Below are positions 1-64,000 of a stretch of 64,000 bases of DNA, piece after piece. The stretch's first letter is position 1. The number at the start of each line of letters is the position of its first letter. The position numbers and the translations under genes were made by a program. The notes under the pieces were generated by a model. The model was not told where the DNA came from. It worked only from the letters and a program-made list of their open reading frames with translations, and made no database searches. Source of the stretch: Deltaproteobacteria bacterium (GTDB lineage: Bacteria > Myxococcota_A > Polyangia > Nannocystales > Nannocystaceae); NCBI GenBank assembly GCA_016709225.1, contig JADJEE010000012.1, positions 2,243,630 to 2,307,629 of the forward strand, read 5' to 3'.

Positions 1-621
1 GTGGCGGATGCGAGCGCCTGCATCGGTAAGCTCATCGGTGGCGACGAGTCGGGCGCGCGCGAGATCCAGGGCGCGGGTACCCTCGAGAATCCCGTCTATC
101 GCCACCTCACGGTGACCACCGGAGGCATCGCTGAATCGGCCGTGCGAGACCTCCCGCTCGATCCTCTGGGCATGCGAGTCGAGAATCGTACCCACGCCGA
201 GACGGTCACGGAGGAGGACGTCCACCCCGAGTTCGGTCTCGTCGGATACACGACGCTCTCGTCGACCGCCCAAGCCTGGGCGGACGTGTCGGTCGCAGCG
301 ACCTTGAGCGTCGACGGGCCCGGCGTGGGTGCAAACACGGTGTGCCTCACCGCCCGCCCGGCGGGTCTGCCCGAGTCGAGCTTCGTGCAGGATCACCTCC
401 TCGGTGCCCACGACGACGAGAACGCGGCACGATTCGGCCACTGGTGGGGCTCGCAGCTGAGCCTCAACTGCGACGACAAGTGGAGCTTGTTCCCGCTCGC
501 GCAGCGGCTGCCGCTGCCGTGCGCGGCCGAGCTGGCAGAGCAATCGGTGGGTTGGGAGTGCAAGTTCGACGAGTTGTGCGGCGCGACCGTGGGGACCTGC
601 ATCACACCCGAATCGGTGTGA
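1..621 (+). CDS. C-terminal fragment of a hypothetical protein (5' end lies outside the window); Cys-containing tail
   Basis: Open frame from base 1, stop at 619-621. Composition is protein-like with W/F/Y/C. No recognisable family. Confidence 0.35.
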   Translation: MADASACIGKLIGGDESGAREIQGAGTLENPVYRHLTVTTGGIAESAVRDLPLDPLGMRVENRTHAETVTEEDVHPEFGLVGYTTLSSTAQAWADVSVAATLSVDGPGVGANTVCLTARPAGLPESSFVQDHLLGAHDDENAARFGHWWGSQLSLNCDDKWSLFPLAQRLPLPCAAELAEQSVGWECKFDELCGATVGTCITPESV

Positions 622-718
622 CCCGCCCTCGGCGCTTGACATGCGTCGGCAGCGTGGCATCTTTAGACCAGCGGTCGAACCGATGGTTGCACCGCTGGTT
701 GAACAGGGACACGCAAGC

Positions 719-1894
719 ATGGACATCCTCATCGTCGGCACCGGCATTGCCGGGCCCACGCTGGCCTACTGGCTGCGGCGCGCGGGCCATCGGCCGACGC
801 TGGTCGAGCGCGCGCCGCAGCTGCGTACAGGCGGCTACCTGATCGACTTCTGGGGCGCCGGGTTCGAGGTCGCCGAGCGCATGGGCATCGTGCCGGAGCT
901 GATCCGGCGGGGCTATCGCGCGCGCGAGGTCCGGCAAGTGGATCGCGACGGCGCGCGCATCACCTCGATGAACCCCGAGGTGTTCGTGGGCTCGCAGTCG
1001 CGCTACGTGAGCCTGGCCCGCAGTGATCTCGCCGCTGTGGTGTACGACACGCTCGCGGGTGAGGTCGAGACGATCTTCGACGACACCGTGCGTGTGCTCG
1101 ATGACGACGGTCGTCGCGTGCACGTGGAGTTCGAGCGCACGACCGCAAGGGAGTTCGATCTGGTGGTGGGCGCCGATGGTCTACATTCCGCCGTGCGGCG
1201 GCTGGTGTTCGGCCCCCACGGCGACTTCGAGCGCTACCTCGGCTTCAAGATCGCCGCCTTCGACCTGGTCGGCTTCCGGCCGCGCGAGGAGTCGGTCGCG
1301 ACCCTCTACACCGAGGTCGGCCACCAGATCACGTCGTTCCCCATGCGCGACGACGCCACGATGATCGCGATCACCTTCATCGATGAGCGCCCCGAAGTGC
1401 CGGCGACGCGTGCGGAGCAGGAGGCGCTGCTGCGCTCGCGCCTCGCGGGTGCGGGCTGGCACGCGCCCGAGATCCTCGCGCAGATGTCGGCGGCGGAGGG
1501 CCTCTACATGGATCGCGTGAGCCAGATTCGCATGCCCGGGTGGTCGCGCGGTCGTGTGGTGCTGCTCGGTGATGCCGCCGCGTGTCCATCGCTGCTGTCG
1601 GGCCAGGGTTCGGCGCTCGCGATGGTCGAGGCCTACGTGCTGGCCTCGCAGCTGGCGCACGCGCCCGATCACGAGGCGGCCTTCGCCGGCTACGAGCAAC
1701 TGCTCGCGCCGCTGCTGCACTCGAAGCAACAGGCAGCCCAGCGGCTTGCGCTCGCGTTCGCCCCGAAGAACCGATTCCAGTTGTTCGTGCGCAACGGCGT
1801 GATGAAGCTGATGGGAGTACCGTGGGTCGCGAGGCTCGCCGCCGGCAAGAGCTTCAACGACGCCATCCGGCTGCCGCCGCCGCCCGACACGTGA
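719..1894 (+). CDS. FAD-dependent monooxygenase (aromatic-ring hydroxylase / UbiH-like)
   Basis: N-terminal dinucleotide-binding motif MDILIVGTGIAGPTLAYWL. DG..S motif (LVVGADGLHSAVRR). GD motif (VLLGDAAACPSLLSGQGSALAMVEA). ATG at 719 with upstream AGGGA; the track ORF (641) starts at an alternative codon. Confidence 0.85.
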   Translation: MDILIVGTGIAGPTLAYWLRRAGHRPTLVERAPQLRTGGYLIDFWGAGFEVAERMGIVPELIRRGYRAREVRQVDRDGARITSMNPEVFVGSQSRYVSLARSDLAAVVYDTLAGEVETIFDDTVRVLDDDGRRVHVEFERTTAREFDLVVGADGLHSAVRRLVFGPHGDFERYLGFKIAAFDLVGFRPREESVATLYTEVGHQITSFPMRDDATMIAITFIDERPEVPATRAEQEALLRSRLAGAGWHAPEILAQMSAAEGLYMDRVSQIRMPGWSRGRVVLLGDAAACPSLLSGQGSALAMVEAYVLASQLAHAPDHEAAFAGYEQLLAPLLHSKQQAAQRLALAFAPKNRFQLFVRNGVMKLMGVPWVARLAAGKSFNDAIRLPPPPDT

Positions 1895-1903
1895 CCACCG
1901 AAC

Positions 1904-2091
1904 ATGCCCCGACCGCGCTTCCACAAGCTTCCCCCCGAGCAGCAGCAAGAGATCGTGCGATCGTGTTCGGCGTGGGCCAGGCCATCGACACCTGGCTGCT
2001 CACGCAGGAGCTCGACGCCAAGTCGCTGCGAAAGTACGGCCCGATCTTGATCGGCATGTTCCGACGAACCCTGTCACCCGAGGAGCCCTGA
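1904..2091 (+). pseudogene. TetR-family regulator remnant: degenerate copy of 3465-4091 with a 436-bp internal deletion
   Basis: First 19 codons (MPRPRFHKLPPEQQQEIVR) match 3465-3521. Then the sequence jumps, across a gatcgtg microhomology, to the last ~43 codons (IVFG.GQA.DTWLLTQELDAKSLRKYGPILIGMFRRTLSPEEP) in another frame. The deletion is not a multiple of 3. Confidence 0.7.
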
Positions 2092-2092
2092 G

Positions 2093-2284
2093 ATGGACAT
2101 GTACGGCCACAAGCACTCGAACCTGCCGCAGAAGACGGTGATCGTCGCGATCGAGCTGGTGCTCCTCGGGATCGCAGGCCTCGTGCTGTTCGGCCCGCTG
2201 GGCGCCAGCATCCGCGCGGCACCAAGTGACACGACCGCCGAGTACCAGCCGGAGGCGATTGGAATTCTGCGTGGCTTCGGATGA
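2093..2284 (+). pseudogene. 5' fragment of an ICMT/DUF1295-like membrane protein (truncated duplicate of 4093-4770)
   Basis: First ~39 codons match 4093-4209 (MDMYGHKHS.LPQKTVIVAIELVLLGIAGLVLFGPLGAS) and keep RBS spacing. The sequence diverges after codon 39 and stops at 63 aa. The identity decay (boundary) with the intact copy is near 2212. Confidence 0.55.
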
Positions 2285-2352
2285 TTCCGGTCCCAGCCGC
2301 GGAGGTTCGCTTACGGCGGGGGCTTTTCTTTCGTAGGGTCGAGTCTTCGAGA

Positions 2353-2889
2353 TTACGGGCACTCGACCGTGTCGGTGACTTCGCAGTCGATCCCCCACGC
2401 GCTGAAGTCGGCGCAGTCGCTCGTGCCGAAGGGCTGTCCTTGGCAGGGCTCGAAGATCTCTCCGCGCAGGGTGCAGCGTAGGATTTCTCCGTAGCTCGTC
2501 ACGTCCGTGGTGCTCCAGGCCTGCACGTATAGGAAGCCGAAGCTGATGAGTAGGTCGGTACCGGAGCAGCCGATGTCGCAGTAGGACTCGGTCAGCTCGG
2601 AGACGTTGCCTTCGAGGGAGGACAGGAGTGCCTCGTGAATCGCACACTCGAGGTTCGGATCGACCGCCTCCTGGTTCGAGCCCGGATCGCGGGAGACCGG
2701 CTCGCAGGGCACAGGCGCGTCGCATCGCTCGAGCATCGACGCCGGCAGTGGGTCCCCCGTCGTCGTGTCCTCGCCCGTGTCCGAGGTTGCACCACCCGAA
2801 GCGCCCCCTTCGTCCTCGATCTGCTCCGGCCCACATCCGAGCGCCAACGTCCCGACAACAAGAGCCCCAACCAAGCCACGAATACCCAC
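2353..2889 (-). CDS. Cys-rich secreted lipoprotein, hypothetical
   Basis: Signal peptide with lipobox (LALGCG), 12 Cys, Thr/Asp-rich linker. Local GC (~62%) is below the window average. Confidence 0.6.
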   Translation of the reverse strand: MGIRGLVGALVVGTLALGCGPEQIEDEGGASGGATSDTGEDTTTGDPLPASMLERCDAPVPCEPVSRDPGSNQEAVDPNLECAIHEALLSSLEGNVSELTESYCDIGCSGTDLLISFGFLYVQAWSTTDVTSYGEILRCTLRGEIFEPCQGQPFGTSDCADFSAWGIDCEVTDTVECP

Positions 2890-2921
2890 GGCTGGGAGGC
2901 TAGCACAGCTCGGCCGGCGGA

Positions 2922-3050
2922 CTACTTCTCGAGTGACGCCGTCGCCAGCAGCGTGATCTCGATGCGCCGGTTCTTCTTCTTGCCGCGCGAATTCTTGTTG
3001 CCGTGGGCCAATCGAGTCACCTTGTGCCCAGCCTGGCTCAGCATATCCCT
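2922..3050 (-). pseudogene. OmpA-family C-terminal domain remnant (gene fragment)
   Basis: Last ~40 codons read ...LSQAGHKVTRLAHGNKNSRGKKKNRRIEITLL, matching the OmpA/MotB peptidoglycan-binding domain C-terminus (N.T..GR..NRRVEI). The rest of the domain is absent upstream. Confidence 0.4.
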
Positions 3051-3327
3051 GAGCGGCCGGCTCGGGCCAGACGACTTCGAGCCGTCTTCATGGAAGCAGT
3101 TTCGGGCAGCAAGTTTGACGGGCCCGTCCACAGGCCTGCCGGGCCAGCCGCGGTGGACATCGGGCCGAGGGCGCGCTGCACTGCGCGGCAAAGACTCGGT
3201 GATCGCGGCGCGCTCGTGCTGGCGCACGAGCAGCAACGCCGGGCCGCGGCTTGGGCCGCGGCTTGGCCCACCGCTGTGTCACGACGCCCTACGTTCCGCG
3301 TACGACCGCGCGCAGCGATGCGGTGGC

Positions 3328-3455
3328 AGAACCGATTCCAGTTGTTCATGCGCAACGGCGTGATGAAGCTGATGGGAGTACCGTGGGTCGCGAGGCTCGC
3401 CGCCGGCAAGAGCTTCATCGACGCCATCCGGCTGCCGCCGCCGCCCGACACGTGA
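3328..3455 (+). pseudogene. Duplicated 3' fragment of the FAD monooxygenase gene (copy of 1767-1894)
   Basis: Near-identical nucleotides encode NRFQLF(M/V)RNGVMKLMGVPWVARLAAGKSF(I/N)DAIRLPPPPDT. There is no monooxygenase body upstream of it. Confidence 0.6.
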
Positions 3456-3464
3456 CCACCGAAC

Positions 3465-4091
3465 ATGCCCCGACCGCGCTTCCACAAGCTTCCCCCCGAG
3501 CAGCAGCAAGAGATCGTGCGCGCAGCCCTCACAGAATTCTCCGAGCACGGCTTCAACGCCGCGTCGTTGAACCGCATCATCGACGCGGCCGGCATCTCCA
3601 AGGGGTCGATGTACTACTACTTCGACGGCAAGGAGGACCTCTACGGCCACGTGGTCCGCGTCGAGCTCGGGCGGCTCTTCGAGGCCTCCGGTCCGTTCCC
3701 GGTGCCCTCCGCCCGCGATGCCGCCAGCTTCTGGGCCACGCTCACGGAGTACTACGGCCGCATCATGGGCGCGCTCATGGCCTCGCCGGCCCTCGCCGCG
3801 CTCGCCCGTGGCTGGCTCGCGGCGTCGGCCAGCCCCGCGCTGCAGCAGGTCCAACGCGAGATGGAGTCGGCCGTGCTGCCGTGGTTCGAGCGGGTGCTGA
3901 CCGCCGGCCAGCGCGCCCGTGCCGTCCGCAAGGACATCCCGACCAGCCTCGCGATCGCGATCGTGTTCGGCATGGGCCAGGCCATGGACACCTGGCTGCT
4001 CACGCAGGAGCTCGACGCCAAGTCGCTGCGAAAGTACGGCCCGATCTTGATCGGCATGTTCCGACGAACCCTGTCACCCGAGGAGCCCTGA
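3465..4091 (+). CDS. TetR/AcrR-family transcriptional regulator
   Basis: N-terminal HTH (ALTEFSEHGFNAASLNRIIDAAGISKGSMYYYF). 208 aa. The stop overlaps the RBS (GGAG at 4082-4085) of the next gene. Confidence 0.9.
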   Translation: MPRPRFHKLPPEQQQEIVRAALTEFSEHGFNAASLNRIIDAAGISKGSMYYYFDGKEDLYGHVVRVELGRLFEASGPFPVPSARDAASFWATLTEYYGRIMGALMASPALAALARGWLAASASPALQQVQREMESAVLPWFERVLTAGQRARAVRKDIPTSLAIAIVFGMGQAMDTWLLTQELDAKSLRKYGPILIGMFRRTLSPEEP

Positions 4092-4092
4092 G

Positions 4093-4770
4093 ATGGACAT
4101 GTACGGCCACAAGCACTCGAGCCTGCCGCAGAAGACGGTGATCGTCGCGATCGAGCTGGTGCTCCTCGGGATCGCAGGCCTCGTGCTGTTCGGCCCGCTG
4201 GGCGCCAGCTTCCGCGCGTTCGGTGATTCGCCCCACCTCGGTCGCAACCTGACGCTGCTGGTCTTCGACATCGTGGTGTTCGCGCGCTACCTCGCGACGA
4301 TGTTCGTGTTCGTCGAGCGGCGGATCCCCTGGGACGAGGCATTCTCGATCCCGCTCGCGTTCGCGCTCTACCTGGTCGGCTTCCCCTTGCTCGCGAAGCC
4401 GGCGTCGACGGGCTTCGGTGCGCTCGAGCTGCTCGGGATCGGCCTGTTCGTCGGCGGATCGTTCATCAACACCTACGCCGAGTACCAGCGACGCCGCTTC
4501 AAGCGACGGCCACAGAACGCCGGCCAGCTCTACACGGGTGGATTGTTCGCCATCACGATGCACCCGAACTATTTCGGCGACCTGCTGTGGGTCGCCGGCT
4601 TCGCCTGCGTCACCCACAACGCCTTTGCCTGGCTCATCCCCGCGTTCCTGCTGGGATTCTTCTACTTCTACAACATCCCCAAGCTCGACGCCTACCTGCG
4701 CAGTCACTACGGCGCGGCGTTCACCGCCTACGCGCAGCGAACGAAGCGGCTGGTGCCGTTCGTGCTCTGA
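4093..4770 (+). CDS. Membrane protein of the DUF1295 / ICMT / steroid-5-alpha-reductase-like methyltransferase fold
   Basis: Multi-TM, 225 aa. The C-terminal motif (HPNYFGDLLWVAGFA) is typical of this family. 2 nt after the TetR stop, so translationally coupled. Confidence 0.75.
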   Translation: MDMYGHKHSSLPQKTVIVAIELVLLGIAGLVLFGPLGASFRAFGDSPHLGRNLTLLVFDIVVFARYLATMFVFVERRIPWDEAFSIPLAFALYLVGFPLLAKPASTGFGALELLGIGLFVGGSFINTYAEYQRRRFKRRPQNAGQLYTGGLFAITMHPNYFGDLLWVAGFACVTHNAFAWLIPAFLLGFFYFYNIPKLDAYLRSHYGAAFTAYAQRTKRLVPFVL

Positions 4771-4926
4771 CGGTGCTCTGCTTGGGTGATCCGTCACCTG
4801 TCGCCGCGGGCACCGTGTCACCGACCTCGACGAGGTTCTACGGGTGTGGCGAGTGACGGCGGTGCGAGGCACCTCGCCATCGACTCGTCGCTTGCCTCCG
4901 TCCTGATCTCCCGGCATCGTCGAGCG

Positions 4927-5511
4927 GTGGTTCGCACCTTCGCGTTGCTCGGCATCCTCATCGCCGCATGCGACCGCTCCGAGCCGTCGCCGGCCGGCCA
5001 CGACCCCGCGTCGACGCCGACGGCCGACGAGCCGTGCGCGCGGGACGAGGACTGTGTGTTCGCGAGCGGCTGCTGCACCGGCTGCTCGTTCTTCAGTGGC
5101 CGCACCGCGAGCGCGCGCATGAGATCCGCGAGCGAACAGGCCAGCGAAGATCGCAAGTGCTGGCTGCGCGGATGGTTCGAGGACTGCCCGCATGTCGACT
5201 GCGCCTCGCCGCCGCCGTGTCGCCTCGATCTCGGCCCGGCGTGCGTGGAGGGCCGTTGCCGACCCCGCGCGACCGGGGTCGTGGGCGACGCCAACGATCG
5301 CTGTCGGGCCGACGCCTGCGGCGAGCCACCGGCGTTCACCGGCTCCGACTGCGATGACTTCGCCCAGGCGGCGTACGAGCGCTGCGCGTGCCTCGACGGC
5401 GGCGGCCCCTGCCCGCCGGAGATCTGGCGCGGCCTGTGTGCGGACGCCAGCCGCTGCGTGGGAGACTCGCCAGGCGTCGCGGTGACGCGCGCGACCGCCG
5501 ACTGCCCGTGA
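4927..5511 (+). CDS. Cys-rich secreted lipoprotein, hypothetical
   Basis: GTG start before the signal (VVRTFALLGILIAAC), many paired Cys. The start is uncertain; the track ORF begins at 4786. Confidence 0.45.
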   Translation: MVRTFALLGILIAACDRSEPSPAGHDPASTPTADEPCARDEDCVFASGCCTGCSFFSGRTASARMRSASEQASEDRKCWLRGWFEDCPHVDCASPPPCRLDLGPACVEGRCRPRATGVVGDANDRCRADACGEPPAFTGSDCDDFAQAAYERCACLDGGGPCPPEIWRGLCADASRCVGDSPGVAVTRATADCP

Positions 5512-5586
5512 TCGATGACGCCACGACCATGTGTGCGACGCCGCGGCGGGTGCGGGACGCCGCCCACGCGGCGAATGGTCGCTCGT

Positions 5587-6939
5587 TCACTCCTCGAACG
5601 GGTTCGCGAACGCGGGGTCGAGGAGGAACTCGTCGTCGGTCATCGACTCGAGGAATGCGATGACGGCGTCGATCTCTTCGTCGGTCGCGGGGAATCCGCG
5701 CACCAGCCCCGACTTGAGCGGGCTGACCCGACCATCGCCGGCGTACGGGCCCGTCTCGGTCACGGTGCCACCCGCGGCGTAGTGGTCGAGCACGTCGCGG
5801 AGCGTCGCCTTGCTGCCGTCGTGCATGTACGGCCCGGTCACCGCGATGTTGCGCAGCGACGGGGGCCGGAACAACCCGCGATGGTCTGGATCGAAGGTCA
5901 CCTCGAAGAGGCCCTGATCGTACGGCGGATAGCTGCCGTCGCCACCGACGTTGTAGAGCCCGTTGTTGAAGAACGGATACTGGATCGACCCCGGGTCGGA
6001 GTCCGCGTCGCGGTACGACGTGGTGAGGTTGATGCCATTGTGGCAGTGGAAGCACTCGAAGCGCTCGCCGAAGAACAGCGTCATGCCCTGGCGCTGCTGC
6101 TCGGTCAGCGCGTCGTGGTCACCGGCCACGAAGCGATCGTAGGGGCTGCGACCCGGGATCATCGTGCGACAGAAGCTCGCGAGCGCGAACACGATCTTGT
6201 TGACGGTCGCGCCCGACTCGCTCTCGGGGAACGCGGCCGCGAACATCGCTGCGTACATCGGATCGTCGTCGAAGCGCGCGAGCACCTCGGCCTCGTTGCC
6301 ATCGTTGATCCCCAGCTCGACCGGATTGTCGTTGCGTAGCGGCACCTGCAGCTGGTCCTCGAGCTCGAGCAGCACGTTGCTCGCCCACGTGAACGTCGTG
6401 CGATACGCGACCATGCCGAGCGCCTGGCTGTTGCGCTCGAGCACAGTACCGGTCGAGCCGCTCGGCGTCGTCTCGGGGTCTGCAAATCCCAGCTCTTGGA
6501 AGTGGCAGTCGGCGCACGACTGCTCGAGGTTTCCCGACAGGCGACGGTCGTAGAACAGATGCCGCCCGAGCTCGATCTTCTCGGCCGTGAGCGGATTGAA
6601 CTCGGGAATGTAGGGGGTCTCGAGGTGATCCGGCAGCCGCAGCAGCTCGCGAACGGGATCGACCGGGACGCCGCCGCTCGACGAATCGGCGGCGCCCGTG
6701 TCGGTCGGCACACCCGTGTCGTCGCTGCTGCCGCTCGTGCTCGTGCTCGTGCTCGTTCCGGTGCCCGTGCTGCCGCCGCTGCTGCTGCTCGCACTGGCGT
6801 GCTCACCCGCGCCGCTGGGCGACGAGCATCCGATCGACGCGCACAGCGCGAGCGCAAGCGACGTTGCCGCCCGCGCCCGCGGCCGCTCTGCCTCACTGGG
6901 CAGCGAACACCGCATCTTGATCCGCCGCCGAAACGCCAT
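5587..6939 (-). CDS. Di-heme cytochrome c peroxidase of the MauG/MbnH type (MXAN_0977-family di-heme enzyme)
   Basis: Two CxxCH motifs (CADCH, CFHCH). Signal peptide with lipobox (LALALCASIGCSS) after a Thr/Ser-rich linker. Start at ATG 6939; an alternative ATG is at 6915. Confidence 0.85.
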   Translation of the reverse strand: MAFRRRIKMRCSLPSEAERPRARAATSLALALCASIGCSSPSGAGEHASASSSSGGSTGTGTSTSTSTSGSSDDTGVPTDTGAADSSSGGVPVDPVRELLRLPDHLETPYIPEFNPLTAEKIELGRHLFYDRRLSGNLEQSCADCHFQELGFADPETTPSGSTGTVLERNSQALGMVAYRTTFTWASNVLLELEDQLQVPLRNDNPVELGINDGNEAEVLARFDDDPMYAAMFAAAFPESESGATVNKIVFALASFCRTMIPGRSPYDRFVAGDHDALTEQQRQGMTLFFGERFECFHCHNGINLTTSYRDADSDPGSIQYPFFNNGLYNVGGDGSYPPYDQGLFEVTFDPDHRGLFRPPSLRNIAVTGPYMHDGSKATLRDVLDHYAAGGTVTETGPYAGDGRVSPLKSGLVRGFPATDEEIDAVIAFLESMTDDEFLLDPAFANPFEE

Positions 6940-8014
6940 CGTCGATGTCGACGCCGAACGAGGCAAAGATGGTCCCACAGTGCGGCTGCATCGGCGACGA
7001 GTGACACTCGACGCCGGGCCCCTCGCCGATGATTTCGAACGTCTTGGGGTCATAGATCGGCGCGAGGAAGTCCACCCCCTCGAGCGCGCGCCCGAGGTCG
7101 ACCGCGACCACACCGGTCGCGAGATCGAACCCGTCGAGGTCGACCTTCGGTGTGTTCAAGAATCCGCACGCGTCTTGGTTCTCGAGCGCGAGCTCGCCAT
7201 CCCCCGCGCAATCGGTGCTCCCGATGTGCAGGTAGCCGCCGCCCGCGACCGCCTCGGGGTCCTCCACGGAGAAGTTGAACACGAAGTGGCGGTAGCCGGT
7301 CGCCCACGACCAGTACATCTCGCCCAGCGGCGACGGAGCCGCCTCCGCGCTCGTGGTGTTGATGAGATCCTTCATCACGGCCTGCGGCACACCGACGTCG
7401 AAGCTGATCCGCGTCACGTCCGCGACCTGCGTCATGCCGGTGATCACGTCGTTCTCGCGCGCGGTGCCTTCGGCGAAGGCAATCGCGGAGGCTTCGCAAT
7501 CGCCTTCGGTGTTGCTGGTGAGATCGATGAGCGAGACCTGTCCGGCATCACTCGTGTACTGGAAGTCGTTGACGTCGAGCTCGACGGTCACCTCGCTGCC
7601 GTCGGCGGCGTACATGTGCAGGTTGCTGATGTAGAACCGCAGATCCGCTGGGCTCGCGGTGTGCTCGCCGTCGGGGCCGAGCCCGGTGATCGTGCTGCCG
7701 CAACCGACCTCTTCGCCGTTGGCGACCGCCGCGAACCGCAGGCTGAACGGCGCGAGCGCCTCGCCGGTCGTGCTTCCGCCGGAGCTGTCGAGCCCGGTCG
7801 GGTCGGTATCGCTCGTCGCCGTGGTGGCGCTGGTGGTGGTGGCGGTCGGGTCTGTCGTGGTCGTCGATGCGGTGGTCGCCGAGGTGCTCGACATCGTCGG
7901 ATCGCCGGTCGAGCCGTCGGCGTTCGTCGAAGTCTCCGCGTCGTCGCCACCGCAAGCGCCGAGGACCGCAGCAAACAAAAGGGTGGGCGCGAGTGTCCGG
8001 CAGTCCATCGTCAT
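6893..8014 (-). CDS. Four-Cys partner lipoprotein of the metallo-mystery pair (MbnP-like)
   Basis: Lipobox (LLFAAVLGACGG), long Thr-rich linker, conserved Cys/His/Met/Trp-rich domain. Immediately upstream of the di-heme peroxidase and overlapping it by 47 nt (23 nt with the 6915 start). This is the partner-then-peroxidase order seen in mbnPH-type pairs. Confidence 0.7.
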   Translation of the reverse strand: MTMDCRTLAPTLLFAAVLGACGGDDAETSTNADGSTGDPTMSSTSATTASTTTTDPTATTTSATTATSDTDPTGLDSSGGSTTGEALAPFSLRFAAVANGEEVGCGSTITGLGPDGEHTASPADLRFYISNLHMYAADGSEVTVELDVNDFQYTSDAGQVSLIDLTSNTEGDCEASAIAFAEGTARENDVITGMTQVADVTRISFDVGVPQAVMKDLINTTSAEAAPSPLGEMYWSWATGYRHFVFNFSVEDPEAVAGGGYLHIGSTDCAGDGELALENQDACGFLNTPKVDLDGFDLATGVVAVDLGRALEGVDFLAPIYDPKTFEIIGEGPGVECHSSPMQPHCGTIFASFGVDIDDGVSAADQDAVFAAQ

Positions 8015-8296
8015 GTGTCGCGACGCTAGCCAGGCCGACCGCGCGCCGCCAGCGAGAATGGGGGGGCGCGAAAATTCGCCACATGCCTGGTGCCGCGTAG
8101 GCTCGAGTCGCGCATTGGGCATCGCAGGTGTTCCGCGAGGTGTTCAAGACTTGGCCAGCGCCGCCGGAGGGTCGCGGTGGCTGCGATGCCGTCGCGAACA
8201 GCGATGCCTCCCGCGTGACAGATCCGCAACGGGCATTCTCCGCCGCGTGCGCTAACCTCGGCGGAGGTCCGCCTCCGACGGGCAGCGGGTAGGATC

Positions 8297-8787
8297 ATGC
8301 GAAGGACCCTCAAGTTCCTGCACGAGGTCGGCAGCGCGGGGCTCATGGGCGCCGTCGCGGCCCAGGCAATCCTGTCGTTCGCCGCCGACGGTCGCGGGCC
8401 GCTCGAGTACGCGGCGATGCGCCACGCGATCTTGCTGGTCTCCCAGTGGCTGCTGGTCCCGTCCCTGCTGGTCGTGCTCGTCAGCGGGCTCGCCGCGATC
8501 GCAGCCCACCACCCGTTCCAGAACGCCGGCTGGGCGTGGATGAAGCCGCCACCACCTTGCTGGTGCTCGAGGGCACGCTGGTCGCCCTGTCGGGCCCCGC
8601 ACAGGGGGCCGCGGTGGTCTCGGCCCGGATCGCCGCCGGTGAACCGGCCGACGCCGAGGAGCTCGCCGACTTCGTCCGTCACGAGCGCGGCGGCCTCGCG
8701 ATGATCGCGTTGCTGTCGATCGTCAACATCGCGCTGGCGGTGTGGCGCCCTCGATTCAAGCGAAGGACGCCGCCGCCGCCGGAGTGA
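8297..8787 (+). pseudogene. Small integral membrane protein carrying an apparent +1 frameshift near 8500-8530
   Basis: The frame from ATG 8297 (RBS GGGTAGGA) gives two TM helices to ...HHPFQNAGWAWMK. The +1 frame then continues as ...TTLLVLEGTLVALSGPAQGAAVVSA...MIALLSIVNIALAVW to a stop at 8787. Either a true frameshift or a sequencing indel. Confidence 0.4.
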
Positions 8788-8838
8788 GTCCGTCGTCGAT
8801 CGCGGCGCAGCTTGGTCTCGACCCGAAGGTGCCGTGCC

Positions 8839-9864
8839 TCAGCCGGCGGGACAGCTCGGCGCACGCAGAACTTCGACGGCTGCGGTGGCGCGATCGATGA
8901 CAGCGAGGCTGCCGGTCGGCGCGTCCAGCCGAACGACGACGATCGACCCCTCCGGCTGCCAGCCGACCAGCGATGCGTGCCGCTCGCGGGGCGAATCGAA
9001 CCACAGAGCGTCGAGCGAGTAGCGGGCGATCTCCGTGCCCGTCGACACGTCGAGCACGAGCAAGGTGTCGAGGCGATCGACCAGGAAAGCCCAGTGATCG
9101 CCGCCGAGCCACGCAGGCTCCGTCGCAATTCCACCTCGAGGCTCGTCGATGACGCTCGTGAGCCGGTTGCCGTGTCGGTCGTAGAGCCAGCTCCGCACGC
9201 CGGGCTCGTCGCAGCCCTCGAGCAACACGTACAACGTATCGCCCAGCCAAACGTGGCTCGCGCAGCGCAACTGCGGGTCGTCGAGCTCGAATGCGGCGAC
9301 TCGTCGGTGATCCCGGTACGCCCAGATCTCCGCGCTCGCGGGGCCGCTCTCGAAGGTGTTGGTGACGGCGAGAACGCTGCGTTGCGCGGTGCTGGTGACG
9401 TGGCGGTCGAGCACGCCACTGCGCGGAACGCCGACGCGCAGCACGAAGCCCAAGTCGTTGGAGACCACGCCATCGAGGTCGATGCGGTCGATCCACTCTT
9501 GCGGTGTCGCGGGGCGGACGGTGGCGAACGCCGCTTCTGGCACGCGCGCGTCGGTACGCTGGTACTGCTTGTCGGCGAGGTCGACGAGTACGAGCACGGG
9601 CGAGATGCCGTAGTTGAACTCCAGCCCGAGCTGCCCGTCGACGATTCTCCCCATTGCGACGGACTGCGCCTCGGGAACACAGTCGCCGCTCGCCGCTTCG
9701 GACCTCGCGGACGCGGAAGACCGCGGGGCGACGGGCTCCCCGGGGCGCACCGGTGCGACGTCGACGGGAGAGGCCCTGCGCTCGGTGCTTCCAACTCGAC
9801 AGCCCGCGCCGACCAAGAGCGCGATCGACAACGCCGCCCTGAGTGTCCGAGAACGCAGGTGCAT
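8839..9864 (-). CDS. Secreted lipoprotein, hypothetical
   Basis: Signal with lipobox (ALSIALLVGAGC) from ATG 9864. Protein-like composition. No family recognised. Confidence 0.5.
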   Translation of the reverse strand: MHLRSRTLRAALSIALLVGAGCRVGSTERRASPVDVAPVRPGEPVAPRSSASARSEAASGDCVPEAQSVAMGRIVDGQLGLEFNYGISPVLVLVDLADKQYQRTDARVPEAAFATVRPATPQEWIDRIDLDGVVSNDLGFVLRVGVPRSGVLDRHVTSTAQRSVLAVTNTFESGPASAEIWAYRDHRRVAAFELDDPQLRCASHVWLGDTLYVLLEGCDEPGVRSWLYDRHGNRLTSVIDEPRGGIATEPAWLGGDHWAFLVDRLDTLLVLDVSTGTEIARYSLDALWFDSPRERHASLVGWQPEGSIVVVRLDAPTGSLAVIDRATAAVEVLRAPSCPAG

Positions 9865-10148
9865 CCACGCCGCAACGTCCCGGCTCATCGCCGGCGAGCG
9901 TAGCCGTCTTGCTCCGCGGGTTCCACCGACGCCAGGGAAGCCGGATCGGCTCATTGCGGGTACCCGGCGCTCAGAGTCTGCATGTCGTGCCAGACCCGCG
10001 ACGCGAAGCGGAGCTCACGGGATGTGCGGCACCGTGAAGCATGTCCCGAATCCCGCACGGCGTGCTGGCCTCAGGTCTGACATGAGGACGAACGCGCCCG
10101 CGCCTGGGGTGGTGTCGGCGAGCACGCACTCGGATACGCTGCGGCCCC

Positions 10149-11048
10149 ATGATTCGCACGGGTTCTCCGGGCTGGCTTGCGTCGGTGACATTCGGCGCGC
10201 TCGCATGCGCTGCTCGTCCAGCCGGCATCCCCAACGGTGCGCCGCACCTCGCACGCTCGAATGCGGGCTTCGACGCCGAGCAGCAGTTGAACCGGGCCCG
10301 AGGTCCGCTCGAGCTCCAGGCACCACCCCAGGGCTGGTGGGAAGCCGAGCACGCGTGCCCCGCGGGCACGACGTTGCTCGTACAGGGGAGCGACTACGAT
10401 CCGGCGCACCCCGAGACCGCAAGCGACTTACCGCGCATCGGGTGTGTGCGGCCGGATGGCACACAACACGGGCCATCGACGATCTTCGCTCGCAACGGTG
10501 TCGCGATCCAGCAGGGCCACTACCGCAACGGGCGCCAGCACGGCACGTGGGAGGAGCACAGCGCCACGGAGCCCGACGACGGCGGACGCGAGTACTGGGA
10601 TGACGGAGTCGGGATCGGAACGTGGTCGAGCACGTTCGGCGGCAGAGAGCGGTTGCTCGAGCATCGCGGACCCGGCGAGATCCATCGAACGATCCGTGAA
10701 GAAGGCGCCGTCGTCGAGCAGGGCCTGCTGGTCGATGGCCTGCGTCAGGGCCCGTGGACGATCACCACCGATGGTGTCACGCGCGAGGTCGAGTTCGTCG
10801 ATGGACGGGCAGCCGGCGCATCCGCGTTGATCGCCGTGCAAGCATGCGACGACTTTCTCCGCCGCATCTCCGTTTGCTTGGAGAGCAAGTCGGGCGCCGA
10901 GCGCTACGAGCTATCCTCGCTCCTCATCTTGCTCGTCGACCTCTGGGAAGACTTCGGCCTCGAGGTCTCTCCAGGAAGGAGCGAGCCGCTGTGTGTCGTC
11001 AACGTGCGCAACACGCAGGACACACTCGCGGCGCACGGCTGCGAGTGA
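10149..11048 (+). CDS. MORN-repeat (YwqK-like) secreted protein
   Basis: Signal peptide. Repeated G..HG.W motifs (NGRQHGTWEEH, DGVGIGTWSST, DGLRQGPWTIT). Confidence 0.55.
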   Translation: MIRTGSPGWLASVTFGALACAARPAGIPNGAPHLARSNAGFDAEQQLNRARGPLELQAPPQGWWEAEHACPAGTTLLVQGSDYDPAHPETASDLPRIGCVRPDGTQHGPSTIFARNGVAIQQGHYRNGRQHGTWEEHSATEPDDGGREYWDDGVGIGTWSSTFGGRERLLEHRGPGEIHRTIREEGAVVEQGLLVDGLRQGPWTITTDGVTREVEFVDGRAAGASALIAVQACDDFLRRISVCLESKSGAERYELSSLLILLVDLWEDFGLEVSPGRSEPLCVVNVRNTQDTLAAHGCE

Positions 11049-11285
11049 CCGTCGTCGGTGACACGGGGAGCGAGTGCTGTCGTTCGGCGACACCCGCTCC
11101 CCATGTGCATCGTCACGCCCCCCTTGAACGCGAGCAACGGCCGCAGCCGTCGCACCGCGCGGGTCAGCTCCCGCTGCGCGCGCATCACCGCGCCGATGTC
11201 CTTGTACGCATCGGGGGCTTCCTCGACCAGCCGTGGCGCGACCCGGTGGTCGAACCACACGCCCTGCATCGATCGATGCAGCGAT

Positions 11286-12008
11286 CTAGCCGGCGATGAG
11301 CGCCATCATCTCGGGGTAGTGATACGTCGCGCTCGCGGCCGGATGGCGCTTGGCGGTGGCGACCATCGCCTTGGCGATCTGCTGCACCGTGATCGATTTG
11401 TACTTGGCCGGCGTCACGAACGAGAGCAGCGGCAGGGTCTTCTCGAGCAGCCACGGCGTGTGCTGCGAGCCGATGATCATGGCCGGCCGGAACACGCTGA
11501 CGATCGCAGGGCCACCGGCGCGCACCGCCTCCTCGGCCTCGCCCTTCACACGGCTGTAGCGCGCCATGCCGGCGGCACCGCTGCCGGTCGACTTGGCGGT
11601 GGGGTCGGCACCGGCGGCGCTCATGAATGCCAGGTGCTGCACCTTGCCGGAGTCGCGCAGCGCGCGGGCGAAGGCCTCGTTGAGCACGACATCGATCGCG
11701 CGGTGCTCGTCGAGGCTCAGCTTCGACGTGCCCGCACCGACGCCGAGCACACTGAACCCTTCGGCCTCGCCATCGATCACCTTCAACGCGTCCAGCGTTG
11801 CGGCCGCGAGCGACGCGGCGCTCATCTCCGGCACCAACACCTCGACCAGCCGTCGATCGCGGGCCTGTGCCATCGCGACGGCCTCGGGCAGCGATCGACG
11901 CGACAGCGTGATCACCGTGGCGAAGTCGTCGGCGAAGACCTCTTGCAAGAGCGCGGCGCCGACCGAGCCGGAGCCGCCCAAGACGATCGCTGTGCGTGGG
12001 CTGGGCAT
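11286..12008 (-). CDS. NAD(P)-binding Rossmann-fold oxidoreductase (HTATIP2/NmrA-like atypical SDR)
   Basis: N-terminal IVLGGSGSVGAALL Rossmann motif. 240 aa. Confidence 0.8.
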   Translation of the reverse strand: MPSPRTAIVLGGSGSVGAALLQEVFADDFATVITLSRRSLPEAVAMAQARDRRLVEVLVPEMSAASLAAATLDALKVIDGEAEGFSVLGVGAGTSKLSLDEHRAIDVVLNEAFARALRDSGKVQHLAFMSAAGADPTAKSTGSGAAGMARYSRVKGEAEEAVRAGGPAIVSVFRPAMIIGSQHTPWLLEKTLPLLSFVTPAKYKSITVQQIAKAMVATAKRHPAASATYHYPEMMALIAG

Positions 12009-12149
12009 CGCGTGGGGATGGTACGCCGGCTTGGCTGCGTCCGGGGCCGCCGGCCGACACTCGAAACGTCATCGGTCGGATCCCTCATCGGCCTGCGCCA
12101 GGGCTCATGGCAACCAGCGCTGGCATCTGCCGTGCGGCGCGCGATCGCT

Positions 12150-12581
12150 TCACCGCGGCCAGCCGACGAACCACGCCTCGCCGCTCACCCGCTCCCACGT
12201 GAGCGTGAAGCCGCCGGCGGTCACCTCCCACTCCGACCAGCCAGCGGTATGCATGCCGGCGAAGCGATAGCTCGTGACCGCGTCGGCACTGACTTGTCTG
12301 GCCTCGACGATCTCGCCGGACAGCGGCGCTGCGGCATCAGCATGCGCGACCCAGGCCTGCGCGGCATCGTCGAACAGGCGCGCGCGCTCGCCAGCGACGT
12401 CGCGCAGCAGCAGCACGCAAGGCTGCACGCACACCGCGGTCGGCTCGGGGTTGGCGGGGTGCTCGGCGCGCAGGTTGGCGTGGCCGAGTCGCAGCGAGAT
12501 GCCGTCGCGGGTGCGCTCGATCGCGAGGATCGGCGCGTCGTGCAGGTCGAGCAGGTCGAAGCGCTCGGACGTGGACGGCAT
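12150..12581 (-). CDS. Hypothetical protein
   Basis: ATG start, 143 aa, balanced composition. Divergent from 12613. Confidence 0.45.
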   Translation of the reverse strand: MPSTSERFDLLDLHDAPILAIERTRDGISLRLGHANLRAEHPANPEPTAVCVQPCVLLLRDVAGERARLFDDAAQAWVAHADAAAPLSGEIVEARQVSADAVTSYRFAGMHTAGWSEWEVTAGGFTLTWERVSGEAWFVGWPR

Positions 12582-12612
12582 CTCGTCGTGGCGATGCTAG
12601 CATCCCGCCGAC

Positions 12613-13242
12613 ATGGAACGCCCGTCGGACGACGCCGCACGCACGATGCTCGGACTCCCCATGGCCTACGTGCTGCCCGCGACCGACGTGATGATCTCGG
12701 AGGCGCGCCGCATCGTCGAGACCAACCTCGCGCTCGCGCGCGAGCTCGGCCCGCTCCAGCTGCCATCGCCGATCTGGGAGCGCAAGGGCAGCCGCGCGGG
12801 CGTACGCCTGGTGACGCTGCCCGCCGCGTTCGCGCAGCGCTACTTCACCGGGGGTGGCGCGCTCGTGCTCGGTAAGGATCGCGTGCGGACCTTGGTCGCC
12901 GAGCTCATGCCATGGATGGCCGAGGATCCCGCCGGTGCCGCGGTCGCACTCGAGGACACGCTCGAGGTGTGGACCACCGACGGCGCGCCGCTGCGCGAGC
13001 TCGAGTCGCCCTACGGCGGCCACTACAAGTTGTTGTCGCTGATGCTCGCCGACTTCGCGCGCAAGGCCGATGCCGGCCTCGACACCCTCGACTGGATCGC
13101 GTCGCTGGGGCTTCCGGTGGAGGAGTTCCGCGACGACGACGATCCCGACGCCGACGCGATCCTCGAGCGCATGGAGGCCCGCGTCGACGCGATGTGGGCC
13201 ACGGAGGACGCCTGGCTCGAGGCCGCCGCGCCGCGCCCCTAG
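12613..13242 (+). CDS. Hypothetical protein
   Basis: ATG start, 209 aa, acidic C-terminus. No family recognised. Confidence 0.5.
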   Translation: MERPSDDAARTMLGLPMAYVLPATDVMISEARRIVETNLALARELGPLQLPSPIWERKGSRAGVRLVTLPAAFAQRYFTGGGALVLGKDRVRTLVAELMPWMAEDPAGAAVALEDTLEVWTTDGAPLRELESPYGGHYKLLSLMLADFARKADAGLDTLDWIASLGLPVEEFRDDDDPDADAILERMEARVDAMWATEDAWLEAAAPRP

Positions 13243-13250
13243 AGCGTGCA

Positions 13251-13724
13251 TCACAGCGCGCGCACGTAGCCGCGGGTGCAGCGGGCACCGCGGATCTGCG
13301 CATCGTCGCGGACGAAGCCGTGTCGCTCGTAGAACGCGATCGCGGCCGCCATGCCCTCGATGGTGTCGAGCACGATGCGCTCGCCGCCGCGGGCCTTCAC
13401 CCACGCGACCGCCTCGTCGAGCAAGCGCTTGCCGACGCCCAGCCCGCGGGACGCGGCGCAGAGGTACATCTTGCGCAGCTCGAAGCTGCCCGGTGCGACC
13501 GGGAACACGCCGCAGGTGCCGACCAGCGTGCGTCGATCGCCCTCGACCTCGTGCGCCACCCAGAACGCACCCCCGTGATCGAGGTACGACGATGGCAGAC
13601 CACGCACCGCCTCGTCGGTCTCGCTACCGACGCCGAAATCGAGTCCGAACTCGGCGAGCACCGCGGTCACGTGCGCGACGACCTCGGGCACATCCGCGGC
13701 TTCGACCACCCGCACGACGATCAC
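13251..13724 (-). CDS. GNAT-family N-acetyltransferase
   Basis: Acetyl-CoA binding motif region (RGLGVGKRLL...A). 157 aa. GTG start. Confidence 0.8.
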   Translation of the reverse strand: MIVVRVVEAADVPEVVAHVTAVLAEFGLDFGVGSETDEAVRGLPSSYLDHGGAFWVAHEVEGDRRTLVGTCGVFPVAPGSFELRKMYLCAASRGLGVGKRLLDEAVAWVKARGGERIVLDTIEGMAAAIAFYERHGFVRDDAQIRGARCTRGYVRAL

Positions 13725-13769
13725 GGACGCGAAGGTAGCACGCCGCGACGCGGCCGCGCCTCCGCGAGC

Positions 13770-14858
13770 TCAGTTTGCCGGCGGCAGCGGCGTGCCGTCG
13801 TCCCACACGTTCGCGATCCACTGATTGCCCGGCCGCGTCTCGTCGAAGTCGGTGATCGGAAAGTAGTATCCACACTGCCCGCCGCGCCCGCGCTGGAACA
13901 CGTTCTCCTCGAACACGATGTTGTTGGCCTGGTCGCCGTAGGGCTTCGAGCCGTCGTCGCCGCTCGAGCCTCCGTACGCGCATGCACCCCCGGTGGTGGC
14001 CATGAACAAGTTGCGATGGATGGTGTTGTTCTGGATCGGCGCAAAGTCGCCGTAGCCCGTGAGATCGGCAGAGCAGCCGGCATCGGGCGGGAAGTCGGGC
14101 GCGTTGCAGAGGATCGAGTTGTGCTCGATCGTCGAGCCGTCGCCCATGCGCACCGCGGACTCGTGGGCGGTGCCGGTCGGATCGGGCGCCTGATCGTGGA
14201 TCCACGAGTCGGTCACGCTGCACGCGAATTCGCACCACACGCCCCGCTTGCCGCCGTAGACGTCGACGCGCGTGGCGGTGAAGTCGCTCTTGCCGATGCC
14301 GCTGTCGTCGTCGGTGCCCTGCACGGGGCCCGCGTCGATCTCGCTGTCGGAGATCGCGAAGGAGTAGCCCATGCCGGGCGCCTCCACCAACACGCTGCCG
14401 TTGATCTTGGTGCGCGTGATCCGAACGTCGGCCGCACGGATGACGAGGGGATCACACGTCACCGACTTCGCATCGATCTCGGTGCCGTTCTGCGTGATCG
14501 TGCATTCGCCGTCATAGTCGGTGAGCGTCGTGCCCGCGGGGATGCCCGTGCGCGTCGCATCGGGCCAGCATCCGCCGAACGGGTCGGGGCCTCCCGGCGT
14601 GTTGGCGGGTGCGTCGCACGGCAGCGAAGCTCCACCGCTGTCGCCGCTGCTGCCTTCACCACCCTCGCTGGCGTCGCCCGAGCTGCCCGCGCCGGTGCTC
14701 CCGCCCTCGCTCCCACCGCCGCCGGAGGTGCCGCCGCTGGTCGCGGTGACCACCGCGCCGCCGGTGGTGTCGGCCTCGGTGCCGGTCGCCGGCCCGCTCG
14801 ACGGGCAGCCGAGGATCAGCCATCCGAACCACACGGAGCGACGATGCACGTTCGACAC
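13770..14858 (-). CDS. Secreted lipoprotein, probable right-handed beta-helix protein
   Basis: Lipobox (LILGC). Gly/Ser/Thr linker. Repetitive N..I / asparagine-ladder-like segments (NNTIHRN, NNIVFEEN). Confidence 0.6.
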   Translation of the reverse strand: MSNVHRRSVWFGWLILGCPSSGPATGTEADTTGGAVVTATSGGTSGGGGSEGGSTGAGSSGDASEGGEGSSGDSGGASLPCDAPANTPGGPDPFGGCWPDATRTGIPAGTTLTDYDGECTITQNGTEIDAKSVTCDPLVIRAADVRITRTKINGSVLVEAPGMGYSFAISDSEIDAGPVQGTDDDSGIGKSDFTATRVDVYGGKRGVWCEFACSVTDSWIHDQAPDPTGTAHESAVRMGDGSTIEHNSILCNAPDFPPDAGCSADLTGYGDFAPIQNNTIHRNLFMATTGGACAYGGSSGDDGSKPYGDQANNIVFEENVFQRGRGGQCGYYFPITDFDETRPGNQWIANVWDDGTPLPPAN

Positions 14859-14951
14859 CTCAGCACGCTATCACCCGTCCGCACGCGCCGTCGAGGAATC
14901 CCGTGCCGGGGCGCGCCCTCGACTGCGGACGAATGCAATCTCGGTCCGCCG

Positions 14952-15953
14952 TCACTGCGTCCCGCGATGGCCCGCGTCGCCGCGAACGGCGACTTCGAGA
15001 TCCGGCAACCCATCGAGTGCGGCATCCACCGGGTCCGCCGCCACCGCCGACGGCGCGGGTGCGATGACCTTCAGCGCGCGTGGCAACGCCGTCAGCGTCA
15101 CCGGCGTCTCGCCGAAGGGCTCGCCGTCGAGCAGGATCTGCTGCCGTGGATCCGTGCGAATCGTGACGGTCGACGACGCGAGCGAGCCGACGTTGTCGCG
15201 GTTCGCGGGCTCCCCCTCGAGCGCGCTGCGGTAGAGGTGCCACGTCGTGGCAACCGCCTCGCTGATGCCCTCGGCGGCGACGATGGTCGTGTCGAGCAGG
15301 CCGTCGTCGGGCACGAGGTGAGACGGGCCCTGGGCCATCATGGCGCGCGGCGGCGCAATGTTGGCCACGCCGACGCCGATCGATCGACAGCGAATCTCGT
15401 GTGCGTCCGACGTGATTTCGACGGCGAACGACGCGAGGCTCGCGAGCTGACGCAGCGCCGAGCCCACGTACGCGAGCACGCCCCAGTGTTGCTTCGACTC
15501 GACCGTCGCGGACGCGATGGTGTCGGCGTGGATGCCGATCATGCAGTGCAAGATCATCGTGCGCTTGCCGGCCTCGGCCTCCGCCACGCCGACGTCGATC
15601 GTGCGCGTCGGGGCCGACTCGAGCAGCGCGATCGCCTCGTGGAGATCGCCCGGAATGCCGAGCGCGACCGAGAACGAGTTCGACGTGCCCATCGGCAGCA
15701 CGCCGAGCGCTGGTCCGTTCTCACCCAGGCCGAGCTCGAGCAGCGCAGCGGCCACCGCCGACACCGTGCCATCGCCGCCGGCCGCGACGATGCGATCGGG
15801 CTGCGATCGCAGGCAGTGCCGCGCGCGATCGACAGGGTCCTCGTCCTCGCCGAGCTCGCACACCGTCACGCCCTCGAGCTTGGCGCGCGCCTCGTCGAGC
15901 AGCTCTGCGGTCGCACGCGAAGCCCGCGGGTTCCACACCAAGATCGTCGTCAC
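14952..15953 (-). CDS. Diacylglycerol-kinase catalytic-domain lipid kinase (YegS/BmrU-like)
   Basis: DAGK_cat signature (IVAAGGDGT) and GTSNSF loop. GTG start. Confidence 0.8.
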   Translation of the reverse strand: MTTILVWNPRASRATAELLDEARAKLEGVTVCELGEDEDPVDRARHCLRSQPDRIVAAGGDGTVSAVAAALLELGLGENGPALGVLPMGTSNSFSVALGIPGDLHEAIALLESAPTRTIDVGVAEAEAGKRTMILHCMIGIHADTIASATVESKQHWGVLAYVGSALRQLASLASFAVEITSDAHEIRCRSIGVGVANIAPPRAMMAQGPSHLVPDDGLLDTTIVAAEGISEAVATTWHLYRSALEGEPANRDNVGSLASSTVTIRTDPRQQILLDGEPFGETPVTLTALPRALKVIAPAPSAVAADPVDAALDGLPDLEVAVRGDAGHRGTQ

Positions 15954-16081
15954 GCGGGCATGCTACCCGAGTCGACGACAAGCGCACGCAGGCGGCACGG
16001 CGCGCGAACCCGCCGGCGAGCGCGAGGCGTCGACGCCGTGACCGAGCCGACGACCAGACCGCGTGACCGAGCGCCCGCGTC

Positions 16082-17251
16082 TCACATGCAGCAGTAGGTG
16101 ATCGCGTCGGTCGGCGCCACGCCGCCGACGAGCGATCCGCCCGACGGGGTGCAGCTGGCGTCTGGCTCGGGATAGTAGGTCGCGTGGCTCGCCGCGGGCT
16201 GGACGGCACACGTGCCGGGCGAGGCGTCACCGAGGTAGATCACGCCGCAGCCTTGGTTGTTGAGCTCGACGTACCCGCCGCAGCTTCCGGTCGGCGTGCC
16301 GCAGCTGCACGCGGTGCAGTCGCGATCATCGTCGAGGTCGCCATACGTGATCACCTGCTGCGACCACGGCCCGGGCGGACATGCGGCCTCGCCGGCGGCC
16401 CAGATGCACATCTGATGAGCATCGGGCGTGCTCGGCAGACAGCCGCCGCCGTCGCAGCCCTCGGCAATCGCCGCGCTGCAGCTGCGAACGTCGCGGCCCC
16501 AGGTGGGCGCGGGGATCGACTCGGTCGCCTCGGGGTCACAGCTCGCGCCGCCGATCTGCAGGCTCGGCGTGCTGATCGCGTAGGTGCCGGCGGCGTTGCT
16601 GACGAACGTGCACACGTTGGGCTGGAGCACGTCCGCGAGGCCTTGGCTCGCGGTGCACATCGCGTTGGTCTGCTGCACGGTCACCGCGCCGCAGCTCACG
16701 CCCACCGCGTCACCGCACTCGCAGCCGCACGTGGCGTTGCCGGGCGAGAGCTCCGCGTGTTGATCGCCGTGCACGAGCTGCGGGAAGTCGGCGGGACACG
16801 GGTCGGCGTCGGCGCCCTCGTTGATCACCACCGGTCCCTGCCAGCCGCCGGGCACATCGGGCGCACACTGGCCGGCGCACACCGGACCGCCGCTGTCGCC
16901 CGAGGTGTTGCCGTCGTCGCCGGACGAGGTCGACGGGCCGGTCGCGGTCGGGTCGGTCTCCGAAGCGGTGCTCGAGCCTCCCGTCGACCCGTCGGTGTCG
17001 GACGAGGCTCCCGTCGGATCGCCGGACGAGGCTCCCGTCGGGTCGCCGGACGAGGCTCCCGTCGGATCGCTGGTCGCCGTGTTGCCGGTGCCGGCGGTCG
17101 ACGCCGTCGTCGATGCGGTCGTCGCCGAGCTCGAGGACTCGTCGCCCGAGGTCGGCGCGCCGACGGTGCTCTCGGCCGAGGTGCCGGTGGGATCGAAGCA
17201 GGCGGGAACGAGGGCGAGCAAGCCGGCACAGGCGATCGAGGCGCGTGACAT
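16082..17251 (-). CDS. Cys-rich secreted lipoprotein with a Thr/Ser linker and a tandem peptide repeat
   Basis: Lipobox (LLALVPAC). About 30 Cys in the C-terminal domain. Three copies of DPTGASSG. Confidence 0.6.
   Translation of the reverse strand: MSRASIACAGLLALVPACFDPTGTSAESTVGAPTSGDESSSSATTASTTASTAGTGNTATSDPTGASSGDPTGASSGDPTGASSDTDGSTGGSSTASETDPTATGPSTSSGDDGNTSGDSGGPVCAGQCAPDVPGGWQGPVVINEGADADPCPADFPQLVHGDQHAELSPGNATCGCECGDAVGVSCGAVTVQQTNAMCTASQGLADVLQPNVCTFVSNAAGTYAISTPSLQIGGASCDPEATESIPAPTWGRDVRSCSAAIAEGCDGGGCLPSTPDAHQMCIWAAGEAACPPGPWSQQVITYGDLDDDRDCTACSCGTPTGSCGGYVELNNQGCGVIYLGDASPGTCAVQPAASHATYYPEPDASCTPSGGSLVGGVAPTDAITYCCM
16997..17068. repeat. 3 x 24-nt perfect-to-near-perfect tandem repeat (encodes DPTGASSG x3)
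   Basis: Unit gccggacgaggctcccgtcggatc repeated three times on the plus strand, inside the linker of 16082-17251. Confidence 0.7.
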
Positions 17252-17342
17252 GCCCCCGAAGACCGCGGCCGCGGCGGTTCTGATCACACCGCGGGGTGGG
17301 TTTTCGGCTTGCCGAGCGAACGGCCACGCGGGCGGCCGCCGG

Positions 17343-18788
17343 TCAGCGATCCCCATCCGCGAGCGATTCGCCGCCACGCCCCATCGCGACGTCGGCGGCG
17401 GCACGAACCATCGAGGTTGCCGCCGCGGGCTCGGGCGCGTGCGGTGCCTCCGTATCCTCGGGCATGTGCGGCCCGTGACGCACCTTCTCGTTCACCACCA
17501 CCAGCCACAGGGCGAAGAGCGCCAGATAGATCACCGCGAACATCACCAGCGACACCATCACCTGGTCGGCATCCACGGCGACGGAGTTGGCATCGCGCGT
17601 CCGCAGCAGTCCGTACACCACCCACGGCTGGCGACCGACCTCGGCGGCGACCCAGCCGCCCTCGTTGGCGGCGTAAGGGCCGAGCACCGCGAGCACGAAG
17701 ATCCACAACAGCCACCGCTGCTGCCACAGCACACCGCGCCACCACAGCACGCACGCCAGCGACGTGAGGCCGATGAACGCGGTGCCGAGCATCGCCATGA
17801 CGTGGTACGCGAGAAACGGGATCACGACCGGCGGGCGCTCGTCCTCGGGCACGCGATCGAGCCCGGCGACCGGCGTGTCGAAATCCTCGTGGATGAGGAA
17901 GCTGAGCATGCCGGGGATCGCGATGCCACCGCGGACCCGCTGTGCGTCGACATCGGGCCAGCCGACGAGGTACATCGGCGCACCGCCTTCGCCGGTCACG
18001 AAGTGGCCCTCGAAGGCGGCGAGCTTCGCGGGCTGGTGGCGCGCGACCATGTTGGCCTGTGCGTGCCCGGACACCAGCTCGCCCCACGACGCCAGCGTGG
18101 CGATGACGAGCCCGATCGCGAAGCTGCGCCGGGCGAAGCCGACGTGGCGCCCCCGCAGCAGGTACCACGCGCTGATGCTCATCACGAAGAAGCCACCCAG
18201 GATGAACGCGCCCAGCAGCACGTGATTGAGCCGGTGCACGGTCGAGGGGTTGAAGACCATCGCCCAGAAGTCGGTCACCTCGACGCGCGCGGCGCCATCG
18301 TGCACCACGAGGCGGTGCCCGGCCGGCGTCTGCTGCCACGAGTTGGCGATGATGATCCACACCGCGGAGAACGTGCTGCCGAGGAACACCATCACGGTCG
18401 CGAAGAAGTGCATGCGCCGCGACACGCGGTCCCAGCCGAACACCAGCACCGCGAGGAAGCCCGACTCGAGGAAGAACGCGAAGATGCCCTCGGCCGCCAG
18501 CGCCGAGCCGAACACATCGCCGACGAAGCGCGAGTAGGTGGCCCAGTTGGTGCCGAACTGGAACTCCATCACGATGCCGCTGGCGACCCCGACCGCGAAA
18601 TTGACGGCGAAGATGCGGGTCCAGAAGCGAGCCATCGCCTCGTATGCGGCGTCGCCGGTGCGCAGCGCAAAGCCCTCGATCACGACCATCACCAGCCCCA
18701 AGCCGATCGAGAGCGGCGGGAACAGGTAGTGGAACATGATCGTGAACGCGAACTGGATCCGCGACAGCAGGACGACGTCGAGATCCAC
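17343..18788 (-). CDS. cydA: Cytochrome bd-type quinol oxidase subunit I
   Basis: N-terminus [23 protein letters not shown] matches the CydA consensus (E. coli MLDIVELSRLQF...). Q-loop and 9 TM helices. GTG start with GAGGTG 7 nt upstream. Confidence 0.85.
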
Positions 18789-18798
18789 CGCGATCACC

Positions 18799-19863
18799 TC
18801 ACTTGTCGAACAGACCGTCGAGGTCCTCGCGCCGCGCACCCTTGGCGTCGCAGACCGCGAACTGGCCCCCGGGATAGAGCGCCGCGCCGCCGTAGCGACC
18901 GCCGCGATCGACCGCGTAGAAGTTGACGTTGAAGTCGGGCCGCCCATCCGCGCGCAGCAATCGCTTGGCGCGGGTGGTCTCGACGATGCGCTTGCATGCG
19001 GCCATGCACGCGTCCTTGGGGTGCTTGCCCGCGCGGATGAACTCGACCACCGTGTGACTGCCGGCGCTGACGATGTTGGCCTCGCCACGCCCGGTGCTGC
19101 CGGCCGCGCCGACGAGGTTGTCGACGAACAGACCCGCGCCGATGAGCGGCGAGTCGCCGACGCGACCGGGGATCTTGAATGCGAGCCCGCTGGTGGTGGT
19201 GACACCGCCGAGGTCGCCGTTGCGATCGACGCCGCAGCAGTTGATGGTGCCGGTGATGCCGAAGTGCGCCTTGACATCGGCGGGCACGTCCTTGCCGGTC
19301 TTGGGCAGCCAGTCGTCGCGATCGGACAGCGTCGACTTCCAGTACAGCCAGATCTCGCGCGCCTCGGGCGTGAGCAACTCCTGCTCGACGAAGCCGTGGG
19401 CGTTGGCGAACGCGCGCGCGCCCTCGCCCGACAGCAGCACGTGATCGGTGTAGCGCAGCACCGCCAGTGCGACCTGGCTGGGGTTCTTGATCCGTCGCAG
19501 CGAGCACACCGCGCCCGCCAGACCGCTCGGTCCATCCATGACCGAGGCGTCGAGCTCGACCTCGCCGTCTTCGTTGGGCAGGCCGCCGAGGCCGACGCTG
19601 TGATCGTTGGGATCGTCCTCCACCAGTGTCACGCCCTTCACCACCGCGTCGACCACCGGTGCACCGTCGAGGATCGCCTTCATCGCGGTCTCGACGCAGG
19701 CGGGATGACCGTTGGCGGAGGCGACCACGACCGGGTGCTTGGGCTTGCGCAGCACCGCCGGCGCGGCCGCACTGGCGCCGCGGCTGGGCGGCGCCATCAG
19801 GCAGCCGGAGCCGAGCACCATCGACGATCGGAGCAGGAAACCGCGGCGTCGCAATCGGGGCAT
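18799..19863 (-). CDS. Ntn-hydrolase isoaspartyl peptidase / L-asparaginase (aspartylglucosaminidase-like), Tat-exported
   Basis: Twin-arginine signal ([14 protein letters not shown]). Autoproteolytic G-T nucleophile region ([14 protein letters not shown]). Stop is 10 nt before the cydA start. Confidence 0.8.
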
Positions 19864-19894
19864 GGACACCCGCGAGCGTGCCAGAAAATCCGGG

Positions 19895-22810
<2,916 letters not shown>

Positions 22811-23084
22811 CGGGCGCAATGGACGGGCTCGAACGGCCCCCCGGGAGGGCGACGCAGCGCCCCGCCGGTACCCGATCGAATGGCCAGTCTATCAGTCGCC
22901 CCCACCGACGTCGGCGGCCCGGCCGCTCGTGGGGGCCCTGGCCGTCGACCTGCTCCGCACGCTCGCCACCCCCATCACGACCACGAAATCGCCAACCATC
23001 GACACCCCTGCGGGGTCCGGCCTACCCTCGCGCGCCGAGGCCGCGGCGACGCACGTCCCTTCCCACGGCAGAAGAGGTTCGACC

Positions 23085-24287
23085 ATGCTTGCGAAGTTTC
23101 TGACGCGCTCTGTTTTCTCGTGCATCGGGCTCACGCTCGTTGCGTCCGGTTGTGAAAAGCAGCAGACCACCCCGCCGCCCAGCGATCCGGTCGCGACCGC
23201 GCCGGCCAAGCCACCGGCGAAGCCGATCCCCGATGGCTTCTTCACGCTGACGCCGCAGCTGACCGTCAACGATGTCGACGCCGCGATCGCGTTCTACACC
23301 ACCGCGCTCGGCGCCCAGAAGCTGTTCACACTGCCCGGCGCCGACGGCAAGACGATGCACGGCGAGATCAAGATCGGCGACTCGATCGTGATGATCGACG
23401 CCGAGAACCCGCAGGGCAAGTCGCCGCTGACGCTCGGCGGCACGCCGGCGACGCTGATGGTCTATGTCGAGAAGGTCGACGAGACCTACGCGGCCGCGCT
23501 CGCAGCCGGCGCGAAGCAGGAGCAGCCGGTGCAGGATCAGTTCTGGGGCGATCGCTACGGCGAGCTCAGCGATCCGTTCGGACACCGCTGGGCGCTCGCG
23601 ACCCACGTCGAGGACCTGACGCCCGAGCAGATGCAGCAGCGCAGCGCCCTGGTGATGGCCGAGATGGCGCCGCCGGCCAAGGGCAAGAAGAAGAAGAAGG
23701 CCAAGAAGGGCGCGCCGCCGGTGTGGAAGGCGGTCGCAGGCACGCCCGCGACGCAAGCCGTGCCCGCGCCGTACCACACCGTGACCGTGGCCTACACCCT
23801 CGACAACGCTGCGGCCGCGATCGAGTTCTACAAGACCGCCCTGGGTGCACAGGAGCGCGATCGCATGGCGATGCCCGACGGTCGCATCATGCACGCCGAG
23901 ATCTCCATCGGTGACTCGTTCCTCATGCTCTCCGACGAGATGCCGGGCATGTCGAAGTCGGCCAAGACCCTCGCGGGCTCGCCGGTGGCGCTGATGCTCT
24001 ACACGCCCGACGTCGACGCCGCGATGACGACCGCGACCGGTGCCGGTGGCACCGCGGTGATGCCGGTCAGCGACATGTTCTGGGGCGATCGCTACGGCGC
24101 GATCGTGGATGTCGCGGGCTACCTGTGGGGCATCGCCACGCACAAGGAAGACCTGACGCCCGAGGAGATCGCCGAGCGGGCCAAGGCAGCGATGCCGCCG
24201 GCCGCAGCCGAGACCGCGCCCGCGCCCGCGCCCGCGGCTGCGCCCGCCGGGGCCGAGACCGCCGCCGCGCCGACGCCCGCGAGCTGA
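23085..24287 (+). CDS. Lipoprotein with two tandem VOC/glyoxalase-fold (PhnB-like) domains
   Basis: ATG 23085 with GAAGAGG RBS. Lipobox (LTLVASGC). Two repeats of the ~130-aa domain (...AIAFY.TALGAQ...GDRYG...) separated by a KGKKKKKAKKG linker. Confidence 0.8.
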   Translation: MLAKFLTRSVFSCIGLTLVASGCEKQQTTPPPSDPVATAPAKPPAKPIPDGFFTLTPQLTVNDVDAAIAFYTTALGAQKLFTLPGADGKTMHGEIKIGDSIVMIDAENPQGKSPLTLGGTPATLMVYVEKVDETYAAALAAGAKQEQPVQDQFWGDRYGELSDPFGHRWALATHVEDLTPEQMQQRSALVMAEMAPPAKGKKKKKAKKGAPPVWKAVAGTPATQAVPAPYHTVTVAYTLDNAAAAIEFYKTALGAQERDRMAMPDGRIMHAEISIGDSFLMLSDEMPGMSKSAKTLAGSPVALMLYTPDVDAAMTTATGAGGTAVMPVSDMFWGDRYGAIVDVAGYLWGIATHKEDLTPEEIAERAKAAMPPAAAETAPAPAPAAAPAGAETAAAPTPAS

Positions 24288-24456
24288 GCCCTCGCGAACT
24301 GTTCGCACGACGCCCGTGCAACTTGCCCAAGGCCCGCGTGATCCCGAGTCGATCGCGCGGGCCTTCGCGCGTGGCAGCGGAGCACGATCGCAGGAAGATC
24401 GCGTGCGGACTCCGTACCCGTGATTCGGGGCACACCGGTTGCAGTCCAGTGCGTCC

Positions 24457-25914
24457 ATGCGGAAGCGATCGATCATGGAGACCCTGTGGTGCGCATGCCT
24501 GGGACTCGTCGCGGCGGCCGGCTGCAGCGCGGCGAGCTTGCAAGGCGACGACCACGGCGGCGCGTGCCGATCGCCGGCAGGCTGCGTCGGTGACGACGCC
24601 GGCACCAGCGGTGCGAGCGGCTGGGATCCCGCCGACGACAGCAGCGACGGCAGTGGAGCCGCAACCGGCGGCGACGAGGCGACCTCGTCCGAGCCACCAC
24701 GAGGGCCGCAGCTGCCGTGCGACGTCGCGGCCGCGCTGTCGCGGGCGTGCGGCGAGTGCCACGGCGACACGCCGGCCTACGGCGCCCCGATGTCGCTGGT
24801 GGACTTCGATGACCTGCACGTGCCCGCGCCGACCGACCCCACCCGCTCGGTGTTCGATCTCGTCGGCGAGCGCATCACCGCCGACACGAAGATGATGCCA
24901 CCCGACGACGACATCACCGACGCCGAGCGGGCCGCGTTGTTGTCGTGGATCGAGGCCGGCGCACCGGCAGATCCCGACGCCCAGTGCGGCGATCTCCCGC
25001 CGCCCGACGATGGCCCCGACGTCGGCCCCGAGGCGCTGCCGTGCGAGACCAACTTCGAGGTGCGTGCACACGCGCCCGGCGGCCAGGGTGGCTTCCAGGT
25101 GCCAGCGCAGGGCGCCGACGATCTCTACCAGTGCTTCGCCTTCAAGGCGCCGTTCACCGAGCCTCGGCAGGCGGTCGCGTGGGCCCCGATCATCGACGAC
25201 GAGCGCGTCGTGCACCACTGGATCCTCTACCGCACGCCGTCACCGCAGGAGGACGGCGGTGTGTTCCCCTGCGATGTCTCGCTGCAGGTCTCGGCGGAGT
25301 TCGTCGCGGGCTGGGCCCCCGGTGGTGGCAACGTGCTGATGCCCGAGGGCGTCGGCCTCGAGCTCGGCGATCCCAACGACTGGTACGTGCTGCAGGTCCA
25401 CTACCACAACACCGCGCACCACCAGGACGCCGTCGACGCCAGCGGCGTGGCCTTCTGCATGCCGGACGAGCCGCGCCCGCAGACCGCCGGCGTGCTCACC
25501 CTCGGCACCACGAGTCTGAACATCCCCGCCGGCGCGGTTGCCCACGAGGAGACCGGCAACTGTGGCGGGCTGCTGACGCTGTTCTGGCCCGGCGACCTGC
25601 ACATCATCGGGAGCTCACCGCACATGCACGAGCTCGGCCGTGGCTTCCACACCGAGCTGGTGCGCGCCGGCGGCGTCACCGAGGTCGTCACGGACGTGCC
25701 GGTGTTCAACTTCGAGAGCCAGGGCATGTACTTCAACACGCCCGAGATCGTGGTGCACCCCGGCGAGTCCCTGCGCACTACCTGCGTCTTCGACAACCCC
25801 GGCGCCGAGATGGTGCACTTCGGTGAAGGCACCACCGACGAGATGTGCTTCAACTTCGTGCTCGCCTACCCCATCCAGCAGCTCAACAATCGCAACTGCG
25901 GGATCGTGTTCTAG
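24457..25914 (+). CDS. Secreted lipoprotein: N-terminal c-type heme motif fused to a PHM/DBH-like type-II copper monooxygenase fold
   Basis: Lipobox (LVAAAGC). CGECHGD (CxxCH). Then HHWILY, H.H and HMH...M spacing, like the CuH/CuM ligand sets of peptidylglycine monooxygenase. Confidence 0.75.
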   Translation: MRKRSIMETLWCACLGLVAAAGCSAASLQGDDHGGACRSPAGCVGDDAGTSGASGWDPADDSSDGSGAATGGDEATSSEPPRGPQLPCDVAAALSRACGECHGDTPAYGAPMSLVDFDDLHVPAPTDPTRSVFDLVGERITADTKMMPPDDDITDAERAALLSWIEAGAPADPDAQCGDLPPPDDGPDVGPEALPCETNFEVRAHAPGGQGGFQVPAQGADDLYQCFAFKAPFTEPRQAVAWAPIIDDERVVHHWILYRTPSPQEDGGVFPCDVSLQVSAEFVAGWAPGGGNVLMPEGVGLELGDPNDWYVLQVHYHNTAHHQDAVDASGVAFCMPDEPRPQTAGVLTLGTTSLNIPAGAVAHEETGNCGGLLTLFWPGDLHIIGSSPHMHELGRGFHTELVRAGGVTEVVTDVPVFNFESQGMYFNTPEIVVHPGESLRTTCVFDNPGAEMVHFGEGTTDEMCFNFVLAYPIQQLNNRNCGIVF

Positions 25915-26078
25915 TACCTCGACACAGCGATAGTGATGGGTCAGAACGCCGTCATGGCCGCGACTCCGCAAGGCGCCGTGCCGCCGGAATACCGGGCGTA
26001 TTTCAAGGTGCGGCAACGCAGCGAGGCGCGGTCAGGGCGGTGTTATGGCCCGTCACTATCGCTGTGTCGAGGTACTAG
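25911..26078. repeat. Palindromic intergenic element: 26-nt perfect inverted repeat (imperfect further in) around a ~116-nt lower-GC core. Probable bidirectional terminator or REP-like element.
   Basis: Left arm ctagtacctcgacacagcgatagtga (25911-25936). Right arm tcactatcgctgtgtcgaggtactag (26053-26078). The arms contain the TAG stop codons of both convergent flanking genes. Confidence 0.6.
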
Positions 26079-26695
26079 CCGGGTGCGGTGTTGCGGCGCA
26101 GCGGCTCGGGCAGCCACGCGTCGAGCATGCTGTGCGGCGGATCGCCCAGCGGTGTCAGCAGCAACGGGGTCCGTCGCGTCGCGATCGGCGAGGCCAGTGT
26201 GGTCTCGCCGAGCGCGAGCTCGATCCGCTTGGCGGCGCCGGCGACCAGCTCGGCGCCGCTGGGCAGCCGCGCCGGGCGACCACGCACCGCCAGCACACAC
26301 TCGATCGCCACGATGATCCGCGAGCGCTCCGAGACGGGCCACGCGCTGGGATCGTGCTCGCCCCACGGCACGAGCGCGTCCTCGATGAGCGGCAGTCGTC
26401 GCGTGACCTCCAGCTGCAGTGACTCGCCCGGTGGCAGAGCGCAGGCGGTCGGCCACACCGGCATCGCCGTCGCCGCGGCCCACGGCGCGGGCCGAAAGCG
26501 CCCTGCGCCCACGACGATGCAATCGTCGCCACCGTGCTGGCAGTGCCACCAAGCCCGAGTGCCGGTGGGATCGAGCAGCATGGGATGGATCGGCGCACGC
26601 GTGTCGTTGCGCAGCACGATCGCGAGTTCGAGGCGATCACCGCGCACACGTGCGTCGACCCGGAGCGGCACCGAGGTTGCGACGACGATCGTCAT
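26075..26695 (-). CDS. Hypothetical protein (second candidate immunity gene of the PAAR array)
   Basis: 206 aa. ATGA stop/start overlap with the upstream ORF. Protein-like composition. No signal peptide. Confidence 0.45.
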   Translation of the reverse strand: MTIVVATSVPLRVDARVRGDRLELAIVLRNDTRAPIHPMLLDPTGTRAWWHCQHGGDDCIVVGAGRFRPAPWAAATAMPVWPTACALPPGESLQLEVTRRLPLIEDALVPWGEHDPSAWPVSERSRIIVAIECVLAVRGRPARLPSGAELVAGAAKRIELALGETTLASPIATRRTPLLLTPLGDPPHSMLDAWLPEPLRRNTAPG

Positions 26696-27291
26696 GGACT
26701 CCGCGACCGCAGTCGACGCAGCTCAACCGGCAAGAGATGATCGACGGTGCTCATGATCCCGCGCGGCAGCGGATCGGGAAGCACCGCGCGCGCGATCGTG
26801 CTGGGCGCGGGCAGCTCGGCCCACGCCCACGCGGCGATCACCGGCTCGACCAGCCCGATGCCATGGCTGTCGGTGCGCGCGTCGTGGGTGGCCGCGACCG
26901 CAGCGACCGGCACGACCTGCACGCCGGCCAGCACCCGCAACACCGGCACGCGCTCGACTTCGAGGGCGGCGGCGCGGGCGATGGCGGTCTCGGTGAGGCG
27001 ACGCCCGAGCGAGAGCGTGCGCTGCCAGCCGCGCTCGGGATCGATGCGTTCGCCGCGGGGCAGGATCGGCGCCGCCGACAGCAAGCCGTCCGGCACGCGC
27101 ACCTGACCGAACCACACCAGGGCGCCATCGTTGCCGATCGACTGCACCACCGGACGCGCGCGGGGGCCTTGGCAGTCGCGAACCAACGCGAAGCAGCTGT
27201 CCTCGATCCGCAGCCGCAGGCTCAGCCGCAGCTCGCCGCGATCGATCGCGATCGCAGCGTCGAGTCGGTGGCGAGGGCTGGCTGCGTTCAT
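26692..27291 (-). CDS. Hypothetical protein (first candidate immunity gene directly downstream of the PAAR-toxin gene)
   Basis: 199 aa. Start is 14 nt after the toxin stop. No family recognised. Confidence 0.45.
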   Translation of the reverse strand: MNAASPRHRLDAAIAIDRGELRLSLRLRIEDSCFALVRDCQGPRARPVVQSIGNDGALVWFGQVRVPDGLLSAAPILPRGERIDPERGWQRTLSLGRRLTETAIARAAALEVERVPVLRVLAGVQVVPVAAVAATHDARTDSHGIGLVEPVIAAWAWAELPAPSTIARAVLPDPLPRGIMSTVDHLLPVELRRLRSRSP

Positions 27292-27304
27292 GGCTCGCGC
27301 TCGC

Positions 27305-28696
27305 TCACGGGAACGGCGACGTATAGGTGGTGCGGGTCGGCAGGCCGGTCTCGGTGCGGTAGCTGTTCTCGGCGGCGACCGTCGAGTACTCCTCGTGGTT
27401 CACCCACCGGCTGTCCCAGCCATGCTCGGAGTTGGTCGCGAGCTGGCGACTCGCACCCTCGGAGTGGTTCGCCGCGTGGTTCATCTCGTGGAAGAGAATC
27501 GCGTCCGAGCTGGTGCCCGGCGCGGGATGGGCGTGGCCGCCGGCGGCCCACGGATTGGCGGGGTGGTTGGCCCAGTTCGAGGGCATGTGCTCGACGGTGG
27601 TCGGCGCCCCCGGCATGCGCAGGCCCGTCGGCGTGTCCATGAACGCGTCCCAGTTGCCGTGATGATCGGCGACGGCGTTGAGCGGGCCGTTCGCGCCGTG
27701 GTACGGCACGATCGTCACCGGCTTGCCCGCGCGTTCGATCCGCTCGAGCGCCTCGCGACCGGCCCGCGTCCGCGCCATGCGTTCGAGATCGCGGGTGACG
27801 TCGTCGGCCCAGCCGGTCGGCGCACCGTGGGGGCTCACGTGCACGTGCTGCAAGTTGCGCACGTAGCGAGCCGCGGTCAGGCGCCGGAACACCGAGCCGC
27901 CCACGCGGAACAACGCCTTGAAGCCCTGGGCGATCGCGAGGCTGAACAGCGACGGGAACGGGATACCGCCGACCACCACGTTCGCCGAGCCCGGGCCGAC
28001 CGTGGTGCCGATCATCGGCCCCATCGGCGGATCGCTGGGCTTCGGCGACGAGAAGGTGCAGTGCTTGGTGATGTCGACCGCGAGCCGAGCCGCGCGCGCG
28101 CCCTCGATCCACACCGACGACGAGCCCAGGAAGATCTCGAACATCGGGAAGTAGCCACCGCACCAGATGCCGAGGCCCATGTCGCCGCAGCGGGCGGCCG
28201 CGCGAGCGTTGACCATGACCGTCGAAGCGCCCGAGAGGATCGGAATCGGGATGATCGGGCCCATGCTCGGCAGCGGGATCGGCACGGGATTGGGCGGCGT
28301 CAGGTTGGGCGGGTGGTTGTGCGCGTGGGGTAGCCCGACGTCGAGGTCCCACATGCGCAACGCCGGGAACGCAGGGAACGCAGGCAGGCCGAGCGCGTCG
28401 GCGATCTGGCCCATGGTCTGGGTGATCGCCATCTCGACGTGGATCGCCGCCTGCACGCCCGCGGCCAGGGTCGCGAGCACACCACCACCACCGCCGGCGT
28501 GACCATCGGCGCCCGCCGGGCCACCGGCCTCGCCGCCGCCGGAATCGGCGTGGCCCGACGCGCGGCCGGCCGCAGCGACCGTGACCCCGCCGGCACCCGA
28601 TCGACCGGCGTTGACCGTCGCGCGCTCGCCCCACTGCGAGTACAGCTCGGCGGCACGCGAGAAGCGGATGTTCGACAGATGATCGAGCACGCCCAT
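27305..28696 (-). CDS. PAAR-like (DUF4150) protein with a C-terminal HExxH domain (putative T6SS-delivered toxin)
   Basis: ATG 28696 with GGAG RBS. Two PAAR-type motifs (NARAAARCGDMG, GARAARLAVDITKHC). Pro-rich linker. C-terminal HEMNHAANH. Confidence 0.7.
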   Translation of the reverse strand: MGVLDHLSNIRFSRAAELYSQWGERATVNAGRSGAGGVTVAAAGRASGHADSGGGEAGGPAGADGHAGGGGGVLATLAAGVQAAIHVEMAITQTMGQIADALGLPAFPAFPALRMWDLDVGLPHAHNHPPNLTPPNPVPIPLPSMGPIIPIPILSGASTVMVNARAAARCGDMGLGIWCGGYFPMFEIFLGSSSVWIEGARAARLAVDITKHCTFSSPKPSDPPMGPMIGTTVGPGSANVVVGGIPFPSLFSLAIAQGFKALFRVGGSVFRRLTAARYVRNLQHVHVSPHGAPTGWADDVTRDLERMARTRAGREALERIERAGKPVTIVPYHGANGPLNAVADHHGNWDAFMDTPTGLRMPGAPTTVEHMPSNWANHPANPWAAGGHAHPAPGTSSDAILFHEMNHAANHSEGASRQLATNSEHGWDSRWVNHEEYSTVAAENSYRTETGLPTRTTYTSPFP

Positions 28697-28698
28697 GG

Positions 28699-30531
28699 CT
28701 ACGGCTCCTCGCTCGGCGGCGCGATCGCCCCGTGTCGGCGTGCGGACTCGATCTCGCGCTTCTTGGCGGCACCCATGCCGAGCTTGTCGAACACCCGCGC
28801 CTTGCGCTGGAGGATGTCGGCGCGCGAGCTGTCGGCGGCATCGCCGAAGGTCTCGGGGACCGCGTTGCAGCAGGCCAGCGCGCGATCGAACTCGACCACG
28901 GCGTCGACGCGACGCCCGGCCTTGGCGTGCGACTCGGCGATCCACGTGCGCGCGTACGCTTCGGCGAGGTGGTTGCGCATGTTGGCGTAGTACTTGGCCG
29001 CGATCGTGTAGCGCTCGATCGCTCGATCGCAGGCGCCGACCATGAAGTCGCAGTGACCGATGCCGGTCATGCCACTGGCCGCGAGCACGGCGTGGTCGTG
29101 CTCGACCGCGACCTCGACGCAGCGGGCGTACGCCTCCATCGCCTTGTCGAACGCGGCGCAGTGGTACAGCGCGCCGCCCATCCCGTACCACGCGCTGGCG
29201 ATCTCGATCGGCTCCTCGGTCGCGTGCGCGAGCTCGAGGCTCTCGATCTGCAGGGCCATGCCGCGCTCGGGATCGCCATTGTGCATGCGATAGGCGGCCA
29301 GCGCCGAGAGGCACCGCAGTCGTTCGATGGTCGGCAGCTCAGGCTGGGCGAGCTTGTCGGTCAGGCCCTTCTCGATCACTGGACCGTCGATGCGAAAGTC
29401 GAGGGTTCGCATCACCGCGCGCAAGGGCGCGCCAGCGAGGCGCTCGACGCCGGTGGCAACGGCGCACACACGGACCTTCGCGCTCACCAGTACACGGGCG
29501 AGTCGCGCCAGCGAGGCGAGGAACTCCTGCTGCTCGCCCGGTGGCACCTCGTCGTCGATCGCAGCGGCGAGCACGACGATGAGCTCCTGCTCGGGGTCGA
29601 GCACGGTGCGTTGCACCCGGAGCAACAGCTGCGCGAAATGGACCTCGGCACCGTGGCGCCCGATCGGAGCGGCGATCTCCGCCAACAGTGCAGCGGTGCG
29701 ATCACCTCGACCCACGCGCTCGGCGTGGGCGTGGACCTGGCGCACGACCGCCTCGGCGACGCGACCATAGAAGTGAATCGGCCGCCAGAACCTGACCTCC
29801 TCGGCATGGACGACCAGCGCGCGGTTGGCCAGCCCGGCCTCGATCAACGCCGAGACCAGCCACGCCTGCCCGCGGCGCGGCGCGTCATAGACCAGCATGC
29901 GCGGCAGCGGATCGATCATGGCGTGGCGGATCGTCGCGCCGATGGCCGCCGCGTCGCCCTGCCGCAGCGCGACCACGCGCGGCCGCGCGACCTCGACGTC
30001 GCGCACGATGCCCGCACTCGGCTCGACCATCAGCAGCAGCTTGAAGCGACCGCTCTCGGTCGCCTCGGTGATCCGGCCGAGCGTCGCTGCGAGCTCGAGC
30101 GAGCGCGCGTCCTCGCGATCGATCGACAGCACCATCACCACGCCCTCGACGAAGGGGTCGAACGCGAGCGCCGATTGCTCGGCGTACTCGGCCAGCAGCT
30201 GCTCGATCGTGCGACCGCGGGAGCCCGCACGCGGATCGAACGGTGGCGGCGGCTCGATCGTGATCTCGGCCGCGGCGGCCTCGCGCACGGCGGCATCGAC
30301 TGCCGCGGCGATTGCCTCGCCGATCGCCGCGCAGTACGACGCGCCATCGACGAAGCGATCGTCCATCGCCGCCCACAGCCGCCGACCATCGTCGGCGAGC
30401 CCGGCGAGCAGCTTCGCCGCCGCGGCCCGCTGATCCGCTGCGGCGCGCAGCTCGAGCACCACCGCGTCGGGCTCGGCGAGGAACCCGTGGATGGCAGTGA
30501 TGCGCGACTGCACGTACTCGGCGAGCGGCAT
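28699..30531 (-). CDS. Large (610 aa) cytoplasmic alpha-helical protein with a TPR-like C-terminus, hypothetical. Possible adaptor/chaperone of the downstream PAAR protein.
   Basis: ATG 30531. Ends 2 nt before the PAAR-gene start. No signal peptide. No catalytic motif recognised. Confidence 0.6.
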   Translation of the reverse strand: MPLAEYVQSRITAIHGFLAEPDAVVLELRAAADQRAAAAKLLAGLADDGRRLWAAMDDRFVDGASYCAAIGEAIAAAVDAAVREAAAAEITIEPPPPFDPRAGSRGRTIEQLLAEYAEQSALAFDPFVEGVVMVLSIDREDARSLELAATLGRITEATESGRFKLLLMVEPSAGIVRDVEVARPRVVALRQGDAAAIGATIRHAMIDPLPRMLVYDAPRRGQAWLVSALIEAGLANRALVVHAEEVRFWRPIHFYGRVAEAVVRQVHAHAERVGRGDRTAALLAEIAAPIGRHGAEVHFAQLLLRVQRTVLDPEQELIVVLAAAIDDEVPPGEQQEFLASLARLARVLVSAKVRVCAVATGVERLAGAPLRAVMRTLDFRIDGPVIEKGLTDKLAQPELPTIERLRCLSALAAYRMHNGDPERGMALQIESLELAHATEEPIEIASAWYGMGGALYHCAAFDKAMEAYARCVEVAVEHDHAVLAASGMTGIGHCDFMVGACDRAIERYTIAAKYYANMRNHLAEAYARTWIAESHAKAGRRVDAVVEFDRALACCNAVPETFGDAADSSRADILQRKARVFDKLGMGAAKKREIESARRHGAIAPPSEEP

Positions 30532-30692
30532 GTTCGAAGGTAGACCGAAACGTAGCGCCGAGGATCCGAGGTGTCCACGTCGCCGCGGGGTCGTGCCGCG
30601 TCGTCGCGGACCCCCGTCGGATGGCTCGATCGCGCACGATCGGGCGCGCAGACGCGAATCCGCAGGGCAGCCCGCGCACTGCTGCTGCGCGA

Positions 30693-31487
30693 TTAATTCT
30701 CGCGCGGGGCCGTACCGCTCGCGCCGTCGCGACAAGGCCACAGGCCCACGAGGTCGTCGCCGCGACGGTACATCCAGCGCATCACCTCGCGCACGACGAG
30801 GTCGTCGTCGTCCACGCGCTGACGAGCATACGCGGGGCCCTTGGGGTCGAGCGCCATGAATGCAAAGAACCGTTCCGAGCCCTCACCGCACGGTGCGTCG
30901 AGGCGATAGACATCGAGGGCATCGTCTTGCCGCTGCCCGACTCCGAACGCGCGGCGCAGCGGTGCGCAGGCCCGCGCGGCCTCGATCAGTCGGTTCATCT
31001 CGCGCTCGTGACTGTCGCCGTCGAGCAGCGGCACCTTGCTGCGCAGGGCCGCGGCACAGGGGTACTCCGCGCAATCGACCACCTCGAGCTCCGCGTCGAT
31101 GCCGCAGGCCTCGAAGGCCTCGTCGACCGTCGCGGACCACTGCTCGGGCGACTCTATGCCGGTCGGCTCGGGGAACTCGTGGCGCACCGCAGCCCGCTCG
31201 CGGCGAGACTCGGCGAGCTCCGACTCGCACCAGCGTTGCCGCAGCTCGAGTTCCTCGCACGAGGCGTCACGCCCGAGCGGGCGCCCGACCGGCGCGCACA
31301 CCAGCGATCGCAACGCGCGTGGAACCGGCTGCGCTTGCGCGGGCTCGGGCTCGTCGGGGGCCGAGGTCGGCGGGATCGCGTCGATGGGCGCAGGCCACAC
31401 GCAGCGCCCAAGCGCGAATGCGGACCCCAGTGCGAGCACGCCGATCGCTGCGCGCAGTACAGACGACACGTGCGATGGCGTGGACAC
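30693..31487 (-). CDS. Secreted Cys-containing hypothetical protein
   Basis: Signal peptide (AAIGVLALGSAFALG). 264 aa. 8 Cys. Confidence 0.5.
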   Translation of the reverse strand: MSTPSHVSSVLRAAIGVLALGSAFALGRCVWPAPIDAIPPTSAPDEPEPAQAQPVPRALRSLVCAPVGRPLGRDASCEELELRQRWCESELAESRRERAAVRHEFPEPTGIESPEQWSATVDEAFEACGIDAELEVVDCAEYPCAAALRSKVPLLDGDSHEREMNRLIEAARACAPLRRAFGVGQRQDDALDVYRLDAPCGEGSERFFAFMALDPKGPAYARQRVDDDDLVVREVMRWMYRRGDDLVGLWPCRDGASGTAPREN

Positions 31488-31514
31488 TGCTCGCGATTGT
31501 AGCGCGCCGGCACG

Positions 31515-32594
31515 TCACTTCGGGCGCGGCTCGGGCAGCGGCGCGTCGCCGGGCGGCCACCGACCCTCGCGCATCACCCTGACCGCACGGCACAGCGTGA
31601 TCGCGGCGTTGTGGACCTCGGCCTCGACCGCATCGTCGAGTTCGAGATCGACATGGTTGGTCGCGTACGGCCGCAGGTAGCCGATGTAGCGGCCCACGGT
31701 CGCCTGCGGCCCGGCCGAGGTGAGGCCCAGGGTCGTGAGCCAGTCGACCAGCGACGAGGTCAGTCCGCGCACACCCTCGGCGTCGCCATGCACCACCACC
31801 GAGAAGGCGCGGCCCGCCAGGTGCTTGGGGTAGTCCCAGCCATCGAGCTCGACCTGCTTGGCGCGGCGAGGATCCTTGCCGCCGGTCAGCGTGGGATCGG
31901 GGTTGCCACCGTCGGCGCACACCAACCGATCGATCATCAGCTTGAGCACGCTGGGTGCCTGATACCAGTGCACGGGGGTGATGATCATGACCCCGTGCGC
32001 GGCGATCCACCGCTCGTAGATCTCCGCCATCCAGTCCTGCACCTGACCGAGACCGTGGTTGGGGTAGCACGAGCACGGCCAGTGACACAGCGGCATCGCA
32101 GTGGAGACGCAGCCCTTGCACGGGTGGATGTTGCGCCCGTACTCGGCGGTGATGCGGCCGAGATCGAGTACGTCGGTCTCCACGTCACCCGCCGTCGCGA
32201 TGCTCTCGCGCGCGAGCTCCAGCAGGCGATGGCTCTTGGGCTGCTCGCCGGGGCAGGTCTGATCGTTGCGTGGCGAGCCGCTGATGAGCAGGATTCGTCG
32301 CGGGTGCGATCGGTCGCGCCAGCGCTCACCCGCCGCCTCGATGCGCTCGCGGGTCGCGAGCCAGTCGACCGAGAGCTCGTAGCTGGGATCGTGGTAGCCG
32401 GGCCCGGCCGCACGCGTGCGCGGGGCCTTGCGACCGGCCTCGTACGCTTCGTGGGCGACGCCGACGATGCGGTCGATCGCGTCGTCGACCGCACGAAACC
32501 CGGAATCGACGAAGCGCTCGCGGGCCCGCGCACGGAAGGCTTCCGCCGTCAGGTGCACGCTGGGCTGGCCCTTGCGTGGATCGATGTCGGCCAT
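31515..32594 (-). CDS. Flavodoxin-fold NAD(P)H-dependent FMN reductase / iron-sulfur flavoprotein-like
   Basis: RILLISGSPR motif (FMN_red). Cys cluster (HPCKGC...CHWPCSC). ATG with GGAGAACC RBS. Confidence 0.7.
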   Translation of the reverse strand: MADIDPRKGQPSVHLTAEAFRARARERFVDSGFRAVDDAIDRIVGVAHEAYEAGRKAPRTRAAGPGYHDPSYELSVDWLATRERIEAAGERWRDRSHPRRILLISGSPRNDQTCPGEQPKSHRLLELARESIATAGDVETDVLDLGRITAEYGRNIHPCKGCVSTAMPLCHWPCSCYPNHGLGQVQDWMAEIYERWIAAHGVMIITPVHWYQAPSVLKLMIDRLVCADGGNPDPTLTGGKDPRRAKQVELDGWDYPKHLAGRAFSVVVHGDAEGVRGLTSSLVDWLTTLGLTSAGPQATVGRYIGYLRPYATNHVDLELDDAVEAEVHNAAITLCRAVRVMREGRWPPGDAPLPEPRPK

Positions 32595-32685
32595 GCGGAG
32601 GTTCTCCGGGCACAGCATGCGATCCAGGCCGAGGGGCGCCACCTCGCGCGGGGCGCTCGCGCGAGCGGTGGGCGCGAACGCGACG

Positions 32686-34335
32686 TCAGCAGCCGCCCAG
32701 GCCCGCGATCGCCGGCGCGTTGGGGTAGTTCGCCTTCGCCTCGCAGCCGCGTGCGCTCCGCAGCGACCGCAGCGGCTCGCGCCCGGCGGATTGGTCGGCC
32801 TTGAAGCGCGCCTCGACCATCGCGCCGAGCCCATCGTTGTCGGTGACGCACATGCCGCTGCCATCGGCACCACAGGCCTCGTCGCCGAGCTTGCCCGCGG
32901 CGAGCGCCTCGGCGAGCGCCTGCAGCGAGGCCTCGTCGGCCTTCGCGAGCGCGATGAACTTGCCCGCCGTTGGCGACGCCAGCGGAATCGAAGCCGGCAG
33001 GTCGGTGCCACCGATGCCGAAGTCGTCCTTGTGCACGGTGAGGATCTCATCGAGCAGCGGCACGAAGAGCTCGGAGTTCTTGGCGCCGGTGAAGCTCTTG
33101 GCCTTCACGCGCGGCAGCGCGTTGTGCCAAAGCCCGCAGCGGAACGACGACAGCGTCGGCGTGGTCCAGTCCAGCGCCCGCACCCGCATGACCTGGTCGG
33201 CCGTCAGCGCGCGCACCGACAGCAGCTGCTTCTCGTACGCGATCGTCGCCGCGCCGCGGGTCGGCATCATCGTGAGCGGATCGTTCGTGGCGGCCGGCGA
33301 GAAGCGCATGACCTTGTCCTGCCACCAATCCCACGGCCAGCCGGTCCCCATCAGCTGGAAGTAGACCGATGCGAGCCCCTCGTCGATGGTCGCATTGGTG
33401 GAGATGAGGCCGCTCTTGCCGTCCTCGGTGACGTACGTGAGCTGCTCGTCGCAGAACAGCGGCCGCAGCAGCGACATCGCCTCATCGACGTTGGCGGGGT
33501 TGCGACGCAGCCGCAGACGCGCCGTGGCGATGCGCTGCGTGTACGCCGAGCGGATGGTCTGCTCGAGCCGCGCGGCCGACTTGCGGAAGCTCGAACCCAC
33601 GCCCGCCAGCTGCTTGAAGTGCGGCGCCGCTGCCGTCTTGTCGGGCACGTGGTGCTCGAAGCTCACCGGCTCCGCGAACCAGTGCTGCCAGGGCGCCGAC
33701 AGCTCGTTCATGATCGGCGTCATCGGCATCTTCAGGCCCTCGATGTGCTCGGGCTGCTCGTGGCACTCCCGACAGTCCGACGGCGCGACCTGCAGCGCGA
33801 CCGCGGTGTCGCTGCCCTCGACCGGGGTGCCCTTGTAGAAGCGATACTGGAACGCCGCCGAGTCCCACGCGAACATCTCGATGGTTCGGACATCGACGTC
33901 GACGCCATCGGCGTCGGCAAACGACAGCGCGAAGAAGGCGAGATCGGCCTTGGTGCGATCATCGGAGCACACCGTGTTGACCACGCGGGGGAACGCACCG
34001 CCGCCATCGGCCACGAGATCGTCGGAGATCACGTAGCTGTCGATGGTGGTCTCGGCGCAGCCCTGCTGCTTCGCGATGCCCTTCAACAGGTCGAGATACC
34101 CGACCTCGAACTGGCCCTCCTCGTCGACCTGCGTGCGCAGGAAGGTCGCGATGGGGTCCTGGAAGCCCGCGAGCTGCTCGGCGACCGGGCCGTTCGCGTC
34201 GCACTTGCCGTCGACACACGCCGCACCATCGTCGCCGTCCTCCTCGCCCTCCTCCGCGCAGCCGGGCAGCAGGCTTGCCAGCGCGAGCGCGAGACCCAAC
34301 TCGAGGGGGGAACGGCGGCGAGACGTCGCAGACAT
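32686..34335 (-). CDS. Secreted lipoprotein, hypothetical (549 aa)
   Basis: Lipobox (LASLLPGC). Acidic linker. W-rich. No family recognised. Confidence 0.6.
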   Translation of the reverse strand: MSATSRRRSPLELGLALALASLLPGCAEEGEEDGDDGAACVDGKCDANGPVAEQLAGFQDPIATFLRTQVDEEGQFEVGYLDLLKGIAKQQGCAETTIDSYVISDDLVADGGGAFPRVVNTVCSDDRTKADLAFFALSFADADGVDVDVRTIEMFAWDSAAFQYRFYKGTPVEGSDTAVALQVAPSDCRECHEQPEHIEGLKMPMTPIMNELSAPWQHWFAEPVSFEHHVPDKTAAAPHFKQLAGVGSSFRKSAARLEQTIRSAYTQRIATARLRLRRNPANVDEAMSLLRPLFCDEQLTYVTEDGKSGLISTNATIDEGLASVYFQLMGTGWPWDWWQDKVMRFSPAATNDPLTMMPTRGAATIAYEKQLLSVRALTADQVMRVRALDWTTPTLSSFRCGLWHNALPRVKAKSFTGAKNSELFVPLLDEILTVHKDDFGIGGTDLPASIPLASPTAGKFIALAKADEASLQALAEALAAGKLGDEACGADGSGMCVTDNDGLGAMVEARFKADQSAGREPLRSLRSARGCEAKANYPNAPAIAGLGGC

Positions 34336-34557
34336 GGCTCGCGCTAGTAGTGCGGGATCGCGGCCGGCCGTTCGCGACGATCGCCCGCGAAGGGGCATTT
34401 GGAGTGGAAACCCGTCACGCCGCAGGCGAAGGCGCGACCGCCCGTGCGGCGCCACGCCGTCTGGTTCGCGCGCGCCTGCGCGGGCAATCTCACGGTCTTT
34501 GCGGCGGGGCCGATCACGTCGGTACGCGACCGCTCAGGGCGACGCGACGATCGGTCG

Positions 34558-37500
34558 TCACGGCCGCACGAGCGTCGCGAGCCACGCGTCGATCTCGGCG
34601 CGCTCGGGCGCGGCCGGATCGTAGAGCGCTTGCGCGGCACGGGCGAGCTCGTCCACGTCGGATCGCGAGCCGCCGCTGGCCCAGGTCGCCTCGGCGAGTC
34701 GGCGGCGTGCGGTCGCGCGCTGATCGGCCGACGCACCGCCGCGATCGAGACGCTCCTGCGCCTCACGAGCCGTGGCAAGGGCCGCGTCGGCGTCGCCCAG
34801 CTGCAGCTGCGCGGTGCACAGATCGAGCAGGACCGCGCCGAGGTCGGGATGATCGGGCTGCGTCTTTGCCAGCAAAGTCCGAGCGCGCTCGAAATGGGCG
34901 AGCGCCGCGGCCGGGCGCCCGAACGCGAGCTCGTCGTTGCCCAGGCCCACGAGGATGGGCGGCAGCAAGGTGTGCGCGGGGCCCAGCTTCTCCTCGATGA
35001 TCGCGAGCGCCCGCCGGTGATGTGCGAGCGCGTCGTCGAGGCGACCCAACGCTCGTTCGGCGTCGCCGAGGTTGCCGAGGGCGTTGGCCAGCTCGGGATG
35101 GTCCGGCCCGAGCGCGCGCTCGAAGATCGCCACGGCGCGCTCGAGCTGCCGCGCGGCGTCGGCCGGCCGCTTCGCACTGCGCGTGACGACGCCCAGATTG
35201 GTGAGGCTCTGCGCAACGCGGGGATGATCGGGCCCGAAGGCGGCCTCGTTGACCGCGAGCACGCGCGCCATCAATGCGGCAGCCTGCTCGAGATCGCCGC
35301 GACGCCAGTACACCTCGGCCTCGTTCGACAGCGCGTTGGCGACGTCAGGGTGATCCTCGCCGAAGGTGGCGACGAAGATCGCTCGCGCCTGCTCGTAGCT
35401 CGCGAGCGCATCGTCGAGGCGGCCGAGATCGACGAGCGTGGTGCCGAGGTTGTTGAGCGACAACGCCACGTCGGGGTGCTCGGGACCAAGCCGCTCGCGG
35501 AGGATCGCGAGTGCACGCGTGTGATGGGCGAGCGCATCGTCGAGGCGGCCGAGATCGCGGGCCATCACGCCGAGCTCGTTGTGCATCCGCGCACCGCGGA
35601 GGTCACCCTCCTCGCCGAGTCGCTCGACCAGCGACTCGGCCCAGCGCGCCCACAGCTGGCCTTCGGCGGGCCGCACCAGTCGCAGCGCGACGACCACCGC
35701 GAGGCGGCGCGCCGCATCGGCCGCCTCGGCATCCTCGCCCAGCTCGACGGCGGCGAGCACCGCCTGGGTCAGCTCGCGCTCGGCATCCTCGTGACGGCCG
35801 ACCCTCTCGAGCAGTGCCCCGACACGCGCGCGGCTGCGGACGATGAGCGCCGGATCACCGTGCGCCTCGGCGTCGGCGAGCAAGCCCTCGGCCATCGCGA
35901 GCGCGGGTTCGGCACGGCCTGCCGCCTGCAGCGCATCGACGCGGACGAGCTGCCGTTCGATCGCGAGATCGCTCGCATCGCGCTCGGCCGGGGCATGACG
36001 AACCACCCAACCGACGTCCTGGCAGCGCTCGACCGGGGGCAGCTCGGCCGCGAGCAGCAGTGCCTTGCCGACGAACTTCCGGTCGGCCTCACGCGCGACC
36101 TCGAGAAGCGCCGCGAGCGACTCGGCCTCGAGGTCCAGACAGTCGCGCATTCCGGCGACGATCGCAGGGGGCTGCGTGCCGTCCAGCCCCGCACGGCACG
36201 CATCGACGCGCGCGGCGGACCAGCGTGCGGCATAGTCGTCGATGGCGGGCGAGAACTTCGCGATCGTCGGGGTCGCAAACGGCACCTCGGTGGTGCGCAT
36301 CGCGGTCTCGACCTCGGCACGGATGCGATCGTCCCAGTGCTCGTCGATGGCATCGCCCTCGCGATCGCAACCTGCGAGCGCGCGCACGTGGGCGATCCGC
36401 CACGCCGCCGCGCCGCCGCCGGCGAGCGCGAGCAACCCACCCACCGCCAACCAACGTCGACGGCGCTGTCGCGGATCGCGGGCGAGGGCAGCGAGCAGCG
36501 CATCGAGATCTTCGAAGCGGTCGGCCGGCGCCAGGGCAAGCCCGCGATCGAGCACCCGGCGTACGAACGTGGGAACGCCAGTCGCGAGCTTCGGTTCGAC
36601 ACGTCGGCCCGAGAGCACCGCGGCCGCCAGTTCGGGCAGCGAACGCGCGGCGAACGGACGACTGCCGTACACGCCCTCCCACAGCGCCACGCAGAAGCTG
36701 AACTGATCCGAGCGGGGATCGATCGGCATGCTCTGGAACTGCTCGGGGGACATATACGCTGGCGTACCCACCGTCGTGCCGGTGCGCGTCAGATCGGTGG
36801 CGAGCGCGTCGGTGCGCGGCCGCGGCCCGTCGCTCGTGATCTCGTCGACGTGCTGCACCCGCACGAGCCCGAAGTCCATGACGAGCACGCGACCGTCGTC
36901 GCCGACCATCACGTTGTCGGGCTTGAAGTCGCGATGCACGAGCCCCTTGCGATGCGCGGCCGCGAGTCCGCGTCCGGCCTGCATCATGACGGCGATCACC
37001 TCGCTCCACGTGCGCGGACTCGCCTGCAGCCACTGCCGGAGCGTCACGCCCTGCACCAGCTCCATCGCGAGAAACACCTGGCCCTCGTGCGTGCCGACGT
37101 CATGCACGGCGATGACATTGGGGTGGCTCACCCGCGCCATCGCCTGGGCCTCGCGCAGCAGTCGATCGTCGACGCCGGGGCTGGCGGCCGCCTGGTCCTC
37201 GTCGCCGAAGAGCCGATGCATGAGCCGCCCCAGCACGCGGGCCTCGCCGAGCTCCGCATGCAGTCGATGCAGCAGTTTGAGCGCGACCCGGCGGTCGAGC
37301 TCGGGATCGTACGCCGCATAGACGGTCCCCATGCCGCCCGCACCGAGCCGATCGAGCACCACGTAGCGACCGATCGTCTGGCCGCGCGCGAAGCCCTCGC
37401 CGCGTGGGCGGGCACCGGTGCCGTCGGCCGGCCCCGAGCCTTTGGTCGTCTCGGTCTCGCCGCTCACATGCTTCCGCCCGCTTCGCGCTGCCCGCTGGCT

Positions 37501-37638
37501 GTCGTCGGGCGCTCGGCAACCTGTGCGGGACGCCGGTCGCTCGAGCGTACCAGGGTTGTACGCGGCCGCGGCACCAACCCCACCGCGCCGCCGCTCCCCA
37601 CGGCGCATCGCACGGATCGGCTCGCGCCATCGAGCCAC
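34558..37638 (-). CDS. Ser/Thr protein kinase with a long C-terminal TPR array (paralogue of 19895-22810)
   Basis: GAGGMGTVY, VALK, HRDFKPDN, DFG, SPE. About 45-aa insert after the catalytic Lys. About 600 aa of TPR. The start is uncertain (non-ATG in the track; next in-frame ATG at 37608). Confidence 0.85.
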   Translation of the reverse strand: MARWREPIRAMRRGERRRGGVGAAAAYNPGTLERPASRTGCRAPDDSQRAARSGRKHVSGETETTKGSGPADGTGARPRGEGFARGQTIGRYVVLDRLGAGGMGTVYAAYDPELDRRVALKLLHRLHAELGEARVLGRLMHRLFGDEDQAAASPGVDDRLLREAQAMARVSHPNVIAVHDVGTHEGQVFLAMELVQGVTLRQWLQASPRTWSEVIAVMMQAGRGLAAAHRKGLVHRDFKPDNVMVGDDGRVLVMDFGLVRVQHVDEITSDGPRPRTDALATDLTRTGTTVGTPAYMSPEQFQSMPIDPRSDQFSFCVALWEGVYGSRPFAARSLPELAAAVLSGRRVEPKLATGVPTFVRRVLDRGLALAPADRFEDLDALLAALARDPRQRRRRWLAVGGLLALAGGGAAAWRIAHVRALAGCDREGDAIDEHWDDRIRAEVETAMRTTEVPFATPTIAKFSPAIDDYAARWSAARVDACRAGLDGTQPPAIVAGMRDCLDLEAESLAALLEVAREADRKFVGKALLLAAELPPVERCQDVGWVVRHAPAERDASDLAIERQLVRVDALQAAGRAEPALAMAEGLLADAEAHGDPALIVRSRARVGALLERVGRHEDAERELTQAVLAAVELGEDAEAADAARRLAVVVALRLVRPAEGQLWARWAESLVERLGEEGDLRGARMHNELGVMARDLGRLDDALAHHTRALAILRERLGPEHPDVALSLNNLGTTLVDLGRLDDALASYEQARAIFVATFGEDHPDVANALSNEAEVYWRRGDLEQAAALMARVLAVNEAAFGPDHPRVAQSLTNLGVVTRSAKRPADAARQLERAVAIFERALGPDHPELANALGNLGDAERALGRLDDALAHHRRALAIIEEKLGPAHTLLPPILVGLGNDELAFGRPAAALAHFERARTLLAKTQPDHPDLGAVLLDLCTAQLQLGDADAALATAREAQERLDRGGASADQRATARRRLAEATWASGGSRSDVDELARAAQALYDPAAPERAEIDAWLATLVRP

Positions 37639-37706
37639 GCATGGACGCGACGCGGAGCGACGCGGCCGGCTTCGGGTAACATCGCCGCCCCGAGGGAGAG
37701 CCGACG

Positions 37707-38168
37707 ATGCGCAAGGTGACGCCGTTTCTGATGTTCGACGACCAGCTCGAAGCCGCGATGGCGTTCTACACCGCCACGTTCCCGGACTCCGAGATCAAGA
37801 ACGTCGCGCGCACCGGCGCAGATGGGCCGGTCAGTTCCGCGGAGTTCGTCGTCGGTGGTCAGGCGTTCATGGGCTACAACGGCGGGCCGTACTTTTCGTT
37901 CTCGGAGGGTTTCTCGCTGTACGTCGACTGCGAGGACCAGGCCGAGGTCGATGCGTACTGGAACAAGCTCGTCGAGGCCGGCGCCACGCCGACCCAGTGT
38001 GGTTGGATCAAGGACCCGTTCGGCGTCACCTGGCAGATCGTGCCGCGGCGCTTCACCGAGCTCATCCGCGACGCAGACCGGAAGAAGGTCAAGGCCGTAA
38101 TGGACGCGATGTTGACCATGGTGAAGCTCGACGTCGCGGCGCTCGAGCGCGCCTACGACGAGGCGTAG
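37707..38168 (+). CDS. PhnB-like VOC-family protein (3-demethylubiquinone-9 3-methyltransferase-like domain)
   Basis: 153 aa. MRKVTPFLMFDDQ...A..FY...F consensus of the PhnB/glyoxalase fold. Confidence 0.8.
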   Translation: MRKVTPFLMFDDQLEAAMAFYTATFPDSEIKNVARTGADGPVSSAEFVVGGQAFMGYNGGPYFSFSEGFSLYVDCEDQAEVDAYWNKLVEAGATPTQCGWIKDPFGVTWQIVPRRFTELIRDADRKKVKAVMDAMLTMVKLDVAALERAYDEA

Positions 38169-38250
38169 CCCGCCGCACCGAACCGGCCTCGATGACGTGG
38201 GTCACCCTTCATCCGGGAACCCGCGGGCGCGCCGGTGGTCGTTGGTCCCG

Positions 38251-40476
38251 ATGCGACTGGGTGCTGGCCTGCTCCTCGTGCTCACGAGCTGCTCCGCGGT
38301 CGCGTCGCCGAGCTCGCCCGACGACGTGCCGACGGCGGACGCCGACGTGCTCGCAGTGGGCAGCACCTACGCGAGCGCAGGATTCCCGGAGACCGCCGGT
38401 CGACCTTGGGTGGTGCGCGTGGAGCAGGTGCCCGGGCGCGCGAGCGCCTGTGTCGAAGGGATCCTGGTGCGATCGAGCTTGGGGGACGAGCTGTTGTTGA
38501 CCCCGAATCTCGAGGTCGACTGGGAACCCAGCCTGCCGGCACGGGTGCCGCCGTGGCTGCGCACCGCCTCGCCGGTGGGGACGGACGAAGCCTTCGATCC
38601 GGTGCCCCGCGTGGCGCGTGCGGGGCGTGCACGCGAGGACGTGACGATCCACGAGGTGCGACTCGATGCGACGGCGGAGCTCTCGGCGCCCCTGCGCGGT
38701 GCAACGCCGGCGTGGACGCTCCTCGGTTGCGGCGGTGAACCGCCCGGCGGCGCCTACCGGCCGCTGGTGCTGGCGGCGTGGGCCATGGCCGCGGGGCAGC
38801 GGCAGCTGGCCGCCGACCTCGAGCGCACCAGCACAATCGACGCGCGTCGGGGATTCGCCGACCACCTCGCCACGCAGGTGGCCATCGAGGCCGCATCGGC
38901 GTTCGCATCGTTCGCGCCGCGGCCGTACGTCATCGGGCGGCTCGCGCGGGTCGTCGCGTTGGCGCCACGATCCTCGGCGGCGAAGTGGGCGAGCGACATG
39001 GCGGCGCGAATCGGCCACGATCCTCGTCCGGACGGTACTGGTCTGCAGGCGGACGCGGCGTTGCTGGCGGACGATCACGGATCAGGCGTGATCGGCCCCG
39101 AGCTGCGTTCTCCGTTCGCCGAGCTGACGCGTGCGCGATGGCGAGGACTGCCCTGGCTCGTGGCTCGGCTCGGTGACGCGACGCCCACGCGCGATGCGTA
39201 TTTCTCGGATGGGGGGCGGATCCCGCGGTTTCGCACGGTCGGAGAGAAAGCACACCAGGCGATCGAGCGAATCGCCGGCCGGCGATTCGCCGACCGCGAC
39301 GCGATCGTCGCGTGGTGGAAGGTCGCCGAGGCCCGCGGCGAGCGGCGCACGTGGTTCGCCGACTTCGCCGATGCCGCGGGCGTCGAGACCTGCATGCTGG
39401 CCGAACGCATCGTAGTCACGGCCGCACCGGCCGCGCTGCAGGCCGACGTCGACGCGCTGCTCGCCCTGCAGCCGCAATCACGGGCATCCACCCTCGCGTG
39501 CGTGCTCGTGTCGCTGCCCGAGTACGTGCGGATCGACGCGCCCGCCCGGACGGGCCCCTCCGTCGCGCTGCTGCAGCGCAGCCTCGACGATCCCGATCCG
39601 CAGCTGGTCGCGCGTGCGGCCGAGGTGTTGCTGGAGATCGACCCGGTCCGCGCCGCGCGTTCGGTGGTCGAACCATTGCGACGCACGCAGCCGTCCGAGT
39701 GGAACGACGAATGGTCGGTGGACGCACTGGTCTACGATCTGCTGCGTGCCGACCCGAGTGCCGGTGGCGACGCGGTGGTGGGGTTCTTGGCCGATCGCGA
39801 GGGCGAGTGGTTCGAGGCCGCGGTGCAGGGCCTGTCGGAGTGCCTCGACGACGACTGCCTGCCCACGCGGCCCCGGACGCGCCGCCGCGCCGCTGCGGTG
39901 CTGCACGCCGAGGCCGCACGCACGAGCAACCTCGCGAGCTGGGACGATCGCGTGTATCGAGCCGCGCATCTGCTCGCCACGGGCCGCCGGCTCGCCCCGT
40001 CGGAGACCTTGCTGGCCGGGCTGCGGCGCGCGCTGCCCGAGCTGCGCCGAAGGGGGCTGAGCGTCGGAATCGAGCCGCGCGTGCTGCAGCCGACCGCCGC
40101 GGCCACGAGCGACGAGGTGGCACGCGTGGTGTTCGTCGATGCATCCGCGGGCGCCGAGGTCGAGGCCCTGCGTTCGTTGCCGGGCGCAGCCTTCGACCCG
40201 GTGCGGTTCTCCGACGCGCTCATGCGTTGGGTGGGCACCCGCGGCCGCGCGACCGCGGTGATCGAACGCCACCCCGAAGGCGGGATCTCCATCTATCTCG
40301 AGCGGCGCTGCGACGACGAGCAGACCGGCGTGATGGTTCGCGTCGACGGTCTCGGCGCGGGCTGCGGTACGCTGGAGTGCTTGCCCGATCTGGTGCGCGA
40401 GCGCGTCCTTCGACGACCCACCCGCGAAGCGATCGTCTGCGTGGTGACCGACGATCCCACGCAAGGCGTGGACTAG
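38251..40476 (+). CDS. Large secreted lipoprotein, hypothetical (741 aa, helical-repeat-like)
   Basis: Lipobox (LLLVLTSC) from ATG 38251. Protein-like composition throughout. Confidence 0.5.
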   Translation: MRLGAGLLLVLTSCSAVASPSSPDDVPTADADVLAVGSTYASAGFPETAGRPWVVRVEQVPGRASACVEGILVRSSLGDELLLTPNLEVDWEPSLPARVPPWLRTASPVGTDEAFDPVPRVARAGRAREDVTIHEVRLDATAELSAPLRGATPAWTLLGCGGEPPGGAYRPLVLAAWAMAAGQRQLAADLERTSTIDARRGFADHLATQVAIEAASAFASFAPRPYVIGRLARVVALAPRSSAAKWASDMAARIGHDPRPDGTGLQADAALLADDHGSGVIGPELRSPFAELTRARWRGLPWLVARLGDATPTRDAYFSDGGRIPRFRTVGEKAHQAIERIAGRRFADRDAIVAWWKVAEARGERRTWFADFADAAGVETCMLAERIVVTAAPAALQADVDALLALQPQSRASTLACVLVSLPEYVRIDAPARTGPSVALLQRSLDDPDPQLVARAAEVLLEIDPVRAARSVVEPLRRTQPSEWNDEWSVDALVYDLLRADPSAGGDAVVGFLADREGEWFEAAVQGLSECLDDDCLPTRPRTRRRAAAVLHAEAARTSNLASWDDRVYRAAHLLATGRRLAPSETLLAGLRRALPELRRRGLSVGIEPRVLQPTAAATSDEVARVVFVDASAGAEVEALRSLPGAAFDPVRFSDALMRWVGTRGRATAVIERHPEGGISIYLERRCDDEQTGVMVRVDGLGAGCGTLECLPDLVRERVLRRPTREAIVCVVTDDPTQGVD

Positions 40477-40677
40477 CTCTGCCGCTCGTGCCCATGCTCG
40501 AGCGAGCTCGGCGATCCGCGTGGACGTTGCGTGATCGCATGTGACGGGCGCCAGCGTCCGTCAATTCGATTGAAGGCCGAGCGTCGCGCCGACGTAGGTG
40601 CATCGAGGCGCCGTCCGCATGGTCTTCCGCTGCACCACGAGCGCACGCATCGCGTGGCCCCTGGGCGGGGCGTCGCG

Positions 40678-41298
40678 ATGACGCGGCGGCGTGCCGATCC
40701 CAGTGCCCTGGTCCGAGCGGGTGCCGATCGCTCCGACGCCCCCGCACCTGCGGCGCCCGCCCGCCTGCAGTCCACCGTCACCTCGTTCGGGACCGTCGCC
40801 CTCTCCCGCGGCGAGGTGCTCGCCCGGCTCGCTCCGCCGGAGCCCGAGCCGCGGGTGCTCTTCGCCGAGCGCTACGACCTGCGCATCACGGAGTCGGGCG
40901 CGCGGGCGAGTCGCGATCGCAACGGATTGTTCTTCGCCAAGGCCGCGGTCGAGATCGATCTCGTCGCCATCGACGACATGCACACGAGCGTCGCCATCCG
41001 CGCGGTCCGCCGCTGGGGCCCCGTCGAGATCGCCGTCGTCGTCGTGCCGCTGCTGGTACTCGTTCTCGAGGCGTTGATCACGATGCCGCTCGCCTCGGGG
41101 TACATGCTGCGCGCGTTCGCCCTGTTCACGCTGTTGGCCACCGGCGCCCGGCGGTACCGGGCGTGGGTCGAGCGCACACGACTGGAGCGCGAGATCCGTG
41201 CGCGTCTCGCCGCCTTCGTGGTGCCGGACCAGCCGCTCGAGCTGCCGTACCGCAAGGGCGCCGCGCAGCTGCCCGAAGGCGAACGCTCGCCACAGTGA
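40678..41298 (+). CDS. Small membrane-associated hypothetical protein
   Basis: ATG at 40678. Two hydrophobic helices near the C-terminus. Weak call. Confidence 0.35.
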   Translation: MTRRRADPSALVRAGADRSDAPAPAAPARLQSTVTSFGTVALSRGEVLARLAPPEPEPRVLFAERYDLRITESGARASRDRNGLFFAKAAVEIDLVAIDDMHTSVAIRAVRRWGPVEIAVVVVPLLVLVLEALITMPLASGYMLRAFALFTLLATGARRYRAWVERTRLEREIRARLAAFVVPDQPLELPYRKGAAQLPEGERSPQ

Positions 41299-41393
41299 CG
41301 GGGCGTCGACCACCGCTCGCGTGGCGTCGATGTCGTCACCCGGCGGCGAAGACGTCGTGACGCAGGTGGGCGCTCTCGAATACGATCGTCGAC

Positions 41394-42566
41394 ATGCGAT
41401 CGTCGTCGATCACCCGCGGGTTGCTCGTACTTCTGCTCCTCGCGCCGTCGACCGCGTACGCAGTCGAGCCGTACTGCGTCGACAACCCCGCGGTCATCTA
41501 CTGCAACGACTTCGAAGAGAGCTTGGACGGCATCGAGGCGCTGCCGCGCGCCACGCTCGTTTCGGCGCAGAGCGGTCCGACCTTCGAAGGCGACGGTGCT
41601 CTGCTCGCCGACTTCACACCGCCGTACGGCGCCGACGCGGAGTTCTCGGTGCGCTTCGCCGGTGCCGATCGGGTGTACGCGCGCTTCTACATGCGCTTCG
41701 ACGATTCGTGGACCGAGCCGATGCACCACTTCTACGCGATCCACGGCGATCGCACCGACGACGAATGGTCGTGCCACGGCGACGCGGGCTGTCGCCCGAA
41801 CGGTGTGCAGTGCCTCAGCGGCACGACCGTCGACACACGCGTCGTCACCGACGGCGAGCTACCCGGGCAGCCGTTCTTCTACACGTACCACCCGGCGATG
41901 AACTGCGATCCGGGCGACAGCTGCGCGAACTATGCCGACCCGCAGGCGATCTGCGACGGCTGTGCCGATCGCGGGCTGCCGTGCGAGATGGGCCTCGAGT
42001 GTTGCTGGGGCGAGAACCTCGACATCTCCGATCCCTCGGTCTCGCTCGTCGCCGACACCTGGTACGCGATCGAGACGATGGTCGCCGCGAACACGCCGGG
42101 CGTCGCCGACGGCGAGATGACGCTGTGGATCGACGGGGTGGAGATCGGGCATCACGACGGCATTCTCTGGCGCGAGGATCCGACCCTGCAGCTCAACCAC
42201 TTCATCGTGTGGAACTACTACCCGGAGGCTGAGGTCGCGCATCGCATCTGGTTCGACGCGCTCGTGATCAGCACCGAGCCGATCGGTGTGCTCGGTGGGG
42301 GCGCGTCCGATACGAGCGGTAGTGGCGGCGGCACCAGCGATGGCATGACCACCGCGCCGGGCGAAGGGAGCGCGACCAGCTCGGCGACGACGTCACCGGA
42401 CGGAGGCAGCGCGAGCACGACGACCCCGGGCGCGGGTACGGCGGGCGAGTCGACGGGCGCTGGGGAGAACGACGATGGCGCGAGCGGCTGCGGGTGCCGC
42501 AGCGCCGGCACGCCGACCGCGTTCGCGTGGCTGCTCGTGCTCGGCGTGCTGCGACGCCGGAGGTGA
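41394..42566 (+). CDS. Secreted protein with a MYXO-CTERM sorting signal (possible lectin/lyase-like fold)
   Basis: Signal peptide (LLVLLLLAPSTAYA). Gly/Ser/Thr linker. C-terminal tail reads GCGCRSAGTPTAFAWLLVLGVLRRRR. Confidence 0.7.
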   Translation: MRSSSITRGLLVLLLLAPSTAYAVEPYCVDNPAVIYCNDFEESLDGIEALPRATLVSAQSGPTFEGDGALLADFTPPYGADAEFSVRFAGADRVYARFYMRFDDSWTEPMHHFYAIHGDRTDDEWSCHGDAGCRPNGVQCLSGTTVDTRVVTDGELPGQPFFYTYHPAMNCDPGDSCANYADPQAICDGCADRGLPCEMGLECCWGENLDISDPSVSLVADTWYAIETMVAANTPGVADGEMTLWIDGVEIGHHDGILWREDPTLQLNHFIVWNYYPEAEVAHRIWFDALVISTEPIGVLGGGASDTSGSGGGTSDGMTTAPGEGSATSSATTSPDGGSASTTTPGAGTAGESTGAGENDDGASGCGCRSAGTPTAFAWLLVLGVLRRRR

Positions 42567-42642
42567 TGTTGGGGGTGCGTCGTCGGGCCCGAGCCCGAAC
42601 GGCCGGGGCAGCGGCGAGTGCCGAAACCAACGGACGCGCCAC

Positions 42643-43734
42643 CTACTTCGCCGCGATGTAGACCATCCCCCGCTGCCCGACGACCAGCCCCGACGGCTCC
42701 GCGAGCGCCACCACCACCTCGAGGATCTTCGTGTCGTTGCGCTCCACGGGATCATCCGTCCGCAGGTTCTTGCGACCCATGCGTCGGCCGATCTCCACCA
42801 CCTCACCGCCGAGATCGCGGCCCGGCATCGCGGGCACCCGCAGGATCGCGCGCGCCCCCAGCTCGATCCTCGCGACGTCGCGCTCGTCGACATCGACGCG
42901 CACATGCAAGGTCCGCGTGTCACCCATCACCATCAACGGCTCGGCGCCGCCGGGCTGGTAGTACTCGCCCTCGCGAAACTTGCTCTGCAGGAGTTCACCT
43001 GAAAGCGGCGCGTCGACGAAACGACTCGCCAAGGTCGCGGCGGCCTGATCGCGCCGGGCCTGCGCGGCGACGAGGCGCGCGCGGGCGGCTTGGATGTCCT
43101 CGCGTCGCGAGCCGCGGATGCTCGCGTCGCGTCGCGCCTCGCTCTGTCGCGCGGCGGCGGTGTCGACGTCGGCCTGCTTGCGCGCGCGCTCGAGCTCGTC
43201 GACGGTGGTGCCGCCCTTGGCGATCACGGACTCGAGTCGCGTGAGCACGCCGGCGGAGAGCTCGGCGCGGGCGCGGGCGGCCTCGGCCTCGGCCTCGGCG
43301 GCGCGGATGTCCTCGCGACGATTGCCGCGGAGTGTCCGGTCGAGCTCGGCCTGGGCGGCGAGCACCTCGGCCTGCGCGCCGGCGAGCGCCGCCTGCTCGA
43401 CGCCGTGCTCGAGCTCGACCAATCGCGCGCCCGCCTCGACGAACTGGCCCTCCTTCGCGGCGATCGCCACGATGCGTCCACCGACGTCGCCGGCGACCTT
43501 CACCTCGCGACCGCTCGGCTCGACGACCCCGTTGCCGCCGACGAAGTTGCCCTCGGGCACGGCCATGCGCTCGTCGAGGCCGCCCTCGGGGATTGTCTCG
43601 CGCGCGGCGATCTCGACGTCGGCGGGGCGCGGATCGGTGGGCGACGGCGCGACGTAGGCGCGGGCCACGACGGCGACGAGGCCGATCGTGACCGCGGGGG
43701 CGACGACGGCGGTGAACCAGCGAAAGCGACTCAC
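42643..43734 (-). CDS. HlyD/MacA-family periplasmic adaptor (membrane fusion protein)
   Basis: N-terminal TM. Coiled-coil with RREDI... repeats. Beta-barrel/lipoyl regions. Confidence 0.85.
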   Translation of the reverse strand: MSRFRWFTAVVAPAVTIGLVAVVARAYVAPSPTDPRPADVEIAARETIPEGGLDERMAVPEGNFVGGNGVVEPSGREVKVAGDVGGRIVAIAAKEGQFVEAGARLVELEHGVEQAALAGAQAEVLAAQAELDRTLRGNRREDIRAAEAEAEAARARAELSAGVLTRLESVIAKGGTTVDELERARKQADVDTAAARQSEARRDASIRGSRREDIQAARARLVAAQARRDQAAATLASRFVDAPLSGELLQSKFREGEYYQPGGAEPLMVMGDTRTLHVRVDVDERDVARIELGARAILRVPAMPGRDLGGEVVEIGRRMGRKNLRTDDPVERNDTKILEVVVALAEPSGLVVGQRGMVYIAAK

Positions 43735-44432
43735 GGGGCTGCTCCTGTCTGTTCCTGCACGATGTGGCCGTCCTCGATGTGCACGATGCGATCGGCGAGG
43801 TGGAAGATGCGGTTGTCGTGGGTGACGACCACGACCGTGTCGCCACGCTCGCGGCTGACCTCGCGCAACAGCTCGGTGGCCTGCAGGCCGCTTGCGGCGT
43901 CGAGGGCTGCGGTCGGCTCGTCGGCGAGCACCAGCGGCGGATCTCCGGCGAGCGCGCGGGCGATCGCGACGCGCTGGCGCTGCCCGCCCGACAGCTCTGC
44001 GGGCCGCGCATGCAGCTTGGTGCCGAGCGACACCCGCTCGAGCAGTCGCTTGGCCTCGGCGTTCGCGTCGCCCACCGACCAGCCCTTCATCTTCAGGACC
44101 AAGGCGACGTTGTCGCGCGCGGTGAGGGCCGGCAGCAGGTTGTGGCCCTGGAAGATGAAGCCGATCGTGGCCATGCGCACCGCGGGCAGCTTGCGCTCGG
44201 GCAAGCCACTGACGCGCGCGCCGAAGAGCGACAGCTCGCCTTGCGTGCTGCTGAGCACGCAGCCGAGGATCGATAGCAGCGTGGTCTTGCCGCTGCCCGA
44301 GGGCCCCGCGAGCATCACGAACTCGCCGCGGCGCACCTGCAGATCGACGCCAGCCAGCGCCTGGAATGCCAGCGCGCCGGAGCCGAAGGTCTTGGCGATG
44401 CCGCGGGCATCGATCGCGAGCTCGGCGCTCAT
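43731..44432 (-). CDS. ABC transporter ATP-binding protein (MacB/LolD-type)
   Basis: Walker A (GPSGSGKTT), LSGGQRQRVAIARAL signature, Walker B (LVLADEPT). ATGA overlap with the adaptor gene. Confidence 0.9.
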   Translation of the reverse strand: MSAELAIDARGIAKTFGSGALAFQALAGVDLQVRRGEFVMLAGPSGSGKTTLLSILGCVLSSTQGELSLFGARVSGLPERKLPAVRMATIGFIFQGHNLLPALTARDNVALVLKMKGWSVGDANAEAKRLLERVSLGTKLHARPAELSGGQRQRVAIARALAGDPPLVLADEPTAALDAASGLQATELLREVSRERGDTVVVVTHDNRIFHLADRIVHIEDGHIVQEQTGAAP

Positions 44433-45610
44433 CGGAACACCATCCCCGGCTCGAGGCCGCGTACGCGCAGCAGCGCCAGCCCCGAGGCGAGCATGCACAG
44501 CACGATCATCGCGGCGGGGGCCAGCAGGTACAGCTCGGGCACGATGATCGGCACCAGCTGCGGGCTACGGATGCCCTCGGACATGCCGGTGACCAGCGCC
44601 ATGCCGAGCAGCGATCCGAACACGGCGTAGCCGATCGACTGCGCGAGCAACAGCTTGGTCAGATCGAAGTTCGTGCAGCCGATCGCCTTGAGCGTCCCGA
44701 ACTCGCGGATGTGGTCGAGCACCGACGAGAACATCGACAGCGCCACGATCGCGAAGCCGACCAGCAAGCCGAACGCGGTCGAGGTGCCGAACGACACGCC
44801 CAGCTGATCGGCGATCAGGCGCCCGACGATCGAGTCGTGGAACTGCGCGCCCGTCATGACCTTGGTCTCGGGCAGCGCGGCGGCGAGTCGGGCGGCGACC
44901 TCCTCGGGATCAACGCCCGCATCGACGCGCACGAGCACGAACGTGTGCTGGTCCGCGGGCGCGCGCACGAGCTCGCGCACCAGCTCGATGTCGCCGAAGG
45001 CGTACGGCGGCCCGAACGGCAGCAATCCCCACGTGAAGCCACCGACGGTCACCAGCCGGCCGTTGAGCTCGCGGCGGCTGCCGAGGTTGAGCGCGCCGAG
45101 CTTGTCGCGCTCGGCGTCCTCGAAGATCACGGTGTCGGGCCGCGCGAGGACGTCGGGATCGCCGGCGACCATCGCCCACGGTCCGCCCAGCCGCAGCGGC
45201 GCCGCGGTGCCGATGAGCGTGACCGGCTCGGAGGCGCCCAGCGGCGTCTTGATGACGGCGCCGGCGTAGACCAACGGCTCCGCGATCGCGACGCCCGGGG
45301 TCGTGCGCGCGCGCATGAGCACCGCGTCCGACAGCGGCGCGCCGGGCTGCAGCTGCTCGGTACCCGCCGGGGTGATCCACACGTCGGCGCCGGCGTGGTC
45401 GACGAACATCGTGTTCTTGTCGAGCAGGCCGAACAGGATGCTGAGCTGCTGCAGCGACAGCACCACCGCGAACACGACGCCGACGAGCGTGCCGGCGAGC
45501 TTGGGCTTGTCGTAGATCATCATCTCGACGCCGAGCGCGGCCATGGCCCGCGCGCGGTAGCCGAACCACGCGCGACGAGGTCGTCGTGGCGATGTGGGGT
45601 TCGGCGTCAT
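44429..45610 (-). CDS. ABC transporter permease, FtsX/MacB-like (4 TM with a large periplasmic loop)
   Basis: ATG 45610 with GGTGGAGG RBS. Typical FtsX C-terminal TM bundle. ATGA overlap with the ATPase gene. Confidence 0.85.
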   Translation of the reverse strand: MTPNPTSPRRPRRAWFGYRARAMAALGVEMMIYDKPKLAGTLVGVVFAVVLSLQQLSILFGLLDKNTMFVDHAGADVWITPAGTEQLQPGAPLSDAVLMRARTTPGVAIAEPLVYAGAVIKTPLGASEPVTLIGTAAPLRLGGPWAMVAGDPDVLARPDTVIFEDAERDKLGALNLGSRRELNGRLVTVGGFTWGLLPFGPPYAFGDIELVRELVRAPADQHTFVLVRVDAGVDPEEVAARLAAALPETKVMTGAQFHDSIVGRLIADQLGVSFGTSTAFGLLVGFAIVALSMFSSVLDHIREFGTLKAIGCTNFDLTKLLLAQSIGYAVFGSLLGMALVTGMSEGIRSPQLVPIIVPELYLLAPAAMIVLCMLASGLALLRVRGLEPGMVFR

Positions 45611-46896
45611 CGCAGATCCTCCACCCCGCGGCCCGCGGCGAGCCGCAGCTGCGCGCGCGCGTACGACAACTCGCTGGTCGCCTGGATGCGGCTCGCCTCG
45701 GCGACGAAGCCATCGCGCAACGCCTGCACCACCTCGAGCTGCGTCGCGGTGCCGCCCTCGTAGCGGGCCTGCGCCACCGCGATCGCGGCCTGGCTCGCCT
45801 CGGCCTCGGACGCCGCGGCGACGGCCCGCACGCGCAGCGACTCGACGCGATCGTGGGCGTCCTCGATCTCGAGTCGCTTGCTGCGCTTCGCGAGATCGAA
45901 GCGGGCCTCGCTCGCCGCCACGTTCGCCCGCTCGGCGCGGGCGCGGTGGATCGCCTGCACGTCGAAGCGCGCGGTCAGGGTCACGCCGACCGCCCACTGC
46001 GCGGGCTGGCCGAAGCCGGCGGCGTTGGTCAGCCGCTCGGTGGCGCGGGCCGACAAGAGCGGCAGGAACACCGAGCGTCGCGCGCGGAGGTTGGCCTCGG
46101 CCGCCCGGATCTTCGTCCGCGCCGACGCGACCTCGTCGGTGCCCTCGAGGCCGTCGAGCCACGTCGGCAGCGCGGCCTCGGCCCGGAGATCCGCGGGCGG
46201 CGCGGGGATCGGATCGGCCACGGCGATTCCGGTGATCGCCTCGAGTTCACGCGCGGCGCTCCGCTTGCGAAGCGACGCCTCGGCGATCGCCTGCTCGGCC
46301 GCCGCGACCTGGGCGGTCGCGCGGCGCACGTCGAGATCGGACGCCAGCCCGCCCGACTCGCGGGCGCGCACCACCTCGAGGTTCGCCCGCGCCGCCTCGA
46401 GGCCACCCTCGGCCGATCGCGAGAGCGCCTCGTAGGCGAGGAGGTTGGTGTAGGCCGCGACGATCCGGTCGTCGAGATCGACGAGCGCGACGGTGCGATC
46501 GCGAACCGCAGCCTGCTCGCTGGCGCGGGCCGACTGGGTCCGACGGATCGCCGCGAGATCGAGCAGCGGCACCGTCAGCGTCACCGAGGCGTCGAGCTGG
46601 TTGCGCGGGGTGAACGTCGCCTCGTCGAAGCCACCGGCCGCGTTGGGGATCCGCGCGACGATGTCGAACTGATTGCGCGTGTAGCCGGCCGAGGCCTCGA
46701 GCGCGGGGAACAGCCGCGCCCGCTCGGCGCGGGTCTCGGCCTTGCGCGCCGTGACGGTGGCCGCGGTCTCGCGCGCCTCGGCGGCATGGCTGCGCCCAGC
46801 CTCGAGGTAGCGCGCCAGCGGCTCGAGCGCGGCGGCGGCGGTGGGGGTGCACGCGAGTGCGCACGCGATCGCGATCGACGGAATCCTACGGCCCAT
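45607..46896 (-). CDS. TolC-family outer-membrane efflux protein
   Basis: Signal with lipobox-like LACT. Two structural repeats of OEP-type coiled-coil/beta segments. ATGA overlap with the permease gene. Confidence 0.8.
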   Translation of the reverse strand: MGRRIPSIAIACALACTPTAAAALEPLARYLEAGRSHAAEARETAATVTARKAETRAERARLFPALEASAGYTRNQFDIVARIPNAAGGFDEATFTPRNQLDASVTLTVPLLDLAAIRRTQSARASEQAAVRDRTVALVDLDDRIVAAYTNLLAYEALSRSAEGGLEAARANLEVVRARESGGLASDLDVRRATAQVAAAEQAIAEASLRKRSAARELEAITGIAVADPIPAPPADLRAEAALPTWLDGLEGTDEVASARTKIRAAEANLRARRSVFLPLLSARATERLTNAAGFGQPAQWAVGVTLTARFDVQAIHRARAERANVAASEARFDLAKRSKRLEIEDAHDRVESLRVRAVAAASEAEASQAAIAVAQARYEGGTATQLEVVQALRDGFVAEASRIQATSELSYARAQLRLAAGRGVEDLR

Positions 46897-46988
46897 GCTC
46901 GTGCCAGCGGTCTACGGCACGCCTCCGGGATCGTCGAGGTGCGCCGAGGTCACGATTGTGGCCCGCGCGACCGCAGCGAGCATGACCT

Positions 46989-48218
46989 TTGGCCGGTGTG
47001 GCGGCGCTGCGGGAGGCCGCTAGACTCGTCGCCGACGTGGCGACGAGCGCGATCGAGGACGGCGACGTCGAGGCCAAGTTGCGGGTGCAGATCCGCTTCT
47101 GGGCGAAGGTCGCGAGCACGGTCGTGCTGGCGTCGAACGTGACGCTCGCGCTGTGGCCCGGCGAGCCCTTTCGCTGGACGATCGTGGGCCTCGATTGCGT
47201 CTGGGCCATCGCGCTCGTGCTCGGCGCATCGCGGCCCCGCTGGTTGGCGGTGTCGGTCATCGCCGCGGTGATCGAGCTGTCGTTCTATGGCTGGGCCGCG
47301 GCCGGAGCGTTCATCGTGCTGGTCGCCGCGCTCGCGATGCGACTGCCGGCCGCCCGCGCGGGGGCGTCGACGTTGGGCATGTGGGGCGCCGCGGCGCTCG
47401 GGATCCTGTGGCTGGGCGACGGCCATCCACCGGAGTACGTCATGCAGCCGCGGGAGCTCATGTTCGCGGCCTGCAACATGTTCGTGCTCGGTGCCTTGAT
47501 GCGCAGCTCGCTGCTGTCGCGGTTCCGTGCGGAGTCGCTGGCGTCGCAGCTCCACGCCGCGCACGACATGCTGCGCCGCGACCTCGCGACCACCGAGGCG
47601 CTCGCCGCCGCGCAGGAGCGCACGCGGATCGCCCACGAGCTCCACGACAGCCTCGGGCACTCGCTGGCCACGGCGCACGTGCACACCCAGCTCGCGCGTC
47701 GGCTCGCGCAGCAGTCGTGCGAGCCCGCCGACCCCGCTCACCCGGCCCTGCTGCAGGCGATCGATCAGGTCGGCGAGTCGACCCGGCGGGCGATGCACGA
47801 GCTGCGCGATGCGGTCTCACTGCTACGCCATCGCTCGGACGTCGCGACGCTGGGCACGCGGATCCGGGCGCTGCTGGCCCGCCTGCCGGAGGCCGTGCTC
47901 GCCCACGAGGTCGCCATCGTGGGCGACGAGCGAGCGCTGGCCCCGGCGACCGAGTTCGCGATCTATCGCGCGCTGCAGGAGGCGATGACCAACGTCGTCA
48001 AGCACGCGCGCGCCCGCGCGGTGTCGGTGCGGCTCGAGTACACGGCGTCGTGGGTGCGACTCGAGGTCGTCGACGACGGTGCCGGCACCGACGAGCTGCG
48101 CCCCGGCTTCGGCCTGCGCGGCATCGCCGAGCGCCTGAAGTCGGTCGGGGGTCGTCTCGACGTGTCGTCGGCGGCGGGCAAGGGGTTGCGTCTGCGGGTC
48201 GAGGTCGACGCGGCATGA
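46989..48218 (+). CDS. Two-component sensor histidine kinase (HisKA_3 / NarL-DesK type), membrane-bound
   Basis: About 5 N-terminal TM helices. H-box (RIAHELHDSLGH). HATPase region (LQEAMTNVVKHA...DDGAG...GFGLRGIAERL). Confidence 0.85.
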   Translation: MAGVAALREAARLVADVATSAIEDGDVEAKLRVQIRFWAKVASTVVLASNVTLALWPGEPFRWTIVGLDCVWAIALVLGASRPRWLAVSVIAAVIELSFYGWAAAGAFIVLVAALAMRLPAARAGASTLGMWGAAALGILWLGDGHPPEYVMQPRELMFAACNMFVLGALMRSSLLSRFRAESLASQLHAAHDMLRRDLATTEALAAAQERTRIAHELHDSLGHSLATAHVHTQLARRLAQQSCEPADPAHPALLQAIDQVGESTRRAMHELRDAVSLLRHRSDVATLGTRIRALLARLPEAVLAHEVAIVGDERALAPATEFAIYRALQEAMTNVVKHARARAVSVRLEYTASWVRLEVVDDGAGTDELRPGFGLRGIAERLKSVGGRLDVSSAAGKGLRLRVEVDAA

Positions 48219-48862
48219 TCCCGCGCGTGCTCGTGGTCGACGATCAGGCGCTCTTCCGCCAGGGGCTGTGCAGCTTGCTGGCGGGCGACGGCACGCTTCA
48301 GATCGTCGGCCAGGCTGGCAACGGCCTCGAGTGCCTGCGACAGGTCGCGCTGCTGCAGCCCGACGTGGTCCTGCTCGATCTGCGCATGCCCGAGCTCGAC
48401 GGCGTGCAGACGATCCGGCGGCTCCGCGAGGCGGGCAGCGATGTGCGCATCGTCGTGCTCACCACCTTCGACGACGACCAGCTGGTGTTCGAAGCGCTGC
48501 GCGAGGGTGCGCTCGCGTTCCTGCTCAAGGACGCGGATGCCGAGGAGATCGCCGATGCGATCCGTGAGGCCGCCGAGGGTCGCGGGCGTCTGGCATCCGC
48601 GGTGACGCACAAGGTCGTCACCGAGTTCGCCCGCATGGCGCGGCGGCTCGGGGACACGCCGACCGACACCGCCGGGTTGTCGCGCCGCGAGATCGAGGTA
48701 CTGAAGCTGCTCGCCCGCGGCGCGACCAACAAGGAGATCGCGAGCACGCTGCACATCGCCGAGGGCACCGTGAAGAACCACCTCACCAACATCTTCACCA
48801 AGCTCGACGTGAACGATCGGACCCGCGCTGCGCTCCGGGCCCGCGAGCTCGGGTTGCTGTGA
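48215..48862 (+). CDS. NarL/LuxR-family response regulator
   Basis: REC domain (VLVVDDQ...D...K) plus C-terminal LuxR HTH (REIEVLKLLARGATNKEIASTLHIAEGTVKNHL). ATGA overlap with the kinase stop. Confidence 0.9.
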   Translation: MIPRVLVVDDQALFRQGLCSLLAGDGTLQIVGQAGNGLECLRQVALLQPDVVLLDLRMPELDGVQTIRRLREAGSDVRIVVLTTFDDDQLVFEALREGALAFLLKDADAEEIADAIREAAEGRGRLASAVTHKVVTEFARMARRLGDTPTDTAGLSRREIEVLKLLARGATNKEIASTLHIAEGTVKNHLTNIFTKLDVNDRTRAALRARELGLL

Positions 48863-48910
48863 GGGTCGGCGGTCGGCGCAGCCCGACCACAATCGGTGTA
48901 CGCTGGACGC

Positions 48911-49615
48911 ATGACGCAGGCCGTCGGCCCGATCCTCCGTGCGGTCCTGGGCGTTGCTTCGAGCCTGTCGCTCGCCTGCGATCCGGCGACCCCCACGGTC
49001 CCACCGACGTCTTCGTCGGCGACGAACATCGCCCCGCAGGCTGCGGGCGTGCAGGCGACATCGGCATCGCCGTGTGCGGGCAAGCGAGCGTCGCCGCTAC
49101 TGCTCCAAGTCGATGCGACCCAGCAGTCGTCGATCGCGCAGGCGATGTCGCGAGACCTCGCCGTGGTGGCGTTCGACTGCACATCGATCACGGTCCTCGA
49201 GTCGTGCCGTCTCGAGGGGCGCTATCGATTCGTGGCGGGCCGCCGCGACGAGATCCAACGCCGCGTGTCGTCGGCCGAGGATGCGGCCGCGTCGCTGTGG
49301 GGGGCGGCCACGCCACCGCTCACCCTCGAGCCCGGCGAGACGCTCGAGCTGCGCGCCATCGCCATCGGTCAGCAACGGGCCGATGTCGCCGGCGCGAGCG
49401 CGAAGCTTCTCGCGGGAGACTGCGCCAAGGCGACGCACTTCATCCGGAGCGCGCGCATCGGTGCCTACGAACTGACGGGCAGGGTGGGCACGACCAAGCA
49501 CGAGTCCAAGTCGGGCGATCTGACCACCTGCCCCGGCGACGGCGTGCGCACGCGGCTCCCGCCACCGCAGTGCAGCGGGCCGCTGCAACTCGAGCTGGTT
49601 CCAATCGGTCCATGA
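48911..49615 (+). CDS. Secreted lipoprotein, hypothetical
   Basis: Signal with lipobox (SSLSLAC). 234 aa. No family recognised. Confidence 0.45.
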   Translation: MTQAVGPILRAVLGVASSLSLACDPATPTVPPTSSSATNIAPQAAGVQATSASPCAGKRASPLLLQVDATQQSSIAQAMSRDLAVVAFDCTSITVLESCRLEGRYRFVAGRRDEIQRRVSSAEDAAASLWGAATPPLTLEPGETLELRAIAIGQQRADVAGASAKLLAGDCAKATHFIRSARIGAYELTGRVGTTKHESKSGDLTTCPGDGVRTRLPPPQCSGPLQLELVPIGP

Positions 49616-49708
49616 CGGCCTCCGGACCGGTCGGGGGACACCGGGCCACGACCGGTTCCCGCGCGAGCCCTAGAGAGACGAACCGCAGATGTTGGACGTG
49701 GCGCGGGC

Positions 49709-50275
49709 GTGACGGGCTCTACGGGCGGGTGTCGCCCTCGTCGCGAGCGGGAGGGCGCGTCTCGTTCTACGATTGCGTCGGCCTTGTTCTGCGCCCGCTC
49801 GACGTCGTGTCTGTTCGCGCTCTGCCTTCTGCTCGGCCTGCCCTGCGGCTGCGCAGGACGAACGATCCGCGGTCAGCCGGATGCATGGTATGCACCGCCT
49901 GCGTCGTGGGACTGGCCGCGAGACCGCGTGCCCGACGAACAGTTCCGCGTCGTCACGTCCGCAGGACGGGCCGCGGCCGAGGCCTCGCTCTCGACCCGCG
50001 CTTGGGTGCCGCTCGATGAGGTGCCCGGTCTCGCGATCGAGACCGAGGGTCTCGTCGTTCCTGCGGGAGGCCGCGTCTACCTGGTGCGCGGCGTGATGCT
50101 CGAAGGCACCGACGGCACCGGCCGATTCTCCATCGAGCAGGCCGACGACGGCACTACGGCCGTGAACTGGGGCTGCCTCGGCGCCGGCGCGGCGCGGCAG
50201 GTGCGACGACCACTGATCGTCGCGCTGCCTCGAGCGCCACGAGACCTGGTCGTCGCCGTCTCGATGGCGCGCTGA
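49709..50275 (+). CDS. Hypothetical small protein (possible lipoprotein; start uncertain)
   Basis: Protein-like frame containing LFALCLLLGLPCGC. An internal TTG start is likely. Confidence 0.3.
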   Translation: MTGSTGGCRPRREREGASRSTIASALFCARSTSCLFALCLLLGLPCGCAGRTIRGQPDAWYAPPASWDWPRDRVPDEQFRVVTSAGRAAAEASLSTRAWVPLDEVPGLAIETEGLVVPAGGRVYLVRGVMLEGTDGTGRFSIEQADDGTTAVNWGCLGAGAARQVRRPLIVALPRAPRDLVVAVSMAR

Positions 50276-50311
50276 CGCCCGAGTCCCTCGTCGTGCACGG
50301 CACCGCCTCGA

Positions 50312-51223
50312 TCAGCGCGGCTCGAGGATGTCGCGGTGCTCGGCGCTCATGCTGCCGAAGTGCACGTTGCCCCTGATCTCGGCCACGCTGGGGAACACCT
50401 CGGTCTGCATGCAGTGCACCGCCTTGCCCCACCGGCTCCACCCATTGCCGGGCGGCTCGTCGACGATCGGCGTGAGCCCGTGGTGACGCACGAACTGGGT
50501 CAGCATCTCGCCCCAGACCTGCTTCACGACGGCAGGGATGCTGCCCATTGCGATCTCGGAGCCGGCGACCACCTGGCTGGAGAAGCGCTCGATGGCGACG
50601 GTCTCGAACACACAGCGATCGTCGCGGTAGCCGAACGAGCTGCCCACGTCGAAGCGAAACGCGCGACGACCGGCGAGGAAATGACACTGGTTGTAGTAGA
50701 CCGCGATGTCGGCCAGCTTGCGAGCGATGACCGCGACCAGCAGGCCACCGCCGGGCACCAGCGCCGCGAGGATGCTCGCGAGCGCACCAGCGGCCTGGCG
50801 GATCTGCTTGTCGTTGTCGTCTTCGAACTCGCGCTTGAGCGTCTGCACGGTGAAGCCGGTGCCATGCTTGGTCACGAGCCCGACGCAGTCGGTGTGCAGG
50901 TCGGGCATCATCCAGTCGCGCACGCGTTCGGGCACTGGCACCGGGATCGGAATGCCAGCGACCGGGATCGTCACATAGACGTTGAACGGCCTGATGCGCG
51001 CGACGCCGCGGAATCGCAGCGTACCGCTGCCGTTCCAGGTTCGATCGCTCCACTGCACCGAGGCGGTGTTGGCCGCCATGTAGCGCGGCATGTTGGCCAT
51101 CAGGGAACCGCCGATGGCTGCGATTTGGCTCCGGTCACGCGGCGGCCTCACGCAGATGCGGAACCGGTTCATGTGTACATTGCCGTAGCCGTTGTGGATG
51201 GAGATGGATGTGAAGTCGCTCAT
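50312..51223 (-). CDS. Hypothetical cytoplasmic protein, orphan, locally lower GC (~63%)
   Basis: Clean 303-aa ATG ORF. No signal peptide. No motif recognised. Confidence 0.55.
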   Translation of the reverse strand: MSDFTSISIHNGYGNVHMNRFRICVRPPRDRSQIAAIGGSLMANMPRYMAANTASVQWSDRTWNGSGTLRFRGVARIRPFNVYVTIPVAGIPIPVPVPERVRDWMMPDLHTDCVGLVTKHGTGFTVQTLKREFEDDNDKQIRQAAGALASILAALVPGGGLLVAVIARKLADIAVYYNQCHFLAGRRAFRFDVGSSFGYRDDRCVFETVAIERFSSQVVAGSEIAMGSIPAVVKQVWGEMLTQFVRHHGLTPIVDEPPGNGWSRWGKAVHCMQTEVFPSVAEIRGNVHFGSMSAEHRDILEPR

Positions 51224-51446
51224 GGTCGTCGGGGAGGGGGACCCGATCCCAGCGACTGCGAATCGCCGGACTCGAGAGAGCTACGCCCGAGCGCGCGCCG
51301 TGCTTCACGTGATCGGGTCGGCGCCGGCGGCGACACGATCACGTGAACCGAGCGGGGGTCGTGGGCATCACTGGAAAGCTGTCATGGCAGGCCAGGACTC
51401 GCGGTGAGCCGTCTCGGCGGCCTCGCGCGACTTCCCCTGCGACACG

Positions 51447-52823
51447 ATGCGCCACCGCTCCCCCGCGATCCACCACGTCACCGTCGCGCTTGCCCTCGCC
51501 GCCTGCGGTCGCGACGACGCCCACGATGCCGACACGAGCACCGAGTCCTCCACCGGCTCGGCATCGACGGCTTCGACGAGCGTCTCCGCCACCGCAGATG
51601 CCACCGGCATCACGACCGACAGCTCGGCCGAAGCGAGCTCGGGCGTGACCGCCTCGACCACCGACGCGGGCGATGACACCACCACCACCGGCGAACCCGT
51701 CGGCCCTGGCGGCTGCGCTGGCGAGGGCGCGCCGCTCACCGATCTCGAGCGCGACATCGCGGAGCTCCCCGCCGACACCTGGTGGTCTGCGCCCGACACG
51801 AAGATGCGTGCGGTGTGCTCCGACGATCTGAGCGAGTACATGTGTGCATCCGTCATCGCGGCGTGGAGCGGCGGCGCGTGGGATCCCGTGCATCGGCAGA
51901 TGCTGATCTTCGGCGGCGGCCACACCGACTCGGGGGACAACGCGCTCTACGCCTTCGACCTGGGCACGCTCGCGTGGTCGCGACTCACCGAGCACTCGTC
52001 GGTCGATCTGAAGGACGCGGATCCCCTGCCCGATGGGCAACCCGCGTCGCGCCACACCTACGACGGGCTGCAGTACCTCACGGGCGCGCAGCGCCTGTTC
52101 GCGTGGGGCGGATCGCAGTGGGAGAACGGCGGCATCACGAACATCACGTGGACGTTCGATCACGCCTCGGGCTGGCACGACACCGGCGTGCAACCGCCGA
52201 TGCCGTTCACCTACGCCCACGGCACGGCCTACGACGCCGCCAGCGATCGCGTGATCATGCACCACGACTACGGCCTGCACGCCTTCGACCCCGCGAGCAA
52301 CACATGGACCAAGCTCGAGGACTACGGCACGCCGCCCTACTGGCCGCGCTATTCGATCTCGGGTGACTACCGCGGCGTCGTCGACAGCTCGCGCGGGCTG
52401 GTGTGGTTCCTCGGTGCGCGGCTCTACCTGGTCTACGATCTCGCCACCGGTGAGCACGTCACTGACGACTGGATCACGCAGGGCGGCGGCGCGTTCACCA
52501 ACGCCGATGCGGTCGCCGGTCACCCCGAGCAGGTGATCCAGACCGGCGGCGCCGTCGTGATCGAGGCCGCAGGGCCCGGCGTCGACTACGATCCCGCGGG
52601 CGACGCCCTGGTCGCGTGGGCCGGCGGTGCGCCGTGGCGCCTCGATCTCGCGAGTAAGACGTGGAGCGAGCTCTCGGCCGAGGGCGCCCCCGCAGCACCG
52701 CAATCATCGGGCGGCACGTACGGTCGCTGGCGCTACGTCCCCCGCGTCAACGCGTTCATCCTCGTCAACGACGTCGACCAGGACGTGGTGTTCTACAAGC
52801 ACACCGCCGGCTGCGGTCCGTGA
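51447..52823 (+). CDS. Secreted lipoprotein with a Kelch/galactose-oxidase-like beta-propeller
   Basis: Lipobox (LALAACG). Ser/Thr linker. Repeated W/Y-containing blades (LYAFD, LFAWGG, LHAFD). Confidence 0.65.
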   Translation: MRHRSPAIHHVTVALALAACGRDDAHDADTSTESSTGSASTASTSVSATADATGITTDSSAEASSGVTASTTDAGDDTTTTGEPVGPGGCAGEGAPLTDLERDIAELPADTWWSAPDTKMRAVCSDDLSEYMCASVIAAWSGGAWDPVHRQMLIFGGGHTDSGDNALYAFDLGTLAWSRLTEHSSVDLKDADPLPDGQPASRHTYDGLQYLTGAQRLFAWGGSQWENGGITNITWTFDHASGWHDTGVQPPMPFTYAHGTAYDAASDRVIMHHDYGLHAFDPASNTWTKLEDYGTPPYWPRYSISGDYRGVVDSSRGLVWFLGARLYLVYDLATGEHVTDDWITQGGGAFTNADAVAGHPEQVIQTGGAVVIEAAGPGVDYDPAGDALVAWAGGAPWRLDLASKTWSELSAEGAPAAPQSSGGTYGRWRYVPRVNAFILVNDVDQDVVFYKHTAGCGP

Positions 52824-52932
52824 TCCCGCGGGCGACCACCAACCGGTGCCGCGCAGGTCGTGGGTGTGGTGGAACCGCTGCGCGCGCGGGTAACCTGGGC
52901 GTCGCGGTCGGCGTCCGATCGCCTGCACCGTC

Positions 52933-53958
52933 ATGTCGTCGCTCGCCATCCCGCTGTCCATCCTCGATCTCGCGCCGATCCGCGAGGGCGGCACCGTCGC
53001 CGATGCGCTGCACGAGAGCCTCGCGCTCGCCCGCGCCGCCGAGCGCCTGGGCTACCGGCGCCACTGGGTCGCGGAGCACCACGGCATGCCTGGCATCGCG
53101 AGCGCGGCGACGGCGGTCGTGATGGCCCACCTCGCGGCGGGCACGTCGACGATTCGCATCGGGGCCGGCGGCATCATGCTGCCGAATCACGCGCCGCTGG
53201 TGATCGCCGAGCAGTTCGGCACGCTCGCGGCGCTGCACCCTGGCCGCATCGACCTCGGCCTGGGGCGTGCGCCGGGCAGCGACGGGCGCACCGCTCGCGC
53301 GCTGCGTCGCGACCCCGCGCGCGCCGACGCGTTCGCCGATGACGTGCGCGAGCTGCAGCAGCTACTGGCGCGACCGAGCCCCACGCAAGCGATCGTCGCG
53401 ACCCCGGGCGCCGGCAGCGACGTGCCGCTGTGGATCCTCGGCTCGAGTTTGTTCGGGGCCCAGCTCGCGGCCGCCTACGGGCTGCCGTTCGCGTTCGCCT
53501 CGCACTTCGCACCCGACGCCTTGATGGATGCGCTCGCGATCTACCGCCGTCGCTTCGTGCCCTCGGCGCAGCTCGAGCAGCCCTACGCCATGCTCGGCCT
53601 CAACGTCCTCGCCGCCGAGACCGACGCGGCCGCGCGCCGCTCGTTCACGACCGTGCAGCAGGCCTTCGCCAACCTCGTGCGCGGCCAACCCGGCAAGTTC
53701 CGACCGCCCGTCGCCGACATCGAGGGCCACTGGTCCGCGGCCGAGAAGCAGCATGCCGAGCACATGCTGCGTCACGCCGTCGTCGGCTCACCCAGCACCG
53801 TGCGCGATGGCCTCGCACGCTTCGTCGAGCAGACCCGCGCCAACGAGCTGATCATCACGACCACGACCTGGGATCCCGCGCAGCGTCTCGCGTCGTACGC
53901 GATCGTGGCGGAGCTCGCCGGACTCGAGGGCGCCGCCGCACTGCCGCCCGCATCGTGA
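52933..53958 (+). CDS. LLM-class (luciferase-like) flavin-dependent oxidoreductase
   Basis: [15 protein letters not shown]...RHWVAEHH...TIRIGAGG: canonical LLM N-terminal and TIM-barrel motifs. Confidence 0.85.
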
Positions 53959-53991
53959 GCGACCCCACCCAGGCGCGAGCTCGCCCCCGTC

Positions 53992-55590
53992 CTACTGCTC
54001 GAGCACGGCGGCCGCGAGCTCGATCTGCTCGTCGGTGAGGTGCCGGAAGCGGGCCGGCGGCATGAGCAGCGCCGAGTCCTTCGGGGCCCGGAGCCGATCG
54101 GCCGCGAGCTGCTTCTCGGCCGCCGACATCTGATCGAGGGTCTCGACGTTGAAGCGCGCGCGCGTGAGCGACTGATCGAGCCGCGAGTTGTGGCACTGGA
54201 TGCACATCTGCGTGAGGATCTCCTCGCCGGTCGCGTCGGGCCGCGGCGTGATCGTCATGTCGGGCAGCGCTGCGTCGAGGAACACGTCGCTGATGTCGGG
54301 CAGCTGATCGGGCGAGGTGACGCCGTTGCGCACGTCGAGGTACGCGTCGGTCATGTCGGCGACCTTCTGCGCATCGGTCACGCGGAAGTCGTGATACGGC
54401 GGCGGGATCGCGCTGCCGCCGAGGTAGGCGGCATAGAGACCATCCCAGGTGTTGCTCTGGCCCGGCGGCACGTTCACGCCCGGCTGCATCGGGTTCGAGG
54501 CGGTGACCTCGTTGTTGATCATGTCGGTGATGAACTGATTGGGCTGCGCGATGAAGCCGTTGTTCTCGACGAAGTTCTCGAGCGCCGGTGGGCCGGCGAA
54601 GGTGCCCTGCGGGGCGCGGCAGCCGCTGGCGTAGTTGAGCGCGGGGATGCCGGCGTAGTCCTCACCGGAGTGCGCAGCGCGGAAGTCCGCGCACAGGAAG
54701 ACGTTGCCCTGGGGCTCGTCGAACAACCAGTGCGTCCACGGGAACTGCAGCTCCTGCATGCGCAGGATCGATGCCGTGCCGGGACCATCGGGCTCGTGGC
54801 ATTGCTTGCAATCGAAGATGGTGTTGGCGATGTCGACGTCCTCGTAGAGCGTGTACTTGGTGTAGTCGCTCTCGATCGCGGGCGTGAAGAGATCACCGGG
54901 TGAGCAGCCGCCGGGCTGGTCGTTGCAGGCCTGCTCGAACTTGAAGAGGAAGAAGCGCAGCTGATCGTTCGCGGTGGTGTCCTTGGCGACCAGCTCGACG
55001 AACTGCTCGCCGCGCGTGAAGCCGAGCGCGGCGTAGTGATCGTTGGGCAGCAGGTTGCCCTGGCGCGGCTGGCCGCCGCGCGGTCGGGTGAACATGATGG
55101 CGCGGGGATTGATCGGCGAGACCAGCCGCATCACCAGCGACGACGAGTGCGAGCTGAGCGCGAACGACGTGGTCGTCGGATCGGTCATGTCGAGACCAAT
55201 GAAGTTCTGCAGCTCCACGAGGCTCGCGATCGTCGGCTGATCGTCGGTGGCGCAGAACGCCTGCGAGATCGGGTCGCCGTGCCCGCGGGCACACAGCGCA
55301 TCGTGCTGGTCCTCGCCGTCGGGCAGACCATCGAAGGGATCGGTCGGATAGTCGTCGCCGCCACCGCCGGTGCTCTCCTCGCCGCCACCGCCCGAGCTCG
55401 AGTCGCCGCCGCCCTGCGTGGTGCCGGGGCCTCCACCGCTGCCGCTGCTGCCGTCGCTGCCCATGCCCACCGTTGCCGAGGGCAAGGTATCGCCCTCGCT
55501 GCCGCTGCTGCCGTCGGCGCCCATCGGGCTCGCACCCGCGTAGCAACCCGCCAGACATGAACCAATCCACAACCACGCTGAGCGTCGCAT
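53992..55590 (-). CDS. Secreted di-heme c-type cytochrome-domain lipoprotein, hypothetical
   Basis: Lipobox (GSCLAGC). Gly/Ser linker. Two CxxCH (CKQCH, CIQCH) within planctomycete-cytochrome-like domains. Confidence 0.65.
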   Translation of the reverse strand: MRRSAWLWIGSCLAGCYAGASPMGADGSSGSEGDTLPSATVGMGSDGSSGSGGGPGTTQGGGDSSSGGGGEESTGGGGDDYPTDPFDGLPDGEDQHDALCARGHGDPISQAFCATDDQPTIASLVELQNFIGLDMTDPTTTSFALSSHSSSLVMRLVSPINPRAIMFTRPRGGQPRQGNLLPNDHYAALGFTRGEQFVELVAKDTTANDQLRFFLFKFEQACNDQPGGCSPGDLFTPAIESDYTKYTLYEDVDIANTIFDCKQCHEPDGPGTASILRMQELQFPWTHWLFDEPQGNVFLCADFRAAHSGEDYAGIPALNYASGCRAPQGTFAGPPALENFVENNGFIAQPNQFITDMINNEVTASNPMQPGVNVPPGQSNTWDGLYAAYLGGSAIPPPYHDFRVTDAQKVADMTDAYLDVRNGVTSPDQLPDISDVFLDAALPDMTITPRPDATGEEILTQMCIQCHNSRLDQSLTRARFNVETLDQMSAAEKQLAADRLRAPKDSALLMPPARFRHLTDEQIELAAAVLEQ

Positions 55591-55753
55591 CGTCGCATCC
55601 CCCACGCAGGTCTTCACCCGCGTTGCCGTCGGTAACTCGGCGCCCGCGCGGATTACAGCTGGGGTGCGCAGCGCGTCGGTCTACGCACCGAGGTGCAGCA
55701 CCCCGCAAAGAAGTCAGAGGCGGGCAAGGGGTGCTGCTACGCTCGCGACCTTC

Positions 55754-56443
55754 ATGCTCCGCACGCTGACGCTGTCCCTCGTCGCTCTCACGGCATGTGC
55801 GAAGACCTCGACGCCGGGCTCCGACGGCGATGCGCCGACGCCGCCCGCCAAGCCGACCGATCGCGACAGCCCCGAGCCCGAGCTGCCGGCACCGCTGCCG
55901 CGCGATGATCGAGCCGCCGTCGCGGAGGCGCTGCGGCCCCACGGCGTCACGCTCGACGACAGCGACTGCATCGCGTGGCCGCCGAGCTTCCCCCGCGTGG
56001 TCGTGATCGGCTCGTTCGCCAACGATCGCGGCTGCCAGCACAGCGGCACGCTGGTGGACCGGCAGTGGTCCACCGACGAGGCCTCGGTCGCGGGCCTCGC
56101 GACCCGTGGCTTCGCGTCGGCGAGTCTCGACGACAAGCACACCATCGCCCGCGCGTGGGTCGACGAGGTCAACCACGCCTTCGGCCACGACTTCGTCACG
56201 GCCAGCGAGCCGGCGTTCTCACAGCCTGGCAGCCCCGCGTTCACGCCCGTGCACGTGCGCGACGACAAGCTCGCGGGCGTCGTCATCGAGGGCTGGGTTC
56301 GCCTGCCGTCCGGCATGGTCGACGAGACCGCGTACGCGTTCGAGAAGCACCGGATCACACGCGACGGCGCGCACAGCCATGAGTCCGATCGGCGCTTCGC
56401 GGTCGACGGCGCGGTGCTGCGCGGCGAGACGACGAAGCCGTAG
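55754..56443 (+). CDS. Secreted lipoprotein, hypothetical
   Basis: ATG 55754. Lipobox (LVALTAC). 229 aa. Confidence 0.45.
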   Translation: MLRTLTLSLVALTACAKTSTPGSDGDAPTPPAKPTDRDSPEPELPAPLPRDDRAAVAEALRPHGVTLDDSDCIAWPPSFPRVVVIGSFANDRGCQHSGTLVDRQWSTDEASVAGLATRGFASASLDDKHTIARAWVDEVNHAFGHDFVTASEPAFSQPGSPAFTPVHVRDDKLAGVVIEGWVRLPSGMVDETAYAFEKHRITRDGAHSHESDRRFAVDGAVLRGETTKP

Positions 56444-56463
56444 CGGCACTGCGCCGGTCGGCT

Positions 56464-58482
56464 TCAGAAGCGCGCCGAGATCACCGAGTTCCCGCCGTCG
56501 CGCACGACCTCGTCGGCGTGGATCGTGATCAACGCGGTCCCCGGTGCCAACCCGAGCTTGCTGCTCAGATCGATCTCCGGCAGGGTGCTCTGAGCGAAGC
56601 CGTCGGTCCCCAGCTGACCGAGCAGACCCACCACCAGCTGCGCCTCGAGCAGCTCGGTGAGCGACTCCTCCATGCCGATGTGCGCGTCGTCGGCGGTGAG
56701 CTCGGTCTGCACCAGCTCGACCTCGCCGAGATCGATCGAGACGCCGGTCTCACCCGCGTTCAGGCTCATCTCCACCACCAGTGTGGTGAATGCGGTGAAC
56801 TCGACGGGGTTGCCGTTGCTGGTGAAGCTGGCATCGATGCGGATGTCGCCGATCGTCGCCAGCAGCTTTCCGCCGGGTCCACAGTCGGAGATCGTCGGCG
56901 CGAGCATGCCGCTGACGTCGACCTTCAGGTCCTCCAGCAGCCCGCCGCCGGCGCCATCGCCAAGCGGGAACTCGAGCAGGCCGCCGCGCCAGCCCGCGAA
57001 CAGCAGCTGGTTGAGCGTGTCGTCGGCGAGCACGATCTCGAGCGGCGCGCTGCGAGGCATCGAGAGCGCCTGCGGGCCGGCCCCGCAGCCGTCGCGATTG
57101 GGCACGCCGTCGTTCTCGTAGGGCGTGACGGCGAGCGTCGGGTAGCCACCGGCACGCAACACCACCGCACCGCCCTGCGGTGGCGAGGGCTCGGGGGGCG
57201 CGACGCCGTCGTGGAAGTCGGTGCTGGCGAAGTCGGCCACCAGCTCGACCGGGATCGACTTGCGCGCGTTGCCGAGGTTGGGAAAGTCGAAGGTCGTCGC
57301 CAGCGAGAGGTCCGACAGGCCACCGGCGAGCGCGGGGCCGAGGTTCGACTCGATCTGGTCCTCGAGTGCGCCCTCGAGGCTCGAGACCAGCGAGTCGTGG
57401 ATGAAGATCTCGACCACCGACAGCAGGAAGTTGGTCCAGCCGTTGTTGGACCAGATGTCGACGTCGTCGGGATCGACCGTCGCGTCGACACCCGAGAGCG
57501 TCGCGACCAGGTGGTGCTCGGCGTCGACGTCGATCGAGAGCAGGCCGTCGACCTGCACCGCGGATACGCTCACGCCGCCGGTGCCGTCGCCACCGGCGAG
57601 CTCGCAACCGAAGTTGGTGCAGTCGAAGACGAGGTCGCCGACGATGTCCTGGATCGCCGCGCCGATGTGGATGCCACCGTCGGCGCCCTGCAACGAGACC
57701 TCGGCGCTGCCGAGATCGAGCGAGCTGAGGTAGACGTCGAAGCCCGCACTGCTGGTGATCGGCGTGGTTGGATCGGCGAACTGGTTGGTGTCGAACGACG
57801 CCAACGCGAGCTCGAGCGCGGTCGCGAGATCGTCGAGCGGCAGCGCGTGGTCGCCGTCATCGAGCGACTCCTGACCGAGCCAGAAGCCGAGCCCCTCGGG
57901 TACGGGTTGGTCGCCCGCGGTCATCGGCTCGCGGAAGCCGGTCGACCACAGGAACGACTGCACGCGACGGCGCGCGTTGCCGGCGCTATCGGTGGCCTCG
58001 AACACCAGGAGGTTGCCGCCGACCACCGCATCGACGGTGTGGCTGAAGCTGCCATCGGGCGCGACCTCGACCGGCTCGCCACCGAGCGTCAGGGAGGTGA
58101 TGTCACCCAGGCCGCTGTGGACGTTTCCGGTCACCGTGACGCTCGACGACCCGACCGCGCCGGTCACGGTCGCGGCGCGGGGCGGGTACTCGACGTCGAT
58201 CGCGGGGCGGCAGGCGTTGTCGACCAGCGGTGCGTGGGTGCAGGTATCGCCGTCACACTGATCGATCGTGCACGGATCGCCGTCGTCGCAGGTGGCCATG
58301 CAATCGCCCGCGGTCCCGTCGGCCTCGGCCGCGGTCGCACTGACCGTATTGCCGCCGCCGCTGCTGTCGCCCGCACTGCCACCGCCGTCGGCATGGCTGG
58401 TGTCGTGGCGGCAGGCACCGCACACCAACGAGGCGACCAGCGCGCCCATGCTCGGAAACCAACCCGCCGCCCGTCCACGCAT
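56464..58482 (-). CDS. Large secreted protein with a Myxococcus-type Cys-rich repeat, hypothetical
   Basis: ATG 58482. Signal (MGALVASLVCGAC). DGDPCTIDQCDGDTCTHAP motif. About 670 aa. The upstream 350 aa of the track ORF is antisense read-through of 58568-60094. Confidence 0.6.
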   Translation of the reverse strand: MRGRAAGWFPSMGALVASLVCGACRHDTSHADGGGSAGDSSGGGNTVSATAAEADGTAGDCMATCDDGDPCTIDQCDGDTCTHAPLVDNACRPAIDVEYPPRAATVTGAVGSSSVTVTGNVHSGLGDITSLTLGGEPVEVAPDGSFSHTVDAVVGGNLLVFEATDSAGNARRRVQSFLWSTGFREPMTAGDQPVPEGLGFWLGQESLDDGDHALPLDDLATALELALASFDTNQFADPTTPITSSAGFDVYLSSLDLGSAEVSLQGADGGIHIGAAIQDIVGDLVFDCTNFGCELAGGDGTGGVSVSAVQVDGLLSIDVDAEHHLVATLSGVDATVDPDDVDIWSNNGWTNFLLSVVEIFIHDSLVSSLEGALEDQIESNLGPALAGGLSDLSLATTFDFPNLGNARKSIPVELVADFASTDFHDGVAPPEPSPPQGGAVVLRAGGYPTLAVTPYENDGVPNRDGCGAGPQALSMPRSAPLEIVLADDTLNQLLFAGWRGGLLEFPLGDGAGGGLLEDLKVDVSGMLAPTISDCGPGGKLLATIGDIRIDASFTSNGNPVEFTAFTTLVVEMSLNAGETGVSIDLGEVELVQTELTADDAHIGMEESLTELLEAQLVVGLLGQLGTDGFAQSTLPEIDLSSKLGLAPGTALITIHADEVVRDGGNSVISARF

Positions 58483-58567
58483 CGCGATCCACCGTAGCAC
58501 GCTCGACGCGCGCCATCGACCGCCAGGATTTGGTCTCGGCGACATCGGCTGATGTACTCTGATCGCT

Positions 58568-60094
58568 ATGCCTAGCCCTGGGACTCGTGTGCCTGCAGCC
58601 GTGTCGATCGTGGTGCCGAACCGTCGCCTCTTGCCCCGCGCCACACTCGCTGCCATGGCGATGGCGCTCGGTGCCTGCGCCGATCCGTGCCTCGACGATG
58701 GTCTGGGACAGTCGGCGTGTCCGGTGCAGCAGACCGATGGCGCCAGCGGCAGCAGCACCGGCGAGACCGACTCGAACAGCAACACGATCTCCGACTCCGA
58801 CTCCGCCAGCGCGACGCTGACCGCGGGCTCGGCCTCGATGAGCGCTTCGGCCAGCGACACCGACACCGACTCGGCGACCGCATCGGCATCGGCCAGCGCG
58901 ACCGACTCGGCCAGCGCAACCGACTCGGCGTCGGACTCGGGCAGCGCGAGTGACAGCGAAGGTGGCACGCAGTGGTGCCCCGACGCCGACATGGACGGCT
59001 TCGGCGACCCCGAGGGCTGCGTGAACGCGATGGACCCCCCGCCCGGCACCGTCGACAACGACGACGACTGCGACGACGGCGACGCGGACACCTTCCCCGG
59101 CGCGGCCCCCAACGACGACGCGACCGCGTGCATGCACGATGGTGACGGCGACGACTGGGGCGACGACAACCCCGGGCCCGGCGTCGACGCGGGCACCGAC
59201 TGCGACGACGAGGACGCCGAGACCTTCCCGGGTGCGGCCGAGGCCGAGGCCGATCCGACCCAGTGCAGCACCGACGCCGACGGCGACGGCTGGGGCGACG
59301 CGAACCCCAGCGGCACCGCGGTGCCGGGCGCCGACTGCTTCGACGGCAACGATGCGCTCAACCCCTCGACGATGGCGCTCACGGCATTCGTCAACCAGGG
59401 CTTCCAGCCGGTGGTCGCGACCGCGAGCACGCTCGACGCCGCACTCTCGACGGTGGCCCCGCTCGACACGCCATTCCAGTGGAATCCGGTGTCGGCGACG
59501 ATCGACGAGACCGGCCTCATCATCCTCAACAACGACTCGCAGAACCGGCTCTACTCCGTCGAGTACCTCGGGGTCTGCGACGGCAGCGAGGCCGAGGGCA
59601 CGACGACTGCGCTGCCGCAGTCCCACGGCATCGACGTCTTCTGCGGCCTCGGCTTCGGCGTCGACGGTCTGCTCTACGGCGTGCAGAACGCGACCGACGA
59701 GGTCGCCGAGTTCGATCCCACCACCGGTGCGGTGCTCAGCTCGGTGCCGCTGACGCTGGGCGGCACGCCGTTCGACGCCGGCTCGTGTGGCATGACCTTC
59801 GACTGCCACACCCAGCGCCTGCTCTACGCCCACGGCCCCAGCGGTGACATCTTCGCGCTCGACCCCGTCGCCGGCACGCTCGAGCTGGTCGCCGACACCG
59901 CCTTCACGTGGTCACCGACCGGCCTCGCCTACGATCCCGTCGATCGCGTGGTGTGGGTCGCCGGTGACACGACGATGTATCGCGTCGCGATCGACGGCAG
60001 CAACACCGTCGAAGAGATCGGCAACTTCGACTTCGGACCCGGCGGCGACGTGTCGGTCTCGAACATCGAGACGCTGCCGGTCTGCGTACCGTAG
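58568..60094 (+). CDS. Secreted lipoprotein with three MopE-like putative metal-binding repeats plus a C-terminal beta-propeller-like domain
   Basis: Lipobox (ALGAC). Repeats of D.DGDG(W/F)GD......G.DC(D/F)D.(D/N)A..(F/N)PGA. Ser/Asp/Ala-rich linker. Confidence 0.65.
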   Translation: MPSPGTRVPAAVSIVVPNRRLLPRATLAAMAMALGACADPCLDDGLGQSACPVQQTDGASGSSTGETDSNSNTISDSDSASATLTAGSASMSASASDTDTDSATASASASATDSASATDSASDSGSASDSEGGTQWCPDADMDGFGDPEGCVNAMDPPPGTVDNDDDCDDGDADTFPGAAPNDDATACMHDGDGDDWGDDNPGPGVDAGTDCDDEDAETFPGAAEAEADPTQCSTDADGDGWGDANPSGTAVPGADCFDGNDALNPSTMALTAFVNQGFQPVVATASTLDAALSTVAPLDTPFQWNPVSATIDETGLIILNNDSQNRLYSVEYLGVCDGSEAEGTTTALPQSHGIDVFCGLGFGVDGLLYGVQNATDEVAEFDPTTGAVLSSVPLTLGGTPFDAGSCGMTFDCHTQRLLYAHGPSGDIFALDPVAGTLELVADTAFTWSPTGLAYDPVDRVVWVAGDTTMYRVAIDGSNTVEEIGNFDFGPGGDVSVSNIETLPVCVP

Positions 60095-60134
60095 CGGCGG
60101 GTTGCGCCGAAGCTGGCGCCTCAGCGTCGATGCG

Positions 60135-61121
60135 CTACGGCGTCGTGCAGTGAGAGGCGCTGCAGTGATGGCAGCGCCCGCTGCTCGTCGCGTCGTCGAC
60201 GAGCCGCATCGCTCGTCCATCGAACGCGTAGTGACGGGTGCGTTCGTGGTGATCGGGCACCATCGACGCACCCCCGCGCGTCGCCCACGACGCGGCGGTG
60301 TGCAGTTCGCGGATGCCATGATCGAAGCCGGCGACGTGGGAGCTGACGTCGACGAACCCGATGAACGTGCCGATGCGGTGGCCGCAGCTCCCGCGCATGA
60401 CGTAGGCATCGTGGGGCACCTCCCACGGGCAAGTGCCGCCCTCGGCGTGCGGTACGACCACGTCGAGCTGGCCATCGCCGTCGAGGTCGATGAGCGGCGT
60501 CGTCGACAGCAGCCAGCGAACCGAAGATTCGCGGAACTCGCCTTGCTGATCGATGCCCGACGAGGTCACCAGGATCTCACGGGCCTGCGTAGGCGGCTTC
60601 ACACAGGGTCCGGGGAGCGACGAGACGGGCTGGTGCCCGACCGGGAGCCACTGCACCGTGGCCTCGACCTCGCCGTTGCCGCGCGCGCCGATGTCGACGC
60701 CGACGCGGCGATCGTGGCCGATCCACGCGCAGGTGTGACGCGGCGCTTCGACACACGGGGTCACGCGCGTGAAGCCACCGGTCTCGAGGACCTCGCCCCA
60801 CGTCGCCGCGACCTCGGTGTACGACGCATCCGCGACGTGATGGCGCAGGCGCAGATCGCCGCCCTCGCCGATCGACACCGACGCATCTGCGGGGTCGTAG
60901 ATGGACGGGAACAGCAGTGCCGGTGGCCACTCGGCGGGACGAGCGAAGGTGTGCGTGCGATCCGGCGCGACCGCGCGCGATGCCGTGCCGGCTGTCTCGG
61001 CGACGGTGGGCACAGGACTCGCGTCCGGTGAGGCGTGGGCGGTCGTCGCGTCTGGCGGGCGCGCCGACGAGTTGGATGCGGCACAGGCGAATGAGGCGAC
61101 CCACAACGCACCCGCCGCCAT
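60135..61121 (-). CDS. Secreted hypothetical protein (FG-GAP-like DLDGDGQLDVVV segment, CHHC tail)
   Basis: ATG 61121. Signal (ALWVASFACAAS). 328 aa. Confidence 0.5.
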   Translation of the reverse strand: MAAGALWVASFACAASNSSARPPDATTAHASPDASPVPTVAETAGTASRAVAPDRTHTFARPAEWPPALLFPSIYDPADASVSIGEGGDLRLRHHVADASYTEVAATWGEVLETGGFTRVTPCVEAPRHTCAWIGHDRRVGVDIGARGNGEVEATVQWLPVGHQPVSSLPGPCVKPPTQAREILVTSSGIDQQGEFRESSVRWLLSTTPLIDLDGDGQLDVVVPHAEGGTCPWEVPHDAYVMRGSCGHRIGTFIGFVDVSSHVAGFDHGIRELHTAASWATRGGASMVPDHHERTRHYAFDGRAMRLVDDATSSGRCHHCSASHCTTP

Positions 61122-61136
61122 TGCCCGAGGACGTCT

Positions 61137-62357
61137 GTGCTCGGCAACCACGCCAGCGATTCTGCCACGACCGCGTCGGTCTCGCGGCTCGTACCGTCGT
61201 TGGCACAGCATGCTGCGCCCCGAATACGGGTGGCGGCGCCGAGGCCGATCCGTGGCCGGCGCTCGTGGCATGCTCGCCGCATCCGCGTGGACGACTCGGT
61301 TCCGACCAAGGTCTCCGGCCACCTGCGCAAGCGCTTCGGCCACAACGAAGGCGTGCAGTACTGGTTCCGCACCCCCGACGGGCAGACACGCACCTCGTCG
61401 GCGGGCTTCGCCAGTCGTCGGCCGCCACGCCGCGTCACGCCGGCGACGACGTTCCACTGCTTCTCGACCACCAAGCCGATCACCGCGCTCGCGCTGCTGC
61501 AGCTGGCGGCCGACGGCAAGGTCGATCTCGACGCGCCGGTGCGCGAGTCGTTGCCGGAGATTCCCTACGACAACGGCATGACCGCCCGTCAGCTGCTGTC
61601 GCACCAGGGCGGCCTGCCGAACCCGCTGCCGCTGGCGTGGGTGCACCGCGCCGAGGACCACGCGGGCTTCGACCGGCAGGCCTTCCTCGAGCGCGTGCTG
61701 AAAGAGAACCCGCGCGCCGAGCCGCCGGGCAAGAAGGCCCGCTACTCCAACATCGGGTACCTGCTGCTCGGTGCGATGATCGAGCGCGTCTCGGGCCAGC
61801 CCTACCCCGTGTTCGTGCGCCAGCGGATCCTCGACGTGGTGCGATCGCGCGACGTCACGGCCTTCCTCGACTTCGGGGCGCCGGTCGAGCGACACGCGGT
61901 GGGCTACACGCGCGTGGTCTCGGGCATCGGCCTCGCGCTGGCGTTCATGCGAGATCCCGCCAAGCTGCGCACACGCGAAGGCGGCTGGATCCGCTACCAC
62001 CCCTTCCACCTCGACGGCGCCGCGTACGGTGGCCTCGAGGGCAACGTACGGGGCTGGGCGCCGCTACTCACCGCGATCGTCGATCGTGATCCCCGGCTGC
62101 TGCCACCCGAGTGGTACGCGACATGGTTCGCGCCGCAGTCGCTCGCCTCGGGTGCGCCGTCGGGCCACGCGTTGTCGTGGTTCACCGGCGACACCGCCGG
62201 CCATGCGCACCTGCGCCACGCCGGCGGTGGCTCGGGCTACGGCGCCGAGATCCGCATCTACCCCGAACTCGGGGCCGCCAGCGCGATCCTCTGCAACACC
62301 ACGGTCGTCAGCGACACGCGCATGCTCGACGAGCTCGACGCGCTGTGGCTGCCGTGA
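61137..62357 (+). CDS. Serine hydrolase of the beta-lactamase / penicillin-binding-protein-like fold
   Basis: S-x-x-K motif (FHCFSTTKPITA), Y-x-N (YSNIGY), HxG-like C-terminus (HAGGGSGYGA). The true start is likely an internal GTG, because 61137 sits 15 nt from the divergent start at 61121. Confidence 0.75.
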   Translation: MLGNHASDSATTASVSRLVPSLAQHAAPRIRVAAPRPIRGRRSWHARRIRVDDSVPTKVSGHLRKRFGHNEGVQYWFRTPDGQTRTSSAGFASRRPPRRVTPATTFHCFSTTKPITALALLQLAADGKVDLDAPVRESLPEIPYDNGMTARQLLSHQGGLPNPLPLAWVHRAEDHAGFDRQAFLERVLKENPRAEPPGKKARYSNIGYLLLGAMIERVSGQPYPVFVRQRILDVVRSRDVTAFLDFGAPVERHAVGYTRVVSGIGLALAFMRDPAKLRTREGGWIRYHPFHLDGAAYGGLEGNVRGWAPLLTAIVDRDPRLLPPEWYATWFAPQSLASGAPSGHALSWFTGDTAGHAHLRHAGGGSGYGAEIRIYPELGAASAILCNTTVVSDTRMLDELDALWLP

Positions 62358-62446
62358 TCCACACCCACGACGATGGAAAAAGACCGCGGCCGCTCGATGC
62401 GACCGCGGTCCATGCCGTCGTGCACGAAGACGTGCACGCATGCGCA

Positions 62447-63661
62447 TCAGTGACGACGGCGACGCAGCAGCGCGAGGCCGAACGCACCGAACGCAGCCCA
62501 CAGCGGGCTACCACCGCCGGAGCTGTTGCAGACGCAGCCACCGCTGCCGTCGTCCTCGCCGCCGGTGCCCTCGTCGCTGCCACCGCCGGAGTCGTCGCTT
62601 CCGGCGGTCGCGCTCGCGGTCGCGGTCGCGCTCGCCGAGGCGTCGCCACCGCTGGTGTCCGCACCCGACGCGCTGGCGCTGGCGCTGCCGCTGTCGGCCG
62701 CGGTGGTGCCACCGTCGGAGCCGCTGCTCGTGCCGGGGTCGACCTCGACCGTGCAATCCGCCGCGCAACCGTCACCGGGATCGGTGTTCATGTCGTCGCA
62801 CTCTTCGACGCCCTCTTGCACGAGGCCATCGCCACACACCGCCGTGGTGCACGTGCTGGTGCAGGCCGCGGTGTCGGCGTTCATCAGGCCGTCGTCGCAC
62901 TCCTCGCCCTTGTCCATCAGGCCATTGCCGCAGACGTCGAGCAGACGGAACGTGATGCCCTCGATGCCGAGCTCGTCGCGCGCCGGGCCCGCGCCTCCGG
63001 CGTCGTCACCCGACCACGAGATGTAGTAGACGCCGCCGTCGGGGATCGGGGTCTCGGGCGTGATCACCTCGACCACGTCGGTCCCAACGAAGCCGTCGCG
63101 GTCGGCCGCCATCGGCGTGACGATGGGCTCGCCGATGGCGGTGTAGGCCATGTTGTCGGCCGAGTGCTCCAGCGACACGGTGCTGCTGCGACCGACGTCG
63201 TTGTTGACCCACAGGGTGTACTCGACCTGCACGTCGGTGATGTCGGCGCCGGTGTTGTTGACGAGGCGCAGCACCACGCGGCCGGGGGTGAAGGCGAGAT
63301 CGGTGGGCTGGATGCCGAAGGCGATCGTGCCGGCGCCGTCGATGTCGAAGGCCCACACACCGGGATCGTCGACGTTGCCGGTGCTGATGCCGCGCGCGTA
63401 GTCGCTGCCTGCGCCGCCGGCCGTGCCGCCGAAGTCGAGCACGCTGCTACCGCTGAGCCGCACCGACCAGTCGTCGGAGTCGAGCTGTCCCGCGGCCGGC
63501 TCGGGATCGAAGCCGCTGCCGTCGAAGGCCGAGAGGTCGATCTGGACCACCGGCGCGAGATCGACATCGGCGAGTGCCGGCTGCGTCGCCAATGCGACAC
63601 CGACACCAGCGAAGAGCGACAGACCACGGATACGACCCGAAGTAAGAACTGAAGTACGCAT
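62447..63661 (-). CDS. Secreted protein with Myxococcus Cys-rich repeats and a MYXO-CTERM sorting signal
   Basis: Signal (LSLFAGVGVALA). CGNG...EECDDG and CGDG...EECDD repeats. C-terminal tail reads GGCVCNSSGGGSPLWAAFGAFGLALLRRRRH. Confidence 0.7.
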   Translation of the reverse strand: MRTSVLTSGRIRGLSLFAGVGVALATQPALADVDLAPVVQIDLSAFDGSGFDPEPAAGQLDSDDWSVRLSGSSVLDFGGTAGGAGSDYARGISTGNVDDPGVWAFDIDGAGTIAFGIQPTDLAFTPGRVVLRLVNNTGADITDVQVEYTLWVNNDVGRSSTVSLEHSADNMAYTAIGEPIVTPMAADRDGFVGTDVVEVITPETPIPDGGVYYISWSGDDAGGAGPARDELGIEGITFRLLDVCGNGLMDKGEECDDGLMNADTAACTSTCTTAVCGDGLVQEGVEECDDMNTDPGDGCAADCTVEVDPGTSSGSDGGTTAADSGSASASASGADTSGGDASASATATASATAGSDDSGGGSDEGTGGEDDGSGGCVCNSSGGGSPLWAAFGAFGLALLRRRRH

Positions 63662-64000
63662 CCCCCGAGGGTAGACCGCTTCCAAGGTCACCGCAACGGC
63701 AGAAGACCGCGCGGGTCGACGCGGCGGGGCATGGGTCACGCCCGCCAGCGAGAACGTCAATCGCCAGGAGCGCGATCGATCGCACACCATCGACGGGAGG
63801 TTCGGAGGCCCCGCGCTCCGTACGACCCGCGCCGACAGCTCGCGCGCGCACCATAGGGACGAGCGATCTCGGCACGAACGTGCCGTCGAGCCCGCGCCGC
63901 GATCGCTGCGCCGTGCGTCCTCGCTACAGGGCGACCGCCAGCCCCCGCCAGGGGTGGAACACCGTGTGAATGCGCGTGCGTTAGAGTTCGGCATGCGCCT

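Follow-up and report, generated by a model that had tools for sequence, protein, structure and literature searches.

Parts of three adjacent genes, encoding a monooxygenase, a TetR-family regulator and a membrane protein, occur twice within a few kilobases of a wastewater myxobacterial genome. How did the two copies arise, is their arrangement a genuine property of the genome, and which genes are left intact?

Two direct copies flank unrelated DNA

Self-blastn of the whole stretch of DNA analysed (64 kb, hereafter the window) and a repeat search revealed two collinear direct repeats. Block 1 pairs 1767–1959 with 3328–3520 (193 nt, 2 mismatches, E=2e-95), and block 2 pairs 1957–2218 with 3957–4218 (262 nt, 4 mismatches, E=2e-130). 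The copies thus differ at 6 of 452 nt (98.7% identity), and the alignment is continuous, not a collection of short patches. The same searches found no second repeat of comparable quality in the 64-kb window. The edges are sharp, with identity at background level to the left of 1767/3328 and to the right of 2218/4218. These results bear out the collinear, near-identical segmental duplication proposed in a first-pass annotation of this DNA; its left boundary stands, while the right one, placed there at 2212/4209, moves to 2218/4218. The duplication is not a simple one, however, since between the copies lies a composite insert of 1,109 nt (2219–3327), unrelated to them, that the annotation had not described. 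The duplicated segment B begins with the last 42 codons of the monooxygenase gene and ends at codon 42 of the DUF1295 gene; the features of the locus are collected in Table 1.

Table 1. Features of the duplicated locus (window coordinates; copy 1, B'; copy 2, B; insert, X1 and X2)
Feature	Position	Strand	Details
Promoter/candidate operator region	636–718	+	TTGACA then TTTAGACCAGCGGTCGAACC; palindrome ACCAGCGGT...ACCGCTGGT
FAD-dependent monooxygenase, intact	719–1894	+	391 aa; Pfam FAD_binding_3, E=1.8e-19
Copy 1 (B')	1767–2218	+	452 nt; bears the 436-nt deletion
TetR pseudogene	1904–2091	+	18 native codons, then frameshift
Deletion junction	1957–1959		GCG microhomology common to breakpoints 3518–3520 and 3954–3956 in copy 2
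Stub ORF	2093–2284	+	63 aa; first 42 DUF1295 codons plus 21 codons read from the insert
Insert part X1	2219–3041	-	OmpA-lipoprotein locus fragment, inverted relative to the operon
Lipoprotein gene, intact	2353–2889	-	In X1; signal peptide, LALGC lipobox
OmpA/MotB-family gene, last 39 codons	2925–3041	-	In X1
Insert part X2	3042–3327		286 nt; looks non-coding
Copy 2 (B)	3328–4218	+	Full length, 891 nt
Monooxygenase 3' tail pseudogene	3328–3455	+	About 42 codons plus stop, without the upstream part of the gene
TetR-family regulator, intact	3465–4091	+	208 aa; Pfam TetR_N, E=1.7e-15
DUF1295 membrane protein, intact	4093–4770	+	225 aa; Pfam DUF1295, E=9e-18

Each gene is intact in one copy only

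The intact monooxygenase, whose last 42 codons fall within copy 1, scores 525 bits against NCBIfam NF005761/PRK07588 (cut-off 454) and, aligned from end to end with the ortholog in the relative L009, tail included, shows 72% identity. The intact TetR, with its TetR_N domain at aa 17–61, aligns in full with the TetR proteins of L010, L027 and L009, at 94%, 95% and 68% identity, respectively. Of the intact DUF1295 gene, the first 126 nt lie within copy 2; more than 100 homologs of 223–229 aa align with the protein over 100% of its length, which identifies the junction at 4218 as native. The earlier label 'ICMT-like' was loose: the protein is a membrane protein of the DUF1295 family (65 bits, Pfam cut-off 20.4), and its ICMT score of 21.1 bits is below the threshold of 24.

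The TetR pseudogene of copy 1 has lost about codons 20–164, and with them its HTH domain and the greater part of the ligand-binding domain; its last 42 codons are still there but out of frame. Both other remnants have entered the databases as hypothetical proteins, the DUF1295 stub in three metagenome-assembled genomes (MAGs; MBK6922510.1, MBK8716432.1 and MBP7287848.1) and the monooxygenase tail as a 45-aa product (MBK6922512.1). Five of the six substitutions between the copies have their derived allele on the non-functional side: 3348A and 3418T, which are derived in the tail pseudogene relative to copy 1 and to the outgroups, and 1972G, 1986C and 2121A. The only derived allele in a functional gene is 4210T, which changes DUF1295 residue 40 (I40F). 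The redundant parts, namely the TetR remnant and DUF1295 stub of copy 1 and the monooxygenase tail of copy 2, are decaying pseudogenes. ORFs and alignment therefore agree with the earlier reading of complementary pseudogenisation, in which copy 1 keeps an intact monooxygenase beside a broken TetR and a 63-aa stub, and copy 2 keeps intact TetR and membrane protein genes behind a monooxygenase tail, here about 42 codons long.

Collinear direct copies, genes that are each intact in one copy and substitutions in the redundant parts are the marks of segmental duplication with complementary degeneration. Unlike in a tandem-type duplication, the copies do not abut head to tail but are separated by the insert, and the duplicated unit cuts two genes, so that a complete operon was never present in either copy.

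The ancestral locus was a single operon

The first-pass annotation had suggested a comparison with the orthologous locus in related genomes, and there the locus is uninterrupted. Monooxygenase, TetR and DUF1295 genes follow one another in L009 (72, 68 and 72% amino acid identity) and likewise in L028, and the sequence of L010 runs without a break from the monooxygenase tail through TetR to DUF1295. The monooxygenase gene lies directly 5' of TetR in 66 of the 70 informative metagenome loci, and none of the 70 contains a lipoprotein homolog or the duplication. The uninterrupted operon of the relatives makes the ancestral state clear: a single operon consisting of promoter/operator, FAD monooxygenase, TetR and DUF1295 (A-B-C). 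In a related lineage (L027) the cassette is truncated differently. An older event of this type has left its scar directly upstream of the window, around a gene for a 779-aa protein.

By the repeat search, the inverted repeat upstream of the monooxygenase gene is the sole such site in the region, and the palindromic motif is kept upstream of the orthologous gene in L009 and L027, which makes it a candidate TetR operator. No copy of the promoter/operator motif is present upstream of the intact TetR gene. A scan of 500–4900 for sigma-70-like promoters returned no site; as it also missed the conserved operon promoter, it is uninformative for this host.

TetR-regulated flavin monooxygenase modules exist elsewhere, for example as tetracycline-destructase/TetR pairs. 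The present locus resembles these in that a group-A FAD monooxygenase is followed at once by TetR, with a conserved palindromic site upstream. It differs in its enzyme, which belongs to PRK07588 and reaches 226 bits against the destructase model (cut-off 550), and in its DUF1295 partner, which is lineage-specific.

Independent assemblies reproduce the arrangement

Mis-assembly, a concern already raised in the first-pass annotation, has in its favour that the organism is known solely from MAGs and that the short-read contigs L001, L002 and L026 all end inside the repeat. A repeat that was mis-joined or collapsed, or a mixture of alleles from two co-assembled strains, could then mimic the structure A-B'-X-B-C although no genome carried it; the Logan contig L003, which takes a different path through the repeat, would fit such an artefact. 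However, at least six other, independent assemblies, made with different assemblers and with MAG contigs of 0.68 and 2.89 Mb among them, contain identical junctions. L002 (GCA_020050275.1) covers A-B'-X-B and L001 (GCA_017996215.1) covers B'-X-B-C, both ending within a 134-nt stretch that is identical between the copies. An ENA sequence of 620 nt (L024), corresponding to 1701–2320 of the window, holds the whole deleted copy 1 together with both unique flanks. In L026 (GCA_020051655.1) the monooxygenase is immediately followed by a protein specific to the copy 1 TetR remnant past the deletion junction. The Logan unitig L005 (six samples; window 2180–3378) ends exactly 30 nt beyond the SNPs at 2210 and 3348, where k-mers cease to be copy-specific, as is expected with k=31 if both copies coexist.

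Gene order was also taken from the numbering of protein accessions, which is consecutive along a contig. On contigs of 3.67 and 0.68 Mb the monooxygenase is followed by the stub, the lipoprotein, the 45-aa tail ORF, TetR and DUF1295, and the same order holds on a 2.89-Mb contig, where the stub has no accession. Moreover, the junction between X2 and the monooxygenase tail would be impossible in an unduplicated strain, and the differences between the copies are reproducible and polarised to the non-functional sides. An artefact is thus very improbable. The duplication is real and inherited, and several strains have the structure A-B'-X-B-C in common.

The insert is composite

Insert X is composite foreign DNA, captured from elsewhere. 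The lipoprotein encoded in X1 has Cys residues that are conserved across five homolog clusters, and L011 and L018 show the native gene order, with OmpA ahead of the lipoprotein. The OmpA tail of X1 is 64% identical to aa 268–306 of the L011 OmpA protein; in comparison with OmpA homologs, the homology is absent beyond 3041. A terminator-like hairpin lies at 2306–2320. X2 has no similarity to the window, to the upstream sequence of L002 or to any fetched relative, and an Rfam search gave no match. Its GC3 is flat at 0.67–0.77 in all six frames, compared to 0.81–0.93 in real genes. X2 contains a perfect 8-bp hairpin (3212–3231) and two tandem 12-mers (3241–3264), and it folds no more stably than would be expected (z=-0.55). 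The searches, which included the window and the 6 kb upstream in L002, turned up no source locus for X1 or X2.

With a direct repeat on either side, the insert looks superficially like a transposon and its target-site duplication. Such a 'target duplication' would measure 891 nt, as against the 2–14 nt made by transposases. In the ORF list and the Pfam/NCBIfam searches, the lipoprotein and the OmpA tail are the only products of X, with no plasmid, transposase, integrase, recombinase or conjugation gene among them. X occurs once in the window, and its ends, as read from the sequence, carry no terminal inverted repeats; the nearby inverted repeat (20 nt, 80%) is internal. We therefore regard the insertion of a mobile element as scarcely credible.

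A short deletion in copy 1

Copy 1 lacks the equivalent of exactly 3521–3956, which confirms the 436-bp deletion noted earlier; as 436 is 3x145+1, the TetR reading frame of copy 1 is shifted. Microhomology at the deletion had also been proposed, correctly, with GATCGTG as the junction repeat. The overlap is instead GCG, the only sequence shared by repeat blocks 1 and 2. GATCGTG was rejected as the crossover repeat: it lies beside both breakpoints (3512 and 3959 in copy 2), yet is retained twice in copy 1, at 1951 and 1959.

A single overlap of 3 nt is weak on its own, since one of at least 3 nt arises at a given junction with a chance probability of 0.07 (7%); for three of three junctions the probability is ~4e-4. 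An older, third cassette remnant in the same genome bears two deletions with CGG and GATG overlaps. Spontaneous deletions between short sequence identities are classically known from E. coli lacI, under the names of illegitimate recombination, replication slippage and microhomology-mediated end joining. The present deletion is of this kind, a clean loss of 436 nt with no filler and one GCG overlap retained, as are the other two with their 3- and 4-nt overlaps; overlaps of 3–4 nt are among the shorter ones for such deletions, and the longer GATCGTG did not serve as crossover. The Logan contig L003 (SRR14932621) contains copy 1 without the deletion, so that either the deletion is polymorphic or L003 is a chimeric graph path.

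Origin of the duplication

In the lineage of this MAG, segment B (891 nt) of the ancestral A-B-C was duplicated in direct orientation around the 1,109-nt X, giving A-B'-X-B-C. The account that we favour, and consider reasonably probable, is that this took place with capture of filler DNA and that the microhomology deletion followed. The duplication would have arisen by illegitimate recombination independent of RecA. Sister chromosomes may have broken at different sites (after nt 126 of the DUF1295 gene and before codon 350 of the monooxygenase gene), and the two ends may have been joined with two ectopic genomic fragments captured as filler between them; serial template switching would be the replicative equivalent. 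End joining, template switching or a series of separate events would fit the product alike. Subsequent decay probably proceeded through short-microhomology deletions.

In the GC-rich Streptomyces ambofaciens, pieces of the genome between 30 bp and 18.8 kb long are captured at end-joined double-strand breaks (PMC5869714). Here, too, unrelated fragments within that size range lie at a joint in a GC-rich bacterium, with more than one fragment apparently joined in series. Unlike in S. ambofaciens, the event is deduced from its product alone, and the 891-nt overlap between the flanking ends implies that two sister molecules took part or that the template was switched, not that one break was re-ligated.

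The B-X-B topology is also the exact product of a Campbell-type integration, in which a circle carrying B joined to X entered the chromosomal B by a single homologous crossover. The internal breakpoint of X at about 3041, the X1/X2 joint, could then mark the closure of the circle, and the differently truncated cassette of L027 indicates that rearranged cassettes, possible donors, exist in the population. We nevertheless hold this to be unlikely: no donor with B between X2 and X1 was present in any collection searched, X is without plasmid, integrase or conjugation genes, and the illegitimate joints B/X1 and X2/B would merely be shifted to an unseen donor.

The commonest route to such structures is tandem duplication followed by deletion, here a larger head-to-tail duplication of a segment with B at one end and a distant X at the other, in either order, and then an internal deletion of everything between B' and X. 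The locus does lose DNA through small-homology deletions, and the older event around the 779-aa gene can be read likewise. However, the predicted second X is absent from the 60 kb downstream and the 6 kb upstream (L002), each MAG has a single accession for the X1 lipoprotein, of which the protein collection contains no paralog, and the inverted orientation of X1 with respect to the operon and its joint with the unrelated X2 would call for further events. This route, too, seems improbable.

On the favoured account of end joining or template switching with filler capture, the duplication represents ordinary genome wear and tear, one more case of a familiar type of rearrangement and no new system. 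The convergent lipoprotein gene and the terminator-like hairpin would sever the intact TetR-DUF1295 pair from its only recognisable promoter/operator, in which case transcription of the pair would have to start within the insert or reach it by read-through.

Age of the duplication

The locus had been described as a recent, unresolved rearrangement. The rearrangement itself stands, but its recency was overstated. A MAG of a second strain, IPK74, shares both the junction between X2 and the monooxygenase tail and the derived Met (3348A) in the tail ORF. IPK74 also has private changes in both copies, W to L in the tail ORF and T to P in the functional monooxygenase. Taken together, the shared allele and these private changes place the duplication before the split of the strains, and the private changes indicate that the copies have not been homogenised since.

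Anatomy of the duplicated segment

Comparison of the window with itself resolved the repeat into two collinear blocks in direct orientation, both with an identity far above chance. The first block pairs 1767-1959 with 3328-3520 (193 nt, two mismatches, 99.0%, E=2e-95) and the second pairs 1957-2218 with 3957-4218 (262 nt, four mismatches, 98.5%, E=2e-130). Base-by-base comparison showed that the edges are sharp on all four sides, and the self-comparison found no repeat of comparable quality elsewhere in the 64-kb window. These two blocks and their sharp edges bear out the collinear, near-identical duplication with a 436-nt deletion in the first copy that was described in the first-pass annotation; its two copies are collinear as described, with the right boundary at 2218/4218 instead of 2212/4209. 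If the ancestral operon is written A-B-C, with B running from the last 42 codons of the monooxygenase gene to codon 42 of the DUF1295 gene, the observed topology is A-B'-X-B-C, where B' is the deleted copy 1 and B is copy 2. The copies do not abut head to tail but are separated by a 1,109-nt unrelated spacer (X, 2219-3327), which the first-pass annotation left unmentioned, which makes the structure a duplication of the dispersed or insertion-associated type and excludes a tandem duplication in the strict sense.

Positions 3521-3956 (436 nt, not a multiple of three) are missing from copy 1. The blocks overlap by GCG alone, which is present at 3518-3520 and 3954-3956 in copy 2 and as a single GCG at 1957-1959 in copy 1. 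The junction thus contains no filler and retains one GCG, as is characteristic of a microhomology-mediated deletion; by itself this overlap is weak, given that at least 3 nt at a single junction has a chance probability of 0.07. The heptamer GATCGTG, previously proposed as the junction repeat, lies beside both breakpoints (at 3512 and 3959 in copy 2, and at 1951 and 1959 in copy 1), and we rejected it as the crossover repeat because both occurrences survive in copy 1.

The gene content of the two copies is as originally claimed: the first comprises an intact monooxygenase gene, a broken TetR gene and a 63-aa stub, and the second a monooxygenase tail followed by intact TetR and membrane-protein genes.

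Genes and gene fragments of the duplicated locus and its insert
Feature	Position	Strand	Details
FAD monooxygenase, intact	719-1894		Pfam FAD_binding_3; NCBIfam NF005761/PRK07588, 525 bits (cut-off 454)
TetR remnant	copy 1		HTH domain (TetR_N) deleted, frame shifted
63-aa stub	copy 1		42 DUF1295 codons plus 21 read-through codons
Lipoprotein gene, intact	2353-2889	-	signal peptide, LALGC lipobox
OmpA/MotB-family gene, last 39 codons	3041-2925	-	5' of lipoprotein gene
Monooxygenase tail	start of copy 2		last ~42 codons alone
TetR regulator, intact	3465-4091		PF00440 TetR_N, 57 bits (cut-off 24), aa 17-61
DUF1295 membrane protein, intact	4093-4770		PF06966, 65 bits (cut-off 20.4)

The membrane protein had been called ICMT-like. 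It passes the DUF1295 threshold and scores below those for ICMT (PF04140, 21.1 bits versus 24; the NCBIfam equivalog NF040696, 39.7 versus 160), so that, judged from these profile scores, the term would stand for a distant superfamily resemblance only. Assignment of the monooxygenase as a tetracycline destructase was rejected (NF033476, 226 bits versus a cut-off of 550), the protein passing PRK07588 instead.

The ancestral operon in relatives

Related loci agree with an ancestral trio. The locus of one relative (L009) contains an uninterrupted monooxygenase-TetR-DUF1295 operon, with proteins 72, 68 and 72% identical to those of the window; the trio is also present in a second relative (L028), and in a third (L010) a monooxygenase tail, TetR (94% identical) and DUF1295 directly adjoin one another. 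Since the operon is uninterrupted in relatives and DUF1295 homologs (223-229 aa) align end to end, copy 1 has the native junction at its left edge (1767) and copy 2 at its right edge (4218). The novel joints are 2218/2219 and 3327/3328. Among 80 metagenome loci surveyed (L027-L106), 66 of the 70 informative ones had the end of the monooxygenase gene at most 120 nt from the TetR start, and neither a lipoprotein homolog nor a duplicated segment was found in any. Monooxygenase and TetR form a widely conserved two-gene module; DUF1295 comes next only in the close relatives L009, L010 and L028.

The structure recurs in independent assemblies

The 45-aa tail ORF of the window, which carries the private allele 3418T, has a single identical match, MBK6922512.1 (IPH07_34295); the 3.67-Mb contig that encodes it is evidently the one from which the window comes. 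The order monooxygenase, stub, lipoprotein, tail ORF, TetR, DUF1295 is repeated in a MAG with a 0.68-Mb contig, and a further MAG (locus-tag prefix IPK74, 2.89-Mb contig) has matching gene order but no accession for the stub; in both cases the order was read off consecutive protein accessions. Among short-read MAG contigs, L002 covers A-B'-X-B and L001 covers B'-X-B-C, and in L026 the monooxygenase is directly followed by the protein that is specific to the TetR remnant of copy 1 and lies past the deletion junction. An ENA contig of 620 nt (L024) spans unique monooxygenase sequence, the entire deleted copy and the start of X, and L023 corresponds to window 1987-3378. A Logan contig found in six samples (L005) corresponds to 2180-3378 and ends exactly 30 nt past the copy-specific SNPs 2210 and 3348, just as a k=31 unitig does when the genome holds both copies. 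All junctions are common to independent assemblies, as expected of a structure present in the genome. With the junctions shared and the L005 unitig stopping at copy-specific SNPs, an origin of the duplication as an assembly artefact, against which the first-pass annotation had advised checking, is highly improbable. For quality control of these MAGs, the duplication should be taken as genuine and not as a binning or assembly error.

One further Logan contig (L003, SRR14932621, 1,497 nt) starts in unique monooxygenase sequence, passes through B with the 436 nt present and continues into X; it is equivalent to window 1726-2783 plus 3521-3956. Its alleles are, in order, copy 1, copy 1, the 436 nt, copy 2, copy 2, copy 1 and copy 1. 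It represents either the surviving haplotype of an undeleted copy 1 or, equally, a chimera whose path through the de Bruijn graph jumped between the copies at identical stretches; a genuine undeleted copy 1 fits as well because 1972G and 1986C are derived alleles.

The insert is composite

The first part of the insert (X1, 2219-3041) carries the lipoprotein gene, for which only five homolog clusters are known, all in Nannocystales-like MAGs. In two relatives (L011 and L018) a full OmpA gene adjoins the lipoprotein gene in the same order as in X1. No OmpA homology was detected past 3041 in any frame, even at E=50, so the OmpA gene is truly cut there; the conserved AAGYADQRP motif is lost from the retained tail. 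The remaining part (X2, 3042-3327) gave no blastn or tblastx match in the window, in the 6 kb upstream of it (L002) or in any of the fetched relatives, and lacks codon periodicity, with GC3 at 0.67-0.77 in all frames versus 0.81-0.93 in the flanking genes. The OmpA cut, together with an adjoining stretch that matches nothing and is non-periodic, therefore indicates that the insert has at least two parts. Rfam and tRNA scans of X2 were negative and its predicted fold was unremarkable. X2 also contains a perfect 8-bp hairpin at 3212-3231 (GCTCGTGC-TGGC-GCACGAGC) and two exact tandem copies of GGGCCGCGGCTT at 3241-3264.

Source loci for X1 and X2 were not found within the 64-kb window, the 6 kb upstream and the collections scanned. 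A lipoprotein-profile scan of genome contigs returned four distant relatives (53-68%) only and not the species of the window, the best 120 OmpA homologs included none from the large contigs of that species, and an intact ortholog of the X1 OmpA from that species was absent among the best matches. Since each MAG has a single lipoprotein accession, with no paralog in the protein collection, and no intact OmpA ortholog appeared among the best matches, X1 may be the sole copy in the genome. A transposon or integrative element was rejected: X contains no transposase, integrase or recombinase ORF and has no terminal inverted repeats, and the flanking repeat is 891 nt long versus 2-14 nt for a target duplication.

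Decay of the copies and relative age

We set allele polarity with L010 and L009 as outgroups. The derived alleles 3348A, 3418T, 1972G, 1986C and 2121A all fall in the non-functional copy; the sole derived allele in a functional gene is 4210T (Ile40Phe in DUF1295). All six differences between the copies are non-synonymous in the original frames, which is not significant (about 0.15 by our own estimate). The 3418T change, which replaces Asn by Ile in the decayed monooxygenase tail, is private to the assembly or strain of the window: L001 and L002 have A, the 45-aa tail ORF has Asn in both the 0.68-Mb-contig MAG and IPK74, and Ile occurs only in MBK6922512.1. A variant of the stub (P0153) has the ancestral Ser10.

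The tail ORF of the IPK74 MAG shares the derived Met (3348A) with the window and has a W to L change of its own, and its functional monooxygenase has a private T to P change that is absent from its tail copy. These common and private changes indicate that the duplication was inherited from before the strain split and that each copy has gone its own way from then on. For that period gene conversion was rejected, strain-private changes being confined to one copy. The earlier description of the rearrangement as recent and unresolved is overstated in view of the IPK74 changes. The locus thus represents a real duplication-insertion of moderate age whose two copies have undergone complementary pseudogenisation, and the earlier interpretation holds in substance with four details corrected.

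An older event of the same kind upstream

A metagenome locus (L027) with a monooxygenase 96% and a TetR 95% identical to those of the window has, over 1-4032, a DUF1801-side flank, the promoter, monooxygenase, TetR and DUF1295 nt 1-56, followed by a 779-aa gene together with the region upstream of it; its promoter-monooxygenase-TetR cassette is still intact. In the species of the window, the monooxygenase gene is immediately preceded by the 779-aa gene, whose last 206 codons are window 1-621. Where L027 has the cassette, L002 has a scar (4067-4192), 2.0-1.8 kb upstream of window nt 1 (which is L002 5989). The scar joins 62 nt of monooxygenase sequence (equivalent to window 909-970) to the L027-type junction between DUF1295 nt 1-56 and the region upstream of the 779-aa gene, and was made by two deletions with overlaps of CGG and GATG. 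The scar is what is left of a third cassette copy, older than the other two and nearly erased, and implies an earlier duplication-insertion of the same type. The L027 cassette and the L002 scar occupy one position, and the common ancestor therefore had the arrangement cassette*-779-aa gene-cassette. The three deletion junctions in the genome all have overlaps of 3-4 nt (3/3); at least 3 nt at all three would occur by chance at ~4e-4.

The older event left copies of the promoter, monooxygenase, TetR and DUF1295 nt 1-56 on either side of the 779-aa gene, and the younger left copies of a segment ending at DUF1295 nt 126 on either side of X, so that both cut DUF1295 inside its first 126 nt. That the 5' end of DUF1295 is a recurrent breakpoint, with site-preferred fragility or repeated selection on copy number behind the two nested events, we regard as decidedly unlikely. 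Under fragility, stalled forks could be responsible, or a motif rich in GATCG where TetR meets DUF1295; under selection, extra copies of a TetR-controlled xenobiotic monooxygenase could have been favoured in activated sludge, the surplus decaying later. The locus is a new example of well-known processes and implies no new molecular system; its sole mildly unusual aspect is that one operon was hit twice by the same kind of event. The one wider question is whether rearrangements concentrate at this operon or selection acts on its dosage.

Possible mechanisms

The data establish the topology, the composite nature of the insert, the deletion with its overlap, the polarity of decay and the inheritance of the structure; the event behind them, we infer, was probably RecA-independent. 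Two sister-chromosome ends broken 891 nt apart could have been ligated, capturing two pieces of genomic DNA as filler between them, or a replication fork could have switched templates several times. Endogenous fragments of 30 bp-18.8 kb are captured at end-joined breaks in Streptomyces (PMC5869714). A Campbell-type integration, in which a single crossover with a circle carrying B and X would give the layout, is unlikely, as no donor arrangement was found in the protein and contig collections searched. Similarly improbable is a larger tandem duplication later trimmed by deletions: this model predicts a second copy of X or of the 779-aa gene, and the window contains neither. The locus offers a clean natural snapshot, datable by strain comparison, of an operon duplicated, interrupted by captured DNA and eroded by short-homology deletions.

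Regulation and consequences

The only recognisable promoter/operator lies at 636-714, upstream of the monooxygenase gene (TTGACA...TTTAGACCAGCGGTCGAACC), and is conserved in L009 and L027. The palindrome ACCAGCGGT N15 ACCGCTGGT within TTTAGACCAGCGGTCGAACC is probably the TetR operator. Scanning 500-4900 for sigma-70 promoters returned no match and missed even the conserved promoter of the operon, which makes the scan uninformative here. The intact TetR-DUF1295 pair now lies behind the broken copy, a terminator-like hairpin (2306-2320) and the convergent lipoprotein gene, and would be transcribed from the insert or by read-through. The history of the locus thus appears to have separated the regulator and membrane protein from their promoter. 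The lipoprotein gene in X has itself lost the preceding OmpA gene that is present in relatives. For annotation, the 63-aa, 45-aa and 42-aa 'hypothetical proteins' recorded here in public MAGs are gene fragments.

Neighbouring features

Downstream of DUF1295, a Cys-rich ORF of 241 aa with no family match (4786-5511) precedes two adjacent, overlapping genes on the minus strand (5587-8122), which encode a di-haem cytochrome c peroxidase (MauG/MbnH-like, PF03150) and an MbnP-family protein (PF20243); such pairs are known from copper-related loci. Further along the window, 22030-22737 and 36651-37429 are diverged paralogous segments (77-83% nucleotide identity) within two ORFs of ~1,100 aa (19712-23155 and 34399-37719) that have no Pfam match. 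An internal tandem-like repeat of ~135-nt units (76% identical) occupies 59065-59345, in a region of overlapping large ORFs on the two strands that include a minus-strand ORF of 1,022 aa with a Glucodextran_B-like domain.

Follow-up and report, generated by a model that had tools for sequence, protein, structure and literature searches.

What do MbnP/MbnH gene pairs do outside methanobactin operons? The question is raised by two overlapping genes of a Deltaproteobacteria bacterium, found in a stretch of 64,000 nts (GCA_016709225.1, JADJEE010000012.1:2243630-2307629), hereafter called the window. MbnPH genes were first noticed in mbn operons, adjoining the MbnT transporter (PMC3621798; PMC9601215), and pairs of this type occur far beyond methanobactin producers (PMC3621798). 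The window copy comes from a non-methanotroph and is a clean module, made up of the two genes without a conserved context. It is very likely a stand-alone mbnP-mbnH operon, i.e., a "metallo-mystery pair" (TIGR04052/TIGR04039), the enzyme of which would mature a kynurenine-copper site in MbnP.

The initial annotation described a partner lipoprotein gene followed, with an overlap of 23-47 nts, by a di-heme peroxidase gene. Re-examination of the ORFs confirms this arrangement, in position and strand as well as in overlap (Table 1). The mbnP-like ORF extends from the ATG at 8014 to a TGA at 6893-6895 and the mbnH-like ORF from the ATG at 6939 to a stop codon at 5587-5589. An alternative mbnH start at 6915, which was chosen in the gene calls of metagenome contigs identical to the window, leads to a product of 442 aa. 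In both ORFs the third-position GC is 0.85-0.86, as for real genes in this ~70% GC genome. An upstream ATG at 8122 was rejected as the mbnP start in favour of 8014, because the homology to a 94%-identical relative (L005/L006) begins downstream of 8122, only ~88 nts upstream of 8014. The upstream block delimited by this homology contains an AT-rich inverted repeat (GCGAA-TT-TTCGC, 8068-8079) and, as read from its sequence, is a possible promoter or operator. A promoter and terminator scan of positions 5200-8900 returned none, including no sigma-70-like promoter.

Table 1. Features of the mbnP-mbnH locus (positions counted from the first nucleotide of the window; a slash marks the predicted lipobox cleavage site).
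Feature	Coordinates	Strand	Basis or remark
Upstream block travelling with the pair	8015..8102	-	Homology to L005/L006 starts here; further upstream unrelated
mbnP-like gene	6893..8014	-	373 aa, lipoprotein, copper-binding protein family MbnP
MbnP signal peptide and lipobox (MTMDCRTLAPTLLFAAVLGA/C21)	7952..8014	-	Read from sequence
MbnP Thr/Ser-rich tether, residues 22-88	7751..7951	-	Composition
MbnP domain, residues 89-373	6896..7750	-	HMM and PDB alignments, conservation counts
WxW motif, W235-S-W237	7304..7312	-	Counterpart of MAWNW in 7L6G; kynurenine predicted to arise from W235
His263, predicted copper ligand	7226..7228	-	Only His that pairwise alignment shows in common with M. trichosporium MbnP
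His338, adjoining Cys337, probable ligand position	7001..7003	-	Role suggested by the family alignment
Gene overlap	6893..6939	-	mbnH start inside the mbnP 3′ end; 47 nts, or 23 nts from the ATG at 6915
mbnH-like gene	5587..6939	-	450 aa, lipoprotein, di-heme enzyme family MbnH
MbnH signal peptide and lipobox (...SLALALCASIG/C38)	6826..6939	-	Read from sequence
MbnH Ser/Gly/Thr-rich tether, residues 39-100	6640..6825	-	Composition
Heme-binding motif 1, C142-A-D-C-H146, peroxidatic heme	6502..6516	-	Sequence; conserved in relatives
Trp185, inter-heme position, only Trp of MbnH	6385..6387	-	TFTW matched to TLTW in the 6E1C alignment
Heme-binding motif 2, C296-F-H-C-H300, six-coordinate heme	6040..6054	-	Sequence; conserved in relatives
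Tyr387, MauG-type distal ligand predicted for the six-coordinate heme	5779..5781	-	14 residues past His373 of PYMHDG

The metallo-mystery identity of the pair, already proposed in the initial annotation, was checked with the TIGRFAM HMMs and both proteins score above the curated cut-offs. The partner matches TIGR04052, "MbnP family copper-binding protein" (MbnP_like_WxW), with 199.9 bits (cut-off 140, E = 4e-59) over profile positions 2-255 of 257, and PF20243 with 98.7 bits (cut-off 27). Its domain is only ~25-30% identical to M. trichosporium MbnP, and 7L6G (MbnP) is its sole sequence match in the PDB (E = 2.7e-21). The AlphaFold model of the partner (pLDDT 87.5, pTM 0.88) points to the same fold, since a Foldseek search of the PDB retrieved six chains of 7L6G (TM 0.69-0.72, E ~1e-16), among them one match at TM 0.71 and E = 4e-17, while the next match, from outside 7L6G, has E = 0.02. 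The partner was initially described as a four-Cys lipoprotein. However, the mature protein has six conserved Cys (105, 173, 269, 283, 337 and 346), which are invariant in the MbnP domain and each have a Cys counterpart in 7L6G, the same six being found in M. trichosporium MbnP. Their columns are conserved in 126-129 of 130 diverse family members (MAFFT --auto). Conservation was further assessed in 121 aligned close relatives of MbnP and, for MbnH, in a sample of 20.

The enzyme matches TIGR04039, "MbnH family di-heme enzyme" (MXAN_0977_Heme2), with 457.1 bits (cut-off 362.85, E = 3e-137) and over the entire profile (positions 1-336 of 336). Its best solved relative is PDB 6E1C (E = 9.4e-96, ~50% identity), labelled "Di-heme enzyme" in the PDB and presumably M. 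trichosporium MbnH. Classical bCCPs (~1e-32), MauG (~1e-23) and BthA (1.7e-5) also match. Both CxxCH motifs are conserved in 19-20 of 20 relatives. Trp185 is present in 19 of the 20 and lies 39 residues past His146, the spacing also found from His55 to Trp94 in P. aeruginosa CCP. Tyr387 is present in equally many, and its distance from His373 equals that between His280 and Tyr294 of MauG (chain numbering; the position is marked by the Y294H entry 3ORV).

The enzyme also matches the Pfam model CCP_MauG, a domain common to bCCPs, and together with the ~1e-32 matches to bCCPs of known structure this could suggest an ordinary H2O2-detoxifying cytochrome c peroxidase of the CcpA type, preceded by a lipoprotein that is unrelated or a mere electron donor. 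However, the bCCP model NF040606 is not passed (22.7 bits against a cut-off of 150), the MbnH model is, and 6E1C is the best solved relative by 60 orders of magnitude. Furthermore, Tyr387 and not Met occupies the ligand position of the six-coordinate E-heme, and a His-Tyr heme sets MauG-type enzymes apart from bCCPs (PMC11892367; PMC6405878). Finally, in all the phyla concerned the gene of the enzyme is invariably accompanied by that of MbnP. An ordinary CcpA peroxidase is hence effectively refuted and we regard it as extremely improbable, in line with the earlier assignment of the enzyme to the MauG/MbnH-like group.

The His-Tyr heme and the inter-heme Trp read from the sequence are likewise features of a MauG-type maturase, which could equip a dehydrogenase with TTQ or a similar quinone cofactor, and the first sightings of MbnPH beside MbnT could be taken to mean that the pair serves the uptake or maturation of methanobactin. 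Against the former, the MauG model TIGR03791 is not passed (139.7 bits against 443.85), nor is the His-Xaa-Ser MauG-like model (109 bits against 340), and no amine dehydrogenase gene was seen among the credible ORFs of the 64-kb window. Against the latter, no mbnB (DUF692), mbnC or other methanobactin gene and no TonB-dependent receptor gene was found in the credible ORFs of the window, Pfam searches at E limits from 0.01 to 0.0001 having returned none of the DUF692/MbnB, MbnC or TonB-receptor domains in 59 window ORFs; the occurrence of such pairs far outside methanobactin producers argues in the same direction. We therefore consider either role very improbable. The earlier suggestion that the pair, lacking mbnBC, acts independently of methanobactin is reasonable given the content of the window ORFs.

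A stand-alone mbnP-mbnH operon is also what the relatives display, as P precedes an adjacent H in every relative examined and, in many genomes, the two form a two-gene unit. No conserved third gene was found. The neighbours in the window, encoding a TetR regulator, a DUF1295 protein, a Cys-rich lipoprotein, a DUF2269 protein and a 371-aa lipoprotein, recur beside the pair only in contigs identical to the window, and no other copper genes were found close to it. Because no copper gene, TonB receptor or regulator lies next to the pair, the context is silent on its physiological role. Among GTDB species representatives there is no close genome, the best match to the MbnH being 68% identical. The ~70% GC and the presence of Ser/Thr-kinase-TPR genes hint at a member of the Myxococcota.

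The copper site of the partner was considered by alignment with the characterized protein. In M. trichosporium MbnP, Trp174 of the WxW motif is converted into Kyn174 in an MbnH-dependent manner, and copper is bound by His, Met, kynurenine and water (PMC11951088). In the diverse family sample, the two WxW tryptophans are present in 129/130 and 128/130 sequences. The column of His263 is occupied by His in 128 of the 130, and by elimination His263 would be a copper ligand. Two positions compete for the remaining protein ligand. Met233 aligns with Met147 of the 7L6G chain, in a column that holds Met in 82 sequences and Leu in 46. His338 aligns with Met244 of the same chain, in a column that holds Met (80, including M. 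trichosporium MbnP), His (38) or Gln (7), is occupied by Met, His, Gln or Glu in 126 of the 130 sequences and is His in 121/121 close relatives. Hence, when the partner is searched for the conserved Trp, His and Met of MbnP, as the initial annotation advised, the Trp and the family-invariant His are found but the Met is ambiguous, since Met233 aligns with one while the better-conserved Met column holds His338.

Met214, His243 and His338 are invariant in the 121 close relatives and correspond to Asn, Phe and Met in M. trichosporium MbnP and in the wider family, so the metal site may differ from the characterized one. The same maturation chemistry could then produce another site, in which His338 replaces the thioether and His243 and/or Met214 are recruited, giving two or three His plus kynurenine as in MopE*/CorA, which use two His, kynurenine and water (PMC11951088). 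The subfamily signature hints at a site of two His plus kynurenine. Consistent with this, column 338 is ligand-capable throughout nearly all of the family whereas the Met/Leu alternation of column 233 resembles that of a core position, and the register of the modelled hairpin (strands 156-167 and 173-183, model numbering) would place His243 and His263 on the same face of the sheet. However, if the ligand in 7L6G is the Met located two residues before WxW, Met233 retains it and the site would be classical. In addition, His243 and His338 never occur together outside the subfamily in our sample and need not form one site. PCuAC copper-chaperone domains are fused to the MbnP domains of two proteins (P0129 and P0168), and the fusion in P0129, a member of the same subfamily as the window MbnP, still indicates copper. 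We thus hold a remodelled site to be possible but rather unlikely; if it exists, its affinity, preferred oxidation state or even its metal would differ from those of M. trichosporium MbnP.

Both products carry an export signal with a lipobox (ending in VLGA-C21 in MbnP) and should therefore be lipid-anchored through Cys21 and Cys38. Only 13 of the 121 aligned close MbnP relatives lack a permissive lipobox pattern within their first 45 residues, and those MbnH relatives in which a lipobox and the domain motifs were both recognizable (9/19) are likewise lipoproteins. A "FRRRIK" stretch in MbnH was considered as a Tat signal and rejected, as it lies well away from the hydrophobic region and the maturation of c-type cytochromes follows Sec export. 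The long Thr/Ser-rich tethers noticed behind the lipoboxes of both proteins are real. Residues 21-88 of MbnP include 22 Thr and 11 Ser in 68 positions, and residues 39-100 of MbnH include 18 Ser, 11 Gly and 9 Thr in 62. As judged from the sequences, such long lipid-anchored stalks on both proteins are one unusual trait of this copy, the other being the His at a probable copper-ligand position that is Met in the characterized protein. The distance between lipobox and domain is 69 residues in MbnP, compared with a median of 13 in its relatives, and the tether of MbnH is 65 residues, compared with 20-27 in the nine relatives in which it is measurable. Fifteen of the 22 differences between the window MbnP and a 98%-identical protein (P0001) fall within residues 1-88, and the DNA encoding the MbnH tether contains short repeats of 3 and 6 nts. 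A few other family members also have long low-complexity tethers.

By homology with MbnH and MauG, H2O2 would bring the enzyme into a bis-Fe(IV) state, in which it would oxidize Trp235 of the co-tethered MbnP into kynurenine. A high-affinity copper site would then be formed by this kynurenine and His263 together with solvent and one further protein ligand, probably His338, from the Met/His/Gln column, and otherwise Met233. Each protein is carried on a disordered Ser/Thr-rich stalk of ~65-70 residues. In the envelope, MbnP would serve to bind copper or to hand it off, without involvement of methanobactin. The conversion of Trp into kynurenine, copper binding and the bis-Fe(IV) state are inferred here from a single characterized pair.

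The pair is an ordinary member of a family that has already been named and annotated. Its weight as a discovery is small, as TIGR04052 and TIGR04039 are curated, close relatives already bear these names and one pair has been structurally characterized. A wider proposal is that the Met214/His243/His338 subfamily, found in Myxococcota, Ca. Manganitrophus and some other lineages, has a distinct kynurenine metal site on the MbnP fold, with two or three His plus kynurenine, which converged on MopE*/CorA and is carried here on a ~70-residue stalk beside an equally tethered maturase. We put this forward tentatively and with more doubt than belief; if true, the protein would be a reach-out copper-capture device of the envelope or cell surface, rather than a soluble periplasmic buffer. 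The window pair is of modest use as a pointer. Because it combines a His at the Met/His/Gln column with natural tethers on enzyme and substrate, it is a convenient system to address the influence of the ligands on kynurenine-copper sites and the possible benefit of co-anchoring for long-range oxidation.

MauG, involved in TTQ biosynthesis, and BthA of Burkholderia are di-heme His-Tyr enzymes that use H2O2 to reach the bis-Fe(IV) state and oxidize a partner at long range (PMC6405878; PMC11892367). The window enzyme would differ from both in its substrate protein and its product. It fails the MauG HMM, matches BthA only at E = 1.7e-5 and, unlike BthA, retains the inter-heme Trp. MopE*/CorA of gammaproteobacterial methanotrophs, with their CorB-type di-heme peroxidases, share with the window pair a Trp-derived kynurenine copper site, an adjacent peroxidase gene and cell-surface association (PMC11951088; PMC3621798), the kynurenine site and surface location being predictions for the window protein. 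In the latter, His263, His338 and Kyn235 may form a site of two His plus kynurenine as in MopE*/CorA. However, MopE* and CorA belong to another fold and sequence family, being described as having distinct folds and no marked similarity to MbnP (PMC11951088; PMC3621798), whereas the window protein, according to Foldseek on its model, clearly has the MbnP fold.

The closest characterized system is MbnP/MbnH of M. trichosporium OB3b. The two pairs have in common the membership of both families by curated HMMs, the P-then-H gene order, the MbnP fold (TM 0.71), the WxW motif, the invariant His and the six Cys of the partner, and the two CxxCH motifs, inter-heme Trp and Tyr ligand of the enzyme. The MbnP and MbnH of this methanotroph are soluble in the periplasm, unlike the window proteins, both of which are lipid-anchored through 65-70 residues of tether. 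The window genes also differ in overlapping by 23-47 nts and in lying outside any methanobactin operon, with no adjoining TonB receptor, and the window MbnP has His338, His243 and Met214 in place of Met, Phe and Asn.

Relatives in the same subfamily are metallo-mystery pairs of the MXAN_0977 type, myxobacterial and other, from Polyangiaceae, Nannocystaceae, Minicystis, Plesiocystis and Ca. Manganitrophus, the entries of which are named MbnP/MbnH family. They are 55-66% identical to the window MbnP and 62-71% to the window MbnH, carry the same Met214/His243/His338 signature, are both lipoproteins where this is readable and form the same two-gene unit. They differ in their tethers, which are approximately three to five times longer in the window pair (MbnP, 69 residues against a median of 13; MbnH, 65 against 20-27). 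Consequently, the longer N-terminus of the window MbnH makes its gene begin within the last codons of mbnP, so that the genes overlap, whereas in relatives they overlap by 1 nt at most or lie up to 7 nts apart; the overlap probably couples the translation of the two genes.

The two minus-strand genes of the pair, an mbnP-like gene for a partner lipoprotein followed by an mbnH-like gene for a di-heme enzyme, lie in a window with a GC content of about 70% throughout, and both ORFs show a gene-like third-position GC of 0.85-0.86. The overlap of 23-47 nt claimed in the initial annotation is 47 nt when the enzyme starts at ATG 6939 and 23 nt when it starts at ATG 6915, the start that identical metagenome contigs have in their gene calls. 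Relatives show anything from a 1-nt overlap to a 7-nt gap at the junction; the overlap in the window is due to the longer MbnH N-terminus. A start of the partner at the upstream ATG 8122 is unlikely, because a 94%-identical relative of the pair (L005/L006) matches the window downstream of about 8102 only, its sequence further upstream being unrelated.

Features of the window at and around the mbnP-mbnH pair
Feature	Coordinates	Strand	Remarks
TetR regulator	3465-4091		neighbour of the pair
DUF1295 protein	4093-4770		neighbour of the pair
Cys-rich predicted lipoprotein	4786-5511	+	241 aa; convergent with mbnH; only in window-identical contigs
Enzyme ORF (downstream)	ATG 6939 or in-frame ATG 6915 to stop 5587-5589	-	450 or 442 aa
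Partner ORF (upstream)	ATG 8014 to TGA 6893-6895	-	373 aa
Inverted repeat GCGAA-TT-TTCGC	8068-8079		AT-rich; about 55-65 nt upstream of the mbnP start
DUF2269 membrane-protein gene, split	8297-8787	+	divergent from mbnP; N-terminal half in ORF 8297-8704 (Pfam DUF2269 positions 2-80), C-terminal half in ORF 8446-8787
371-aa lipoprotein	8839-9954		neighbour of the pair
RtcB (RNA ligase) Pfam match	10904-11269	-	121-aa ORF called on the window-identical contig L001; overlaps ORF 10149-11048 (+)
Cytochrome bd oxidase subunit I gene adjoining asparaginase_2 family gene	17343-20184	-	
Large Ser/Thr protein kinases fused to long TPR arrays (two)	19895-22888; 34558-37794	-	
Copper type II ascorbate-dependent monooxygenase-like protein	24424-25914	+	PHM/DBH-like; both domains, Cu2_monooxygen and Cu2_monoox_C

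The partner scores 199.9 bits over nearly the full NCBIfam profile TIGR04052 ("MbnP family copper-binding protein", MbnP_like_WxW; curated cut-off 140) and 98.7 bits against Pfam MbnP. By sequence (E = 2.7e-21) and by fold, its sole solved relative is 7L6G, the MbnP of Methylosinus trichosporium: an AlphaFold model computed from 45 input sequences (pLDDT 87.5, pTM 0.88) matches only the six 7L6G chains in the PDB (TM about 0.71, E about 1e-16), the next match having an E of 0.02.

Similarly, the enzyme passes TIGR04039 ("MbnH family di-heme enzyme", MXAN_0977_Heme2) with 457.1 bits (cut-off 362.85). Its best solved relative is 6E1C (PDB label "Di-heme enzyme"; E = 9.4e-96, about 50% identity), which we take to be M. 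trichosporium MbnH, and its best match among GTDB species-representative genomes is 68% identical. Classical bCCPs (about 1e-32), MauG (about 1e-23) and BthA (about 1e-5) also match it in the PDB. A role as a MauG-like TTQ maturase is contradicted by the score against the MauG model (139.7 bits, cut-off 443.85), and the His-Xaa-Ser MauG-like model fails too (109 bits, cut-off 340). MauG-type enzymes differ from canonical ones in having Tyr rather than Met as sixth ligand to the second heme (PMC11892367; PMC6405878). In MauG, this ligand is Tyr294 (placed by chain numbering and marked by the Y294H entry 3ORV), 14 residues past His280 of the PYMH motif; in the enzyme, Tyr387 lies exactly 14 residues past His373 of PYMHDG. 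This Tyr, together with a score of 22.7 bits against the canonical peroxidase model (cut-off 150), contradicts a classical peroxidase. Two CxxCH motifs are present (142-146 and 296-300), and the enzyme has one Trp, W185, which at the inter-heme position matches the TLTW motif of 6E1C. Because these diagnostic residues are kept (and retained in 19-20 of 20 relatives from other genomes), the enzyme does not group with CcpA.

The modified residue of M. trichosporium MbnP is reportedly the first Trp of a WxW motif. This residue, Trp174 of the conserved motif, is converted to kynurenine in an MbnH-dependent manner, and the copper site consists of His, Met, kynurenine and water (PMC11951088). In the partner, W235-S-W237 aligns with the WxW motif of 7L6G. 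The 7L6G sequence, rebuilt from the PDB search alignment, was added to an alignment of 130 diverse MbnP members taken from a 50%-identity representative search (947 clusters, E <= 0.001), among which W235, W237, His263 and the six mature Cys are nearly invariant; the conserved Trp and His expected of an MbnP are thus in place. Because no other His is common to the partner and 7L6G, His263 is, by elimination, the predicted copper ligand. For the Met ligand there are two candidate columns. In one, with 82 Met and 46 Leu, Met233 stands opposite a Met of 7L6G. In the other, which follows the fifth Cys, 7L6G and 80 sequences carry Met, 38 carry His and 7 carry Gln; the window residue is His338, and His occurs in 121 of 121 close relatives. 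Since this alternation beside an invariant Cys looks ligand-like, His338 is favoured as the third ligand. In addition, the window subfamily has invariant His243 and Met214 at positions that are Phe and Asn in the rest of the family. One alternative alone stays live: a version of the main interpretation with the metal site of the subfamily remodelled into a His-rich one, resembling those of the kynurenine-copper proteins MopE* and CorA; that the partner displays such a distinct site on its stalk is less likely than not.

Both signal peptides end in a lipobox (VLGA-C21 in the partner, ASIG-C38 in the enzyme), followed by the long tethers first noted, Thr/Ser-rich in the partner (residues 22-88) and Ser/Gly/Thr-rich in the enzyme (residues 39-100). 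Close relatives, where readable, are likewise lipoproteins with shorter tethers: 69 residues in the window MbnP versus a median of 13 in close relatives, and 65 in MbnH versus 20-27 in the nine relatives with both motifs located. The tether is the fast-evolving part of the partner, as 15 of the 22 differences from a 98%-identical relative (P0001) fall in residues 1-88. Tether DNA contains short 3- to 9-nt repeats. Because long acidic or Ser-rich tethers occur sporadically elsewhere in the family, those of the window are a quantitative peculiarity and not a new architecture.

All inspected relatives (Polyangia, Nannocystaceae, Plesiocystis, Ca. Manganitrophus, Teredinibacter and others) keep the P-then-H order, with no third gene conserved around the pair, and the flanking genes of the window reappear only in window-identical contigs. 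The 241-aa Cys-rich lipoprotein has no Pfam match. The split of the DUF2269 gene across two reading frames recurs in three independent metagenome contigs (L001-L003); it is thus probably genuine (a frameshift or pseudogene) rather than a sequencing error. In L005 (from SRR17347198; compared with window 6741-8102), the pair has wholly different upstream genes (RCC1/WD40, cupin, HxlR, hydrolase). The pair and its 88-nt leader therefore behave as a self-contained module, moved or rearranged between close relatives. The inverted repeat lies within this block (8015-8102), conserved with L005/L006 and flanked upstream by unrelated sequence, and could serve as a promoter element or operator; a scan for sigma-70-like promoters gave no match.

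A Pfam scan of 59 window ORFs contained no DUF692/MbnB, MbnC or TonB-dependent receptor. The pair therefore stands outside any methanobactin system, as initially proposed, and an accessory role in one is contradicted. This agrees with the published spread of MbnP/MbnH pairs far beyond methanobactin producers (PMC3621798); they often lie within copper-related operons (PMC9426467). A PCuAC copper-chaperone domain is fused to the MbnP domain in two relatives, P0168 and P0129, the latter 44% identical to the partner with the same His338/His243/Met214 signature; such fusions provide an independent link to copper. In further relatives, the extra domain is DUF4397 or PKD, or the MbnP domain is present twice. 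At a distance of 16 kb from the pair, the monooxygenase-like protein may be a copper client.

Elsewhere in the window, the RtcB ORF may be what is left of a gene, as a full RtcB is far longer. At the cytochrome bd oxidase locus, long upstream extensions that stay open make the stop-to-stop ORFs overlap. Kinase-TPR fusions and 70% GC are typical of Myxococcota.

The sequence shows export signals and lipoboxes in both proteins and, in the enzyme, two c-heme sites, the inter-heme Trp and a Tyr ligand of MauG type, as well as the WxW motif, His, Cys pattern and MbnP fold of the partner. By homology, MbnH would react with H2O2 to form bis-Fe(IV), which would oxidize W235 over a long range to kynurenine; copper would then be held by Kyn235 and His263, with His338 or Met233 as third protein ligand, and by solvent. 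Speculatively, the pair could serve in envelope copper capture or hand-off, the flexible stalks keeping enzyme and substrate close. The initial annotation as a metallo-mystery pair holds in both observation and interpretation. The locus is a further member of the known and already annotated MbnP/MbnH family, on which the long tethers and, probably, the His-for-Met ligand are modest twists.

Follow-up and report, generated by a model that had tools for sequence, protein, structure and literature searches.

The window, by which we mean the whole stretch of 64,000 nucleotides analyzed here (Deltaproteobacteria bacterium, GCA_016709225.1 JADJEE010000012.1:2243630-2307629), has about 70% G+C, and the proteins closest to those it encodes come from MAGs named as Nannocystaceae or Myxococcota. 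The gene at issue, cydA, encodes subunit I of a cytochrome bd quinol oxidase and has an asparaginase-family gene and a kinase gene upstream and a lipoprotein gene downstream. The features on which the analysis turns are listed below, the last of them in virtual window coordinates obtained by tiling the window with two further contigs, L177 and L092.

1-17342: in-window half of a 34,315-bp block that intervenes between cydA and cydB
14952-15953, minus strand: DAGK/YegS-type kinase gene
16082-17251, minus strand: Cys-rich lipoprotein, 389 aa, 26 Cys, with the lipoprotein signal LLALVPAC
17343-17365, minus strand: operon breakpoint at the new cydA stop codon, the end of homology to intact cydAB operons
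17343-18788, minus strand: cydA, cytochrome bd quinol oxidase subunit I, GTG start, 481 aa, PF01654
18789-18798, minus strand: spacer of 10 nt between the asparaginase-family stop and the cydA GTG, read from the sequence
18799-19863, minus strand: Ntn hydrolase of the Asparaginase_2 family with a Tat-type motif (PF01112, 198 bits)
19895-22819, minus strand: Ser/Thr kinase with TPR repeats (Pfam Pkinase and TPR_12)
-16973 to -17989 (virtual), minus strand: cydB

A preliminary description of this DNA had taken cydA to be full length with a canonical N-terminus, and both points hold. The product scores 546.7 bits with PF01654, for which the cut-off is 26.2, and covers the profile from end to end (positions 1-418 of 418), which secures the assignment as CydA, and its N-terminus lines up with those of homologues in the alignment. 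Two in-frame GTG codons are found in this region, at 18797 (1 nt past the upstream stop) and at 18788 (10 nt past it), and the NCBI start calls for cydA differ, giving proteins of 464 aa and 534 aa; the homologue alignment favors the GTG at 18788. The NCBI MAG proteins MBK6922529.1, MBK8235269.1, and MBK8716413.1 are identical to the window CydA over their 464 aa, and a fourth MAG CydA, MBP7287867.1, differs by one residue. The heme ligands that the preliminary description had named, H19, H186, M393, and E99 (E. coli numbering), are all canonical in the window CydA; together with E445, which is also present, they are invariant among 120 homologues. The alignment further shows that E107, S140, W441, and R448 are kept, as are both quinol-site residues, K252 and E257, and that the Q-loop, whose length had been left undecided, is of the short type, without the insert of about 65 residues found in E. 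coli. Over the 187 columns conserved in at least 95% of sequences, the window CydA is off consensus at one, compared with a mean of 1.8 across 119 homologues, and this single off-consensus residue is common to sister sequences that do have cydB. No frameshifts or stops were found in the window cydA. A scan for sigma-70 promoters and terminators around the gene returned nothing usable.

Directly upstream, the asparaginase-family gene ends with a TGA at 18799-18801, and the cydA GTG follows at 18788 after exactly 10 nt, a gap that had been described before and that the sequence confirms. The same 10-nt gap is present in two related loci, L003 and L004, and a gap of 54 nt in a third, L006. The conservation of the 10-nt spacing in L003 and L004 makes co-transcription of the asparaginase-family gene and cydA plausible. 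The upstream product had been called an isoaspartyl peptidase/asparaginase. Its placement among the Ntn hydrolases stands on the PF01112 match, but its best solved relatives are the glycosylasparaginases 9gaf and 1p4k (E 4.6e-64, about 5e-64), whereas the comparison with the E. coli-type isoaspartyl peptidase reaches only about 1e-32. By sequence similarity, glycosylasparaginase rather than isoaspartyl peptidase is thus the nearest relative of the enzyme. In the glycosylasparaginase comparison the nucleophile threonines align, i.e., the Thr of GT/TIN with the Thr of HD/TIG, and the autoproteolytic nucleophile Thr is invariant in four orthologues of the asparaginase-family enzyme. When read from the sequence, the ATG at 19863 is followed by a twin-arginine motif, RRRGFLL, which is kept in L006; some gene callers place the start of this gene beyond the motif.

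Two further observations concern the region upstream of the kinase gene. A Cu2_monooxygenase-family gene (PF01082/PF03712; peptidylglycine/dopamine beta-monooxygenase type) adjoins a double glyoxalase/VOC gene (24424-25914 and 22686-24287, respectively, both on the plus strand). Cu2_monooxygenase is an animal-type enzyme family and unexpected here, and both L003 and L096 show synteny with the window over these two genes. Farther upstream, the gene at 27305-28696 on the minus strand has faint matches to PAAR and Peptidase_M91, an assignment taken solely from the Pfam calls precomputed for contig L096.

Downstream of cydA, the preliminary description had placed a Cys-rich lipoprotein where subunit II is expected, and this is what the sequence holds: the gene at 16082-17251, with its lipoprotein signal and 26 Cys, opens the block by which cydA and cydB are now parted. 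The 389-aa product has no hydrophobic segment past its signal peptide and no match in Pfam or NCBIfam. Likewise, the earlier statement that no hydrophobic ORF lies between 16082 and 17343 agrees with our finding of no multi-TM ORF in any frame between 16000 and 17343. Searching the whole 64-kb window by tblastn with the CydB proteins of E. coli and of the two closest relatives yielded no cydB (best E 0.26), and tblastn with CydA found one copy, i.e., no second cydA-like gene in the window. Among the related cydAB loci described below, the lipoprotein gene is present in L005 and in no other. The Cys-rich lipoprotein is not a CydB substitute.

For comparison, we gathered 89 related cydA loci, drawing on contigs of metagenomes, MAGs, and GTDB genomes. 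Of these, 86 reach far enough past cydA to be informative, and all 86 have cydB there, directly adjoining in 85 and behind one inserted gene in L022; two further related loci stop within 60 nt of cydA and were left out of the 86. The sole other exception is L005, an ENA contig from an independent assembly and a different sample, which has 97% nucleotide identity to the window and the same cydA-lipoprotein junction. The junction is also present in L096, an NCBI MAG contig that is 99.99% identical to window positions 7343-28788. The absence of an adjacent cydB is exceptional, with no other such split among the 86 related loci. The nearest relatives, L003 (from GCA_019694555.1), L004, and L006 (CydA about 79% identical), all have the order kinase, asparaginase-family gene, cydA, cydB, and in the nearest intact operons the cydB ATG overlaps the cydA stop as TGATG. 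A further locus, L002, has the kinase and cydAB without the asparaginase-family gene. Among GTDB representatives the best CydA match is 73%, and a GTDB scan found one cydA of this clade per Nannocystaceae-like genome.

Two of these loci show features of their own. In L022 (Deltaproteobacteria MAG JAYVCF010000181.1), a gene for a 384-aa VWA-like lipoprotein lies at 7373-8527 between cydA and cydB; this insert of 1.16 kb is a smaller, independent interruption of cydAB in an unrelated MAG. We considered whether a lipoprotein might be a recurrent accessory of the bd oxidase and rejected this, as the L022 and window lipoproteins share only the signal peptide (E 0.022 over 13 residues). In L005, positions 9065-9768 (at about window position 13766) hold about 700 bp that the window lacks, including a 221-aa gene, and the identity between the window and L005 falls from 97% to 91% past about window position 13766.

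The point at which the operon was broken can be placed closely. By blastn, the window is collinear with L003 from position 22709 down to 17362, i.e., from the kinase gene to the end of cydA. The homology to L003 ends at the window cydA stop, so the break took about 8 tail codons and everything beyond; in the junction alignment, what is lost is the last approximately 8 codons of the non-conserved cydA tail together with the TGATG overlap. A tblastx comparison of the L006 downstream flank with the window gave only high-GC noise.

The preliminary description had allowed that cydB might lie elsewhere in the genome, and an intact cognate copy does lie 34.3 kb downstream of cydA, outside the window. 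A search with the L003 CydB led to a protein cluster (P0122) at 79% identity, which includes MBP7287361.1. The connection to the window runs through contig L177, which we reached by looking up the FAD monooxygenase gene at the low end of the window (719-1894) and which is 100% identical to window positions 1-2113 and, at its other end, to positions 1-2309 of L092. In this tiling, which consists of contigs of sibling MAG assemblies with overlaps that are 100% identical rather than of one closed sequence, 34,315 bp separate the cydA stop from the cydB ATG, which is downstream, on the same strand, and about 17 kb past window position 1, with about 37 called genes in both orientations in between. 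The numbering of the MAG proteins agrees independently with this count: the CydB and CydA accessions are 38 apart in one pair (MBK6922491.1/MBK6922529.1), 37 in the next (MBK8716450.1/MBK8716413.1), and 38 in the third (MBK8235231.1/MBK8235269.1). As judged from the members of the protein clusters, four MAGs carry both genes, the fourth pair being MBP7287361.1 and MBP7287867.1, and the longest contig listed is the same 3.67-Mb contig for both the CydA and the CydB proteins. In addition, the MAG GCA_020050275.1 contains both L096, with cydA, and L092, with cydB.

Around the distant cydB, five contigs (L091-L095) have the order TetR, FAD monooxygenase, a 676-aa gene, a 171-aa lipoprotein gene, cydB, a dps-like gene, and a P450 gene on the opposite strand, with no cydA upstream of cydB in any of them. 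The junction of the 171-aa gene with cydB, with a gap of 36 nt, is seen in all five. In L092, the 36 nt before the cydB ATG end in GGAGG...TGATG and align to the cydA 3' tail of L003 and L006. No synteny was found between the cydB flanks in L092 and the flanks of intact operons, and a JGI metagenome scan with the L092 ADH added only about 2.5 kb on the cydB side (L097), which stops short of the window. The Dps/ferritin-like gene lies at L092 11072-11539, on the same strand and 54 nt past cydB; as it comes directly after cydB, the two genes, one for an oxidase subunit and one for an oxidative-stress protein, may share a transcript.

Nothing in the intervening DNA points to a mobile element. The 34-kb block contains no tRNA, the precomputed Pfam gene calls show no integrase or transposase domains in it, its junctions have no direct or inverted repeats beyond chance 7-9-mers, and GC is uniform at 0.67-0.72, the same in the block as in the flanks, with no compositional shift. 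On these grounds we rejected a mobile-element insertion. A model in which an inversion had carried cydB to the high side of the window, on the opposite strand, is ruled out by the tiling of the window, L177, and L092.

Going from cydA toward cydB, the genes of the block include those for the Cys-rich lipoprotein, DAGK, MbnP, Sel1, AKR, AraC, ADH, and rhomboid and, at the cydB end, the 676-aa and 171-aa genes. Window positions 1767-2093 and 3328-4113 form a partial duplication, with 98-99% identity, of the 3' end of an FAD-monooxygenase gene and of parts of TetR; one of the FAD-monooxygenase/TetR duplicates is reduced to fragments, and the sibling contigs L177 and L178 end in or beside the repeats. 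A 121-aa fragment matching RtcB, apparently from a truncated gene, lies at about 10900-11270 (L096 17520-17885). An MbnP-family gene (PF20243), taken from the precomputed L096 Pfam calls only, lies at 6893-8122 on the minus strand.

To judge whether the distant cydB is the original partner of the window cydA, we compared the divergence of the two genes. The distant CydB has 338 aa and scores 256.8 bits with the cydB equivalog model TIGR00203 (cut-off 117.3). Its best matches are the CydB proteins of L003 and L006, at 78.4% and 77.8% identity, and in tblastn the window CydA has 78.8% and 79.0% identity to the CydA proteins of the same two operons. Over 83 intact operons, identities to the window CydA and identities to the distant CydB correlate with r = 0.79. 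Both genes also show similar constraint. For cydA, dN/dS between the window and L005, neither of which has an adjacent cydB, is 0.084 (34 synonymous and 9 non-synonymous changes), within the range of 0.066-0.156 given by genes near cydA in the same comparison; for cydB, dN/dS is 0.092 (22 synonymous and 6 non-synonymous) between a pair of strains, each with the split arrangement. No rate acceleration of CydA was detected, as its outgroup distances are not above those of cydB-linked sisters. Given the matching identities, the correlation, the retained GGAGG...TGATG, the TIGR00203 match, and the purifying selection, the distant cydB is, as judged from sequence, the original and orthologous partner of the window cydA.

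In our interpretation, the window cydA encodes subunit I of a canonical cytochrome bd quinol oxidase and is one half of a cydAB operon that was split; we give this reading a probability of about 0.85. The ancestral order would have been kinase, asparaginase-family gene, cydA, and cydB, with the TGATG overlap between the last two. Some 37 ordinary chromosomal genes, about 34.3 kb in all, now part cydA from cydB in this lineage; cydA has stayed beside its upstream neighbors, and cydB has kept its old ribosome-binding region (GGAGG) at the new site. The two genes would now be on separate transcripts, that of cydA probably shared with the asparaginase-family gene and that of cydB possibly with the 171-aa lipoprotein gene and dps, and CydA and CydB would join in the membrane to form a normal CydAB oxidase. 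The preliminary description had offered two readings, a split operon or a different partner or role for CydA. The split operon is the one that stands, with the cognate cydB 34.3 kb away and matching CydA in its phylogenetic profile; the canonical residues and the lack of a rate shift speak against a different partner or role. The preliminary description had itself named such a cydB, together with canonical residues, as what would refute anything beyond a simple split operon.

An alternative is that CydA is an orphan that needs no CydB or has some other protein as its partner. It might then be a b558-only quinol-oxidizing cytochrome, for instance, or work jointly with the neighboring lipoprotein or with the asparaginase-family enzyme. 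The separation of cydA from cydB, its position 10 nt past the gene of a putatively periplasmic hydrolase, and the purifying selection on a cydA without an adjacent cydB speak for this alternative. Nevertheless, the cognate cydB is present in the same genome, where it is intact, co-diverged with cydA, and equally constrained, and in CydA the ligands of hemes d and b595 are retained, as are all other conserved sites, with no shift in rate. As to the proposed partners, the lipoprotein is a soluble protein of no known family whose gene accompanies cydA at no other locus apart from L005, and the adjacency of asparaginase-family gene and cydA coexists with cydB in sister lineages. We regard an orphan CydA as improbable. 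Similarly improbable is the idea that CydA pairs with the CydB of a second bd/CIO operon elsewhere and that the distant cydB is incidental; the genome coverage here, only about 85 kb, leaves room for such an operon, but purifying selection acts on the distant cydB too, which is the orthologous partner of the window cydA, and the GTDB scan points to a single cydA of this clade in genomes of the Nannocystaceae-like type.

If instead cydB had recently been deleted, cydA would be a relic on its way to becoming a pseudogene. In line with this, there is no cydB or remnant of it within 64 kb, and the cydA tail is about 8 codons short. The selection acting on cydA, its conserved sites, and the cydB tiling refute this reading, however, and we hold it to be very improbable: the substitutions accumulated between the two strains since the split are predominantly synonymous, the gene has no frameshifts or stops and deviates at only 1 of the 187 conserved sites, and cydB was relocated, not deleted. 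The chance that the absence of cydB is an artifact of assembly or binning, such as a chimeric join at the 3' end of cydA, we consider close to negligible. The MAG origin of the sequences and the breaks of several sibling contigs at repeats near 2-4 kb of the window speak for it; the cydA-lipoprotein junction, however, recurs in the window, L005, and L096, and the junction of the 171-aa gene with cydB recurs in each of L091-L095. A variant of the split-operon reading, which we would call a long shot, is that the split uncoupled expression of the two genes, so that CydA, co-transcribed with the glycosylasparaginase-like enzyme, may sometimes be present in excess or independently and may have a role of its own beside CydAB (e.g., as a b558 quinol-oxidizing cytochrome).

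The split cydAB operon is thus a rare gene arrangement for an ordinary enzyme, and no new respiratory enzyme or partner protein is indicated. It provides a small, clean natural case of a translationally coupled oxidase operon broken exactly at the gene junction, with the halves 34 kb apart. As both halves are under purifying selection at this distance, operon linkage and translational coupling are not required for that selection in this lineage. The case also calls for caution, in that a scan limited to a window can make an obligate two-subunit enzyme seem orphaned when its partner is just outside.

Among known systems, the archaeal CydAA' oxidases (qOR4a/qOR4b), in which a CydA paralogue replaces CydB, resemble this locus in having a subunit I without an adjoining cydB. 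In contrast to them, the window CydA clusters with bacterial cydAB operons, and a true cydB is present in the genome. As Murali et al. (bioRxiv 10.1101/2021.01.16.426971) classify the bd oxidases, K252 and E257 mark the quinol-oxidizing qOR families, and the presence of both residues places the window CydA among the quinol-oxidizing clades. With no second cydA-like gene in the window and a true CydB partner, the system is not of the CydAA' kind, and the CydB-pairing families remain. L022 is comparable in that foreign coding DNA, with a lipoprotein gene at its start, breaks up a myxobacterial-type cydAB; it differs in that the insertion amounts to one gene of 1.16 kb, with a lipoprotein unrelated to that of the window except in the signal peptide.

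An engineered precedent is reported from E. coli, where, to judge from the title of Newton & Gennis 1991 (ref 321 in PMC6616624), cytochrome d oxidase assembles in vivo when its two subunit genes are on separate plasmids. That system, as represented by this citation, shares with the window the encoding of the subunits in trans; it is engineered and has the long Q-loop, whereas the split described here is natural and chromosomal, and assembly of its two products is predicted. The remaining comparison is with the canonical short-Q-loop cydAB oxidases (qOR1-3). Unlike in the canonical operon, the window cydA and its cydB are neither adjacent nor translationally coupled and lie 34.3 kb apart. In every other respect compared, the genes are like those of the canonical oxidases, with a full PF01654 domain, the heme ligands, K252 and E257, and a CydB that passes TIGR00203, and their nearest relatives are the ordinary operons of Nannocystaceae and other Myxococcota.

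What the first reader, a model, noticed from the sequence alone, without database searches (positions are those of the whole stretch)
24457..25914. Heme c motif fused to a PHM/DBH-like copper monooxygenase fold in a lipoprotein
CGECHGD, a CxxCH covalent heme site, is followed ~150 aa later by HHWILY...H.H...HMH...M spacing. That spacing mirrors the two mononuclear Cu sites of peptidylglycine alpha-hydroxylating monooxygenase. A built-in cytochrome domain could be the electron donor to the Cu sites in place of ascorbate. That would make it a self-sufficient periplasmic monooxygenase. I do not know of a characterised bacterial example.
Basis: partly seen in the sequence, partly recalled or inferred. 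Interest (0 to 1): 0.65.

Follow-up and report, generated by a model that had tools for sequence, protein, structure and literature searches.

The report
Haem-c-fused bacterial PHM/DBH-type copper monooxygenase
This gene encodes a membrane-tethered periplasmic protein in which a small c-type cytochrome is fused to a copper hydroxylase of the kind that makes noradrenaline and amidated peptides in animals; it belongs to a very large, uncharacterised family of myxobacterial enzymes that probably draw electrons from a built-in haem rather than from vitamin C.

Summary
Window 24457-25914 (+) encodes a 485-aa lipoprotein with four parts: a signal peptide with lipobox Cys23, a disordered acidic linker, a roughly 90-aa c-type cytochrome module (C98-G-E-C-H102, distal Met147), and a complete PHM/DBH catalytic core. 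Both Pfam copper-monooxygenase domains score above their curated thresholds. Human DBH (E 5e-24) and rat PHM (E 5e-19) are the best solved relatives, and the predicted fold superposes on PHM (TM 0.74). All six copper ligands align with those of PHM: H253/H254/H315 and H389/H391/M463. The fusion is not chance. In a 241-protein alignment spanning two clades about 30% identical to each other, 232 proteins keep all ten haem and copper residues. About 1,200 clusters (50% identity) match at E<=1e-30. Nearly all named loci are Myxococcota, with 2-6 paralogues per genome. One relative carries four tandem cytochrome modules. The PHM residues that hold peptidyl-glycine (R240, N316, Y318) are replaced, so this is not a peptide-amidating enzyme; the substrate is unknown. 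The likely mechanism is electron flow from haem c to CuH to CuM, followed by O2-dependent hydroxylation. That step is inferred, not shown. "Self-sufficient" overstates it, because the haem still needs an upstream reductant. No characterised example was found in ten literature searches. I rate it a new variant of a known kind.

The parts
24457..24525 (+). Signal peptide with lipobox (MRKRSIMETLWCACLGLVAAAG|C23); Sec-type, with no twin-arginine motif
   Evidence: Read directly from the sequence. Cys23 is conserved in 226 of 241 relatives. An alternative start is the TTG at 24439.
24526..24708 (+). Disordered Gly/Ser/Ala/Asp-rich tether (residues 24-84) containing a small C37...C43 pair
   Evidence: pLDDT is below 50 for residues 24-73. 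Composition is G13 S10 A10 D9 of 61 residues. Length and sequence vary between relatives.
24709..24984 (+). c-type cytochrome module (residues 85-176): haem attachment at C98-G-E-C101-H102 (nt 24748-24762) and candidate distal ligand M147 in PMPP (nt 24895-24897)
24985..25041 (+). Short Pro/Asp-rich interdomain segment (residues 177-195) beginning with the clade-invariant C177
   Evidence: C88 and C177 are invariant in clade 1 and absent in clade 2; a disulphide between them is inferred only.
25042..25461 (+). CuH (electron-entry) beta-sandwich domain, Pfam Cu2_monooxygen. Ligands H253, H254 (nt 25213-25218) and H315 (nt 25399-25401). Y224 and Q313 correspond to PHM Y79 and Q170.
   Evidence: PF01082 E 7.5e-15, 55.7 bits against a cut-off of 30. 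Alignment to PHM and DBH is; conservation is.
25483..25899 (+). CuM (O2- and substrate-binding) beta-sandwich domain, Pfam Cu2_monoox_C. Ligands H389, H391 (nt 25621-25629) and M463 (nt 25843-25845). Family signature HMH...DEMCFNF.
   Evidence: PF03712 E 2.8e-17, 63.1 bits against a cut-off of 23. Alignment is; conservation is. The disulphide partners C443-C464 and C369-C481 correspond to PHM C293-C315 and C227-C334.
19895..22819 (-). Divergently transcribed Ser/Thr kinase with TPR repeats (974 aa); a conserved neighbour and possible regulator, not shown to be functionally linked
   Evidence: Pkinase plus TPR_12. The same arrangement occurs in L001, L002, L007-L010, L013-L017 and L081.
23094..24287 (+). 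Upstream same-strand lipoprotein with two glyoxalase/VOC domains; a neighbour only in the closest orthologues
   Evidence: PF00903 in two copies. It is conserved in L001, L002 and L084 only. An enoyl-CoA hydratase gene or other genes take its place elsewhere.

Best explanation
The gene encodes a Sec-exported lipoprotein held on a flexible acidic tether in the periplasm. Its mature part is a natural fusion of a mono-haem c-type cytochrome (His102/Met147 axial ligands) to a two-copper monooxygenase core of the PHM/DBH/tyramine-beta-monooxygenase family. The proposed working cycle runs as follows. A periplasmic one-electron donor (a soluble cytochrome, or the bc1 or another respiratory complex) reduces the haem. 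The haem passes single electrons to the adjacent CuH site (H253/H254/H315). CuH passes them on to CuM (H389/H391/M463). Reduced CuM binds O2 and hydroxylates a C-H bond of a bound substrate. Two haem-delivered electrons are used per turnover, where the animal enzymes use two ascorbates. The substrate is not a C-terminal glycine peptide. The pocket is lined by Phe, Ser or Trp where PHM has Arg240, Asn316 and Tyr318, which suggests a hydrophobic or aromatic, non-carboxylate substrate. Shown here: the domain architecture, conservation of the ligands, the two folds and the export signal. Inferred: haem and copper occupancy, the direction and path of electron flow, and the chemistry.
Against: There is no biochemical evidence for haem, copper or catalysis. 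The distance and orientation between the haem site and CuH could not be measured, because no model coordinates or PAE were available. The cytochrome module stays below Pfam's gathering score (19.7-23.9 bits against 27). Foldseek matches of the isolated domain are not significant (E >= 1.3). Genomic context gives no hint of the substrate or of the upstream reductant. Whether a typical high-potential His/Met haem c can reduce CuM during turnover is unknown.
Confidence: 0.65

Rival explanations
1. Reverse electron flow. The copper core oxidises a substrate as an oxidase or dehydrogenase, and the haem c domain carries the electrons away to the respiratory chain, as in cytochrome-fused periplasmic dehydrogenases.
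Against: The CuM site keeps the His2Met set that characterises O2-activating PHM/DBH enzymes. Y224 and Q313, the equivalents of the PHM residues Y79 and Q170 implicated in inward electron transfer, are also conserved. No member of this fold is known to act as a dehydrogenase (my own knowledge).
Confidence: 0.1
2. The copper core works as in animals with a small-molecule reductant. The cytochrome module has another role, such as redox or O2/NO sensing, protection against peroxide, docking to a partner, or a purely structural function.
For: Electron transfer between the domains is not demonstrated. The domain is a divergent cytochrome below Pfam thresholds.
Against: The haem residues and copper ligands are co-conserved almost without exception across clades about 30% identical. 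The tetra-cytochrome variant is hard to explain other than as a wire. Bacteria are not generally known to make ascorbate (my own knowledge).
Confidence: 0.1
3. It is a true bacterial peptidylglycine alpha-hydroxylating monooxygenase, performing the first step of peptide C-terminal amidation on a RiPP or lipoprotein.
For: Significant similarity to PHM over the whole catalytic core.
Against: The PHM residues that hold the glycine carboxylate and backbone are all replaced: R240 becomes S, F or W and is never R; Y318 becomes F in 238 of 241; N316 becomes F, Y or L. There is no PAL/NHL domain in the protein or in annotated neighbours, and no precursor-peptide or RiPP genes nearby. DBH is the better match.
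Confidence: 0.03
4. It is a non-catalytic PHM-fold protein, for example a binding module or copper store, that happens to carry a cytochrome.
For: Rare relatives have degenerate copper sites: P0060 (H253R/H254Q/M463R) and P0076 (H315Y).
Against: All six ligands are kept in at least 239 of 241 proteins. Such purifying selection on two separate mononuclear sites is the signature of the catalytic family.
Confidence: 0.03

Closest known systems
Dopamine beta-hydroxylase / tyramine beta-monooxygenase / MOXD-type DBH-like proteins (DOMON + Cu2_monooxygen + Cu2_monoox_C)
   Same: This is the best sequence and fold match: 4zel E 5e-24, 28% identity, Foldseek 1e-21. It has the same six copper ligands and an extra domain N-terminal to the CuH domain. 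A chytrid DBH-like protein (P0329) shares the HMH and MCFNF signatures at 30% identity.
   Different: The N-terminal domain is a covalent haem-c cytochrome rather than DOMON. The protein is a bacterial lipoprotein with no dimerisation domain. Ascorbate is presumably not the reductant. The substrate is unknown.
[quoted passage not shown]
   Same: Two-beta-sandwich catalytic core (TM 0.74, rmsd about 3.1 A), the CuH His3 and CuM His2Met sites, Y79 and Q170 equivalents, and three of the five disulphides.
   Different: The substrate-anchoring residues R240, N316 and Y318 are not conserved. There is no PAL partner. A fused cytochrome is present. Identity is only about 23%.
c-type cytochrome domains that reduce LPMOs (CjX183 of Cellvibrio Cbp2D; TtX183A, PDB 8q1v)
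   Same: A small bacterial extracytoplasmic c-type cytochrome supplies single electrons to a mononuclear copper oxygenase in place of ascorbate, as shown experimentally for CjX183 (PMC8981238). TtX183A appears among the weak structural neighbours.
   Different: In that system the cytochrome and the copper enzyme are separate proteins and the copper enzyme has the unrelated LPMO fold. Here the two are one polypeptide with a PHM/DBH core.
Cytochrome-c-fused three-domain copper nitrite reductases, and the cytochrome domain of cellobiose dehydrogenase (my own knowledge, not tested here)
   Same: The design principle is shared: a haem domain tethered to or fused with a copper enzyme as a built-in one-electron donor.
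   Different: The copper folds are unrelated (cupredoxin trimer; LPMO) and so is the chemistry. CDH uses haem b.
FoxE / PccH-type mono- and di-haem c cytochromes
   Different: They are stand-alone electron carriers or iron oxidases, not fused to a copper monooxygenase. Sequence identity is 14-28%.

Membership tests
Type II copper monooxygenases (PHM/DBH/TbM; Pfam PF01082 + PF03712) | Both catalytic-core domains detected above the curated thresholds | tested here: met
   PF01082 scores 55.7 bits (cut-off 30) and PF03712 scores 63.1 bits (cut-off 23).
Type II copper monooxygenases (PHM/DBH/TbM; Pfam PF01082 + PF03712) | CuH site: three His (PHM H107, H108, H172) | tested here: met
   H253, H254 and H315 align to them and are kept in at least 239 of 241 relatives.
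Type II copper monooxygenases (PHM/DBH/TbM; Pfam PF01082 + PF03712) | CuM site: two His plus one Met (PHM H242, H244, M314) | tested here: met
   H389, H391 and M463 align to them. The two His are kept in 241 of 241 and the Met in 238 of 241.
Type II copper monooxygenases (PHM/DBH/TbM; Pfam PF01082 + PF03712) | Pair of beta-sandwich domains with the PHM topology | tested here: met
   The AF2 model has pLDDT 84.7. Foldseek gives DBH E 1e-21 and PHM TM (target) 0.74 at rmsd 3.0-3.3 A. Inter-ligand geometry was not measured because no coordinates were available.
Type II copper monooxygenases (PHM/DBH/TbM; Pfam PF01082 + PF03712) | Binds two Cu and hydroxylates C-H with O2 | not testable with these tools
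   Needs purified protein, metal analysis and an activity assay.
Type II copper monooxygenases (PHM/DBH/TbM; Pfam PF01082 + PF03712) | Ascorbate as the physiological reductant | not testable with these tools
   The fused cytochrome argues for a different donor, but this is inference.
PHM sensu stricto (peptidylglycine alpha-hydroxylase) | Residues binding the glycine carboxylate and backbone: R240, Y318, N316 | tested here: not met
   The equivalents are S387, F467 and F465. Across the family the R240 position is S, F or W and never R, and F467 is kept in 238 of 241.
PHM sensu stricto (peptidylglycine alpha-hydroxylase) | Partner lyase (PAL, NHL-repeat domain) fused or adjacent | tested here: not met
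   No such domain occurs in the protein or in the Pfam-scanned neighbours.
DBH/MOXD-type | N-terminal DOMON domain | tested here: not met
   No DOMON match in the query; a cytochrome module occupies that position. DOMON is present in the chytrid relative P0329.
c-type cytochrome (class I-like, PF13442/PF00034 clan) | CxxCH haem-attachment motif, conserved | tested here: met
   C98-x-x-C101-H102 is kept in 237 of 241 relatives; the rest are truncated.
c-type cytochrome (class I-like, PF13442/PF00034 clan) | Distal axial ligand (Met) at the expected position | tested here: met
   Invariant M147 (PMPP) aligns with the axial Met of cytochrome c6 (3dr0) and is kept in 238 of 241.
c-type cytochrome (class I-like, PF13442/PF00034 clan) | Significant match to a curated cytochrome c model | tested here: inconclusive
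   All 28 members tested match PF13442 (best E 4e-6), but scores of 19.7-23.9 bits are below the gathering score of 27. The profile against PDB cytochrome c6 gives E 9.4e-5.
c-type cytochrome (class I-like, PF13442/PF00034 clan) | Cytochrome c fold | tested here: met
c-type cytochrome (class I-like, PF13442/PF00034 clan) | Covalently bound haem in the mature protein | not testable with these tools
   Needs haem staining or a pyridine haemochrome assay.
Bacterial lipoprotein | Signal peptide ending in a lipobox with an invariant Cys | tested here: met
   MRKRS... LVAAAG|C23. The Cys is conserved in 226 of 241. No dedicated predictor was available.

The most novel reading that the evidence does not exclude
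These proteins are the first ascorbate-independent members of the PHM/DBH enzyme class. They would be periplasmic copper C-H hydroxylases wired through a covalently fused haem c (in some relatives a four-haem wire) to the respiratory electron pool. They have expanded into thousands of lineage-specific paralogues in Myxococcota. In this reading the haem module is the functional counterpart of the enigmatic DOMON domain of DBH-like enzymes. That would imply that the N-terminal domain of this enzyme class is ancestrally an electron-entry module. It would also offer a spectroscopically addressable system for the long-debated CuH-to-CuM electron-transfer step.
Probability: 0.5. Interest if true: 0.72.

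Novelty: new variant of a known kind. Interest (0 to 1): 0.6.

Why it matters
PHM, DBH and tyramine beta-monooxygenase are textbook copper enzymes. Two things about them remain open: how electrons enter at CuH, and how they cross the solvent-filled gap of about 11 A to CuM. All characterised members are eukaryotic and depend on ascorbate. A bacterial homologue with a covalently attached haem next to the CuH domain would supply a built-in, optically visible, one-electron donor. Intramolecular electron transfer could then be triggered and timed directly.

The finding also defines a very large uncharacterised enzyme family: about 1,200 clusters at 50% identity match at E<=1e-30, there are 2-6 copies per genome, and nearly all carry the name 'hypothetical protein'. 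Its unknown substrates may be relevant to myxobacterial predation, signalling or polymer breakdown. It extends the emerging theme of cytochromes feeding copper oxygenases outside the cytoplasm (CDH with LPMO, X183 with LPMO, cytochrome-fused NirK). The parallel between a cytochrome c domain in bacteria and a DOMON domain in fungi and animals at the same position gives a testable idea for the unexplained DOMON domain of DBH.

Tried and rejected
1. Peptide-amidating PHM orthologue: rejected, because the R240/N316/Y318 equivalents are not conserved and no PAL is present.

2. Chance CxxCH: rejected. The motif appears in 1.8% of shuffles, but it is conserved in 237 of 241 relatives.

3. Conserved operon partner that might reveal the substrate or reductant: none found. 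I clustered ORFs from 80 loci and inspected Pfam-annotated contexts. Only a divergent STK-TPR kinase recurs, and the VOC lipoprotein is kept only in the nearest orthologues.

4. Other copies in the window: tblastn finds only the query itself.

5. NCBIfam: no match.

7. AFDB50 fold search: the library was unavailable.

8. Profile search with the cytochrome module alone to find other fusion partners: it returned only six short fragments and was uninformative.

9. Promoter and terminator scans of 22700-26200: nothing found.

10. Ten full-text literature searches: no paper describes a bacterial cytochrome c-PHM/DBH fusion. PMC12912966 and PMC9240420 were opened and proved irrelevant to it. Subscription-only literature is not covered.

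11. Haem-to-CuH distance: could not be measured, because model coordinates and PAE are not exposed.

Full report
**1. The observation**

The region 24439/24457-25914 (+) is a single ORF. Its third-position GC of 0.91 is typical of real genes in this roughly 70% GC window. From the ATG at 24457 it encodes 485 residues.

- CGECH at residues 98-102 (nt 24748-24762)
- HHWILY from residue 253
- HYH at 315-317
- HMH at 389-391
- Met463 within DEMC

The N-terminus (MRKRSIMETLWCACLGLVAAAG|C23) is a Sec-type signal peptide with a lipobox. A CxxCH motif arises in 1.8% of shuffles of this protein. The motif alone would therefore be weak evidence; its conservation, described below, is what counts.

**2. 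The copper core**

Pfam detects both halves of the PHM/DBH catalytic core above the curated cut-offs. PF01082 covers residues 215-322 (E 7.5e-15) and PF03712 covers residues 343-481 (E 2.8e-17). NCBIfam has no model for it.

Against all PDB sequences, the only significant relatives are human dopamine beta-hydroxylase (4zel, E 5e-24) and rat PHM (E about 5e-19).

In those alignments H253/H254/H315 fall on the CuH ligands H107/H108/H172 of PHM. H389/H391/M463 fall on the CuM ligands H242/H244/M314. Y224 and Q313 match PHM Y79 and Q170. Three PHM disulphides have conserved counterparts: C226-C272, C443-C464 and C369-C481.

An AlphaFold2 model built on a 57-sequence alignment has mean pLDDT 84.7 and pTM 0.77. 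It is disordered only at residues 24-73. Foldseek against the PDB returns DBH (E 1e-21), then about 30 PHM entries (TM normalised to target 0.69-0.76, rmsd about 3 A), and nothing else of significance.

Membership of the type II copper monooxygenase family is therefore met on every feature testable in silico.

**3. The cytochrome module**

Residues 85-176 give only a sub-threshold Pfam match on the full protein (PF13442, 19.7 bits against 27). Four further results support a real cytochrome:
- A profile of this segment from 28 relatives (A2) matches cytochrome c6 (3dr0) end to end at E 9.4e-5. The CxxCH motifs are superposed, and the invariant Met147 of the PMPP motif lies on the axial Met of c6.
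- All 28 members tested match PF13442 individually, with a best E of 4e-6.
- The domain modelled alone is confident (pLDDT 93).

Foldseek also lists cytochromes first, but not significantly.

I conclude that this is a divergent mono-haem His/Met c-type cytochrome. Covalent haem attachment itself cannot be shown computationally.

**4. The fusion is ancient, abundant and under selection**

The window protein has 780 relatives in the word-indexed search. Of the best 120, 118 have one CxxCH at the same place and the other two are truncated.

A genome scan returned 80 loci. Essentially all carry a Myxococcota-type label: Nannocystaceae, Polyangiaceae, Sandaracinaceae, Bradymonadia, or the older 'Deltaproteobacteria'. 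A few are generically labelled proteobacterial MAGs. There are 2-6 paralogues per MAG.

The motif set persists down to 29-30% identity (L078, L080). Searching from that distant member revealed a second clade of more than 3,000 clusters of about 400-aa proteins with the same architecture. A few of these carry the source name 'mono/diheme cytochrome c family protein'.

In a joint alignment of 241 proteins, 232 keep all of C98, C101, H102, M147, H253, H254, H315, H389, H391 and M463. Six of the exceptions are fragments. Three carry point substitutions: P0060, P0076 and P0226.

An exhaustive profile search of 1.84 billion representatives found 14,525 matches at E<=1e-3, 7,471 at E<=1e-10 and 1,235 at E<=1e-30. 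Of the best 149 new representatives, 130 show the fusion and most of the rest are N-terminally truncated.

Three informative variants turned up:
- P0334 has four tandem copies of the same cytochrome module in front of the core.
- P0321 has a CX3CH motif.
- The chytrid protein P0329 (KAJ3307889.1, Blyttiomyces) has DOMON domains in the corresponding position. It shares 30% identity with the query core, including the HMH and MCFNF signatures.

**5. What it is not**

The three PHM residues that hold the C-terminal glycine of the substrate are replaced. R240 corresponds to S387; family-wide this position is S, F or W and never R. N316 corresponds to F465. Y318 corresponds to F467, which is kept in 238 of 241.

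There is no PAL domain or gene, no RiPP-like neighbourhood and no DOMON domain. It should therefore not be filed as a PHM or a DBH orthologue. It is a separate bacterial branch of the same enzyme family, somewhat closer to DBH-like proteins.

**6. Context**

Upstream on the same strand lies a lipoprotein with two VOC/glyoxalase domains (23094-24287). Beyond it is a divergently transcribed Ser/Thr kinase with TPR repeats (19895-22819). Downstream genes are convergent: two unknown small proteins and a PAAR-Peptidase_M91 toxin.

Across 80 related loci no operon partner is conserved. The VOC gene accompanies only the nearest orthologues. Elsewhere an enoyl-CoA hydratase gene or unknown genes occupy that slot.

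The STK-TPR kinase is retained divergently upstream throughout the orthologous subgroup (L001, L002, L007-L010, L013-L017, L081), and a kinase also sits there in the distant L082. Kinases are very abundant in these genomes, so I treat this as a lead and not as evidence of function.

The lack of a dedicated redox partner gene fits an enzyme that carries its own.

**7. Mechanism proposed**

Established by the analyses above:
- export signal and lipobox
- a cytochrome c module with His/Met ligands
- a complete CuH and CuM ligand set
- the PHM fold
- strong co-conservation of haem and copper residues
- modular multiplication of the haem module in one relative

Inferred: after Sec export and lipidation, haem is attached in the periplasm and copper is loaded there. 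A periplasmic one-electron carrier reduces the haem. The haem reduces CuH in the adjacent N-terminal sandwich, and CuH reduces CuM. CuM activates O2 and hydroxylates a substrate C-H bond. Two haem-delivered electrons per turnover take the place of the two ascorbates used by PHM and DBH (family mechanism from established knowledge).

The one-electron nature of haem c matches the one-electron reduction steps of these copper sites. A small c-type cytochrome has been shown experimentally to replace ascorbate in reducing and activating another class of copper monooxygenase, the LPMOs (PMC8981238).

'Self-sufficient' is too strong, because the protein is a relay plus catalyst and still needs an upstream donor. 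The substrate is unknown. The Phe/Ser/Trp-lined pocket and the expansion into paralogues suggest hydrophobic or aromatic, non-carboxylate substrates with diversified specificity.

**8. Rivals**

- Reverse flow, with the core acting as an oxidase or dehydrogenase that feeds the respiratory chain, cannot be excluded by sequence. It is disfavoured by the intact O2-activating His2Met site.
- A non-redox role for the cytochrome is disfavoured by the co-conservation and by the tetra-haem variant.
- A true amidating PHM is rejected by the substrate-site test.
- A non-catalytic protein is rejected by ligand conservation.

**9. Novelty and limits**

Ten full-text searches of the open-access corpus and bioRxiv found no description of a bacterial cytochrome c-PHM/DBH fusion or of any characterised bacterial member. 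The PDB holds only animal structures of this family. Database names for relatives are 'hypothetical protein' or generic domain labels. Subscription-only literature was not searchable.

The components and the design principle are each known, but this combination is uncharacterised. I therefore rate it a new variant of a known kind.

All cofactor and activity statements await biochemistry.

Noticed in passing
window 5590-8122 (-): An MbnH-like di-haem cytochrome c peroxidase (PF03150, E 7e-39; 5590-7113) overlaps or abuts an MbnP gene (PF20243, E 6.5e-28; 6896-8122). This is a second periplasmic haem-plus-copper system, 16 kb from the finding.
   Followed up: no
window 19895-22819 (-) and 34558-37638 (-): Two large Ser/Thr kinase-TPR genes are each divergently transcribed from a VOC/PhnB-type gene followed by a secreted or unknown protein. 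The first is kinase, then VOC lipoprotein, then the cyt c-PHM gene. The second is kinase, then a PF06983 protein (37707-38168), then a 759-aa unknown (38197-40476). The kinase-PHM adjacency is conserved in at least 12 related loci.
   Followed up: partly
window 53992-55617 (-): Another lipoprotein (LAGC lipobox, Gly/Ser/Asp linker) has two CxxCH motifs (CKQCH, CIQCH). Its C-terminal cytochrome module ends in LMPP and weakly resembles the module of the finding (PF13442 E 5.7e-5; hhalign E 9.5e-4). The remaining roughly 400 aa have no Pfam match.
   Followed up: partly
window 26075-29314 (-): A PAAR-motif plus Peptidase_M91 polymorphic toxin (27305-29314) is followed by two small genes with no family match (26692-27291 and 26075-26695), which are possibly immunity proteins. 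All are convergent with the finding.
   Followed up: no
P0334 (metagenomic relative, 728 aa): Four tandem copies of the same cytochrome module (CLPCH, CSLCH, CGLCH, CQTCH) precede the PHM core, forming a putative tetra-haem wire. Here PF13442 is above threshold (E 8.7e-20).
   Followed up: partly
P0329 = KAJ3307889.1, Blyttiomyces sp. (chytrid fungus): A tandem DOMON-DBH-like protein ranks among the best 150 matches to the bacterial profile (322 bits). It shares the HMH and MCFNF signatures with the bacterial family at 30% identity. This raises the question of the evolutionary relation between the bacterial and eukaryotic branches.
   Followed up: partly
P0060, P0076, P0226, P0321 (relatives): Rare degenerate or variant members exist. 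P0060 has lost CuH and CuM ligands (H253R/H254Q/M463R) but keeps the haem motif. P0076 has H315Y. P0226 has M147T. P0321 has a CX3CH motif (CAGTCH) instead of CxxCH.
   Followed up: no
L017 (4361-6280 and 5899-7383), L068 (2341-3684 and 5857-7374), and overall: Paralogues are sometimes adjacent, and there are 2-6 copies per MAG (for example six loci from CAYXVR01 and five copies in DATDJP01). This indicates repeated duplication within Nannocystaceae and Polyangiaceae.
   Followed up: partly
window 17343-19535 (-): A cytochrome bd oxidase subunit I (PF01654, E 1e-163) is called as a 730-aa ORF with about 250 extra N-terminal residues. This is probably an over-extended start.
   Followed up: no
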